From the NCBI GenBank assembly GCA_016748015.1, contig JAAOMT010000446.1:187752-251751 (forward strand): a DNA stretch of 64,000 bases, given 5' to 3'. This document shows positions 1 to 64,000 of this stretch, in pieces. The position numbers and the translations under genes were made by a program. The notes beneath the pieces are model-generated. The model was not told where the DNA came from and searched no databases. It saw nothing but the letters and a program-made list of their open reading frames with translations. The stretch is from Geosiphon pyriformis uo1 (lineage: Eukaryota > Fungi > Glomeromycota). Within the stretch, counting starts at the first letter, position 1, and each line of letters starts with the position of its first letter.

Positions 1-1889
1 CAGAGTGGGAAGTATAATTTTAAAATTAAAACCTTTGAATTTATTTTTCAATACTATTTTTAATAAGTTATATACAAATTATCAACTACAAATATTAGCA
101 GAATAATTGAATCAAGTGCTGTTTGTAGATGGGGGTTTCTTAAGGCTTAATAATATCATTTTTGTTATGCGGGTTTGTGCTTGTTGATAGATTGCTTTTC
201 TTATTTCCATTATATCGTTAATTTAATACTTCCATTTTTGGATTGAACAGTTTTTCTTTGAGAACCTTGAAAAAACAAAAATTAAGTTTTCTTGATAAAG
301 ATGGGGTTAGTACTTGTTATGTTTTCAATCCTTTATTTATGTCTCCCTTAATTAATTAAGATACTTATTTTTCTCTTCTGATTTTATGGGTAGAAGATTT
401 TCTTCATATCATCACGGATAAAGCCCAAACGATACATTTTTTGAGGATCATAAGTGAAGATCCATTATAACTTCTGGCAAAATGCCCGACATATAATGTT
501 TGATTTGAATTGATGTAGCTCGTCCTGAGTATGAATGCTTCATAAATTCTGAAAAAACATTAAGAAATTTTGAATTTCTCTGGTGCTGCCTCCTATTTTA
601 TACAAAAAACTTGGAGATCAAGTGCGATTTCCCTTTTACCAAGTTGTCAGAAAATTTGAGCCATGGAACTCAACTTCTTTACATATTTATCAAATTTCAT
701 GGTCCTAAGCAAGAAGTTTTGACTTGGGCTGTCGCCACGGAGTTCAAAGAAAATTTTCTAATCAATTCTTTTTTATGAACCTAAAAAAATCAAAAACTTG
801 CTGCCTTAGTTAAAAAATAAATTTGGATTGTAATTAGCCATAATTTTTCATGTTATATACCTATTATAGTTAGTTAAAAAAAAGTAATTAAATGTAAATA
901 TAAAAGCAAAACTAAGTTAATTTCAAGATTGTAGACCTAATCCTATTCTATCGTTGCATACATGCTAGTCTCAGGCTTCCATGTTAGAGCCAGAATAACA
1001 TCAATCTTTTCAATTTAAATTTCTCAATAATTCAATATAATCATATTTGTTTACTGAGTAGATAGAAACATATGTTTGAAATTTAGCCGAATTATACGGA
1101 AGAATGAGCTCCAAAGTTTCAGAAAAGTTCTAAAAACACATGCACAATTATCGCAGACAGATATTGTGTATGACAAATTCTTTAGTATTTCCTCTTTCCC
1201 AACTTCTTTTTCTATTTCTTCGACTCCCAGTAATGACTACAAAAAATACTATCCTATTTTCCCTATAAATCAGAGAGTATCCACAACAAATGAACTTAAT
1301 TTAACCATATTAGCTGAAAATTCTTAAAGATCAATATTAAAATTAAAATTAATATTGAATTCTTGGCTTAATAAATTATTTCAGTTAGAAAATTTACCAG
1401 AAATTATTAATTTTTAATCATAAATTAAATTTAAATATTGGATTTTATAATATAAACATTCAAAAATAATTCAAAATTGTTTTTTATTTATATATTTTAT
1501 ACAATCAATTTAAGATATTAGAATATTACTTTATTACATAAAGAATTTAAATATTTTAAAGCTGAATTTTGAATTGAATAAGATAATTGGAAATTTGTAA
1601 TATCATTGTCTTTTAAGACTTATTTTTAACAACAAAAGAAAATTATTATTTGATTAAAGAGTGACTTGAAAATCCAAAATGTATGCACAAATGAATCACT
1701 AAAAAGTTCTTAGTAAAAACAAATGTTATACAATAAAAAATGCTCAAGAAAGAGAGTATGTTTACCACAAAAATTACGCACATTATTGGACGGCTCGTTA
1801 CTTGTGTTAAAAATTAAGTTAAAACAATTAGAATTAAAATAATATTAATGGTTGAAAATTCATTGATCAACATTTTGAATGGCCAAAAC

Positions 1890-2225
1890 ATCTGCTTATT
1901 GCTGAAATCTTATCTAAAATCCAAACTCCCATATCCACCAGTATTTCAATCAAAAATAATATTACATCCTATATAATGCATAAATTGTTTGAAGATTAAA
2001 AAATCCACCGGTTCTTTAATTCCTAAATTTCCAAAAACAGATTTAGAATTTAAAGCAGCAATACGTTATTTCAAGAGAGAAAGCCTTGTTGGATGCAAAG
2101 AACATCAAATCTTGAGGAGAATGACTAAAAACAATATTGTAAAAAAATCAAATTAGAAGTGGTAAAATAGCTGAAATACTTGTTGTAATAAGAAATTTCG
2201 GATAAGGATGACCAAAGAAGCTTGA
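1890..2225 (+). pseudogene. Possible degenerate MATA-type HMG-box gene relic
   Basis: Broken frames read KLPYPP...LIPKFPKT...RMTKNNIVKKSN*KW*N...FRIRMTKEA, loosely like the KLPFPP / PRPPNAF / W..E / RMA.EA layout of fungal HMG proteins. Multiple stops and a frameshift. Confidence 0.3.
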
Positions 2226-2667
2226 ATTATTTAATTATAAAAAGAATTAAATCCGTAATAAAGTACAAGAGAGCTTTTTTTCTTTTCACTTTCCCATTGA
2301 ATAAACACGCATTTTTCTTCTGTGTGCGATTATATACCTGATTTACTATTTTTTCACATCCCAGTAATTTTGGTTTGTTGGAATAAAAAGTTTAACTCCA
2401 CGTTTTACTATATATATAAATTTTCATTAAATTTGCGGTACAGCTAGTCTCGTCTCATTCCAAGTTTTAGTAGGTTGGAGTTTTACACATTGGCCCTGAT
2501 TAAATTCTGCTGGTATTGAACATAGAAACCAATAAAATGAGATTATTGTCAACTTTATTTATTAATTTCGATTTATGAAAAGCCTCAAAATATGCCTAAT
2601 AAAATGAACTTTGAGAAATAAAACCTTATAATTTATTCTTTCGGCATATCTCTTTTTGATTTTTTTC

Positions 2668-4296
2668 TCATTCTCTCAATGAATCAATAATCGCTCTCAC
2701 TCGTCGTCTCATATCTTTAGGTAAAGTGATGTCTCCAGTTGAAAATTCCATCAACCGTTCCAGCTCAGAATCAGCCACAGTTTCACCCGACGTTTTATCG
2801 GATATAGAATACTGAAGAATTTGATGAAATATATGATCTATAATTGCAATAACATATACTCCACAGTCTAAGAGCATGTATCGATTGAAGTGATGCAGTT
2901 TTTAGAAAGTTATTCTTGTTAGTTCAATATGTAAATCTAGAAAGAAGCTTCTTACCGGAACCTGGGAAGATGATAATTTTAAAATTAAAATCTTCAAGAT
3001 TCTAATCAAAATTTAATACAGCAATAAAACTTTCAAACAAACCATTATCCTGTTGTGGCGTTTTCATTGGGATAATTTCGTATCCTTTTATGTTTGGGGA
3101 AAGAAAAATAATATTAATTGAATGATACTCTCAAAATTTTTTTGTTTATTGCTAATAAAATCTTTGAATTTATTTCCAATTTGAGAAAGTAGTGATAATA
3201 AAGATCATTATGTGATTACCTTGAATGTTTAAAACATCTGCAATACTTTTGATAGTTGCTTGAGCGGGTCCTGCATTAAAATTACTAGCACTATCATAGT
3301 AAAAGAATTTTTTAAGTGGTCTTACGTAGACAACTAGGGACCAATGAGTTCCACCACCAGCTTTCAAAGGGTCCTGATTATCACTAGTGAGTTTTGTTGG
3401 ACGAGAAAAATACCTCATTTTTAGGTTAAGGTAATTGGAGCTGTGATTTAATCATAATGGGAGACAACTTACTTTATGGGAAAAATGATGATGTCAGCAG
3501 TAAAAATTTTTGGTGGTAAAGCAGAAGAAAGGTATTGTGGGTCTTTAAAAAATTTCAAAGTAAAGGCAAAGGATGATTCAATATAAAAGAAAACTTTTAA
3601 AATTTTCCTCAAACTAACCTTTAATGCTATAAATCAAGAATGCAATTGCTGGACGCAAAAGGAATGGAGTTAACTTCTTCGTGAACTTGACCACACTTGT
3701 GTTAAAATTGCCATAATCATTGTCTTTAATATTTTTCGTTCTTGCAGCAAGTTCTGTTCTTTCCAAATACCTTTATTCGAAAGTTGAAATTAGAAATGGA
3801 TAATATTGCAGAGACCTATTTAATTAAACTTTAATCTTTCAAAGATCATTGTTTTTTTACTCGGGTCGTGGTATTCATAAAATAAAAAAGTCAAGGATCA
3901 ATACAAAAGAAGATGAGACTACTCAACTCCATAAAGAACTCAATGCATGTATCATTCAGCCATGCACCGTCTTGAAGAAGAGCAATATCCTAAAGTATTG
4001 TAAAAGTTAGAAAAGGAAAAATTGAATGCAAGAAGTGAATTAAGAAAAATATTATGTATATCAATAATGATTTTATCCTAATCATAGTTTTAATGACACG
4101 CATATCATAAATTCTAAAGGACAAAAATATACTTGGAAATTGACCACAAGAAAACCGTCAGGAAATCAAGGACAAATGCCTGATAATTTATATTCATATA
4201 CGTATCTTTTTCCGCAGAAAATATTTAATACTTAAGAAATCATACCTCATAGTATAGCACAACGTCGTGGTAAGATAAAGCTATTAGGCGTGACAT
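2668..4296 (-). CDS. SENP8: NEDD8-specific (deneddylase) Ulp1-family cysteine protease, 8 exons
   Basis: GT-AG exons 4296-4246, 3989-3928, 3770-3619, 3542-3473, 3383-3220, 3084-3043, 2961-2956 and 2867-2668 splice in frame: MSRLIALSYHDVVLYYEDIALLQDGAWLNDTCIEFFMEYL...IIFPINDN...GGGTHWSLVV...YYDS...PQQDNGSDCGVYV. His-Asp-Cys triad and oxyanion Gln present. Confidence 0.9.
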
Positions 4297-5865
4297 TTTG
4301 AGGCCAAATTCTTTTTGAGGTATGAAAATTAAGAGATGATCATTGTTACTGTCCTGGGCGGGCATATTTATTATTCTCTGATTTGTATCATCACCAATGT
4401 TGATTTTTGATGAATTTTGATAACTGACTGAGATGTATTCATTATAGGGTACCAAAAGTAACCTCCGATTTACAAGTGTAACAATAAAAAAACTCGGGCG
4501 TTACTTTTGTTGCCTGCTGTACATATATAAAGGATCTTGGTGTTCATTTGAAAAAAAATTGACATATGTTAATAAAAAGAATTCAACAATTCTCTGTAAA
4601 ACATTATTTGAATATATTCGGAATCTTATTTTTTAATTCGGAGGTAACTTACCCACTAATGCTAGATGCACCAATAGCGAACAAAAGATAAAAGATTCTT
4701 TAATGATTTATTTCATATTTAGGTTGTTTTATAATCAGGATCATTCAAATCTATTGGTTAAATGATCTTTCTTCATATTTCAAAGAACTTGACTTTCTTT
4801 TATCAGTTTCAACTTTTAATTGTCGTTTTTTGGCAAGAAATTTTTTTTCCAAGGATATTAAAAAAAATACAATTTATTTTGGTACATTTATAATTTCAAA
4901 TGAGTAAATGAAGTTTGATTTTTCAAAAATTCTAGAAATTCTGGAAAAAAAGAAAGAAAGAAAGAAGCATAATCAAGCAATTTTTCTGATTTTAATTTTA
5001 TTTTATTGAAATAAAATTTTGAGCATTCTAACACATGCTTCAAAATCTTTATCAAAAAAGGCCAAGCAAATCACAATTTATTCATGAATTTTTACCAAGT
5101 ATACCTTTTTTTAATGATTTTTATCGCACAATACATTTATTAACGATCAATATTGCTTCTAAATTCGACTCACGAATTTTAATCGTCCTTTTCCAGAGTT
5201 AAAATTTTAAATAAAGATGGAGAGATAAACATGGATTTTTGGTGAATCTTTAACACTTGAACTTTAAACGTAAATAGAATATTTAACTACTTATTTTTTA
5301 ATAATAATATTTTTAAAATTTCGTTTTTTCACAAGAATGTAAAATATATATGGGAAAAGTATGTTAATTTAAATATTTATGAGGTTTTATTTTTCAATCA
5401 GAAGCTTTGGGTGTTCAATTTTTCGATAGAGAGCGAATGAGGAATTTTTTTTGTTTGTTGCGTTAATTGGAGTTAGCAATCAATTAAATAAATTTAAAGT
5501 CTAGTTCTGAGAGTTAACTAATTATTTCAAATCGTTCAATATTAACTGTTTAACTTAATTTGCAATTTTTTAAAGGGAATTTCATTTACCCCAGAAAGTA
5601 TATAAATAAATTTCTATAATCTCAACACAAAATCTATGTCAAGAGGTTAAAGAGTAAATCTATGTAAAAAAAAATATGAACATAAAGAAAGAACTATTTA
5701 TAATATATATATATAATTGATATAAATAATATTTTAAGATATTTTTTGATATACCATCATTTTAAAACCCAAGGATATTTTTAACCAGATTCTATAAAAT
5801 TGAAATAGCTTTCAAATTTCTGGCTCCCATAACTCATTTAAAACTTTGAATTTTATACTATTTTT

Positions 5866-6976
5866 TTAAATGAAATGGTTATAATTATTGTTATTTTCGA
5901 TATGAGAATATTCACGTAAAAGTGGTCTTTCTGGAGTAGTAGGTGTATTATATTTTTTTGGATGATACGAATTCTCTATTCCTGGAGTGATTGTGGTAGT
6001 CTCCAAAATAGAAACTGTTATCGCATCACGACTCTTATGACGTTTGAGGTTTTTTTCGTATTCAGATGAAGAAACAAGTTCTTGAGGCTGGGGTGCATTG
6101 CGGTTAAATAGTCGAGGTAGTGTCAACCCGAATTGAGTCATATTAAAAACTGTGAAAGCTGTGAAAAATTCATCAATATAATCATAGGTTGGGAGTGTTG
6201 TTGAAAAAATGTTGATAACCCTATAAACGATCATTGTCATGATAAAGCCTAGATCAATTATAAAAATTACGGCCTGGAAACGTCTATAACGAATCATTGA
6301 TTCCTGCCCCTGAGATGGGACAAAATTTTTCAAAGCTCTGAAAAGAACTATAAAGAAAATTGTTTCCGATACCATATAATAGAGTCGTGGTAATGGGGCA
6401 AATGCATCACGTATCACCTTTAGAATACTAAGGGAAGCACAGGCAGGGTGCTTCATGTTATAGTCACATTTTCCGATATATATGATGTCACCGATAAAGA
6501 CTAAATTCAAAAAAAAAAAACAGGAAAATTTTAGTTCAAAAATAACTAAGACAAGGATAAAGAAAAAAACTTAAAGAAAGGAAATTTTATTTACCAGAGA
6601 AAATTTGAGCAACACGAGCACCAAAAAAACTGAAATGAAGCCATGGATATTTACCCCAAGGTTTAAAAACTGATTTACATCTTAAACGAGCAAGATAAAG
6701 GATAGTTGGCTTCGCAATTAAATACAAAAAGTCATTTACAGTTTTTGTGATCATAAAAGCCTTATCAGTTGGATAAAAAATTAAAAGAAAGATTCGGGTG
6801 AGGGTGTTAATTTCTGTTAAAAACATTAACATGCAAATTAAGGGAAAAAGATAAAATTTGGCTGGTCGGGATTTTTGAAGATAAATTCTCACAGCCGTTT
6901 GGATAGTAAGGACCAGGGCAGCACTAACCACCACTGAACCAATCCATTCTTCTCCGGTTTGTTCTATAGATGTCAT
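5866..6976 (-). CDS. Seven-transmembrane (GPCR-like) membrane protein, 2 exons
   Basis: Exons 6976-6595 and 6500-5866 join in frame through a GT...AG intron with a poly-T tract. About seven hydrophobic segments, a Cys pair in a loop (KCDYNMKHPAC) and a Ser/Thr-rich polar C-tail. Confidence 0.75.
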
Positions 6977-7500
6977 TATATGAAACTAAAGGATTGTAAA
7001 GGGTTTTTTTGACATAAATTTAATTGGTATTATTGAGGTAGCAGCAGATTTTTGTAATAGATTGACGCTTTTTATTAGATGTTGAATGTATCACTAACTT
7101 ATTTGAATTTGACATGTTTCTTTGCTGAATATATGATTCGTGAATTTGATCTGTTTCACGTATAAATCGAAATTCATGGGCATCTTTCCCAAATAATCAT
7201 GAAAGCCCTAATCTAATATGAAGCACGTGTTTTTTCTGACGAGAATAATTTGATTTTTTAAGGTTTTCAAACCTTAAAATTTAAAATTCATTTACTACAA
7301 ACCTTCTTGTATATTACCGAAAGAGTATTAACGAAAAATTAGCTAGGTCCTTGGACAAAACTAAACTCTGTAAAAAAAAATTTGTATTTTATGTTTTAAT
7401 ATAAATACTTACACAATCAATGATCAAATTTTGACGCAAAAAGAAACCGTAAACAAGTTCTATCAAAAATTTTTCTCCTTCCCTAGCTGGTTCCTACTGA

Positions 7501-7533
<33 letters not shown>
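7501..7533. repeat. (ATT)11 microsatellite
   Basis: Perfect trinucleotide run read directly. Confidence 0.95.
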
Positions 7534-9329
7534 TTAAAATTTCAATCAAAAGAATTCTTATAAAAATTCAACTTGAAAAGTTTTACAGAGTTGGTAATAT
7601 TCAATATTCTTGAAAAATGACGTTTGTATTTCTAAAAACCCTTAAAACGGTCTATATTTTCATAAGTTACAACACATTGAGTTATTAAAAATTTGGGAAT
7701 TTTCCAACTTGTTATTCTAGCGTGTTCTGTGCTTCAATAAATTAATTCACTAAAGAAATACAAATCTACGCAGTTTATTTGATATAGCTAAAATTTTAGA
7801 AAACAGTTTCATTAATTTTGTAATTACAACAAACTTATTCCATGGTTACAGATAAGGAAATAAAGTTCTCTAGAAAAAAATAATAAGTAATTAAGTAGGT
7901 TTTCTTTCAAAGTAAATTTCAAATTCCTTTAATAGTAGATAGACTGAATACTAAAAAAAATCAAAACATTCTTTAATTTTTTGAATTTTTATTAAAATTG
8001 TTTAAAAATGATCAAGTCAATAAATTTTTTTTACACGTGTACACAGAATTTGTAATTGAGAGTCAAAAAATTGGATCCACGTTCTGGATAAAATTTGCAA
8101 AGATCATTTTTTACTGCTTAATAAAATAATCTACGAATCACAAAAATATTGTGTAACAAAAAATAAACGCCAAACAACTTATATTATTAATACATATTCA
8201 TATCTTTTTACTCGACATAAGTAATAATAAAATACAATTTTCAAGTAAAATTCTTTTTTTTTGTAGTTATATTTCAACATTAAAAATTTTGATTTAAAGT
8301 AAAATTATCTTTGAAAAATACGAGAGTTCATTAATTTAAAAAAAAACAGTTAATATTTGATTTTATAATATATAAGAATTAATAACTTATTGGATTATAA
8401 AAATAAAGAATAGATTCAAAAAATTTTTCATAATCATTATTAATTGATTAAAAATGTAATCTCTTTCTTTAAATAAATCTTGTTTTTCAAAAGATTTATA
8501 TGTTAATTATTTATTAATCTAACAATAATTAAAAATAATTATCAAATGAAATATTTTTGTTCTAATTTTTTGTAAGTATTTTTAAAATATAACAAATAAC
8601 AAATAAAATAAATCAGTTTTCAAGTTAAATAAATGTTTTTTTATATAATAAAAAAGTTTTACACAAATTATTTATTAAGTATTGATACAATTTTTTAATA
8701 TGTTAAAAACAAAAATTCATTAATAATTAATGTTTAAAAAGTTAATTCAATTAATATGTCAATTATCAATAAAAAATTTTTTTTGAAAAAACTTTTAATA
8801 AGAAATATTCTTTGAGAAAATTATAACCATTAAAATAAACAAGTATTTAATTTTTAGCAAGAACAGTAAATTTTTAGCAAATTGGCTTATGAATAAATCT
8901 AATTTACCAATTTAAATATCAAAAATTTTCAGCAAATGCTTAAAGTATCTTTATATGAGTCTACCATTTAAATTCCTGAAATTTACAGGTTAATTCATTA
9001 TTTTAAGTTGTGAAGAAAAAATTTTCAACTTTCATTTGGAAATAAAAAATTGTCATTTTAATTATTGCTTGCTAAGTAAGAGGGATGCAACATAAAGTCC
9101 TACTATTCAGCCATTTTTGAAAAATGTCAAAGAACATATTTCTTAGTTGCGGACCATTTCAAGGATTAGTCTTGGGTAAACAAAATTCATTCTATGCTGT
9201 TCAGTTTAATATAAAGTTTTTCTTAATTTATTTTCGAAGACGGGAAGGGGAATGGGTAAAATTGTGTGTGATGTGTAAAATATTTTCAATCAGAAGAAAT
9301 TAGGAAAAATTGATAGTATCTGCACAATC

Positions 9330-9896
9330 ATGCAGGGTGCAATTTTAAAAAGTGTATTTAATAAGCTTGGATCGGCTTTTCTCCACTTTTATAGTGACGG
9401 CTTTTTGGAACTTGAATACGTAATGAATCAAAAATCTACCAGTATATCACCCGTACCCCACTTTAAAATTGTGGAATATTGTAACGGGAAACAAGAAGCA
9501 ACAAATGGGTTAAGAAGCTTCTTATTCGCGATTCGAAAAGAACCAAGAAAATATTCAGATTCCCATTATTGGTTTCAAAGGTATGTTTTTATTCAAGAGT
9601 CGGCACATCAGATTTGTTTTTTTACAGCCTTAAAGATCATTTGAAAGAAGCAAATTTTTCATATTATATAATAGTTTCAAAAATTATTTTCACATTTCAG
9701 AGCTATAGAAAAAGGACACCTTCAAGGTTACCTTTACCTGGGCAAACTCTCTTTTGAAGGGAATGGAGTGTCCAAGGATGTTCATGAAGCGTTGAGATAT
9801 TTTCATAAAGCCCACAAATATCTTGAGCAAGAATGCCAAAGGATAAGGGCATTACATCACCTTGAAAGGATGTTTAAATGTTTAACGCCTCATTAA
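9330..9896 (+). CDS. Short Sel1-like repeat protein (possibly partial or pseudogene)
   Basis: Intron 9581-9700 (GTATG...TTTCAG) joins ...SHYWFQR to AIEKGHLQGYLYLGKLSFEGNGVSKDVHEALRYFHKA, a Sel1 consensus (YLG..Y..G.GV.KD..EA..YF.KA). Stop at 9894-9896; 5' end uncertain. Confidence 0.6.
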
Positions 9897-10658
9897 TAAT
9901 TTCGTAAATTTTGGATATTATAGCAAAAAAAATATTTTAACTTGTAAAAAGACAAAACGAATTGTAATTTAGTTTGAAGATTTAAACGAAAATCCCTTTT
10001 TGAAAATCGCAATACTAGTTCCGAATATTAATTAGACTAACCCTATAGAGAGGATTTTATCTATTTGAACCTAAATGTGGGAATGAATTAAATTCTATTA
10101 CGTTTAAAGTTGTCATTTCAGAACACAATCAGAAGATTTTTAATTTATCTCGTTCCCATGGGTCGATCTTGATCTTTTAATATGTTTGGTCCAAAATTTA
10201 CTTTAGGCCTTGAGTGAGCAAGAATCTGAAAGAGGAAGGTCAATAGTTAACTATTTATACTTTTGGTTGATTTCTAATTGTGGGACTGAATCAAATTCAG
10301 TTAAAAATATATTTGCTGTTTTGGCAGAATTAAAAAATCTGCAATTGGAAATACCCTTTTTAAAATGTAGATATACAGGTTATAATCTTTTCTTGATTTC
10401 CCTAAAGGGTCTAACCCAATTGACACGCTCAACTTCAAATCGAAAAATATCAATTATTTAAAATCCTAATCATTTCTTCAAGAAGTTGAAAATTAAAAAC
10501 ATCGGATCCGTGAAAGTGAACCTTATGCTCAAACATTTATTATTTCTTGTGAGGTTCTATATTCAATAAAAGAATGGACACCAAAAATTGACAAATGAAA
10601 AAATGTTCAAAGTAGTTTATGTTCCTCATAAAAATTATTAAAATGTTCTTCCAGCCGG

Positions 10659-11226
10659 TTATTTTGGGCAATCAGCCATTTCGTAACTTTCGGCAATGAC
10701 TTTAAACCAAACCGTTGAATATAAACATTCTGCGTTATCCAGATTCTCAGGAAGTCTAGCCGCTACTCGATAATAATAAATTCCAGTTTGTGGATTTCGA
10801 CCTAAATTCATATTAAAATACGGTGTAGAAATTTTTCCAAATGTTCTGAGCTGTCCAGACCATAGCAGAGACACAACACGATTTGAGGAACTTTCAAGTA
10901 ATTCGACTCGAGCTACCGTGTTAATCCAACCATTACCAGGGTCAAAGGATATTTGATAACATTGACCTAAAATGATATCAAGAAAATTTTTTGATCAACT
11001 GTTTAACTTTTAAAAATCATATTTTTTATTTTGATTAAGTTCACGTATCATATATGAATTCTAAAATCTTGAATTTTTGTAAAATTTCCATTTACTTACC
11101 ATTTGTCAAGACTAAACCTTGGTCAATAGGTGAGGTAATTCTGAATTGTTTGCACACCGCAACATCTAGTGAAATTGAAGGTAGAGTCAAGGTAAAAAAA
11201 ATAGCCAGCAGAAAAAGAATTTTCAT
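10659..11226 (-). CDS. Small secreted protein (144 aa), beta-rich, Kre9/Knh1 N-terminal Ig-like resemblance
   Basis: Exons 11226-11100 and 10966-10659. Signal peptide MKILFLLAIFFTLTLPSIS, then CKQFRITSP...GQCYQISFDPG...YYYRV...CLYST...CPK; four Cys. Confidence 0.75.
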
Positions 11227-11945
11227 TTTTTCCAGTAAATTTAATTTCTTTCTTTCAATTAATATTTTTTGGTGTCTTTTTTAAAGTAAAAAAAATGAAG
11301 CATTAATTAAGTATTAAAAATCATTAAGGCATTATTCATTCATTTAAATAATTAAATGCAAGCATTGTACCACGTGTAACATTAAAGAACTTGAAATCGA
11401 TGTTGTATCCTTACATTACTTATTCCTGAAGATTTCAAACATGCAGGTACTGCTATACTTGCATTGAAATCAAATAATGCAGGAAGATATCAAACCACAT
11501 CATAATTGTTGTTCTTTTCCTATTGAGCTTCTTGGTGGAAGGTTAAATGCGAAACGGTAAGAAACCGCATTAAAATTGGGAAGCTGAAGAGGACTAAGCC
11601 TCTAACTTCTTATAAGATCTTGTGAATTTTTCTTTACAAGTTAAAATCAAAATGTAAGCGATTTATGTCTAAAATTGGATAGGTCCCAGGAATTTTTTTT
11701 ATTAAATTAACGGTTGAATATTTTATAATCATTTAAAATCACATAGGGATTACAGAATATATCAAGGAGACTTGATGATTATGACTGATTTTTAATTTAT
11801 TAAACAATTAAATATCAATCAAATAGACTTAAAAAAAAAAAATTTTCTCTTTATTTAATTGGTTTTGTAAATTAAAAACTTTAATCATTAAATCAGTGAT
11901 TTTTTTAAATTACATAAGTTTTCAATGATGTGAAGGTCATTGGAT

Positions 11946-12562
11946 TTATTTACCCTCAGCAATTTTCTTCACTAGAGTTTTCCAACGATGCCTAACAAAA
12001 TCTGCATTGCGCCCATTATCCAATTTATCTGCTAGCCATTTCCACTTTCCTGCCTCGGTTTTCGTTGCCAGTTCTGCCATTCCTTCCAAGATGACTTTAT
12101 CCTCTTCAGGAGTCGCTGGACCTTTCTTATTTAATACCTTTACTTGTCTACTTTCCTCCTTTTCTTTGTGTTCATTTTCCATTTTTTTGCCAGGTTCTTC
12201 ATAGACACCGTTCTCAGGGAATAATTGATCAACATTCTCTTCACTTTCTGATTTATCTTCTACCGGAGTTTTTTTCGTTTTGCTTGTTGCTTTCTCTTTT
12301 TTATCATTTTTTGGTCGTTTTTTTTTCAGTTGATGATCAGACTCAAATTCGGATTCTTCTTGACTATTATATGAAGATGGTTTGGAACGCTTTTTTGAAT
12401 TTGCAGATTTTCTTTTGGGGGTTATCATTTTCGTACGGATTCCAAATATGTTCTTTAACTTAATAAAAAATGAGACTTATTTAGAGCTGTACAGGAGTTA
12501 TTAAACCAAATAAAAATCACCTCTTCCGATTCGGTTGCAACTTCCCCATCAAAGTGGGACAT
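11946..12562 (-). CDS. Myb/SANT-domain nuclear protein
   Basis: C-terminal TPEEDKVILEG...KWKWLADKLDNGRNADFVRHRWKTL is a single Myb repeat, preceded by a Lys-rich NLS-like and acidic region. Likely first exon 12562-12521 (MSHFDGEVATESEE) splices in frame to 12458. Confidence 0.8.
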
Positions 12563-13619
12563 CGTGATTTATGTCGCGAGAATTTGGTTTTTTGTGGCAC
12601 TATAAATTTATCGATTCTCGATATTTGAGTGTCAAGTTAAATCAAAGCGTCGAAATGAGTGATCTCCACAAGCCTATTTTAAAAATTCGTGTCTTTTTAT
12701 GTGAACCAAATATTTTTACTTGATGCAGGGCTCGATTATTTAAGACCAAAGTAAATTAAATTCTCTTCCTTCATTTAACAATAAAATAGTGGGTACTGCA
12801 GGCGTTACGGTAATCTTAAAGTCTTTTTGATGATCAGCGAAAGCTATTCTGGCTCTAGGATTGATAATTTTTGGTTTACGCCAAAAATTCTCATCATTTG
12901 TATTAACTGAAAATTTTGACCGGCGCTTTAATCCCTTTATGAATTAAATTATCTCCACGCTTTGCGTTAGAGAACAAAAGCTTCATTGACTGTATTCAAA
13001 TAAGGAGAATATATCCTTTAAATTAACTTTAAAAATAGATGCATTGCAATAATAAATCTTCTTATTCTGAAACTTATTTGTGAAAAAACGAATATAAAGT
13101 AAACTTTCATTATTATTAAAAACAATTTAATATAGCTATTATATCTAAATATTTTTCTCTAATTATACTCCTTGGATATATGACTAAATTTAATTGTTGA
13201 TTTAACTGGCTCAATTTGTATTCATGAACAAAAATGATCACAGAAAAATTATCTAGCTCCAATAAATGATCCAAAAAGAGCCCAATTGATCAAAAAAAGT
13301 ACGCATCTTAAAATTGATTTAAGCACAAAAAAATAATGCTATTACATTATTTTGTGGTTCAATAAAAATTCCAACGTTTTGGATACATTTAAAATCCAGG
13401 TTTGGAACATAATTAATTAAAAATTCCAAATTATTGTTGATCTCTTGATAACCAACAGCCAAGAAACCTTCTTGCCTAGATATACGTTGTCACAGCAAAA
13501 GCAATGGTAGAATGGCAACAAAAAGCCAAAAATAAGGATATTATAAATCTTAACACCACAAAGTTTAAGCTTTAAGAAATTTAGATAATGAGGAATGTAA
13601 TTCATGATCTTTTAATAAT

Positions 13620-16600
13620 AATGCTTCTAATAGTAATACTAACAACAAAAATTAAAGCTTAAATAAAGCTTGCATTAATTACAGTTTTGTGATTAAAAAA
13701 GTGTCTTTAATTAAAATGCCAAGAATAATACTTAAAACTAGTAAATAAAATATTTTGCCACTTGTTATTATCTTAGTTCTATTATTTATTAAAATTCTAT
13801 ATTATTTAAATATTAATTATATAGTGGTTAAACAAAAAAAATTGCTTTTGTTAAATAGTATTAAAAACTTAAAAAGAGATTTTCAATAATAAAAAAGATT
13901 ATCAAGACTGAATTTAATAAAATTACTATTATCAAAATGGCAAAAAACAAGAATATTATAATAAATACTAATATAAAATTAGCATGCATTTATGCATTTG
14001 GATTAAAAAGTTATATAAAGAAAATTTCAATTGAAACATTATTTAAAGCTTTAAAAATAACTGTGTTTAACATATAACAAATTAAGTTATGTAAAATACA
14101 ATTAATTGGTCTATAACCAAACTAATTTAGCTGTCAACTAATTATTATTGTGTTATTTTGTTTTAAAAAAAATTTAAATATAATTTTAATTATCATAATT
14201 ATTTATTAGATATATTATTTTAAACTTAATTATTAATCAAATTAATAATTTGATTGTTAAGTTAGTTATTAACTCAATAATTAACTTAATTATTAAATTA
14301 ATTATTAAGTCAATATTTGTTTTTATTAATTATATAAACAAATCTTTCAAAGCTGTAAAAAAAATCTAAGAAAATCGAAATATTTAACTAATTATTTTAA
14401 AAAATGTTTTTAACTTTAAATTAAAGTTAAGTAATCCAGTTTTTTAATTTGTATTATTATTAAATAAATAATTTTAAAATAGTTAATATTTTTTATTAAA
14501 TTCAAAAACACTTATTAAGACACAAAATTATAGCAACTATATTATTTTTACTAATAATAACAAAATATCTTCGTAAAATCCAATAAACTATAAATAATAA
14601 AATTTAAATAAAAAGATTTAATTTGTATAGTTGTTTGTCCAAAAAAATTTTATTATTTGTTTGGGTTTTTTATTTTTTATATATAAGCAAAAAATTATTG
14701 AGTTGTTAAATTAGTTTAAAAATCGATATAAAACTAACTAATAAATTTTTAATTTTTTTTAAAATAATTTCAAAATATTAATATATGTTTGATTAAATTA
14801 AATGCAGTTTGGCAAATTTATTAAACAAATAAATTGGTTAAATTTCTTTGTAATATTTATAAAAACAAATATTATTTAAAATGATACAATAATTAAATCT
14901 ATTAATTAATAAAAAAAATCACATGTAGAAAATATATAATTCAAATTTATGATAGATTTGCTATTGGTATAGATAATAAAAAGACTACATTTTGTTAAAA
15001 CAATTAATAAAAATAAATATTAAGATTAATATAAATTAATTAAGTAAATATTTAATGTTAATATAAAACTACAAAAAATTAAATCTTTGTTTAAAATAAA
15101 TTTCAAAATATGAAAATTTATGTTTTAATTGTATTTATTTTAAATATTAAAACTTTTTATTAAATTTGTAAATTTTTATAAATTTGGTTATAAAAGATAT
15201 ATTATTATAATTTATAATTTTATAAAACTATTAAATAATTTGTTGAATTGTATTAGTGGCTTTTTTTATGTAAACTATATAGCAAAAAAAATTTTAAAAA
15301 TTTTTTAATAATATAAAATTTGTAATTATCATTATATTAATTGGTAATTGTTCTTCTTTTAAAATTTTCAAGTCATTTTATTAAGTTTTAAGATTTTTTT
15401 AATAAAAATAAAGAACTTGTATTTTAATAGTTTAAAGTAATTTCAATACTTTAAAAATTTAATAAAATATCTGGTTTTATAAAAGCCATAATAGATATTA
15501 AAGTTCATAATAAAAAATTTGAATTACTTAAAAAAAGTTTAAAAATAAGAACAATTTAATAGTTGTTTATTTTTTATTTTTAAAAAATTTTAATCAATTA
15601 TTAAACAGTTATTTAATACTAAACTTGTTAATTTAAAACTTTAAATTCTAAAAAAAATTGGTTGAAATAATAATTAATTATTGTAATTATTAGTTAAAAA
15701 AACAAATAATATATGCCAATATAACATATTAATAAATAAGAAAAAAATATTATACTTAAATAATTATTTATAACAATTTATTTTAATAAAAAAACATATA
15801 AAAAAATTATAACTTTATATATAATAAAGTTTACTATAATTTATTTTAAATTTAAAAAAATATTTTTTATATTATTTTAGTTTTTAATAATATAATTCTA
15901 AACTAAATTAAATTAATATTGTCTGTTTATACTAAATATAACCATTTTAATTATATAGTTTTAGTATATAATTTTAATATAAAAGTTTAAAAACATTTTA
16001 AAAAAAATTATTCAAGTTTACTAAATAATAATTGGCTTATATATACGCTAAAAAACAGATTTTTATTAATTATCTTGTAAAAAAACGTGGTCACAAGTTG
16101 TTACAAATTCAAATTTTAGTTTTATAACCAAATTTTCTATTAAAATTTTTTTTTTGAACGTTAAATTTTTTTTGTCAGATTTAAAATTTTTTAATTTATG
16201 TTTGGTTGAATTGTTTATTAATTTTATAGAACAAATAAGTTAGCAAAAAAATTAAATTTAATTAGATTAATGGTTTTTAGTTTTGTTTTAAATATAAATT
16301 ATTATTAATATTTTTAATCAGAATTTAATAAAAGATATAATAATAGAAAAAAGTTTAAGTGTGTTTATTAATAACAAAATTATTAAGTTTTTAAATTGAA
16401 TTAAATAAAGTAAAAAACGCATAAATAAATTTAATAATTAAGATTATGGATTAGATAAAATACATAAATAATTTTAGTTTATTTTTAAAACTTATTAAAT
16501 TTTTTTATAACTGTAAACATATAGAAAATTGCAATATATAATATTAAAAATATAAATAATTCTATTAAAAAAAATATTATTAAATAACATAGAAATTTTA

Positions 16601-19600
16601 GCAATATTATTTAATTATTACAAAAATTAAATTAAAAAACAAATTGTAAAAATTAAATAAAAGTTTTTATTTTAAGCAAAAGTATTGATTATTTTGTATT
16701 AAAAATTGCTTTGATTATTAATAATAATGTTGTTAAGCATGTTTACAAAATTACAAAAATTAAAAGTTGGCTATTTTTAATTATGATAATTAATTTATAC
16801 ACAAAAGCATTTTTTTTAAAAAATAATTATGTTAATAAAAATAAACAATATTATTATTAAGATTATTAATAAATGCTTTTTTATTATTTTAGAATTAATT
16901 TTAACAAAACAATTTAAAAAGCAGTTTATTAATTAAGAAATGCAAAAATTTAAACATAAACAATATATCATTACAGAATTTAGTTTTTAAAAAGCTAAAA
17001 TAATTTAATTTAAAAATATTAAAAAACTTGAATTTTTTTTTGGTTAATAAAAATTTAATTAATATAATTGTTAATTTTGTATTAATAATATTAGTAATTT
17101 TTTTAATATTAATATTTTGGTCATTTTGGTTTTATTATTATAAGTAGTTTATTTAACATTAAACTTTCTACAGCTTAAAAAAAATCAATTAATCAAGATT
17201 TAAGAAATTTATTTTTAATTTTGTATTAGATATTTTAAATAAGTTTGCTAAAATATAATCAATTATTAATCTGAATAGTATTTATAATATTTTATTAAAA
17301 ATATTAATCTATTTAGCAAATAAAAATTTTTTTTAAGTAAATTTAATACTATAATTACCCAAGTATTTTTTAAGTTTTACAATTTAAAATGTTTGATTTT
17401 TAAAATTTTGAAAATTGTCAAGTTAAATAGTGCTTTTTTTTTTAAATATTTACTAAATATCTTAACTATATTAAATTTAAATCAAGTAATAAAATTTAGA
17501 ATTTGTTTATATTAAATAGTTTTAATAAGAATTTTAAACAAATTTTGTTCAATATTATGAAATTGTTCTAATATATTTAAATAAAAATTTTAAGAATTAA
17601 ACTATTATTAAAAAATAAATAAAATTTTTTTTATTAATAAAAATTATATAGCTTGTAGTGTTTTAAAAAAAAATTTAAGAAAATTATTTGTATTATTTTA
17701 CTGTAAAAAATATTATTAATTTGAATTTTAATAAGATTAAATTAAATATTATTGCTATTATTATTATTTAAATATAAAAAAACTTTTATTAATTTTAAAA
17801 AATTAAATTGTTTTTTTGAAATATATATTAAATAATAATTTTATTAAAGTAATTAACAAAATATATTTGTTAATAAAAAAACAGTTGAATTATTAAAAAT
17901 TTTAAATAAATTTTAGAAATATAATTTGAATTTGTTATTAAATTTGCTAAATAATTTTTTAATAAGTATAAAATTTTAAATATTATACTATTTATTAAAA
18001 GTTTAATATAATTCTAAAAAAATGATCTTAAATAAGTAATTTATTTTTTTAAATATTATATATAATTTAGTTATATAAGTTAAAAACTTTAATTAAATAG
18101 AATAAATTAATATAAAAAAACATTAAATTAAAAACCAATTTATTTAAAAATAAATTTAGTTATAACAACCTGTTATATGAACAATTTCGAAAATAGCTTT
18201 AATTAGAATTAAAAATTTTATTAAATTTTAAAAAAATAATACATTATAATAATATGTATAATTTATTTTTATTAAATAAATTAAAGTTGAATCATTAATT
18301 ATATTAGAAATAAATATAATATTTAGTTATTACAAAGTAAAAAATAAACAAATAATTAACTAAATCTTATTTAATTTTGATATTTTGTACTATTGTGTTC
18401 TAAAAGACCACATCTACTAAAAATGTATTTTGTGTGTGATTTTTTTTTCAGTAGCAGACTTATAATGTTTGGTTTTTAAGTGTTTTTTACATTATAATAC
18501 TAATAAATTTTCAATTTGCTCAAGCTTTTTTTCTTTATTGACATCATTAACTTAATTGTTTTTCATAATTTAGTCTTGATTTTAAAGTATAGGCACTATT
18601 TTTTTATGTTAACCAATAAATTGCCTTAACTATATTATTATCTTACTATAATTGTTATGTTTAATAATGAGTTAAACAGTTTGTTATGTAAATTTTTATA
18701 CTTTACTATATTTTTGTTTTCTCTGTACTATAAAACATAAAACATTAATAATAATTAAAAGATTTAGAATTACTATTTCATTGAAAAAATTTTTTGCAGT
18801 CTCTTAATTCATAAAGCAAAAAGCTTTAGTAACTAAATTATTCTTTTTTTTTTTATTAGTATACTATTGTGAAAGTATTATTTGAATGTAAAATCTCATA
18901 ATTTTTGAATATAACATTACTTAAAAATAATAGTGACAAACAATACTATAAGATATACTAGATAAACATAAACAAAAATAAAAAACAAAATCAACAATTT
19001 TAATAAAATATGAATATTTGCTGTTTTCTGATTATAAATCTGTAATTTTTTACACTTTTTTGATGTTTTTTTATTAATTTTAGCAATTATTAATTTTAAT
19101 AAGATTTGTTTTATGTTATACAAATTTTTAATAAAATTACTATTATATTAGAATTGAAATCTTAAATATCAAAATGTTGTTAAATAAATAACTTGAAAAA
19201 ATACACTAGAAAATAAATTCCTTTATCTTAGTATAAGTATTGATATTTAATGATAATTGACTTATAATAAAGTATAAGTATTGTATCATTTCTAAATGTT
19301 TTATGAATAAGATATAAGGTATAAGATATTAAATTATTTATTTGTTGATCTTAAAAAAAAGATTATGGTCAACTAACATAATTTTTATACAAGATAAAAA
19401 TGTTTGATGTAAATACACAAGCTTATGCTTGTTAGTTAAGATAAAAGCTTTTATTAGATAATTTTTAATATTAACATATATTTCAGTAAATTGTAATAAT
19501 TATTATTTATAAAAAATTTTTTTATATAAATTATTATAATATAGAAAAAAATTGTAAACAAAGCTTTTATATTGATTGTAAAGTTTTGCTTTAAAATTTT

Positions 19601-20678
19601 TTGGTAAGTTTTTATTAATGTGAAAAATTCAATAAATTTGATAAATTATTTTGTATACTTAAACAACTACTGTATCTGTTGCAAACTTAGCATTGGTAAT
19701 AAATACTAATAGTTCTGTTATTGTTGTTTTTTTTGTGTATTCTAGAATCTATTTATATAATTTGACAGTTTTATCTAATATAAAAGCTTATATAATAAGA
19801 TAGAATCTTGTGCTATTATTACAATAAATAAAAAAAAAGTAATATTTAATAATAATTGATCTTTGTTGTATTGTTATTTAGAATAATATTATGGTACTTT
19901 AACCAAAAAAAAATTTGTGCAAAAGACATTTAAAATATACAGATAAGCTATATTTTTATTAATTTCAAATTCTATGATCTATTTAGGACTATTTGATTTG
20001 TAAATTATAAAAATTGTTAACAAGTAGAATATATTATGCTTTTTGTTGTCATAAACTTTAAATCTTTGTAATGTATTTGTAAGATCACAATCAAGAATAA
20101 ATGCTGTTAAAAATTTTATTTTTAAAAATTTTTTTTGAATAATAATTAATAGATTTGCATATTCTATGAAAAATCAGATCTCCTAAAAAATATTATCTGA
20201 AATTTTTTGATATGTTAAAACATATTTTTTAGTGTTAAAATATAATAGATAATTATGTGTATTGTTAAAAATAGTAAGAGTTATTTTGCATAAGTTTTTG
20301 GTACAGTTAATATTAAAATATTAACTATATCTTTAATATTTTGATTTAATATTCTAATAATTTTAAATATTAATCTTTTTTTGGTTTGTATTGGCTGCCA
20401 AATTTGCATTTAAAAGTGCAATGTTTAATACTACTGTTTGGATGTTATTTTAATTTTTTTAAATAAATCTAAATCTTTTTTATTTACTATAAATCTTTAT
20501 AATTATATTAATATTTTTTTATATTTTAAAAGCATAACTAATACAAAGATTTATAACTAAATAAATATAAAAAAATTTGATGCTAAATATGACTGAAATT
20601 ATAACTAAAAATTTTATCTCTATTTATATATACTTGGTTACTTAATTAAGATAAGTTTTTATTAACATAATTTTAAAA
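13620..20678. other. Extremely AT-rich tract, probably fossil retroelement DNA
   Basis: Almost no G/C and very few CpG. Faint G>A-shifted APE-like words near 19270-19470 (AGT ATA AGT ATT GTA = ex-GVGIV; TTA TTA GAT AAT TTT = ex-LLGDF). Confidence 0.45.
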
Positions 20679-21652
20679 TCTGATTTTATAAACAAATCTG
20701 TTTCTTTGAGGGTTAGGATTACTTCTGCTAGTAAGAAAAATGTGCTGAGTGTTTTAAATTCTGATAAGTTTTTTAATGTTTGTGATAGTTTACTGAAGGT
20801 GTGGTCTGATTGCATTGAGATTTATACAGATGAATTCTTAAAATGTGCTGGTTCTGCTGAAGTGACAAGTGGAGCAGCTGCATACTTTCTGGCTGCAGAT
20901 GCTGATATTAGAATTAGAATGGCTGGGCTTTTGTCTTCTACTTTGACTGAGTTGCAAGCTGTGGGACTGGCATTGGAATGTGTTTCATCTTTGTGCTTAG
21001 TGGTCTTGTACTTGGATAGTCAAGCTGCAATTGATGTCTGTATCTCTGAGGCTTCTGTTACTATGCTCGACTTCCATAACCAATGTTAGATTGAAAGATT
21101 GCATATAGATAATCTCCTTGAAAGTAAAAATATTTCTATTAAGTGTGTGAAAATTAAAGATCATTTAGATGTGTTGGGCAATATTAGGGCTAATGCATTG
21201 GCTAATGAAACAACTTCCTTGTTTTTTTCTATGCTGGTGAGAATTTGGGAGAGGTTTTTGGTCACTAAAAAAACTGCTATATCTGGCAATACTTGTCATT
21301 TTTTTTGAGACTTATACTGGTTGATATGTCATGCCCATTGGGAGGCTAGTCCAGATTTTAATGTAATTTTGGATGTTATGATTAAAAAAATAGATTGGAA
21401 GGCTACTGCAATGATCTGGCACCCTAATTCACACATGCTTTCTGAATTCACCAGTAGAAAGTCAGCCAATTTGTGCACATACTTGATGAAAGTTATATAC
21501 AAATGGCTGCCAATTGTGGTTAGAAAGAGATTGTATAACAAAAGTTATTCTGAAGTATTGTGCTTACTGTGTGGTGAGGTGGAGTTGTCTAATCATGTTT
21601 TTATTTGTTCTGGTAACTCTGGTCTCTGCAGGGACATTTTGGTTAAAGCTGC
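20679..21652 (+). mobile_element. 5'-truncated LINE copy 1, RNase H and C-terminal zinc-finger part of ORF2 (left piece)
   Basis: IYTDEF(ex-DGS)...TELQAV...YLDSQAAI...VKIKDH...GNIRANALA is RNase H; CLLCGEVELSNHVFIC follows. Interrupted by an LTR at 21653. Confidence 0.9.
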
Positions 21653-22635
21653 TGTTACTAATGGTTTTTGGTCTCTTTTTTTAAATGTTGTTAATGTTGA
21701 TTTGTTGTGAATTCATGTTTCCAGAAAGTAGTTAGACCTCCAGTAACTGAATTTATCTTCAAATTATCTTCTATAATTTAAACTTGCTGGGCTTATAAGT
21801 GGAATAGCCAATTTTGTGCCAGTTGCTTTATGTAGTTATATTGTAGTAAACGTTAACTCTTTTCTAGGAATTGCTCATCTGGAAGCTCACTAAAAATATG
21901 TAGTTACTTTGCTGTGAAAGTCAACTCTTCTACAGGAATCTCGTCTGTAGGCTACCCTAATGATTGTAATAAGAAAAAAAAAGAAAAATAAAAGAAATAT
22001 AAAAGAAATAGGATTTTATCAAGAGAAACGTTTTTCTATTCAGGCCTGGAGTCACTAACAGTTTACTGAAATTGGTAGCTAATTAATTTCGAAATGTTAG
22101 TTGGGTTTTTGGAGGTTTTTCCAAGTACAATAATTAAAGAATTTGGTTTTTCGAATTATTTGATATTTATTTCTTTTTGTGTATATAGGAATAGTTTTAA
22201 GAGATAAATCTAAAGTAAGATATATTTTCTTGAAGAGAAATGCTCTTCTTTTATATAACTTGTTATAACACTATTCTATGAACTTGAACTTTGCTATTTT
22301 CTACAATTTCGCTGAACTAAAGATACATTTCGGTGAACTACAAGTTATTTCTGTGAATTATTAGATATTTCGGTGAACTATCAATTATTTTGGCGAATTT
22401 CTACAAATTTTGGCAAACTTTTGAATGTTACATAGTTCGGAGTATTGCATGATTTGATTATCGCAATTAGGTTACATTTGTGTTGTGTACAAATTGGGTT
22501 ATTAATTAAATGATAATTTCGGACATTTTGCTAATGTAATAAGTGATAATTTGAAACAATAATATATGCTAATTAATGATAGGATTTATAAGATAATTTC
22601 ATGCTAAATAATATCTCTAATTTTGTCTGGTAATA
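21653..22635 (-). repeat. 3' LTR of A1
   Basis: TGTTAC...GTAATA (ex-GTAACA); adjacent PPT (minus strand AAAGAGGAGGTTA). Shares diagnostic variants (AACTTGCTGG, GATTTGAT) with 40402-41374. Confidence 0.93.
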
Positions 22636-23323
22636 TAACCTCCTCTTTAAGACTGAGCTCCATCAAAGTCCAAGTACTGTCTGTAATTTTCAGATAATAA
22701 TCCAAAATTATTGAAGAAATTTGGTCTGAAAATTGTTGAAATTTCAGTTTTGTGAGCTTTCCAATGTATTGAATCTTTAAAGACTGTAAAATTGGGTTTT
22801 GTAGGACATTTTCACAGGTGTAGAATAGATCATAAAGTCTAAGAGCAGCTCTGAGCTTGTAGCGACTGTTTATTGGTCTAGCTGTTGTCTTGAATTCATT
22901 GTGGAGTTGTTTCTGAATAGCTTCTTTTGTGAAGTTTGCTGTTGTAAGTTCCAGTTTCTGTTCGTAGAGTGTTTTTCCAATGTGGAAATATTTATAGATT
23001 AGAGGATATTCAGTGTTTTTCTCATTGAAACACAGTTGAAATCTTTGTTGAATTGTAGCATTTGGTGGAATACTAATCAGAGTGAGCATTAGGTTTTCTC
23101 TTAAAGCAAGCTTTAAAAGTTTTGGCAGGTGAATTCCAGAATAATTTCTTGTGTTTTTCTTATATGAGTGATATTTTCGTAAATTTGGGGCTAAATTTGT
23201 AACTACTTTTGTTTGGGTATAATTAATGTGGTTTCCAGTAACAGTAATGGATAATTCGGGTATTGTTTTTAAAGCTAACATTAGTTTTTGGGATAATTGT
23301 TGAATGTTTTGAGGAATAGTCAT
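22604..23323 (-). CDS. A1 ORF3, 239 aa accessory protein of unknown function (env position)
   Basis: Intact ATG-initiated ORF after integrase that ends inside the 3' LTR; near-identical copy in A2. Confidence 0.8.
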   Translation of the reverse strand: MTIPQNIQQLSQKLMLALKTIPELSITVTGNHINYTQTKVVTNLAPNLRKYHSYKKNTRNYSGIHLPKLLKLALRENLMLTLISIPPNATIQQRFQLCFNEKNTEYPLIYKYFHIGKTLYEQKLELTTANFTKEAIQKQLHNEFKTTARPINSRYKLRAALRLYDLFYTCENVLQNPILQSLKIQYIGKLTKLKFQQFSDQISSIILDYYLKITDSTWTLMELSLKEEVILPDKIRDII

Positions 23324-23428
23324 TATAAGAGATTTAAAATAAAAGAAAATTATTTTTGGTGTATGGGTTTTTATGTTATTTTTGTTTTGATTGTTTCTAA
23401 ATTATAAGGGAATAACTAGTAAAATTAA

Positions 23429-24814
23429 TTAAGTGTTCAGATTGGAAGATTGTTCAATGACAACTATTGGTTCTAAGTTTCAGGAAATATCTTCGAAATT
23501 GACTAAAAGGGAATGTATATCAATTTGTGGAATTAATAGTTCAGAATTGTTTCTGGAATGATAGTGTTTCAAACAATCTCCATGTGCAACTTTTGCTAGG
23601 ATTTTGTCATCAAATCTTAGCTTGTATGATCCGTTGCTTAGAACTTCATGGATAAAGAATGGTCCATTCCATTTATTTTCAAATTTTCCACTCCATTGTT
23701 TTTTAGCTTTAGTTCTATGTAAGAGAACTTTGTTTCTGATTTTAAATTCATTGGTGACTGAAGGCAATTTGTTATCATGCCATTCTTTTTGTCAAGCTTG
23801 GGAGTGTTCAATATGGATGGCTGCTATTCGTTGTTTTTCTTTCAATGTGCTTAGCAAAGTGTAGGCTCTTTACTGAAGCATTTCTTGGAAATTGTTTTCA
23901 TTAATTGGTTGTGTTGGGTATGTTTCCACTGTGAAACTAATTGGTAATGTTGCTGTCCTTCCATAAGTTAAATCAAATAGTATGTGTTTTGTGGTATCTT
24001 GTTTTAGTGTTCTGTATGCTAGCAACACTAATGAAATAAAGATATCCCACTCTTGCTTAAAATTGGTTGAGACTTTGGCTAATAACTCACACAATGTTCT
24101 GTTAAAATGTTCTACAAGTCCATTTGTTTGTGGATGGTAGGGCGAAGACAGAGGTCTTTTGACATTGAATTGTTCCCAAATTTTTTGTATCAGGTTGTTC
24201 ACAAAGTGTGTTCCCTGATCAGATAAAAGTTCAATTGGACATCTATGTCTACAAATGATGTTTTTATAGATGAAATTTGCTATTGATTTTGCATCTGCTC
24301 ATTGAATGGCTCTGGCTTTGGGCCATTTAGTAAGATAGTCTAAAGCTACTGCAATATAATGGTTTCCTTGAGTAGTAATAGATAGTGGTTCAACTAAATC
24401 AATACCAACTCAGTCAAAGAGTTGTTCAACTTTGATTGGATTTAATGGTTCAGTAGGGCATGTTCCTTTTCTTCTTTGACAACTATCACAAAATTCAACA
24501 TATTCATGAATGTCTTTCCTCATTCGAGGCCAAAAGTAGTATTCTAGTGTTTTTTGGGTGGTGCTATTTTTTCCGAAGTGTGCTAATGAAGAATCTGAGT
24601 GTATGTTGTATAATATGGTCTCTTTTTTCTGTTTTTGTATTAATCTGAGTGGTTTGTTTGGGTTTTTGAAATTTCGATGATAAATAATGTTATTGTGTAG
24701 AAAATATTGTTTGGCTTATTGTTGTAGTCAATGTTTTTCATCTGGAGACCAATCTGTTGGGATTGTTAATGTTTCCAAATATTGTTTAAGATTATTGTAG
24801 TTTTCCAAATTCAT
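23429..24814 (-). pseudogene. A1 integrase, separate ORF, disrupted
   Basis: Own ATG (MNLENYNNLKQYL), HHCC zinc domain, GIDLV / SDQG / GLVEHFNRT DDE core, GPF motif; several stops. Confidence 0.9.
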
Positions 24815-24865
24815 TGTTTGTTGGTTGTTTTAATTGGTTAAGTTGAGTGTTGGTTTTTGTGTTTT

Positions 24866-27168
24866 CTAATCTTGTCTTATTCTGGAGAGACAGTCAACAT
24901 TGGTGTAGAGTTTTCCTGGTTTGTGATGTACTATGTATCAATAGTTTGCTAAAAATCCTGTCTATTGGGTTTGTTTTGCATTCAGCTGAGTATTTTTATT
25001 CTGAAGCCATTTGAGTCCAATATTATTAGTAATAATATCAAATTCTTTAGGCCTGAGATAAAAGTTGAAGTGGTGTAGAGCCCAAATTACAGCTGCTGTT
25101 TCTAGTTTTGTGGCAGAATAATTTTTCTCAGCTGGTTTTAATGTTTTGCTGGCATAAGCGATTACTCGCTCATTTCCATTGTCATCTAATTGTGATAGGA
25201 TAGCACCAAAGGCAGTATAAGAGGCATCTGTTGCTAATCGGAATTGGTTGCTGAAATTTGGGTAGGCGAGAATTGGAGCTGTTGTCAGTTTTTCCTTGAG
25301 AATTTCAAAAGCTTTTTGGTGTTTGGTAGTCTATTTGTATTCAACATTTTTGGTGGTGAACTGGTTGAGAAGTTTTGCAATTTTCGAAAATTCTTTGATA
25401 AACTTCTGATAGTAAAATGCTAATCCTATAAATCCTCTTAGTTCTGTAGTGTTTCGAGGAGTTTTGAAGTTTTTGACAACGCTAATTTTTCCAGGGTCTG
25501 GTTTGATTCCATCTTTACTACCGATATGTCCAAGGAAAGCCAAACTTGTTTTTCCAAAGTAGCATTTTTTGATGTTAAGTTTTAGTTCTGCTTTTTGTAA
25601 TCATTGAAAAACTTCTCACAGGTGTTTTAAGTGTAATTCGAACAATAGAAAATAAACATCAGTATTGTCAAAATAAATGACTACTGACTTCCAAAGAAGT
25701 CCTTGGTACACAATATCTATTAATCTCTGAAACATTGCTGGTGCATTGCATAATCCGAAAGGCATTATATTGAACTCGTAATTTCTGCCTTGGATGGTGA
25801 ATGCTGTCTTGGGGTGATCTTTGGGATCCATAGCAACTTGCCAGTAACCGCTTTCTAAATCTAGTGTTGAAAAGTATTTGAATTTTTCAAGGGCATCTAA
25901 CATGTCATCAATCTGGGAAAGGGAGTAGGCATCTCCAATTGTAACACTGTTGAGTTGTTGATAGTCAACACAAAATTGGATCTTTCCATTTTTCTTTTTA
26001 ACTAGCACTACAGGTGAAGCCCAAGGACTCATGGAGGGTTGGATGAGCCTATTGTTAAGCATTCATTGTACTTCTTCTCAGATGAATTGGTGGCTTTCTG
26101 GAGCAACTCAATATGCTTGTTGTCTTCTTGGTTTGGCATCTCCTGTATAAATTTGATGTTGAACCAAATTGGTTCTTCCTAAGTCATTGTTGTTTTCAGC
26201 AATGATATTGGCAAATTCTGCAATTAGCTCTTTGAGCTGGGTCTGTTGTTGTGGTTCAAGTTGTCCCATGTTGATTTGAAATAGTTTTTCCATAACAACA
26301 TGGTAGTTTTTGGAGCTGGGGTTTGGATTGATTTTTGATAGTGAATGTCCAATAATTTCAGAGAAATCGGGGACTGTTTGGGGTAATTTTTGTTGAAATA
26401 TATTACTGTGAATAACTCCAATTTCTAAATTATTTAATAAAATTATGGGGTAATTATTGGGGTTGTAAAAAGTAACTCGGATTTTCTTTGTTCCTTCTGG
26501 AATATAAATGTTTAGGATTGAAATATTATGTTCCAAGCAGACTTGTTCATTGGATTCAAAAATTTGTTGTGTGGTTGTTGGCTTTGGGCAGATGTAGATT
26601 TCCGGATGTTCTCCAAAGAGTGAGATGATAATTGGTTGTGGAAGTCTAAGAATCTGGTGGGATTCATTCTGTGTTTTAAGAGCTATATTAACTGGAACTG
26701 TGAATCATCCAGTTGAACCAAAACCTTGGGTTCCTCTATCACTTTTTCCTAATTGTTGTCTTTAATTGACTAGTTGTAAACCCGAAATGTTGATTAGGGG
26801 TAGGTAAATAGCTTGGGCAATTTTTTCAGCATGTTCAATCTTGAATGGTTTGTCAGTTTCATTTTGAAGCATCACTGTAATGTCTCCAGTATATCCAGCA
26901 TTGATTATTCCTCTTCTGACATTGATTTCTTTGCTTGCCAGAGAGGACCAGGAGGTGATTTGAACCATTGCTTCTAGCAGGATTTCGAGTGCAATTTTGA
27001 GGTTGATTTTTGTAAGAGATTTGGGTTTGAGAACAAGAGTATCCTTGTCTGAATATCTTAGATCATATCCAGCATCAATTTTGTGTGCTTTTTCGGGTTT
27101 TATTTCTTGTTTGTTGTTGTTGAAGTATTTAAGTTGTAAGACAGGCTGATTTTTGATAAGGTAGATGA
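24866..27168 (-). pseudogene. A1 polyprotein 3' part: dUTPase, dUTPase-like domain, RT, RNase H
   Basis: AGYDL...GIINAGYTG...IAQ...RGTQGFGSTG; SPWASPVVLVKKK, LDLESGYWQV, MPFGLCNAPA, YFDN (ex-YxDD); LATDAS RNase H; ends SRIRQD* (TAG 24868-24866). Confidence 0.92.
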
Positions 27169-28157
27169 TGTTACCGGAGGTTTTTGGTTTCTTTTCTGTA
27201 ATGTTGTTGATACTTATTTGCTGTGAATTCACGTTTTTAGGAAGTAGTTGAACCTCTAATAACTGAATTTATCTTCAAATTATCTCCTATAATTTGAACT
27301 GCTGGACTTATAAGTGGAATGGCCAATTCCGTGCCAGTTGCTTTATGTAATTTGTAGTTACATTGTAGTAAATATCAACTCTTTCCCAGGAATTGCTTGT
27401 CTGGAAGCTCACTAAAAATGTGTAGTTACTTTGCTGTGAAAGTCAACTCTTCTACAGGAATCTTGTCTGTAGGCTACCTTAATGATTGTAATAAAAAAAA
27501 AAAAGAAAAATAAAAGAAGTGTAAAAGAAATAGGATTTTATCAAGGGAAACGTTTTCTATCTAGGCCTGAAGTCACTAACAGTTTACTGAAATTGGTAGC
27601 TAATCAATTTCAAAATGTTAGTTGGGTTTTGAGGATTTTTCTAAGTGCAATAATTTAAAAAATTTGGTTTTTCGAATTATTTGATATTTATTTCTTTTTG
27701 TGTATATAAGAACGGTTTTGAGAGATAAATCTAAAGTAAGATACATTTTCTCGAAGAGAGAAGCTCTTCTTTTATACAATTTGTCATAACACTATTCTAT
27801 GAACTTGAACTTTGCTATTTTCTACAATTTTGCTGAACTAAAGATACATTTTAGCAAACTACAAGTTATTTCTATGAACTATTAGATATTTCAGTGAACT
27901 ATCAATTATTTCGGCAAATTTCTATAAATTTCGGCAAACTTTTGAATGTTACATAGTTTGGGGTTTTGCATGATTGATTATCACAATTAGGTTACATTTG
28001 TGTTGTGTACAATTTGGGTTATTAATTAAATGATAATTTCAGACATTCTTTGCTAATGTAATAAGTGATAATTTAAAACAATAATATATGCTAATTAATG
28101 ATAAGAATTATGAGATAGTTTTATGCTAAATAATATCTCTAATTTCGTCTGGTAACA
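27169..28157 (-). repeat. 3' LTR of A2
   Basis: TGTTAC...GTAACA termini with the PPT adjacent. Confidence 0.95.
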
Positions 28158-28854
28158 TAACCTCCTCCTCAAGACTGAGCTCCGTCAAAGTCCAAGTACT
28201 GTCTGTTATTTCCAGATAATAATCCAAAATTATTGAAGAAATTTGGTCTGAAAATTGTTGAAATTTCAGTTCTGTGAGCTTTTCAATGTATTGAATCTTC
28301 AAAGGTTGAAAAATTGGGTTTTGTAGTACAATTTTACAGGTGTGAAATAGGTGATAAAGTCTAAGAGCAGCTCTAAGCCTGTAGCGACTGTTTGTTGATC
28401 CAGCTGTTGTCTTGAATTTGTTGTGGAGTTGTTTCTGAATAGCTTCTTTTGTGAGGTTTGCTGTTATAAGTTCCAGTTTTTGTTCATAGAGTGTTTTTCC
28501 AATGTGAAAATATCTATAGATTGGAGGATATTCGGTGTTTTCCTCATTGAGACACAGTTGAAGTTTTTGTTGAATTGTAGCATTTAGTGGAATACTAATC
28601 GGAGTGAGCATTAGGTTTTCTTTTAAAGCAAGCTTTAAAAGTTTTGGCAGGTAAATTCCAGAATAACTTCTTGTGTTCTTCTTATATGAGTGATATTTTC
28701 GTGAATTTGGGGCTAAATTTGTAACTACTTTTGTTTGGGTATAATTAATGTGGTTTCCAGTAACAGTAATGGATAATTCGGGTATTGTTTTTAAAGCTAA
28801 CATTAGTTTTTGGGATAATTGTTGAATGTTTTGAGGAATAGTCATTATAAGCAA
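28126..28854 (-). CDS. A2 ORF3 accessory protein, unknown function
   Basis: Open frame of about 240 aa (MTIPQNIQQLSQKL...RAALRLYHLF...EEEVMLPDEIRDII) overlapping the PPT and LTR. Confidence 0.8.
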   Translation of the reverse strand: MLIMTIPQNIQQLSQKLMLALKTIPELSITVTGNHINYTQTKVVTNLAPNSRKYHSYKKNTRSYSGIYLPKLLKLALKENLMLTPISIPLNATIQQKLQLCLNEENTEYPPIYRYFHIGKTLYEQKLELITANLTKEAIQKQLHNKFKTTAGSTNSRYRLRAALRLYHLFHTCKIVLQNPIFQPLKIQYIEKLTELKFQQFSDQISSIILDYYLEITDSTWTLTELSLEEEVMLPDEIRDII

Positions 28855-28961
28855 TTGAAAAAATAAAAAATTATTTTTGGTGTATGGGTTTTTATGTTAT
28901 TTTTTGTTTTGTTTTTGTGAGATTGTTTCTAAATTATAAGAGAATAACTAGTAAAATTAAA

Positions 28962-30347
28962 TTAAGTGTTCAGTTTAGAAAGTTGTTCAATAACAACTAT
29001 TGGTTCTAAGTTTCGGGGAATATCTTTAGGACTAACCAAAGGAGAATGTGTACCAATTTGTGGAATTAGTGGTTCAGGATTGTTTCTGGAATAATAGTGT
29101 TTCAAACGATCTCCATGTGCAACTTTTGCTAGAATTTTGTCATCAAGTCTTAGCTTGTATGATCCGTTGCCTAGAACTTCATGGATAAAAAATGGTCCAT
29201 CCCATTTATTTTCAAATTTTCCACTCCATTGTTTTTCAGCTTTAGTTCTGTGTAAGAGAACTTTGTTTCCAATTTTGAATTTATTGGTGACTGAAGGCAA
29301 TTTGTTATCATGCCATTCTTTTTGTTGAGCTTGGGAGTGTTCAATATGGGTGGCTGCTATTCGTCATTTTCCTTCTAATGTGCTAAGCAGAGTGTAGGCT
29401 CTTCCTTGAAGCATTTCTTAGAAATTGTTTTCATCAATTGGTTGTGCTGGGTATGTTTCTACTGTGAAACTAATTGGTAACGTTGCCGTCATTCCATAAG
29501 TTAAATCAAATGATGTGTGTTTCGTGGTATCTTGTTTTAATGTCCTATATGCTAGTAACACTAATGGAATAAAGAGATCCCATTCTTGCTCAAAATCGGT
29601 TAAAACTTTAGCTAATGACTCACACAATGTTCTGTTAAAACGTTCCACAAATCCGTTTGTTTGTGGATGGTAGGGCGAAGACAGAGGTCTTTTGACATTA
29701 AATCATTCACAAATTTCTTGTATCAGGTTGTTCACAAAGTGTGTTCCCTGATTGGATAAAAGTTTAATTGGACATCCATGTCTACAAATGATGTCTTCGT
29801 AGATGAAATTTGCTACTGATTTTGCATCTGCTCGTTGAATGGCTCTGGCTTCAGGCCATTTAGTAAGATAGTCTACAGCTACTGCAATATAACGGTTTCC
29901 TTGAGTGGTGATAGATAATGGTCTGACTAAATCGATACCAACTCTGTCAAAAGGCTGTCCAACTTTGATTGGGTTTAAAGATTCTGTAGGGCAAGTTTCT
30001 CCTTTTCTTTGACAACTATCACAAAATTCGACATATTTGTGAATGTCTTTTCTCATTTGAGGCCAAAAGTAGTATTCTAGTGTTCTTTGGGTGGTGCTAT
30101 CTTTTCTGAAGTGTGCTGATGAAGGATCTGAGTGCATATTGTATAAAATGGTCTCTTTTTCCTGTTTTTGTATTAATCTGAGTGGTTTGGTTGGGTTTTT
30201 GAAATTTCGATGATAGATAATGTTGTTGTGTAGAAAATATTGTTTGGCTTGTTGTTGTAACCAATGGTTTTTATCTGGAGACCAATCTGTTGAAATTGTT
30301 AATGTCTCCAAATATTGTTTGAGATTGTTGTAGTTTTCAGGGTTCAT
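28962..30347 (-). pseudogene. A2 integrase, separate ORF, disrupted
   Basis: MNPENYNNLKQYLETL...MHSDPSSAH...CDSC...GIDLV...SNQG (ex-SDQG)...ERFNRT...WDGPF; no chromodomain. Confidence 0.92.
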
Positions 30348-30399
30348 TGTTTGTTGTTTTGATGCTGTTAATTCAAATGGGTGTTGATTTTTTTTTTTT

Positions 30400-33300
30400 C
30401 TAATCTTGCCTCATTCTTGAGAAACAATCAACGTTGGTGTGGAGTTTTTCTGGTTTGTGGTATACGATATATTAGTAATTAGCTAAAAATCCTGTTCATC
30501 AAGTTTGTTTTGTGTTTAGCTAGATGTTTTTGTTTTGAAGCCATTTAAGTTCAATATTATCAGTGATAATATCGAATTCTTTGGGTCTGAGGTAAAGATT
30601 GAAGTAATGTAGGGCCCAAATTACTGCTGCAGTTTCTAATTTTGTTGCGAGATAGTTCTTTTTGGCTGGCTTTAATGTTCTACTAGCATAAGCAATTACT
30701 CGCTCATTTCCATTGTCATCTAACTGTGATAGGATGGCACTAAAGGCAGTATAAAAAGCATCAGTTGCTAACTGGAATCGGTTGTTGAAGTCTGGATAGG
30801 CGAGGATTGGAGCTGTTGTGAGTTTTTTCTTAAGTATCTCGAAGGCATTTTGGTGTTCTTTTGTCCATTTGTATTCGACATTTTTAGTAGTGAGCTGGTT
30901 AAGGAGTTTTGCAATTTCTGAGAATCCTTTGATGAATTTTTGGTTATAGGATGCTAATCCAATAAATCTTCTTAATTCTGTGATATTTCATGGAGTTTTG
31001 AAGTTTTTGATAATACTAATTTTTCCGGGGTCTGGTTTAATTCCATCTTTGTTAACAATGTGACCAAAAAAAGCTAAACTTGTTTTTCCGAAGTAGTATT
31101 TTTCAATGTTCAGTTTCAATCCTGCTTTCCGTAATTGTTGAAAAACTTCTCGCAGGTAAATTAAATATAGCTCGAAAGATGGTGAATAAACATCAGTGTT
31201 ATTAAGATAAACTACTACTGATTTCCAAAGGAGACCTTTGTAAACAACATCCATAAGTCTTTGGAATGTTGCTGGTGCATTGCATAATCCAAAAGGCATT
31301 ACATTGAACTCGTAATTTCCTCCTTAAGTAGTGAATGCTGTTTTGGAGTGGTCTTTGGGATCCATAGCAACTTGCCAGTATTCACTCTTTAAATCTAATG
31401 TTGAAAAGTATTTGAACTTTCCAAGAGCATCCAACATGTCATCAATTCGGGGAAGAGGGTAGGCATCCCCAATGGTGACAATGTTGAGTTGTCAGTAATC
31501 AACACAAAATCATATCTTTCCATTTTTCTTTTTAACTAAGACCACAGGTAAGGCCCATGAGCTCATTGATGGTTGAATAAGCCCATTGTTAAGCATCCAT
31601 TGTACTTCTTCTCAGATAAATTGGTGACTTTCTGGGGCGACTCGGTAGGCTTGTTGTCGCCTTGGTTTGGCATCTCCTGTATAGATTTGGTGTTGAACCA
31701 AATCAGTTCTTTCTAAGTCATTGTTGTTTTCGGCGAAGATGTCAGCAAATTCTGCAATTAGCTCTTTGAGCTGGGTCTGTTGTTGTGGTTCAAGTTGTTC
31801 TATGTTGATTCGAGATAGTTTTTCCATGACAACATGGTAGTTTTCAGAGCTAGGGTTTGGGTTGATTTTTGGTAGTGAATGTCTAATAATTTTAGGGAAA
31901 TCGGGGACTGTTTGGGGTAATTCTTGTTGAAATATATTACTGTGAATAATTCCAATTTCTAAATTATTTAATAAAATTATGGGGTAATTATTGGGGTTGT
32001 AAAAAGTAACTCGGACTTTCTTTGTTCCCTCTGGAATATAAATGTTTGGGATCAAAATATTATGTTCCAAGCAGACTTGTTCATTAGACTCAAAAATTTG
32101 TTGTGTGGTTGTTGGCTTTGGACAAATGTAGATTTCCGGATGTTCTCCAAAGAGTGAGATGATAATTGGTTGTGAAAGTCTGAGAATCTGGTGAAATTCG
32201 TTCTGTGTGTTAAGAGCTATATTAACTAGAACTGTGAATTGTCCAGTTGAACCAAAACCTTGGGTTCCTCTATCACTTTTTCCTAATTGTTCTCTTTAAT
32301 TGACTAGTTGCAAACCCGAAATGTTGATTAAGAGTAGGTAAATAGCTTGGGCAATTTTTTCAGCATGTTCGATCTTGAATGGTTTGTCAGTTTCATTTTG
32401 AAGCATCACTGTTATGTCTTCAGTATATCCAGCATCAATTATTCCTTCTCTGACATTGATTCCTTTGCTTGCCAGAGAGGACCGGGAGGCAATTTGAATC
32501 ATTGCTCCTGGCGGGATTTCGAGTGCAATTTTGAGATTGATTTTTGTAAGAGATTTGGGTTTGAGAACAAAAGTATCCTTGCCTGGATATCTTAGGTCAT
32601 ATCCAGCATCAATTTTGTGTGCTTTTTTGGGTTTTATTCCTTGTCCGTTGTTGTTAAAGTATTTAAGTTGTAAGACAGGCTAATTTTCAATAAGGTAGAT
32701 GAATGTTGTTTTAATTTCTTTCATTTCTTCAGGTTCTCCAAATTCAATTTCATTCTCATCATTTTTGCTGGGCAAGGAGATACTAAGAGCATAGCATTCA
32801 GGACACCATTGTTTATCACAAGGCATAATGCATTCTTCACATAGCCTAATGTTCATTTGCTCTAATCATTGAATTTGAGCTTTTTGGGTCGGGTAGGTGT
32901 GACTTGCAATTTGGTGGTAAACTTCTACTTCATCTTCGTAATTGAATCCAGCTAATTCTATAGTGTATTGAATGTATTCTGCTTCCTTCATTTGACAAAC
33001 ATCTTCTTTGGTAGCTCTATTAATTAGTGCCATTGCTAAGTCGAAAATCATCTCGGCATCATAAGGGTAGTGATAAAGTTTGTTGAGAGCACTGTTGTAT
33101 GCTGCATTAAAGGGTGTTCCTCTTTTTACTTTTTCTGAAATTGATAAAGCATATTGGCAGGTCTGATTGCAGACGCCTCCTCTCATTGCTACATCAATCT
33201 AATTGTATTCTTCCGGTAGCATATCTCCACAAGTCAAACAAGGGGTGTTGTCCCATTTTCCATTCTTTTTTATTAGATGGCCCCATTGTTCTCTGTGGCA

Positions 33301-36011
33301 AACCTTGCAGTAATAACAAGTATGATTCTTATATTCTTTTTAGGTGAAATGCAGGCTTCCATTGACGATAGTTTCTTGTGGCAGTCCTTACATTTAAGAG
33401 GAATATAGGGGCATTGTTTTCTTGGTTTGGGTTTTGAGTAAGGTATATTCCATTCAGAGATTTCAGGTTTAGTGTGTGGGGTAAAATGTTCTTGTTCTGT
33501 TTCATCAGCCCAGTTGGACGTTGATCCAAGAGCCATGAATGTTTCGATTATTGGTTTTTCTTCTTCTGGTTCAAATTCAAAAGCTAGGGCTTTTTCAGAG
33601 TGTTTGTTGAATATACCACAAATGGCAGATACCTGGGCGTGTTATCCTTGGTAGGAGATTGTTAACTCTTGTGTTTCCCAATTCAGATTAGCATTGGCTT
33701 TTTGAAGCCAATCATTTCCGACAAGAGCTTGGTATTGGGATGCGTCCATTACAAGAACTTTGACTGGAATGGTAATTCCATCAATAGTGAATGGAAAATT
33801 GTCAATTTCTCCTACTAGTGTCTTTTTCATGCCATCAGCAGTGACAATTACTGTTTGAGCTGGTCAGTCAACATTTCTTTTCAACTGTTGCATTAACTGG
33901 TAGGTAATAATGCTTCTGGTGGATCCACTGTCTAGGATCAAGTGAATTGGCTTTCTTTTTACTTCAGCTTCTGTGTATATTGCAGTGATGGCTTTTTGCT
34001 TATTAGCTGCTGCATTGCTAAGCAAGAATGGTGATTCATTTGCTTCAAATTCAAAAGGAAAGATATCAGAAAGATTGGCGTTTTCAGCAATTCAGGCTGG
34101 TGGAATAGTGATGTGGTTATGAGAAGGGTTTCATTGTTGTTGTGCTACAGCTCTATCTTCCGGGAGTACAATATGGTGAAAATCCTGTTCTTCTGGCATT
34201 GTTAAATAACTGGGTTGAGTGTGGTAGTGGTTGGGTCTTGGTTGAGTGGTATTTTGAGGAACCAATTGGTTGTTCGAACTGATTCTACTGTTGTTTACTT
34301 GGTATCAGTTTTGTGGTGTAAATTGATTTTGTGTAATCAGTCTTCAAGCAGGTACTTGATAATGTTATGTGGATGGTTGTTGGTATTGCTGTTGGATTGG
34401 TTGTGGGGCGGGCTGATAATAGTTATTTTGGTATTAGGGTCTTGGTAAATAGTAAGCTGGTGGTGATGGTTGATAATAAGATTGCTGTGGTGGAGAGTAA
34501 CATTGATTACCCCTATTTTGTTGGTCTCGTTGCAGCTTTCTGCAATCTCTTTTCCAGTGGTCAGAGATTCTACAGTAATGGCAATTCTGGGACTGGTTAT
34601 TGAAAAGTGGTGCAAAGTTATTTTGATTTCGTCTTTGGAGTGGTTGATATTTTTGGGGTTGTTGTTGTTGTTGGTTGGTAAAATAGTTTTTGACCTTCTT
34701 TGTGAGTTGGTCAATTTTTTCTTCGGCTGCTGAGCTGGTTTCTCCAATTGCCAAATTTACAAGTTTTGTACAATTGGCTTCTTCCATGGCCATTTTGTAT
34801 CTTTTTGCATGCTGTATGACAGAGTTTAAATCTTCTGGTGTGTGTGGGCGAACTTTTTTAATTAGTTTATCTTTTAGACCAGCAATAAATTAATCCAAAA
34901 TTTGAGCATCGGAATAATAATTGTTTGTCTCGAGTTGGCAAATCCGTCTAAGAAGTTTGTTGAATTTCCCAATATAAGTCATAACGAATTCGGAGGGTTC
35001 TTGTTTGATATTTCGAAAACAATTGTGAAAAGTGATGGAGGTATTATTGTCGGTGAACTGTTCAAGGAAGGCTGCTTTGAAAGCATTCTAATCATTGAAT
35101 GGGGCAGCAAGGTTTTCAAACCATTCTTCTGCTGTTCCTTTGAGAAAGTAGGGAATTGTTCTTAACATTCTGGCAGCATTCTATTTATTTGCATCTCCAG
35201 CTTTAATAACTTGGTCAAGTCATTCTTGGGGACTGGTCTCAATATCTTTTCCATTGAATTCAAGAATTTTTGCAATGTATGTTGTCATTTCGTCTTCTTC
35301 ATTTTTACTGTCTATTGATTCTTCTTCAGTTATTTCAGAGTTGTTTTCTTCATTTGCTGCTGTCTCAGAGTGTTCACTTTGATTTTCAGCTAGAAAATCA
35401 AGAAGATTGGAACTAGTTTGAAGGGGTTTTTGTTGTCTGGTGGGACTTCTGAGTGATGTAAAATCTTCTGGTCTTGCAAATCAATTCAAGGGTGAATTAG
35501 GTGTTTGTGCTTGTGCAAGTGAAGCTGGAAAAGGTGTGATAGTAAGTAAAAGTTTTGAGCTGGTTCCTTGTTCAGGTGTTTGTAGATGTTTGAATAATAT
35601 TTTGGAAGTATTGGGTGTTGTGTGAACAGGTCAGTTATCTTTTTGTCTTTTGTTGCTACTGGTTTCAGGTTCAGATTCGAGTTCAAAGACAAATTGTGCG
35701 TTTGCAGGATATTTTTCTTCGCAAAATCAAATAATATTATAATCGAGTTCCTCAAAATAAGTAGCGCAAGCTTCAGCACTAATGTTTTCTGATTCAGTGT
35801 TAGAATAGTGTAGTATGTTCTCAAGAAAATCTCTTTTAACTATTGTAATGTTATAGTTCCCAAAGAGGTAGTTATTGATTTGATTTTCAATATATTGAAA
35901 AAGTGTTTTCTTGAAAGCTATAATTTCATCGCGTATTTCAAATTGTTGTTTGCAGTGTGTGTAAATTGATTGATAGTACTCTAAGATTGTGATGTCTGAG
36001 GCGGTTGCCAC
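30400..36011 (-). pseudogene. A2 polyprotein: N-extension, Gag (CCHC), protease, Cys-rich domain, dUTPase, dUTPase-like domain, RT, RNase H
   Basis: Capsid SPQE.LDQV..IPYFLKGTA, CHYCRISDHWKRDC knuckle, LILDSGS protease, dUTPase motifs 1-5, RT YLNN (ex-YLDD), RNase H ending SRMRQD*. Confidence 0.92.
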
Positions 36012-36053
36012 TTTGAATTTGTTGTTGTGTTATTTCTGTAAGAGAGCACCAAA

Positions 36054-37036
36054 TGTTATCAGAAGTTTTTGGGTCTCTTTTCTGTAATGTTGTTGATACT
36101 TATTTGCTGTGAATTCACGTTTTCAGGAAGTAGTTGAACCTCCAATAACTGAATTTATCTTCAAATTATCTCCTATAATTTGAACTGCTGGGCTTATAAG
36201 TGGAATGGCCAATTCCGTGCCAGTTGCTTTATGTAGTTACGTTGTAGTAAACGTCAACTCTTTCCCAAGAATTGCTCGTCTGGAAGCTCACTAAAAATGT
36301 GTAGTTACTTTGCTGTGAAAGTCAACTCTTCTACAGGAATCTTGTTTGTAGGCTACCCTAATGATTGTAATAAGAAAAAAAAAGAAAAATAAAAGAAGTG
36401 TAAAAGAAATAAGATTTTATCAAGGGAAACGTTTTCTATCCAGGCCTGGAGTCTCTAACAGTTTACTGAAATTGGTAGCTAATCAATTTCAAAACATTAG
36501 TTGGGTTTTGAGAATTTTTCCAAGTGCAATAATTTAAAGAATTTGGTTTTTCGAATTATTTGATATTTATTTTTTTTTGTGTGTATAAAAATGGTTTTAA
36601 GAGATAAATCTAAAGTAAGATACATTTTCTCGAAGAGAGAAGCTCTTCTTTTATACAACTTGTCATAACACTATTCTATGAACTTGAACTTTGCTATTTT
36701 CTACAATTTCGCTGAACTAAAGATACATTTCGGCGAACTACAAGTTATTTCTGCGAACTATTAGATATTTCAGTGAACTATCAATTATTTCAGCAAATTT
36801 CTATAAATTTCGGCGAACTTTTGAATCTTACATAGTTTGGGGTTTTGCATGATTGATCATCATAATTAAGTTACATTTGTGTTGTGTACAAACTGGGTTA
36901 TTAATTAAATGATAATTTTGGACATTCTTTGTTAATGTAATAAGTAATAATTTGAAACAATAATATATGCTAATTAATGATAGGAATTATGAAATAGTTT
37001 CATGCTAAATAATATCTCTAATTTTGTCTGGTAACA
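36054..37036 (-). repeat. 5' LTR of A2
   Basis: TGTTAT...GTAACA; the PBS follows on the minus strand; TATAAAAG box near 36650. Confidence 0.95.
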
Positions 37037-40000
37037 ATGGATGTTGTTTCAATTTCTTCCGTTGCTTTAAGTTCTCCAAATTCAATTTCATTCTCATCAT
37101 TTTCGCTGGGCAAGGGGATATTAAGAGCGTAGTATTCAGGACATCACTGTTCATTACAAAGCATAATGCATTCTTCACATAGCCTAATGTTCATTTGCTC
37201 TAATCGTTGAATTTGAGCTTCTTGGGTTGAGTAGGTGTGACTTACAATTTGGTAGTAGATTTCTACTTTGTCTTCATAATCAAATCCAGCTAATTCCATT
37301 GTGTATTCATATATTCTGCTTCCTTCATTTAATGAACATCTTCTTTGGTAGCTTTATTAATTAATGCCATTGCTAGGTCAAAAATCATCTTGGCATCATG
37401 GAGGTAGTGATAAAGTTTGTTGAGTGCACTGTTGTATACTGCATTAAAGGGTGTTCCTCTTTTTACTTTTTCTGAAATTGATAAAGCATATTGGCAGGTC
37501 TGATTACAGACTCTTCCTCTCATAGCTACATCAATCCAATAGCATTCTTCCGGTAGCATATCTCCACAAGTCAAACAAGGAATGTTGTCCTATTTTCCAC
37601 TTTTTTTTATTAGATGGCCCCATTGTTCTCTGTGGCAAGTCTTGCAGTAATAACAAGTATGATTTTCATATTCTTCTTCAGGTGAAATGCAGGCTCCCAT
37701 TGATGATAGTTTCTTGTAACAGTCTTTACATTTAAGGGGAATATAGGGGTGTTGTTTCTTTGGTTCAGGTTTTGAGTAAGGGATATTTTATCCAGAGGTT
37801 TCGGATTCAGAATGTGGGGTAAAATGTTCTTGTTCTGTTTTATCGGCCCAGTTAGACATTGATCTAAGAGCCATGAATGTTTCAATAAGGGGTTTTTCCT
37901 CTTCCAGTTCGAATTCAAAAGCCAGGGCTTTTTCAGAGCATTTGTTGAATATACCACAAGTGGCAGATACCCGGACGTGTTGTCTTTGGTAGAAGATTGT
38001 TAACTCTTGTGTTTTCCAATTCAGATTAGCATTGGCTTTTTGAAGCCAATCATTTCTGACGAGAGCTTGGTACTGAGGTGTGTTCATTACAAGAACTTTG
38101 ACTGGAATGGTGATTCTGTCAAGAGTAAACAAAAAATTGTCAATTTCTCTTACTGGGGTCTTTTTCATGCCATCGGCAGTGACGATTACTGTTTGAGCTG
38201 GTCGGTCAACATTTCTCTTTAATTGTTGCATTAACTAATAGGTGATAATGCTTCCAGCAGATCCACTGTCTAGGATCAAGCAAATTGTCTTTCCTTCGAC
38301 TTCTGCTTCAGTGTACATAGCCATGATTGCTTTTTGTTTATTGGTGGCTGCATTGCTAAGCAGGAATGGTGACTCATTTGCTTTGAACTCAAAAAAGAAT
38401 ATATCTGAAAGGTTAGCATTTTTAGCGATTCTGGCTGGTAAGATTGTGGTGAGAGTATAGGAAGGGTTTTGTTGTTGTGCTGCAGTTCTATCTTCTGAGG
38501 GTACAATATGGTAAAAATCCTGTTCTTTTGGCATTGTTAAATAACTGGGTTGAGTATGGTAGTGGTTGGGTCTTGGTTGAGTGGTATTTTGAGGAATCAA
38601 TTGGTTGTTCAAACTGATTCTACTGTTGTTTACTTGGTATCAGTTTTGTGGTGTAAATTGATTTTGTGTAATCAGTCTTCAAGCAGGTACTTGATAATGT
38701 TGTGTGGGTGGTTGTTGGTATTGCTGTTGGATTGATTGTGGGGCGGGCTGATAATAGTTATTTTGGTATTGGGGTCTTGGTAAATAGTAAGCTGGTGGTG
38801 ATGGTTGATAATAAGATTGCTGTGGTGGAGAGTAACATTGATTACCCCTATTTTGTTGGTCTCGTTGCAGCTTTCTACAATCTCTTTTTCAGTGGCCAGA
38901 GATTCCACAGTAATGGCAATTCTGGGACTGGTTATTGGAAAGTGGTGCAAAGTTATTTTGATTTCGTCTTTGGGGTGGTTGATATCTTTGGGGTTGTTGT
39001 TGTTGTTGGTTGGTAAAATAGTTTTCGACCTTCTTTGTAAGTTGGTCAATTTTTTCCTCGGCTGCTGAACTGGTTTCTCCAATTGCCAAATTTACAAGTT
39101 TTGTACAATTGGCTTCTTCCATGGCCATTTTGTATCTTTTCGCATGCTGTATGGCCGAGTTTAAATCTTCTGGTGCGTGTGGGCAAACCTTTTTAATTAG
39201 TTTATCTTTTAGACCAGCAATAAATTGATCCAAAATTTGAGCATCAGAATAATAATTGTTTGTTTCGAGTTGGCAAATCCGTCTGAGAAGTTTGTTGAAT
39301 TTCCCAATATAAGTCATAACAGATTCGGAGGGTTCTTGTTTGATATTTCGAAAACGATTGTGAAAAGTGATGGAGGTATTATTGTCAGTGAACTGTTCAA
39401 GGAAGGCTGCTTTGAAAGCATTCCAATCATTAAATGGGGCAGCAAGGTTTTCAAACCATTTTCCTGCTGTTCCTTTGAGAAAGTAGGGAATTGTTTTTAA
39501 CATTCTGGCAGCATTCCATCCATTTGCATCTCCAGCTTTAGTAACTTGGTCAAGCCATTCTTGGGGACTGGTTTCAATGTCTTTTCCATTAAATTCAGAA
39601 ATTTTTGCGATGTATGTTGTCATTTCGTCTTCGTCATTTTCATTGTCTATTGATTCTTCTTCAGATATTTCAGGTTCGTTTTCTTTGTTTGCTGCTGTCT
39701 CAGAGTGTTCACTTTGATTTTCAGCTAAAAAGTCAAGGAGATTGGAACTAGTTTGAAGAGGTTCTTGTTGTCTGATGGGACTTCTAAGTGATGTAAAATC
39801 TTCTGGCCTTGCCAATCAATTCAAAGGTAAATTAGGCATTTGTGCTTGTGCAAGTAAAGCTGAAAAAGGTGTGATAGTAAGTGGAAGTTTTGAACTGGTT
39901 TCTTGTTCAGGTGTTTGTAAATTGTTGGCAGTTGTTTTTGGTGTCTTTGGAGTATTTGGGGTAATATTTGAGTGTTGTTTCAGTTTTTGTTTGCCTTTGT

Positions 40001-40400
40001 TGCTTGTTTCTGTTTCTGATTCAAAGTCAATAGATTATTTAGACTGCACTGGATATGTTTTTTCACAGTATTTGATAATGTTAAAATTAAGTTCGTGAAA
40101 GTAAGTAGCAAGTGTTTCGCTGTTAAGGTCTTCAGTTCCCAACTGTAAATAATGTGCTAGATTATTGTAAAGGTTGCTTTTGACTTCTGAGATATTGTAA
40201 TTTTCAAAAAGATAATTGTTGATGCAGTTTTCAATGTATTGGTATACTGATTTCTTGACAACTTCAATTCCGTCTGGAATGTTGAATCTTTGCTTGCAGT
40301 GGGTATAAATTGATTGGTAATACTCTAGAGTTGATGTGTCTGATGTGGTTGCCACTTTGAATTTTGTTGTTGCTGTGTTATTTCCATGGGAGAGCACCAA
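37037..40400 (-). pseudogene. A1 polyprotein 5' part: N-extension, Gag, protease, Cys-rich domain
   Basis: ORF fragments 40035-40400, 38889-39815, 38235-38612, 37788-38231 and 37329-37574 are all in one frame, separated only by stops. CHYCGISGH*KRDC; LILDSGSAGSII. Confidence 0.92.
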
Positions 40401-40401
40401 A
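40389..40401 (-). promoter_or_regulatory. Primer binding site of A1 (also at about 36041-36053 in A2)
   Basis: TTTGGTGCTCTC directly after the LTR-terminal CA, complementary to a tRNA 3' end ...GAGAGCACCA. tRNA identity not determined. Confidence 0.85.
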
Positions 40402-41374
40402 TGTTACCAGTGGTTTTTGGTCTCTTTTTTTAAATGTTATTAATGTTGATTTGTTGTGAATTCACATTTCCAGGAAATAGTTGAACCTCCAGTAACTGAA
40501 TTTATCTTCAAATTATCTCCTATAATTTGAACTTGCTGGGCTTATGAGTAGAATGGCCAATTCCGTGCCAGTTGTTTTATATAGTTACATTGTAGTAAAT
40601 GTCAACTCTTTCCCAGGAATTGCTTGTCTAGAAGCTCACTAAAAATGTGTAGTTACTTTGCTGTGAAAGTCAACTCTTCTACAGGAATCTTGTCTGTAGG
40701 CTACCCTAATGATTGTAATAAGAAAAGAAAAGAAAAATAAAAAAAATAGAATTTTATCAAGGAAAACGTTTTTCTATTCAAGCTTGGAGTCACTAACAGT
40801 TTACTGAAATTGGTAGCTAATCAATTTCGAAATGTAAGTTGGATTTTTGGGGGTTTTTCTAAGTACAATAATTAAAGAATTTGGTTTTTCGAATTATTTG
40901 ATATTTATTTCTTTTTGTGTGTATAGGAATGGTTTTAAGAGATAAATCTAAAGTAAGATACATTTTCTTGAAGAGAGATGCTCTTCTTTTATACAACTTG
41001 TCGTAACACTATTCTATGAACTTGAACTTTGCTATTTTCTATAATTTTACTGAACTAAAGATACATTTCGGCAAATTACAAGTTATTTTTGCAAACTATT
41101 AGATATTTTAATAAACTATCAATTATTTTGGCGAATTTCTACAAATTTTGGCAAACTTTTGAATGTTACATAGTTCGGGGTATTGCATGATTTGATCATC
41201 ACAATTAGGTTACATTTGTGTTGTGTACAAATTGGGTTATTAATTAAATGATAAATTTCGGACATTTTGCTAATGTAATAAGTAATAATTTGAAATAATA
41301 ATATATGCTAATTAATGATAGGATTTATAAGATAATTTTATGCTAAATAATATCTCTAATTTCGTCTGATAACA
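40402..41374 (-). repeat. 5' LTR of A1
   Basis: TGTTAC...ATAACA; pairs with 21653-22635. Confidence 0.93.
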
Positions 41375-41968
41375 CTGCTGAGAAATGAATGTCAATATCT
41401 GGTCTTATGTGTTCATTTATATCTGCTGTTTTACATTTGCTTTCATTGTGTTCTTTAGATATGGGTCTCTATACGGCAGTTTGCAAGGGTTTTGTGATGA
41501 GAAATTGGTATGCTGAAGCTGTTTTAGTTTTGTAGGGGCAGAAAAAGGCTACTCTAGCCCTTGTAAAATACATCAGATTTGTGGTGGAATTGCATTGCAC
41601 TAAAGTATAAACTGGTAGAACCAAACATAAAGTAAATATGGAAAAGGCTAGCTTGGTTGGAGATAATAGTCTGGTTTTTGGTTTGTCTGGCTATGTAGTT
41701 TTTAGGTTGTCAACTGGTATTGTCTATATGCTTGGTATTATAAAATCTTTTGCTGTTAAGTTTGATAGGTGCAAATTGTGTCATTTTTTCTTTGATTTGG
41801 ATGGTAATACTTATGTTAATATAGGTGTGTAGTGTTGTCTTGTCTGGCCTGAGTGGCTGATCACATGTAATCTGTGCATAAGCTGCATTTAGTTGGTTCC
41901 ACTTAGTTTGGTTCTATGTACTAAATAGCAGTTAGGCTTTACTTATTAAATCTGTAATAAAAAAAAAA
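41375..41968 (+). mobile_element. LINE copy 1, 3' end (right piece) with 3' UTR and poly(A)
   Basis: Frame continues AEK*MSISG...GLYTAVCKGFVMRNWY...YVNIGV*; the 3' UTR resembles 52253-52389; AATAAAAAAAAAA tail. Confidence 0.88.
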
Positions 41969-42536
41969 TTTTAAAGTTAATTGGCCAGTTTTATATTAGA
42001 AATAAGTTCTAAATTAAGATAAAAATAACTTTAGTCTTTTAATACATGATTTTTTATTAAACATATATATATACTTTTCTCTAAAAACAAACTGGTTATT
42101 TTTTTTTGCTTTGTGTTTACACTAAATATTAATCTTAATATAATATATAATATATAGAATATTATATTTAAAATTACCAATATACTATTAACTACAGTAT
42201 TAATTAATACATTCAAGTAAATATTACTTAAAATAATTTAAAGAATTATACTTTGCATAATCTGTTGTCTTTAACATTTTAGAATCTATAATTTATATCT
42301 GGTACACAAAAATTTCATGTTTATATTTATAATATACAAGTTTTTTTTGTAATTTAAATACTGTTTAAAAGAAAAAAACTTCTTGTTGTACAAGAATAAA
42401 AGCAGTTACACCAAAAATTTTGATGTGTTTTCATACTATAATATACAGATGACATGTGTCAAATTCAAAAACCATATAATGTAATATATGTAATTTATTT
42501 TTAATTAATATTACATAATTTAAAAAAATTGAAATA

Positions 42537-42590
42537 TCGATTACTGCGCCATATGGCACGTGTAATACGTGCATATGGCGCAGTAATCGA
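42537..42590. repeat. GC-rich near-perfect palindrome (24-bp stem, 1 bulge, 5-nt loop)
   Basis: TCGATTACTGCGCCATATG(G)CACGT-gtaat-ACGTGCATATGGCGCAGTAATCGA. Confidence 0.95.
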
Positions 42591-43677
42591 CGAAAAATAA
42601 TGTCACGTGTTACAATATTAAATCACGTGCTTTTTCGAGGTTGTTACAAATTTTTTTTTGTAATAAATTGTTATAAATCTATTAATTTTTTATTTAAACT
42701 ATTTTTACTAAAGCTATATATTATCTTTTATTATATAAAATTAAGCTTTTTAATTAGTTTTAAATTAAAAACAAAATTTAAATAATATTAAATTTTATTA
42801 ATAATTACAGTCTAATTAAGCTTTTTGTTTATATATTTGCAAATTTTTATATAATAAAATAAAAATTAATTGATTTTTTTCAAGTTTAAAAAAAATTGTT
42901 TTAAATTTTATAAATTACTTTTTGGTTAATATTATTTATATAAAAAATTTAAAATTACAAGAAACAATATTAAATTGTATTTTTTTAAATATAATAAAAA
43001 TACTTTAATTTTTGATATTTTAGACAAATTTAATTTTAAAAAATCAGTTATATGTTTAAAAAACTTGTTATAATGTTAATAAAACAATTAAAAAATAAAA
43101 AAAAAGTATTTATAGTTAGATTTTATTAAAAAACCATTAATATTTAGACTTTAAAAATTTTATTTATTTTGATTTAATAAATATTTAATTATTTTAATTT
43201 AATTAATAAGTTTAATAAATTGTTTTTAATAGTTTTGTTTAATTTTGTAGTAATAATTTATAATTTGGCTAATAAATTATCAAGATTAGAAATAAATTGG
43301 TTTTATTAATATTAATAATTTTATAAAAAATTTGAATTTATAATTTATATAAAATAAAATGATTGTTTTTTTTGAAAATATTAATTTTGAAATAAATATA
43401 AAAATATGTGATATAATATTATTAAATTAACTAAGAAAATAAATATATATTATATTATTATTATAGAACTATTTCTCTTTTTTTTAATAAAATATACAAT
43501 TAAATATTCTTTAATAATATTATTTATATTATAATAAAACAAGTAAAAATCTTTCTCTTATTAATTCTCTGACTATGATGAGAGCAAAAATTTATTGAAG
43601 ATTTAACAACATCTTTTTTTCTCCTCTTTTTTATTTTTTCATAGTTATTTCTTCTAATACATCTGTTTTTATTGTCA

Positions 43678-46594
43678 TAAAATCAGTAGACTCTTCTGTT
43701 GATGGCTCTAATTTGGATTTGGCTGGTTTGAGAACCTGCTTTAATACCAAGAAGAAGTGTATGGAGAGTATCTACTCTTATGGTGTATTGTATAAGAAGC
43801 CAAAAAAACCTGATGCTAATAGTGTTTTGGTTGATTCATCTATTGGTCCTTTAGCCTTGGAAGATATTAGTAGTTCTGACAATAAGCTTGTAGTATCCTG
43901 AAGAAATAAAGTTGGCAGTATTACTAGCAGTGTGAGTGGTCTTTTAAATGTTGAGAATATGGTGAACATGGTTGCTAAGGAAACAAACAATGCTGAATTA
44001 GGTGGAAATAACAATATAAATGATACTATGCCAAGAAAAACATGCACCTGAACATATGTGCTAAGCAGCTTTCTGAAAGCACCAACATTTGACATTATGA
44101 GTAATGATGAGAACATGCTAAGTTTTCTATCTTTAAAGTTTAATGGTTTCAATCAACTGTTATCTGTTAAGTCACATGTCTTGGAAAGACAAAGCTTTGA
44201 ATCAGTTAAATTATTTGCTCTGAACATAAAATTGACTGTTGTGCCTGGAAAAATTAATAGTGATAAGTTAATTTCAATCAAAAATTTTTTTATCAAATTA
44301 ATGGTTTTAGAGAAGCTTTTACTTCCATAAAATTCTCAGGAATTATTAGATTCTTCTTTACATTTGAATTGACTCTGAATAAAGCTAGAGAATTGGCAAT
44401 TTGTAAGAAAATTATGGTAAACAATAATGTTAAAAGAGTAAGCAGTCATTCAAATTGAGAAATAATTGTTAAGGAAATTCTAGTTAATCTTTTCAAATCG
44501 GCTGTAGAATCTGTTTTTTCTAAATTTGATAAGGTAACATCAGTTAAAATGTAATTAATTGGTCTGTGACAAAAAGCTTTGGTAGAATTTGAATCTTCTG
44601 AAGTAGCCAGTCTGGTTGTATCTAAGTGGTTTGTTTTTATAGATAAAGATTCAGTTCATGTAGTGCTGACTATTGGTAATAAACAATTGTGGATATCTAG
44701 AAATCAATATTGAGTTTTATTTTACACTTTTCTAGTCAAAACTACTGTCTATAATCTTTCTAATCTATTGGATATATATAATAGAAAAACTTGTTTTATT
44801 GGACAAAATCCAAATTCATATGTGCATAATAAATGCACAATAGTTTGTTTTGGAAATGAAACATCCAAATTGGCTGCTGTTAGTTCTGTTCTTGTTTTTA
44901 AAAATGTGAATTTGTGATAGACTGGTCTTTTTTTGGCTTGCTATGCATTGTGTAAACAGTTTGGTCATATCTCTGATGTGTGTTTAGTGAGTAGAAATTC
45001 TGATGGTCATGAAAAATAAATGGTAACAAATCAGGATTGGTGTTACTGGAGGTTTTTGGTCTCTTTTCTTAAATGTTGTTAATGTCTGTTTGTTGTAAAT
45101 TCACGTTTTCTAAAAATAGTTGAACCTCCAATAATTGAATTTGTCTTCAAATTATCTCCTATAATTTGAACTGCTGGGCTTATAAGTGGAATAACCAATT
45201 TTGTGCCAGTTACTTTGTGTAGTTATGTTGTAGTAAACATCAACTCTTTTTCAGAAATTGCTTGTCTGAAAGCTCACTAAAAATGTGTAATTACTTTGCT
45301 GTAAAAGTCAACTTTTTTACAGAAATTTTGTCTGTAGGCTACCCTAATGATTGTAATATGGAAATAAAAGAAAAATAAAAAAAGTATAAAAGAAATAGAA
45401 TTTTGTCAAAAGAAACGTTTTCTATCTAGGCCTGAAGTCACTAACAGTTTATTGAAATTGGTAGCTAATCAATTTTAAAATGTTAGTTGTGTTGAGGAAA
45501 TTCCAAGTGTAATAATCAAAGGATTTGGTTTTCGAATATTTAATTTTATTTAAAATGTAAAAAGTGATTTTTTTTAATTAAGATATCTGAAGTAAGATAC
45601 TATGTTATAATACTATGAGAAGATATATTTTCTTGAAAAGAAAAGCTCTTCTTTTATACAACTTGTTATAGTACTAGTCTTTGAACTTGCACTTTTCTCT
45701 TTATTACAATTTGGGTGAATTAAAGATATATTTCAGTGAACTACAAGTTATTTTACTAAACTATTGATTATTTTGGATAATTTTTATTAATTTCGGCGAA
45801 TTTTGACTATGTTAAATAATTCAGAGTATTGTGTAATTTGATCATCTTACTTTTTATAATACAAATCGGATTATTGATTGAGTAATAATATTTGATAATT
45901 TAATTAAATAATAAGTGATATTTGAACTAATAATAATATATACTAATTAATAATAGAAATTATAAGGGTAATTTTATGCTAATTAATAGCTAAAATTTTA
46001 CTAGTAACATTAGGTTTGCTTAGCTGGTAATTATAAAAAAAAACATGTTTTTATAGCTTGTCTAATTTTTTTTGGTGATAAGACTTGGGCCTAAATTGCT
46101 AATGGTTCTTCTTCTCATGTGGTTTTCCCAACTTTTTTTGGTACTGGTTTGTTTCCTAATGCTAAGGCCTCTTTGATGACTCTTGTTCCTCTTAGTAACT
46201 CTAATTTACATAACTGTTTGGCTTTTCTGGAGCACTTTTTAGAACTCTTGGCAGATTAGGTTTCTGAAATCTTGAAAAAATTGAGTTTTGTGGATTTGGT
46301 GTCTTTGCCTCCAGCTTTTTAAGCATTTCTTCTGATTGTCTCTACTTTTTTGTTTCATGTTTGAACTCAAATATAATGTCAGATAGTGTGTTGCTGCCTT
46401 CCAATCCTCTTTTTTTAGTTGTTGTTGATGAGGTTGCTGGTTTTAATCCGAATAGCTCTAGAATTCTAACTATTAAGGTGGATGGTTTAAAATCAAAAAT
46501 GGTAGCTTTGAAAATATTGATTAATTCAGTTTTGGAGAGATTAAATTATTTGTGCTTTGGCTCAGGTTTGCCAGCTTTTTTTTTGCATCAATGA
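43678..46594 (+). pseudogene. LINE ORF1 (RRM-like domains and CCHC knuckle), split by a solo LTR
   Basis: AVESVFSKFDKVTSVKM...KALVEFES is RRM-like; YALCKQFGHISDVC is a decayed CX2CX4HX4C; stop TGA at 46592-46594. Confidence 0.75.
45041..46009 (-). repeat. Solo LTR, family A variant
   Basis: TGTTAC...GTAACA, TSD TTGG/TTAG, no PBS or PPT flanks; U3 end differs from A1/A2. Confidence 0.92.
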
Positions 46595-49500
46595 GTGTTT
46601 TGGTTTGGAAGTTTGCTATGTGTAATGTCCAAGGTATCAATGTCTCTGCAAAGCAAGCAGACATTGTTCATTGGCATGTAAGTTCTGGTAATTTGGTGTT
46701 TTTTGTTACAGAAACTAAGTTGAAGTCTGGTGTTAAGCCATGAATTGCTAGTAAGTTTAAAAGTATATAGATCTTTATATCTGGTTTGGAAAGTGGTTTT
46801 TTCAGTACTGAGGTGGTCATTATCATGAATAATTCTTTGGCCCATCATGTGTTTAAGGTGGAAGAAATTCCTGGGCAAGTTATTTCAGTACAACTTTTGT
46901 TTAAGAGCAAGCTTTTAGTTACAATTCTGGGTTTGTATGCTGATGCTTCTTCTGAAACTAGATTTGGTCAAGCTTTGAAGGTGAACTTTCTCAATACAAA
47001 GACTATTAATTCCAGCACTTTTGTGGTCTTGGGTGGAGATTTTAATAAAAATGAGTTTGATAAGAATGCAAGTTTCAAGTTCTGTTTGAATTTGGGTTTG
47101 GTTAATTCATTTACTGGCCATTATTTGGCAAAAGCTTCAATATGAAACAATTCAAAAGGGATTGAGAAGACCATTAATTATATTTTTGTTAGTGAGCATT
47201 TGTTTTCTGCTGTTGTTGATCATCAGATTAGCTCTGTTTCTGGCTTTTTCAATACTAATTACAGAGCTGTTATGATGTTAATTGGCTTGGATGGGCTCTT
47301 AGATATATGCTTAAATAGCTTATACAAATAGGCTAATAAAGACTGTTGGAAGTTCAAAATTAGGGATGTAGATAGTGCCAAGTGGACTAAGTTTAAGGAT
47401 TGCTTTTTTGCTAAGCTCTTGGCAATAAAAGATGATTTCTCAGATGCCAAGAATTATGATGACATAGATACTATGTAGATAGTTTTGAAAAAAGTGGTTG
47501 TTAAGGCAGCTAATAAGATATTTTTGAGACAGTGATTTTGTAAGTTTTACTGTTTAAGAAACAAACATTCATCTAAGTTTTTTGAGTTAAAATTGCTGGT
47601 TGCTAAGATAATTAAAAGGTTGAGCTTAGGTGATGTCCTTGGTTTCAATTATTTTGTGAGAAAGTGGTCATTTTTGGATGCTGTTAGGGCTTTAAAGGTG
47701 AAAAAAATAGTTCAAAATAGTGGAAGGTTGATGAATATTCTCAAACATTTGTTATTAATTAGGAAGAAATATTGAAAGTCCAAGATGTTTGAGTCAAAAG
47801 TGGCTGAAAAGACTTCTATCAAAAAGGCTATCAAAAGGTATATAGAAAAATTTTGTTCTAATAAAGGTAGTATGATCAGAAGTGTCTTAGATTGGCTTTT
47901 TTACAAGGTGGTTCTGAATCACTTGGTAGTGAATAATGAGTTGGTTTTAAAGTCTGACAAAGTGAAGCTCAATGTTGATAAAATTATGGAGAGTTGGACT
48001 AAAAAGTAGGGTGTGTTATCAGTGGTGTCTAATTTCTGAACTTGTCAGTACACATTATTGAATTATGTGGGAAATAATACTTTTTTAGATGTAATGTATA
48101 CAGTCAGTATAAATGAATTGCTTTTGGTTGTTAAGAGTTTGCCTGATAGCAAAGCTGCTGGTTTGTGCAGCATTTTTAATAAACTATGAAAACATGACAG
48201 TAAAACAGTAATGAGATGTCTTTTGGAGCTTTTGAATATATGCTTGGTAGTTAGTGATGTTTTTGTTTTATGGAAGAAGACATGGGTTTTAATGATTCCT
48301 AAGCCTTATAACTAAAATAGAGTTTTTACAAATACTCGGCCTATTGTACTAATCAAAACTGCCAGAAAGATTTTTTTTGATAGAATTTTGTCTACATGCA
48401 GCAAGTTTGGCATTTTTTGTGGTGATAATTTTTCTGTTTTAAAGAGTACATCTACTCAGTCTCCTGTGTTTGTAGTTGGTTCAGTAATTAAGAATGTACT
48501 AGAAAAGAGTCATAAACTTTGGCTGGTCTTACAGAATATGTGCAAAACATATAACTCAGTTGGTTGGCACTACCTGGAAGCTAGCTTAAGGTGAATTAAA
48601 ATGTGTAATAGATTTATCAAATTTTTTGGTAATATACATGGTGATAAAATCAATTGGGTGATAACAGATTTTGGTCTCTTAGTGAGTTATAAAGTACATG
48701 ATGGTTTGGATCAAGATAAAGTTTTTTCTCCTCTTCTATAGTGGATTTTTTATGATTTACTTTTATGTGAAGTCAAGTAATATGAACATTTGTGTGGTTA
48801 TTGAATTGATATTAAATTTGTGGTAAAAACTGACAGAATTGACAATAGTGGTGGTTTGTCTTCATTTTTTGTGGCTGGTGCATTTGTGAATAATACAATT
48901 TGGGTTGGTAATTGTCAGGCTTCTATGTAATATGCCCTGAACATTGCCAATGAATTTTTTTTAATCAATGACATTTCTATAAATACTGAAAAGACAGTGG
49001 CTATTCTAATTAATTAGGATATTAAAAATGCTTTTTTGAGTGTTAGTGGCCAGTCCATTTTAATTGCCAAAAAAGGTAAAACACACAGATATCTGAAAAA
49101 TTTTTTTGTTAACCAAGGGGTTATCCAAGCTAAGTGTAGCTAAGGCTCATTTTAATGTTCGTTTTTTTGTCAATATAGTGCTTAGAAAGGCTATTATAAA
49201 TAAGCAGTTTTCTTTACTTGGTGTTGGCTGTTTTGCAACCCATTGTTAATTATAAGACCCAATTTAGTTTTGTTTCTTCAAGTGTGTGTTGCAAGTGAAA
49301 TGTTATAGTCAGAAAGAGTCTTAGATCTAAAGTGGGTTTGCCATGTGATTTTTCTAGTGAGACATTATATTATCCATTACTGTATAGTCTGAAATCTTTT
49401 GAGCAAGTGCAATTGGAGGATAAGCTGGCTGCTGTGGTCTCTTTTTCTAATGTCCCAAATATTATTGGTCATTTGTTTCATCATAAGTTTTTAAATTTGC

Positions 49501-52253
49501 AGGTTTTGGGTTGGGCTCCTTTGAATCTTTTGCAATTTTCTGTTAAGTTGCTTGTTAGTTCTGTAAACAATTTTTTGGTTGGTGTGATTAAAATTTTTTT
49601 AAGTAATAAGCTGTCTTTGGTGAACAATTTGCCCAATGTTTTTCATAGTCTAAGTGTTTTTTCTATGTTATTTATTCTCTAAAGAGCTTTGTATCTTAAT
49701 TCTGTTTATTCTTTAAAGCATTTTGGTATTGCTTTTGGTGATAAGCTCTTTGATAAAAAAAACTGTGTTATGGATTAAAAAACTTTCTGTTGATAGAAAA
49801 GGTTGGATCTTAGAGGCCTTATTCTATATTGGTTCGAGATTGCATTAAAATTTCTGCACAATAGGAATTCTTTACTACTGGCTTCTCTTATTTTAGTTCA
49901 GCCAATTGGCTTAATTCCAGAGAGTTTGCTAAAGTGTGGAATAATTTACATGAGATTTGATCTGATTCATTTGAGATTTATATGGATGGTTTGTTGAAAG
50001 ATACTGGCTCTGCTGGTATTGCTAGTAGTGCTGCTGCATATTTTCCAGCATTAAATATGTGTGTTGGTCTTGGAGTTCATGGTCTTGTCTCTTCCACTAT
50101 AACTAAGCTGCAGGCTGTCACTTTGTCTTTGAAATGTGTTCTATTTTTCTGCTTCTTAGTTGTGTATCTTGACAGCCAAGCTGCTATTAGTGCATGTGTA
50201 TTGAAGATAGCATTTGCTACACCAGATTTCCATAACCCATGCTAAATTAAGAGAAAACATATTGTCAATTTAATTAGAAATAAAGATCTTACTGTTAGTT
50301 GAATTAAAATTAAGAGTTATTTTGGGGTTTATAATAATATTAGAGCAGATGCTACTACTGGTGTGGCTGCTAATTCCCTTCTTTTTTTGCTGGTAGAAGT
50401 GTATGAATATTTTTTAATGGCTAAAAATACTGCTGTTTCTGACAATGCCCACCATTTTGTCAGAAATATTTATAAATCTATTTATTGTGCTTATTAGAAA
50501 ACTGGTTCTGGTCATAATGTGATTTGTGGTATACTCATTAAGGATATAGATTGAAGAATCATTACAAAAATCTGGCACTCTGACTTATATATGTTTGCTG
50601 ATTTTACAAGTTAAAAGTCATCCAATCTTTGTACCTACTTAATAAAAGCTGTACATGGACAGTTGCCAATGGCTGTTAAAAAATGATTATATGATAAAGA
50701 CTATTTTAGTGTGCTATGTTTATTGTGTGGTAAGGTGGAGTTGTCAGATCATGTTTTTATTTGTGCTTAAGATGCAAGCATTCAGAAAAAGGTTTTGGCT
50801 GAGGCCTCTACATAATAGATTGCTTTAGCAGATGTTTGTGTTTTGTTTTCTTGTGCTGTTTTGTGGATGCTCTTTTATTGTTTGTCAAATTCTAGAACTT
50901 ATGCTATTGTGTATAAGAAATTTGTACTAAGGGATTGGTTCATAGAGACTGTTGGGATTTTTAAAAGTAAGAAGGATGCTATCTTTACTATTGTGGATTT
51001 TGTAAGATGTTTAATGGAGCTGCATCATTCTAAAGTGTGGTTCATAAGATCTAAGTTTTGGGTTAACATAAAGAAAGCTGGTTTGGTTGAAGATAGTAGT
51101 GTGATATCAGGTTTGTTTTGTAGTGGGACATTGTTGCTGTCAGATAGGATGGTCAGAATACTTAGTATTATTGAGTTTTTTGTTGTTAATTTTGGCTATC
51201 AAAAGCCTTGCTTTTTTTATTCTGGTTTAAGTAGTAATATACATTGTTATCAGACAAAATTAGAGATATTATTTAGCATAAAATTATCTTATAATTCCTA
51301 TCATTAATTAGCATATATTATCGTTTCAAATTATCACTTATTAAATTAGCAAAATGTCTGAAATTATCATTTAATTAATAACCTAATTTGTACACAACAC
51401 AAATGTAACCTAATTGCGATGATTAATCATGCAATATCCCAAACTATGTAACATTTAAAAGTTTGCCAAAATTTGTAGAAATTTGCCGAAATAATTGATA
51501 GTTCACCAAAATATCTAATAGTTCGCAGAAATAACTTGTAATTCACTGAAATGTATTTTAAGTTCAGTGAAATTGTAGAAAATAGCAAAGTTCAAGTTCA
51601 TAAAATAGTGTTATGACAAGTTGTATAAAAGAAAAGCTTCTCTCTTCGAGAAAATATATCTTACTTTAGATTTATCACTTAGAACTATTTCTACACACAC
51701 AAAAAGAAATAAATATCAAATAATTTGAAAAAAAAACCAAATTTTTTAAATTATTGCACTTGGAAAATCCTCAAAAACCCAACTAACGTTTTGAAATTGA
51801 TTAGCTACCAATTTCAGTAAACTGTTAGTGACTTCAAGCCTGGATAGAAAACGTTTCTCTTGATAAAATTCTATTTCTTTTACATTTCTTTTATTTTTCT
51901 TTTCTTTTCTTATTACAATTATTAGGGTAGCCTACAGACAAATTTTTCTGTAGAAGAGTTAACTTTTACAGCAAAATAACTATACATTTTAGTGAGCTTC
52001 CAGACGAGCAATTCCTGGGAAAGAGTTGATGTTTACTACAACATAACTACATAAAGTAACTAGTACAAAATTGGCCATTCCACTTATAAGCCCAGCAAGT
52101 TCAAATTATAGAAGATAATTTGAAGAGAAAATTCAGTTACTGGAGGTTCAACCACATCCAGAAAACGTAAATTCACAGCAAACAGGTATCAACAACATTA
52201 CAGAAAAGAGACCAAAAAACCTCCGGTAATAACATGTTAATATAAATATGTAG
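46591..52253 (+). pseudogene. LINE ORF2: APE endonuclease, RT, RNase H, C-terminal zinc finger
   Basis: CNVQGIN / TETKL / LGGDFN / INYIFV (APE); TRPIVL, GLDQDKVFSP, AFVNNT (ex-FVDD) (RT); YMDGL / KLQAV / DSQAA (RNase H); CLLCGKVELSDHVFIC. Confidence 0.9.
51245..52231 (+). repeat. Solo LTR, family A, opposite orientation
   Basis: Reverse complement of the A LTR with a perfect TSD ACAT (51241-51244 / 52232-52235); interrupts the last codons of LINE ORF2. Confidence 0.93.
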
Positions 52254-53054
52254 TATTGCTTTATCTAGCTTGAGTGGCTAGCCACATGTAGTAAGTGCAT
52301 GAGTTATGTTTAGTTTAAGCCATTTAGTTTGGTTTTATGTACTAGATAGTAGTTGGATTTTACTCATTAAATGCATTAATAAAAAAAATATTATAATAAT
52401 ATATATTATAAATATATAACATAATATAATTAAACTTGTATAATAAATATGATTAAACTTATGATTAAAATTATTATAAAAATATATTAGTCTAAATATC
52501 TTAAATTATTGTATTGTTTTATTTATATAAAAATAATCACAAATTTGTATCTAATTTAACATGTTATTTATCTTTTAATTTAACATGTTTTTTATTTTTT
52601 GATTTAGTACATCTTTTATTTATGTTTTTTATTTCTTAATTTATTTTATTTTTGATATTATATTTTTAATTTATTTATTATTAAACTTTTCTAAAATACA
52701 AGCTTTTCTAACTATATCACAATATAACAAGTTTTATATTTATAAAACTCTCACAAATTAATACTAAAGATTTTATAATATATTTGAATATAGTTATATA
52801 ATAAATACAAAAAATTTAATATACTAAAAAATTTAATTTATATACTATAAATTAGATTGAATTTTTATATTCTAATTGGTTAATAAATTATGTATCATTT
52901 AAATTTGTAAGATTTTAATATTTCTATATTTTAATTGATTAATGAAAATTTAAAATTACATGTTATATAAAATTATACAAAACATAAAATTTTAAATTTT
53001 TTTTTTCTTTTTTTTTATAATAATATAATTATATTTGTTTTCTAAACTTATGAT

Positions 53055-53330
53055 TGTTATTATTAAAAAATTTTATTATTTTTTATAATATTATTAATGT
53101 TAATTTGTTAATAAAAATTATTAAATTTTTAATATTTTAAACTATATAGTATTAAGTTTATAATAAGTTTACTAAAATATTATTTAGAAATAATTTATTT
53201 TTATTAATTAGAATTTTAATATTTTTTTGTACTAAATATATATTTTAGCAAACTACAAGTTATTTTAATAAATTATTGAATATTTTATTGAATTTCTAAA
53301 TATTTTAATAAACTTTTAAATTTTATCTAA
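53055..53330 (-). repeat. Highly decayed LTR-like relic resembling the family A LTR
   Basis: AATATTATTAATGTTAATTTGTT and TTTTAGCAAACTACAAGTTATTTT match A-LTR segments after G>A / C>T changes. Confidence 0.4.
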
Positions 53331-53879
53331 TTTAAAATATTGTTAATTTTAATTTAAAAAGCCTTTTAACATATTAAATTTTCAATAAATAGATATTAAA
53401 ATTTGTAAAATATTTTTGCAAATATAAAATAAGTGATAAAGTTTAAAAACTTTTTTAATTTTATAACAAATATTTATTAATTCAGTTATTATCTTAAATA
53501 TATTTTATATTTATTTTTATATAAATTTTGAAATAAAATTTATTGCTTTAAGTTTGATTTTTTTTATTAACTATTTTTTTAATATAAAAATATATTTATT
53601 GTTTAGTTTATTAAAAGATTATTAAAATTTTTGTTGAATTATAATATTTAATAAAATTTTAATAAGAATAAATATTTGTTAAATATTTTGTAAAATAATT
53701 ATAATTATAATTTTAAAATATATAAAAAAATAATATTTAATATATATAGTTTTATATATTTTAAAACTGCTATAGCTAATTATATTATAATTAGTATTAA
53801 AGTTTTGGTTTTTTTGTATTGTTTTTGTTAATGATTTTAGAAATTAAATAAGATTTGTTGTTAATCTATTTATTAATTG

Positions 53880-56538
53880 TTTATTAATTCCTTTAGAGAA
53901 ATTTTAGAATTCTGGAATTCTGTAATTCTGTAATTTTAAGTAAAAAATTCTGGTATTCTGGAATTTTAGAATTCTGTAATTTCTTTAGAAAAATTTTGGA
54001 ATTTTTTTGTTATTACACCTACTTCTAATTGGCTATTTATCTAATTATAATACTTCTAATTTCTATAAGTAATATTATTCCTTTTTTTTAATATTGAGCT
54101 CTGTTAAAATTTTCTAAACTTTCTAGATTTCCTTTTTGAATTAGCTCTATAATTTCTTTCTCCAGAATTGTTTTTGTAATTCTTATCTACAATTCTTTAA
54201 ATTAAGCATTGGTTAATTTTTCCAATTGATTAATAGTTATAGTATCTATTGTTAAATGTAGTAATATTTCTGATCTGTTTCAAAATTTTATCCATAATCA
54301 GTAAATAGCTCTTGCATATGTGAATAATTGTTTTTTCTGACAAGTTATTTAATTTTTTGTAGTCAAATTAGATCAAATTTTTTTTTTGTTTTGTCAGTAT
54401 ATAAGTTTTTGATACTTAACTGTTGTTCCAATTGATAGTAACAAAAGTTTTTTGGATTTTGTTGTATCTATTAGTTCTAATTTTTTAAGATCAATTTTTT
54501 TTTTGGTATTGATATTCTTAGATCTTTCAATATCTTTTCTATCTTTCTTATTATTTTATCTACAGTATTCTTAGAAGTGTGATATCTGAAATATCACTTT
54601 TTGGTTTAATTTTTTTGCATTATTTCTTTGTTTTTGTATTGTATTATGTGTTTATTGATAGTAACTTTTAGGCTTGATTTCTGTTATTAAATTAGTTGTA
54701 ATAGTTGTTGTACAAGTAAGTAGATATTATCAATAATTTTTATTTTTTTTTGTTGTTTTTGTCACATGTATTGGTTTTTTATATACTATTCTGGTAGCTT
54801 AATTTGACATGTTTGCTTTAATAATAATGATTGGTTTTAGATCTTATAGAATTTTATCTGGTTTGATTAATATTTTTTGTATTTCTAGTTGTGGAATATT
54901 ATTGATGAATAATAATACTAAATTGTGATATGATTTTAGTTGATCTCTATATGCTGCTTTAACTAAGATTTTTTTGTCTCATTTTAGTTTATAAGCTTCA
55001 TTTTTTAGAATTTTTTCAATGTAAAATATTTTGTCTCATTTGGGATCGAATTTTTTATTCTATTGTTTTTCTGCTTTGGTACAATATAAAAGTACTTTGT
55101 TTTCAATCTTAAATTTAACTGGTTTATTTGGTAATTGGTTATCATGTTATTCTTTTTGTTTTTATTGTAACTTTTGAATATTATCAGCTGTTTTTTATTT
55201 TTTATTTTCCAAAATTTCTATTAATTTGTATGTTTTTTTCAATAATGTTCTTTGGAAGTTGGTTTCTGTTATTGGTTCAGTTGGATATGTGTTAATATTT
55301 ATATCAACTAATAATATTGCTGTTCTATTATAAACAAGTTCAAATAGTATTGCTTATATGGTATCTTGCTTCATTGTTCAATAAGCAAATAGTACTGATA
55401 ATATAAAAAAATTTTATTCATTTTGGTTTTCTTGGCTGATTTTGGTTATTACTTTGCACAATGTTTTATTGAACTTTTTAACTAAGTCATTTGTTTATGG
55501 ATGATATAGTAATAATAATGGTCTTTTAATTCTAAATTTTTAACTTAATTTTGTTAATGTTCTGTTCACAAAGTAAGCTCTTTGTTTTAATAATAATTTT
55601 TTTATATATTTGTGTTGACAAATTAAATTTTGGTGAATAAATTCGGCTATAAATTTTGCATCTGCTTTTTGGATTGCTTTTATTTCTGGCCATTTTGTAA
55701 AATAGTCCATAGCTATTGCTATATAACAATTGTCTTTGCTGATTATCATTAATAATCTGACTAAGTTAATTTTAATTTAATCAAATAGTTGTTCTACTTT
55801 AATTGGTTTTAGTGGTTCACTGGGTTTTATTCCTTTTTTTTTTTGATTAGCATTACAATTTTGCACATATTAAATGATGTTTAAATACATAGATGACCAA
55901 TAGTATCTTTTTTTGGTTCTTTTCATATTTGCTTCTTTATGAAAATATTTTGCTGTTAAATTTAAGTGCATATTAAATAGTATTGTTTTTTTTTTGGTTC
56001 TGTAATTATTCTGAGTGGCTAATTTAGATATTTTTTGTTTTTTTAGTATAATATATTTTGATAAATAATAAAATATTTTGCTTATTGTTTTATGTTGTTT
56101 TGTTTTTTTTGAGATAATTTTTTCTTAAACTATTAAGTATTAATAAAATGTTGGAATTGTTGATATTTTTATGTGTTTATTTTTTGTTATATTTTTGGGT
56201 TAAAATGTTCTTAGATTTGTTTTATTCATAATAAACTGTTAATATTTCTATTTTTTTTTCTTTTTTATAATGTACTGTATAATTGAATGATGATAATTTT
56301 ATTTTTCTGCATGACAGTCATCTCCAAATTCTTGTTTTTGAATTAATGTCAATCTTTTGTAATCAGTATACACATCAAATTTTTGTCTCAAATATTCTTT
56401 TTATTTAATAACAGCTTAATAAATAGCCAAATATTTTAGTGCTAAAGTTTTATAGTTTTTTTCAGCTGGACTTAAGTTTTGGCTGGCATATGCTACTGGA
56501 TGTTTTCTTTTATTTGGCTCTCTTTGTAACAATACTGC
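53880..56538 (-). mobile_element. Old Ty3/Gypsy family C 3' part (RNase H end, integrase, ORF3, PPT, LTR edge at about 54074)
   Basis: HPVAYASQNLSPAEKNY; AIAMDYFTKWPEIKAI; ORF3 relic YYQLEQQL...TINQLEKLTN; PPT TTATTCCTTTT on plus. Cut at 56539 by the family B LTR; left boundary unresolved. Confidence 0.75.
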
Positions 56539-57380
56539 TGTTATGCGATAGTTTTCTTGTTATATTTAATTGCCGATATTCTGTTTTAATTGCAATCAGT
56601 CTTTCGTGAGTTCCTCAATTCTATTTGTGTGATAATGTCACAATGTAAGTTATTTTTCAATTCCTAATTGTTGTGTGTGTTTATGTACTCCTTTTTAGAG
56701 GCTGAACTGAAATCTACCCACTGTTTGGGGTCTTCTCTGAAGCTATTCTTGAAATTGCCTAATGTGTTTCTCTAATCTAGAAACACAGAAGGTTAATGGT
56801 CTTTAGCACTTTTCCTAATTCTTACAATAAAGCTTTTATCAATTAGTAACAACGTGAATAATCTTGATCAAAAATTATTCTTTCAAGGGATTTAGTTGAT
56901 AAATGATAGTTTCATTCAATAAATAATACAAGTAAATTTCTGAATACTTTGGGTTGTGATAATTCAGTTTTAAATATTTTTTTTCATTTCTTTTTGATTT
57001 AAAGATTTCTTGGGATATTTAATTTGAAAGTATGATTTAAAGTGAAGTTTGTTGGATAAAATTGGATCTATTGCTTAATAAATTATGATTTTTATTACTT
57101 GATTCTCTTTTCTCAATATTAAAACTACTGTATATATACATGTTTGTAATTCTACGAGAAAACACATTGTAATACTTTCTTTTTGATATTTCAATCTGGT
57201 GTTTGCTGCTATTACCAGTTGGTGTTGGCTGCTATTGTGAACTGGTGCTTGCCACTATTGCAAGATGGTGTTTGCTACTATGTTAATCATTACTTTTCTA
57301 AGATTATTACTGTGCTATATTATGATTGAATAGTTTATATTATTTTTATGATTCTTTTGCTAAATTCTTAAACCATAACA
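56539..57380 (-). repeat. 3' LTR of family B
   Basis: 7-bp inverted termini, adjacent PPT, no visible similarity to the A LTR. Confidence 0.85.
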
Positions 57381-58062
57381 TTATTCCTTCCTTTTAAGAT
57401 TAAGCTCTGTTGAAATCAAAGTTAATTTCTTTATTAAATTTTAAGTTACTATAGTGGTTCAATACTGTGTTATTAATTTGTTGTTGTAATTCTTAAAATT
57501 GCAAGTTGGTAAGTCGTCCAATACTGTTGATTGTTATTATATTTATGGTTGGATCCAACAATAGTTTGTAACAGTTTTCAAATGCTTTGAAAATTCTATA
57601 AACTGTTTTTGAATGAAATGTAGTGTTGGTTTTTCCAATGAAAGGTTCTAATAGTTGGATAGTTGTTTTGTCAAACACTCTAGTTGAGTCTTTTGAGTAT
57701 AATGTTTGTATGTTCAAGTGCTTTCCTAGTTGATAATAACAGTAGTTAATTGGAAATTTCGTTTTCAAGTTGTTAAATGTGTCTGGTGTTAATTCACTTA
57801 TTTTTATTTCTTCCATTATTAGTGTATTGCCCAATGCTATCTCTAATTTTTCAATAACTTTGCTGATAAATTTGTTGTTATGTTTGGTAATATTATATAA
57901 TTTAAAATTATGTTCTTTTCTTGTTTTTGGATTTTTTATTGTTCTTTTTATGTATGTTATTTTGGAGCTATTAACTGTGATTTCCAGATCGGATTTCAAT
58001 TGTTGTAAGCTTTCAATTAATTGTTGAGTTATATTGTTGATGTTTTCTGGAATAAGTATTAT
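57381..58062 (-). pseudogene. Family B ORF3, homolog of A ORF3
   Basis: (ATA, ex-ATG)ILIPENINNITQQLIESLQQLKSDLEITV...YYQLGKHL...VYRIFKAFENC...SIGRLTNLQF*ELQQQI...TELNL. Confidence 0.75.
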
Positions 58063-58145
58063 TGTTTTAATTTTGACTGCTATTTTGGAATCTTTGCATG
58101 CATTTTTATGGTTGTTAAATCATTTTTGCTGTGATCTAAGATTAA

Positions 58146-59525
58146 TTATCTTTTTGAATAATGTTCAATTAAAACTATTGGTTCTAAATCTCATGGAATT
58201 TGTTCTGATAGAATTAAAGATAATTGTGTTCCAATTCTGGATGTCTTTGTTGTTATCACTGATTTACTGTAATAGAATTTCAGCCGGTTACCATGTGCTG
58301 CTTTTCTTAATATTTTATCATCTAGTTTTAGCTTGTATGCTCTATTTCCAAGTATTTTGTGAATATAAAATGGTCTATCCCACTTGTGATCAAATTTTCT
58401 ACTCCATTGTTTTTTCATTTTTGTACAATGCAACAATACTTTATCTCCAATTTTGTAGCTAATTATATTATCTGGTAACTGGTTATCATGTCTCACTTTT
58501 TGTTGTTCTTGTAATTGTTTAATATTTTGTGCTGCTTTTTTTCTTTTGTTTTCTAAAGTTCCCATTAATTCATATGTTCTTCTAAGTAGTGTTTCCTGGA
58601 ATGTTGCTTCCATTATAGTGTCACTTGGATAAGTTGGAATAGTAAGTTCAACTGGTAATATGGCTTTTCTTTCATAAACTAGTTCAAACGGTGTGAATTG
58701 TGTAGTATCTTGTTTTACTGTTCTATATGCTAGTAGTACTGCTGGTATGAACAAATCCCATTCTTTTTCATGTTTGTTACTAATTTTTGCCAGTGATTCG
58801 CATAATGTGCGATTAAATCTTTCAATTAATCTATTTGTTTGAGGGTGGTATGGTAATGACAGTGGTTGCTTGATTCCAAATTTTTGGCTAAGTTTTTTTA
58901 AAGTGCTGTTTACAAAGTGTGTGTCTTGATCTGATAGCAATTTTTGTAGACATCTATGCCAGCAAATTAAGTTTTTATGTACAAATTGAGCTACAGAAAT
59001 AGCATCAGCTGTCTTAATAGCTCTAGCTTCTGGCCATTTGGTAAGATAGTTCACAGCTATTGCAATATAATGGTTGTTTTTTGTTGTTATTAGTAAGGGT
59101 CCAACTAAATCGATTCCAATTCTGTCAAATGGCTGTCCAACTTTTATTGGTCTTAATAATTCCATTGGTTTTGCTCCTTCTTTTCATTGGCATGGGTCAC
59201 AATTTCTTATGTATTGGATTATGTCTGAACTCATTTTTGGCCAATAGTAATGGCTAGTTGCACATTGGATGGTTGCTGTTTTTCCAAAGTGGCCTGAATA
59301 AATATCTGAGTGCATGTTAAATAAGATAGTTTCTTTTTCATCCATGGTTATAACTCTTAATAGATTATTTGGATTTTGTCGATTTCAATAATAAAGTATG
59401 AAATTTTGGATGAAATAGTGTTTTGCTAATTTTTGGAGCTTAATTAGCTCTTTTACTGGCATTTCTTCATCTATTTGTAGTGTTTCCAAGTATTGGCTGA
59501 GGTTTTTGTAAAGGTGGTTGTTCAT
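58146..59525 (-). pseudogene. Family B integrase, separate ORF
   Basis: MNNHLYKNLSQYLETL...MHSDIYSGHFG...GIDLVGP...SDQD...IERFNRT. Confidence 0.9.
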
Positions 59526-59556
59526 TGTTGTTGTGATGGGTGGGTTGGTGATTTTT

Positions 59557-62500
59557 TTATGTGTGTCTCATTCTTGACAAACAGTCAGCATTAGCATTTT
59601 TGGTACCTTCTTTGTATTTGATAATATAATCATATAGTGCTAATGTTTGTGACCATCTGGCATATTTTTCTTTTAGTGTTTTCTTGTTATTTAACCAGAT
59701 CAGACCTCTATGATCTGTGGTAATCTCAAAGAATTGGTACTGTAAATATGTGTCAAAGTAAACACAACTCCAGACTACTGCTAAGCATTCAAGTTCGTGT
59801 GCTACATAGTTTTGCTCTGCCGTACTGAGACTTCTGCTGGCATAAGTGATTACATGTTCTTTTCTATTATCATTTTTTTGTGACAGAATGGCTTCAAGTC
59901 CAGTTCCAAAGACATCTGTGGCCAAAATGAATTTTTTGTTGAAATTTGGATAGATCATTATTGGTGATTCAATGAGCTTTTGTCTAAGGTACTCAAAAGC
60001 TTTTTGTTGTGCTTCAGTCCATTCAAACTTCACATTTTTGGATAGTAGATAATTAAGGGGTTTGGCAATATTTGAAAAGTTTTCTACAAAGCGGCAGTAG
60101 TAAGATGTGAGTCCTAAAAAGCTTCTAATTTCTGAAACGTTTCGAGATACTGGAAAATTTTTTACTTTGTCTATTTTTGATGGATCTGATTTTATTCCAT
60201 CTTTTCCAACTATGTGTCCTAAAAATGCTAGCTCATTTTTCTCAAAGAAACATTTTTCTAGATTTAGTTTAAGTCCAGTGTGTCTCAATCTCTCAAAAAC
60301 TTGTTGTAAATGTTGGAAATGATCCATGAATTTTGACGAGAAAACATTTGTATTATCCAAGTAGACAACAACAGATTGTCACAGGATTCTGGAATAAATT
60401 ACATCCATTAGTCTTTGGAATGTCACAGGAGTGTTTGTTAATCCAAATGGCATTACATTAAACTTATAATTGCCATTTTGTGTTGTGAATGCTGTTTTAT
60501 GCCTGTTCTTTGGGTCCATTTTCACTTGCCAGTACTCACTGGTCAAGTCCAGTGTAGAAAACCATTTTGCTCCTCCAAAAACATCAAAGATTTTGTCAAT
60601 TAACAGTATTGGATATGAGTCTTTGGTTGTTTTGCTGTTTAGTTTGCGATAGTCGACGCAAAATCTAATTTTTCCATACTAAAACAACTGGTAAGGACTA
60701 TGGGCTCATTGATGGTTGTATTATTTCTTTTTCCAACATGCTTTGGACTTCTTCTTTGATAAAATTATGCTCCATTGGTGGGACATGGTAAGCACATTAT
60801 TTTTCAAGTCTGGTGTCTCCAGTAGGGATTTGGTGTTGAACCAAGTTGGTTCTTCCAAATTCACCATTTCGTGAAAATATATCAGAGTATTTTAAAATTA
60901 ATGCTTTTAATTGTCACTGTTGGTCAGGATCCATTGTTCTAATGTTTAATTTGGTCAATTTTTCTGTCGTAAATTGATAGCATTCCAATGGTTGTTGCCA
61001 ATTTATTAAAGTGAGTTTACAATAGAGGGCAATTTCTGGGAAATTTAGAATTTCTTGTGGTGTTAACGCTGTTACCAGAGGTTTTTGGTCTCTTTTTTTA
61101 AATGTTGGTAATATTGATTTGCTGTGAATTCACATTTTCAGGAAGTAGTTGAACCTCCAATAACTGAATTTATCTTCAAATTATCTCCTATAATTTGAAC
61201 TGCTGGGCTTATAAGTGGAATGGCCAATTCCTTGCCAGTTACTTTATGTAGTTACGTTGTAGTAAATGTCAACTCTTTCCCAGGAATTGCTCATCTGGAA
61301 GCTCACTAAAAATGTGTAGTTACTTTGCTGTAAAAGTCAACTCTTCTACAGGAATCTTGTCTGTAGGCTACCTTAGTGATTATAGTAAGAAAAATAAAAG
61401 AAAATAAAAGAAATGTAAAAGAAATAGAATTTTTGTCAAGAGAAACATTTTCTATCCAGGCCTGAAGTTACTAACAGTTTACTGAAATTGGTAGCTAATC
61501 AATTTCGAAATGTTAGTTGGTTTTTGGGGATTTTCCAAGGGCAATAATTAAAGAATTTGGTTTTTCAAATTATTTGGTATTTATTTCTTTTTGTGTGTGT
61601 AGAATTGGTTCTAAGTAATAAATCTAAAGTAAGATACATTTTCCAGAAGAAAAAAGCTCTTCTTTTATATAACTTGTTGTAGTACTAGTTAATGAACTTG
61701 CACTTTTTTTCTCTTTGCCCAAATTCCGGCAAACTAAAAATACATTTTGATGAACTACAAGTTATTTCGCTGAACTATTGATTAATTTGGGTGAACTATT
61801 CATAATTTTGGCAAATTTCTGTAAATTTCGGCGAATTTCTTATAAATTTCGGCGAATTTCTATAAATTTCAGCAAATTTTTGAATATTACAAAGTTCAGG
61901 GTATTGTGTAATCATCTTACTTTCTGTTATACTAATTAGATTATTTTAATTGAATCGTGATATGTGATAATTGATTAAATAATAAATGATAATTTGAAAT
62001 AATATTAATATACTAATGAATTATAGGAATTATAAGGGTAATTTCATGCTAATTAATACTAAAATTTTACTGGTAACAACACATTTTCTAGCTTCATTTT
62101 GAGGTATTCAATGATAGTATCTTCCAGAATATAGACAGGTTCTTCTGTAGTGTTTGCAATAGAAATTTTTATCCATTAAGCTTTATCAGCTGGAATAAAA
62201 AGGTTAGTAAGTCCTATAAGGAACTGTTGGCAAGTTTTTGGGTAAGGTTCAAATATTAGGTTTTTTTCTTTAATTGTTCTTTTTATTCTTATTTCTGATT
62301 TTCCATATGGTAGGAGCATAATAAACTACTCAGTTTTAATTACTTCACCTTTTTTCTTTATTGTTTCAGCAAAATTCGCTTCAATTCTTTTTCCTGTCGA
62401 TCCAAAACCAAAAGTTCTTCTTGTTGTTTATAACAATTTCTCACAATTTTCCACTGGCACGAATTTCTCAATTTTTACCAATGGTAGAAAAATTGCTTGT

Positions 62501-64000
62501 GCAATTTTTTCCTTAGATTCAATGGTATAAGGCTTTCTTGAATTGTTCTGTAGCAAAACCATCAAATTTCCAGTGTATCCAGAGTCAATTACTCCTTTTT
62601 GAATGCTTATTCTTTTTTTTGCAAGGCTTGATCACAATGCTATTTGAACCATTATTCCTGGCAGAATTTCAACTGCTATTTTTAGGTCAATTTTGGTAAT
62701 ACTCCTAGATGGTAACATTGTGGATTGGTCTTCTGGATAATGTAGATCAAATCCAGCATCAGTTGGATGGGCTCTTTCAGGTATTATTCCTAAGTGTCTG
62801 TTGTCAAAGTATTGAATGTTGGTTATCTGTTCTAGGTCAGTATAGACTACAAATTTTTCTGACTTGGGACTGTCAGGTGAGTCTTGTTGATTTATTAATT
62901 GATTTTGAGACTGCTGATTCTCAATTTCCATTTTTTTTTCTAAGTTCTTTCGTCTTGACACTCTTCACAGCACTGATTTTGGCACGGAATAAGACAGTTT
63001 TCGCAGAGGTAAGTGTTGATTTGGGCGAGGTATTGTTCTTGCTCTTGTCAAGTGAAGCATAGTTGTTGGTAGTAGTCTTGGAATTCATCCATTAGGTCAA
63101 ACATATTGTAGCTGGTGACTTTGTTAGCTACTTTGGCTGACTCTTTCCAATGTCGTATTTCTTCAGTGGTTCCTCTTCTTACTTTGGTTTGTGCAGTGTT
63201 GTACAACTTGTTCTCATTGTGTGGGTAGTGCTGTAGTCTTTTTAACACTCTGTTGAATGCTGTTTCGAATGGCATTCCTCCTCTTACCCAGTCATAGATA
63301 AGGATTGTGTATTGGCAAGTTGCATCACACGTTCTTCCTCTGCCTGGTATGTCATTCCAGTCGCACCCTCTTGGTAACAGTTCTCCACAAGCGAGGCACA
63401 GTTCCTCGTCCCATTTTCCATGTCTTTCTGAGTAACCATATTTTTTTTGTTACAACGATTACAATAGTAGTGGGTGGAGTTTTTTGGGTCTTTGTTTGGT
63501 GTACTGCATACAGTCATAGACAAAAGTTTTTTCTTGCAAACCGAGCATTCTAGCTTTGGTCTACGTCGCTGGTGGTTTCTTCATGAACTTACTTGGTTTC
63601 ATTTGGATTTTTCTTCACTGGTCTATGTTGGTATGGCTAGTAGTCCTGTTTTTTGGTTATTAGCCCAAGAGAGCTGATAGGTTTCGATGGCTGGTAGTGC
63701 TGGATTTTCTTCAAATTTGAAGGTAGGTCTTTGGTTGGTGCTGGGTTTTTGGAAGTGACTACAAGTGGCTGGAATTTTGGTCTGGTGGCCATTATAATTG
63801 ATCAGAAGCTCTTAGGTGGTCTAGTCTAGAGTGACATTGGCTTTTGTTAGCCAGTCATTCCCTACTAATGTTTAATATTGTGTAGTATCTATTACTAATA
63901 CTTTTGTAGGTATTATTATGCTGTTAATTTCGAAAGGAAATGAGTCAATTTTGCCATGAGGCAGCTTTATACTTCCATTGGCTGTTATGATTTGGGACAT
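59557..64000 (-). pseudogene. Family B polyprotein (protease to RNase H), interrupted by a solo LTR
   Basis: LVGNDWL protease tail; CxxC-rich domain; AGFDL / IDSGYTG / IAQ / GFGSTG dUTPase; MPFGL, YLDN RT; ILATDV...ELECLAV...TDH...ADCLSRMRHT*. Confidence 0.9.
61070..62078 (-). repeat. Solo LTR, family A variant, inside family B pol
   Basis: TGTTAC...GTAACA, TSD ACGC/ACAC (CpG decay); U3 end of the same type as 45041-46009. Confidence 0.92.

Follow-up and report, generated by a model that had tools for sequence, protein, structure and literature searches.

The sequences analysed here point, with about even confidence, to a Ty3/Gypsy lineage of the Glomeromycota in which the polyprotein ends after RNase H (RH) and the integrase (IN) is likely produced by ribosomes that restart on the genomic RNA. 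As far as sequence comparison can tell, the clade is defined by its free integrase and, to a lesser degree, by a third open reading frame, ORF3. A polymerase polyprotein without integrase, with IN as a frame of its own, was not found in the literature searched; the lineage was set apart from named families by their descriptions.

The elements in the window

The window is the whole 64,000-nucleotide stretch of Geosiphon pyriformis DNA that was analysed, and all positions refer to it (Table 1). Region 27169-37036 on the minus strand is a dead Ty3/Gypsy element, copy A, with a full domain set and decayed coding frames. Pfam matches were found in the order gag/Ty3 capsid, aspartyl protease, dUTPase, reverse transcriptase (RT), RNase H and H2C2-rve-SH3 integrase. 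The original prediction had called the architecture complete in A, which holds for domain content but not for the frames: ORF1 contains 28 internal stops and one frameshift, the integrase frame contains three stops, and the RT YxDD motif reads YLNN. The two LTRs are 93.8% identical (K2P 0.057; 50 transitions and 3 transversions), and the first six letters of the primer binding site are common to A and the relatives L009, L010 and L013. The nearest named relatives of A are G. pyriformis sequences.

Table 1 Features of the analysed window
Feature	Position	Strand	Remarks
A' (second copy of the same family, host of A)	21653..41374	-	perfect 4-bp TSD; LTR K2P 0.078
5' LTR, copy A	36054..37036	-	TG...CA ends
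Primer binding site	36034..36051	-	begins TGG; 2 nt after LTR
GTG, likely ORF1 start	36009..36011	-	A at -3, G at +4
N-terminal Gag extension	35289..36011	-	241 codons: ~100-aa part, then acidic linker
Capsid and one CCHC knuckle	34536..35288	-	first in-frame AUG at 35288
Aspartic protease, LDSG	33654..34010	-	in gag frame; Pfam
Cys-rich domain, ~200 aa	32780..33400	-	several CxxC pairs flanking helical part
dUTPase	32239..32679	-	all five usual motifs; Pfam E=1e-19; PDB E=2e-14
Second domain after dUTPase	31936..32238	-	dN/dS 0.22
RT and RNase H	30400..31809	-	ORF1 stop TAG 30400-30402, three codons past last RNase H motif
RH-IN spacer	30348..30399	-	52 nt; G-poor; no ATG; unstructured
Integrase ORF	28962..30347	-	own ATG; YPYY-like N-terminus, H2C2, DDE, GPY/F-SH3
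IN-ORF3 spacer	28846..28961	-	116 nt; no ATG
ORF3, 239 aa	28126..28845	-	open in A and A'; crosses polypurine tract, ~30 nt into 3' LTR; helical core
Polypurine tract (PPT)	28161..28170	-	3 nt ahead of 3' LTR
3' LTR, copy A	27169..28157	-	TG...CA ends
Family C	54075..56538	-	RH end / 30-nt spacer / IN / ORF3 / PPT; heavily decayed; B interrupts
Family B	56539..64000	-	PR(part)-Cys-dUTPase-second domain-RT-RH / IN / ORF3 / own 3' LTR; runs past window edge
Family B 3' LTR	57380 to about 56539	-	own LTR type
Solo A-type LTR inside B	61070-62078		insertion

Copy A was inserted into A' at 27168/37037, with a 4-bp duplication containing one mismatch. Nearly all internal stops are transition products of CGA, CAR or TGG codons, and each of the two frame-breaking indels is private. 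Values of dN/dS between A and A' were 0.07-0.63 in all eleven computable modules, and by this codon comparison purifying selection is shown on every module. The TGA stops common to A and A' were considered as programmed signals and rejected: there are 4 TGA/TGA against 9 TGA/CAA pairs, a ratio that fits the CpG-decay prediction (CpG o/e 0.41). One TAA (32298) is also common to both, at a position where the homolog P0116 has Gln. An Rfam search of 21000-42000 gave no match.

ORF1 likely begins at a GTG, which was found again in A' at 40355 and in two loose-end consensuses from divergent copies. DNA run X1, possibly the source sample, spans the whole element, and the 425 contigs aligned from it contained no variant at a share of at least 2% over 36008-36024. 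The Gag extension opens with GTG and, as had been predicted, has no in-frame AUG in A; base shuffling gives the AUG deficit only modest significance (p=0.01-0.02), and for out-of-frame ATGs the deficit is non-significant by synonymous shuffle. The first part of the extension is probably globular (pS 0.77 and pN 0.24 between A and A'), and Pfam found nothing above cut-off in the extension. Capsid matches were obtained with Ty3_capsid (E=2e-6) and Retrotrans_gag (E=3e-10), and a weak one to the zinc knuckle with zf-CCHC (E=0.085). Frame-breaking indels between A and A' in the gag-protease frame are all private. ORF1 would be a single Gag-PR-RT-RH frame, some 1,870 codons long, that is entered at a weak GUG; ribosomes scanning past this codon to the capsid AUG would likely produce a second, shorter form.

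Families B and C lie further along the window. B was expected to match A from the protease onward under an unrelated LTR, and this proved correct: the modules were found, and its LTR gave no significant match with that of A (best E=0.03). ORF3 of B stands separate and is homologous to that of A (E=4e-63, with a profile that included B's ORF3), with a stop codon inside it. The match claimed for C is upheld for ORF3, likewise separate and homologous to that of A (profile search, E=2.5e-9), and for the RH stop and 30-nt spacer, both made out by eye in strongly degraded DNA; the integrase start codon of C reads ATA.

Separation of RNase H and integrase in the clade

A stop directly follows RNase H in A, A' and B, as it does in C when judged by eye, and the integrase has a separate ATG in the first three. 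The spacers between them measure 52 nt in A, 51 in A', 31 in B and 30 in C. Scoring by script showed a split between RH and IN in all 15 close loci that include the RH end, and the integrase is absent from the RT frame in 79 of 83 clade rows, compared with 7 of 33 rows outside the clade. Among the 120 best IN homologs, 119 stand alone, with 401-464 aa, and 82 have a Met exactly five residues ahead of the YxxLxxYL motif. No chromo family was detected in Pfam scans of the A and B integrases or in the precomputed domains of the 120 homologs.

We considered whether RH and IN are in fact joined by readthrough or frameshift, or whether the split is an artefact of decay or annotation. The window copies are heavily mutated and the annotation of four clade rows shows a fusion, but these explanations are largely refuted and must be regarded as highly improbable. 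Intact relatives mostly end 1-21 residues past the RH motif, A' has a second in-frame stop, and the IN start Met keeps its position across 45-55% identity. Spacer phase covers all three frames across loci and differs by 1 nt between A and A', which disfavours a single recoding event. Since the stop is common to the window copies and the split is clade-wide, the separation is not a product of decay. P0212 is a truly fused RH-IN member, located inside the clade or at its base.

In an RT tree built without Copia or BEL rows, the clade was supported by SH 99 and SH-aLRT 98; its neighbours are errantivirus-like rows and fused Gypsy-type ones, and the outgroup is badnavirus-like. Its named members come from five Glomeromycota genera (Geosiphon, Paraglomus, Entrophospora, Rhizophagus and Cetraspora), and separate IN and ORF3 were also found in metagenome loci; IMG/VR scans yielded no clade member. 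These data support the old, diversified, multi-cistronic clade that had been proposed, and do so more strongly than the window by itself.

Synthesis of the integrase

With restart, ribosomes terminating ORF1 after RNase H would resume at the IN ATG, and the dose of integrase could be set apart from that of RT. An integrase made in this way would need a route to the cDNA: it would have to bind RNA, Gag or RT, or else arrive once reverse transcription is over. The IN ATG has G at +4 in 14 of 18 loci and A at -3 in 11, and overlaps the upstream stop, leaving no spacer, in 3. Efficient restart after an ORF of 1,870 codons normally requires a dedicated cis signal or factor; none was identified for IN, which counts against restart. 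The hypothesis is weakened also by long, ATG-bearing spacers (278-727 nt) in 4 of 18 loci, where ATGs occur at chance level (30 versus 31), and by the small number of close start/stop pairs (within 18 nt in 4 of 18 loci and at none of the 4 window junctions). The 11 short spacers (5-163 nt) contain one ATG versus 8.3 expected (p=0.0015); this deficit is unspecific, because GTA is equally depleted (0 versus 8), and it cannot single out restart, because subgenomic RNA predicts it too.

The main rival, which we hold possible but rather less than probable, is that IN and ORF3 are translated from subgenomic RNAs generated by 5'-leader splicing or an internal promoter. Complex retroviruses express their accessory genes from such RNAs, and foamy viruses their Pol. 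The long ATG-containing spacers favour it, as does a candidate splice acceptor in the IN-ORF3 spacer, recognised by eye, ending at 28929 and common to A and A'. Rotifer LTR-element ORF3s are described as typically spliced units (excerpts of PMC5408684), and RH is joined to IN in three Rhizophagus clarus gene models. The latter, however, look like prediction artefacts, because the last RNase H motif is deleted and the stop and start overlap in the raw DNA of sister locus L013. Such overlapping pairs are not predicted by subgenomic RNA; moreover, YAG is found in the last 40 nt ahead of the IN ATG in only 6 of 18 loci, and the RH-IN spacers of A' and B contain no G.

Each cistron had been described as preceded by a CAA/AAC-rich leader. 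Compared with element windows of the same size, this is true of the gag leader (top 1.3%) and the IN leader (top 6.7%) but not of the whole ORF3 spacer (35%), of which a 51-nt core falls in the top 6.3%. By A+C content the leaders of gag and IN and the core of the ORF3 spacer lie in the top 0.3-2.4%, and each of the three leaders in the window is poor in G and folds hardly at all (MFE 0 to -4 kcal/mol). 'G-poor, A/C-rich and unstructured' describes them better than 'CAA-rich', and they vary in relatives, with A+C of 0.30-0.83 in the 30 nt ahead of the IN ATG. It would suit these leaders, and comes nearest to the original idea, if short spacers served as internal ribosome entry sites or enhancers, upstream translation being irrelevant; given the variation among relatives and the three loci without any spacer, we consider this decidedly unlikely.

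Accessory modules, ORF3 and related systems

The predicted layout Gag-PR-Cys-dUTPase-RT-RH / IN / ORF3 was recovered, its known domains by Pfam and IN and ORF3 as separate frames, but the 'dUTPase-like' identity of the second domain is unproven. This domain is probably beta-rich and may possibly be a degenerate, dUTPase-like PR-RT spacer of the kind present in other Gypsy elements; hhalign gave a probability of 2% for a match to dUTPase and of 11.5% for one to the PR-RT spacer that fused Gypsy elements carry, and AlphaFold gave a pLDDT of about 30 over it (mean 41 for the model of dUTPase plus second domain). The Cys-rich domain is likely zinc-binding. It is disrupted in A by a 1-nt deletion near 33342, has a dN/dS of 0.33 between A and A', and is also present in B; Pfam found nothing above cut-off in it, and its C-terminal part was matched in metagenome protein P0225 (E=1.6e-10).

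Accessory modules had been put forward as a trait of the clade, which the comparison contradicts. Among non-window clade rows, dUTPase occurs in 4 of 80, one relative outside Geosiphon has a portion of the long Cys-rich domain, and neither the Gag N-extension nor the second domain was seen outside Geosiphon; one relative has a Nudix domain. We infer that dUTPase, the long Cys-rich domain and Nudix are optional cargo in a variable PR-RT linker.

ORF3 was found in 11 of 15 relatives, and is dispensable in cis because it is missing from the other four loci. No membrane segment was detected in 15 ORF3s (maximum 19-residue hydropathy 0.34-1.29, 0-4 Cys). Pfam has no family for ORF3, no PDB sequence match passed on its own, Foldseek found nothing at E<=0.001 in PDB or BFVD, and the best VIA Z was 4.3; these missing matches show neither a new nor a different fold. 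ESM leads (DUF1016_N, closterovirus coat and RegA, at 0.85-0.94) had no Pfam, Foldseek or VIA support. The case for selection that held ORF3 open after insertion is weak (0 stops versus 3.05 expected, p about 0.05), and the ORF3 of B contains a stop. The protein is likely an intracellular regulator that binds nucleic acid or protein, perhaps acting against silencing, and its synthesis would depend on splicing or on restart.

In complex and foamy retroviruses a 3' ORF (nef, bet) extends over PPT/U3, as ORF3 does in A, and MLV glyco-Gag uses a near-cognate start upstream of gag, as may A. Foamy viruses and caulimovirus TAV, taken as a group, resemble A in having an enzyme unfused to Gag and in polycistronic translation, as proposed for A. 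To our knowledge, the integrase of complex retroviruses, foamy viruses, MLV and caulimoviruses, where present, is always within Pol. Moreover, A has no Env, and no sequence or fold link was found for ORF3. The suggested organisation like that of a complex retrovirus may therefore stand as an analogy, but not as regards a transmembrane segment or an established regulatory role of ORF3.

Copy A resembles Ty3/Gypsy elements (Metaviridae) in its TG...CA LTRs, 4-bp TSD, primer binding site, PPT, Ty3 capsid and CCHC knuckle, in the order PR-RT-RH-IN, in its H2C2-DDE-GPY/F integrase, and in an RT-RH placed among Gypsy-type elements. Canonical Ty3/Gypsy Pol, by contrast, is described as a single polyprotein containing integrase (PMC3248453 and PMC5408684, in part), whereas in A a distinct ORF that opens with an AUG encodes IN, followed by a conserved non-Env ORF3. 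A also differs from chromoviruses in having no chromodomain at the IN C-terminus, and from errantiviruses and retroviruses in that ORF3 has no Env-type transmembrane segment. A dUTPase between PR and RT, as in A, is described for Postia PosPlaTy3-5, Phanerochaete elements, Tuber Tmt1 and bdelloid Juno, Vesta and TelKA (sections of PMC2864245 and PMC6431247); the excerpts mention no separate IN for these elements, which were compared by description. Rotifer elements share the possession of an ORF3, but theirs are Env-like, GDSL or DEDDy (PMC5408684, in part), and that of A is none of these. In Ginger1 a Gypsy-type integrase, about 400 aa long and bearing YPYY, H2C2, DDE and GPY/F, stands alone, and the element has TGT termini and a 4-bp TSD (excerpts of PMC2836005). 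By alignment, and by eye for YPYY, the free-standing integrase of A has the same four motifs; compared with that description, A differs in that its IN belongs to an LTR retrotransposon that also encodes gag and RT, and in having neither TIRs nor an OTU/Ulp1 tail.

A broader interpretation, speculative and in our view unlikely, combines a phylum-wide LTR lineage whose integration has become uncoupled from Pol, a free, Ginger1-like integrase that is dosed by restart and can act in trans, a living link between Gypsy retrotransposons and Ginger DNA transposons, an ORF3 of new fold that helps reinitiation or suppresses silencing, and a GUG isoform of gag like glyco-Gag. If true, it would be a fungal counterpart to complex-retrovirus gene expression. 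The usual description of retroviruses and LTR elements has the integrase packaged because it is within Pol; a lineage with a separate integrase must therefore solve dosage and packaging otherwise. The lineage is apparently successful, and LTR elements of all lineages together constitute 41.2% of the G. pyriformis genome (PMC11952901). Members with open long frames occur in Rhizophagus irregularis, a culturable model, in which restart after a long ORF, recruitment of the integrase and a Ginger1 origin are open to test. Annotation tools that assume IN inside Pol may misannotate the clade, and the 'hypothetical proteins' and free-standing 'DDE integrases' that these genomes list by the hundreds are retrotransposon cistrons, not host genes.

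Structure and decay of the element

The predicted LTR-bounded Gypsy element at 27169-37036 (-), here copy A, was recovered: its LTRs have TG..CA ends and a K2P distance of 0.057, and capsid (CA), protease (PR), dUTPase, reverse transcriptase (RT), RNase H (RH) and integrase (IN) domains follow one another in Gypsy order (Pfam). Copy A is nested in another copy of its family, A', whose pol region it interrupts, with 4 bp duplicated at its insertion. Family A also has three solo LTR relatives (76-90% identity), and one of these is inserted in family B directly before RT.

Features of the window
Feature	Position	Strand	Remarks
Host genes	2700-13200		intron-split, read by eye
Host gene	~2700-3900	-	presumably Ulp1/NEDD8-protease-like
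Host gene	5866-6985	-	presumably multi-pass membrane protein
Host gene	~9300-9800	+	presumably Sel1-like
Host gene	~11950-12480	-	presumably Myb/SANT-like
LINE-like element	20650-21650	+	decayed
Copy A'	21653-41374	-	perfect 4-bp TSD, LTR K2P 0.078
3' LTR of copy A	27169-28157	-	TG start, CA end
GG(A/T)GCT(C) motif	28171-28185	-	before polypurine tract
Out-of-frame ATG	35285-35302	-	gag extension
5' LTR of copy A	36054-37036	-	TG start, CA end
Solo LTR	45041-46009
LINE-like element	~46300-51200	+	decayed
Solo LTR	51245-52235	+
Family C	54075-56538		heavily decayed
Family B	56539 to beyond 64000		LTR unrelated to A's
Solo LTR	61070-62078

Copy A is a dead element, since ORF1, the Gag-to-RNase H frame, has 28 internal stops and one frameshift, and IN has 3 stops. 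Nearly all internal stops are explained by transitions in CGA, CAR or TGG codons (CpG o/e 0.41). Comparison of A with A' gave two frame-breaking indels, each private to one copy, the remaining non-multiple-of-three indels being confined to the two spacers or the insertion site. From the transition-type stops and the private indels we infer that ancestral ORF1 of family A was probably a single Gag-PR-Cys-dUT-dom2-RT-RH frame of ~1,870 codons, dom2 being a second domain after the dUTPase. dN/dS between A and A' was 0.07-0.63 in all 11 modules where computable; in the N-terminal part, pS was saturated at 0.77 and pN was 0.24. Low pS (0.08-0.14) in CA, nucleocapsid, dUTPase, dom2 and ORF3 and high pS (0.5-0.77) in RT, RH and the N-extension form a mosaic across the internal region, which suggests possible recombination between subfamilies.

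A free-standing integrase

In A, A' and B, and in C as read by eye, a stop lies within a few codons of the last RNase H motif, and spacers of 52, 51, 31 and 30 nt, respectively, separate RH from IN. Homologs were searched with window sequences as seeds. Many metagenome and Rhizophagus proteins from the RT-RH search (restricted to 631-2011 aa) had no integrase domain. A tree built without named GyDB references from 116 rows with one complete RT-RH, drawn from 120 proteins, 84 metagenome loci and 3 window copies, with multi-RT gene models and fragments left out, contained an 83-row clade (SH support 99). Within it 68 rows, including the window's own 3, stop at most 40 residues past RH, although at least one of them (P0218) does so only because it is truncated; another 11 have a tail other than integrase, and integrase is fused in 4, against 26 of 33 rows outside the clade. 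The clade was retained in a 48-row IQ-TREE run (SH-aLRT 98), in which fused P0212 branches from an unresolved fork at the base. Gene models of R. clarus account for the remaining three fused rows; in all of them the last RH motif is deleted, and in their sister locus L013 stop and start overlap in raw DNA.

The IN search (restricted to 401-1278 aa) gave stand-alone proteins of 401-464 aa in 119 of the 120 best matches; in 82 homologs, as in the window, a Met stands exactly five residues ahead of the YxxLxxYL motif. In the 6 of 64 parts of the metagenome collection covered, the RH end was visible in 15 of the nearest 32 loci and all 15 were split; of 48 more distant loci, 24 were fused and 9 split, 8 of the latter lacking the conserved Met, and the other 15 were uninformative. 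Besides Geosiphon, the named cluster members represent Rhizophagus, Entrophospora, Paraglomus and Cetraspora. Judged from these sequences, the split is real and clade-wide, and the separate integrase cistron and diversified clade originally predicted both stand.

Eighteen RH-IN junctions were scored, 15 by script and the rest by hand: stop and start overlap in 3, a spacer of 5-163 nt separates them in 11 and one of 278-727 nt in 4. Stop and start are no more than 18 nt apart in 4 of the 18. The short spacers hold 1 ATG against 8.3 expected (p=0.0015), GTA being depleted equally; in the long ones the ATG count is at chance level. We favour, with about an even chance of being right, a mechanism in which ribosomes would restart after termination at the RH stop. 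Translation from a subgenomic RNA would be a weaker candidate, and internal ribosome entry appears improbable. An RH-IN fusion product, or a split that is an artefact, seems very improbable; spacers occur in all three phases, which makes a single recoding event unlikely.

Three further observations concern the clade. Eleven members (L010, L020, P0185, P0192, P0199, P0200, P0220, P0231, P0233, P0235 and P0238) form a subclade with a 75-585 aa tail past RNase H, Cys/His-rich in motif in several, and IN is still separate wherever DNA is visible. L021:3-2433 has two non-RT ORFs, then a clade-type IN followed directly by polypurine tract (PPT) and LTR, and is possibly an IN-only non-autonomous element. 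PYY19639.1 (cluster of P0390) is an integrase of the clade that was filed with a MAG labelled Acidobacteria, and is likely misbinned fungal DNA.

ORF3 and the 3' end

ORF3, downstream of IN, is open in A and A', runs across the PPT and stops within the 3' LTR. Of the 15 clade loci whose sequence extends 490 nt or more past IN, 11 have a related ORF there, in agreement with the separate cistron predicted; 10 of the 11 were used to build the profile, and L013 is an independent match (E=1e-18). The other 4 loci lack ORF3, and in two of them IN leads directly to the PPT. Two ORF3 profiles matched each other with 94% probability (E=1.2e-7). The best 120 of 201 homologs were 119 Geosiphon pyriformis hypothetical proteins (62-91% identity) and the window's own. 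Profile search gave 48 representatives, of which 10 were looked up (8 Geosiphon, 2 metagenomic); both metagenomic ones likewise terminate in the PPT-LTR peptide. The ORF3 stop of 6 loci coincides with the PPT start or falls slightly beyond it. The predicted model, in which pLDDT is about 90 for residues 100-200, is helical and had no match in structure searches. An Env identity was ruled out because none of 15 members has a membrane segment.

L013 has an additional 266-aa coiled-coil-like ORF (7458-8258) between IN and its ORF3-family gene, giving it at least one further cistron. A GG(A/T)GCT(C) motif, similar to the primer binding site core, lies ~10-15 nt upstream of the PPT. A and A' retain it, B and C have decayed versions, and it recurs in L013 (~9180-9215), L007 (~2325-2345), L014 (~2430-2450) and L019 (~1920-1940). 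It is likely a cis element, since it falls in different reading frames and is non-coding in L013.

Gag start, accessory modules and novelty

As predicted, the gag extension of copy A is AUG-less: its 241 codons upstream of the capsid start include no in-frame Met, where 3.9 would be expected (p=0.02); A' contains a single one. Both copies have GTG as the opening codon, flanked by A at -3 and G at +4. In X1, a DNA sequencing run covering the whole element, no variant reached a 2% share at this codon though adjacent sites vary, and the GTG is also retained in two loose-end consensuses of divergent copies. Base shuffling shows a deficit of total ATG in the extension (p=0.01-0.02), but synonymous shuffling shows none for out-of-frame ATG; leaky scanning that would yield a shorter second Gag is therefore plausible but has weak support. 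The sole out-of-frame ATG common to A and A' begins a frame of 5 codons that ends in a stop overlapping the capsid AUG, which may be chance. Named Rhizophagus relatives have a Met start and a different N-terminal domain.

The predicted module list held only in part: the dUTPase is genuine, while clade-wide spread was not found. of the 80 clade rows from outside the window, many of them partial, just 4 have the dUTPase; one relative from outside Geosiphon (P0225, E=1.6e-10) shares part of the long Cys-rich domain, and a shorter CxC...CxxC motif is present in about 30 clade rows; and dom2, whose likeness to dUTPase is unproven, was seen in Geosiphon sequences only. One clade row has a Nudix domain ahead of the protease. 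The longer list is specific to the Geosiphon families. Available parts of earlier reports describe fungal and rotifer elements with dUTPase between PR and RT (PMC2864245, PMC5408684, PMC6431247), the same position as here.

A Gypsy clade whose integrase has its own ORF was not found in the available parts of the literature compared, largely outside subscription journals (these three and PMC11952901, PMC5006619, PMC3248453, PMC13465315, PMC2774666, PMC2836005 and bioRxiv 2021.03.30.436303); Geosiphon genome papers, Repbase, GyDB, REXdb or supplements could hold a prior description. The lineage is a real Ty3/Gypsy variant that is apparently undescribed, defined by its free integrase and usually present ORF3. 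LTR elements are given as 41.2% of the G. pyriformis genome in the part of PMC11952901 available. The window's two LINE-like elements (endonuclease-RT-RNase H, by eye from translation) are 66% alike across 850 nt.
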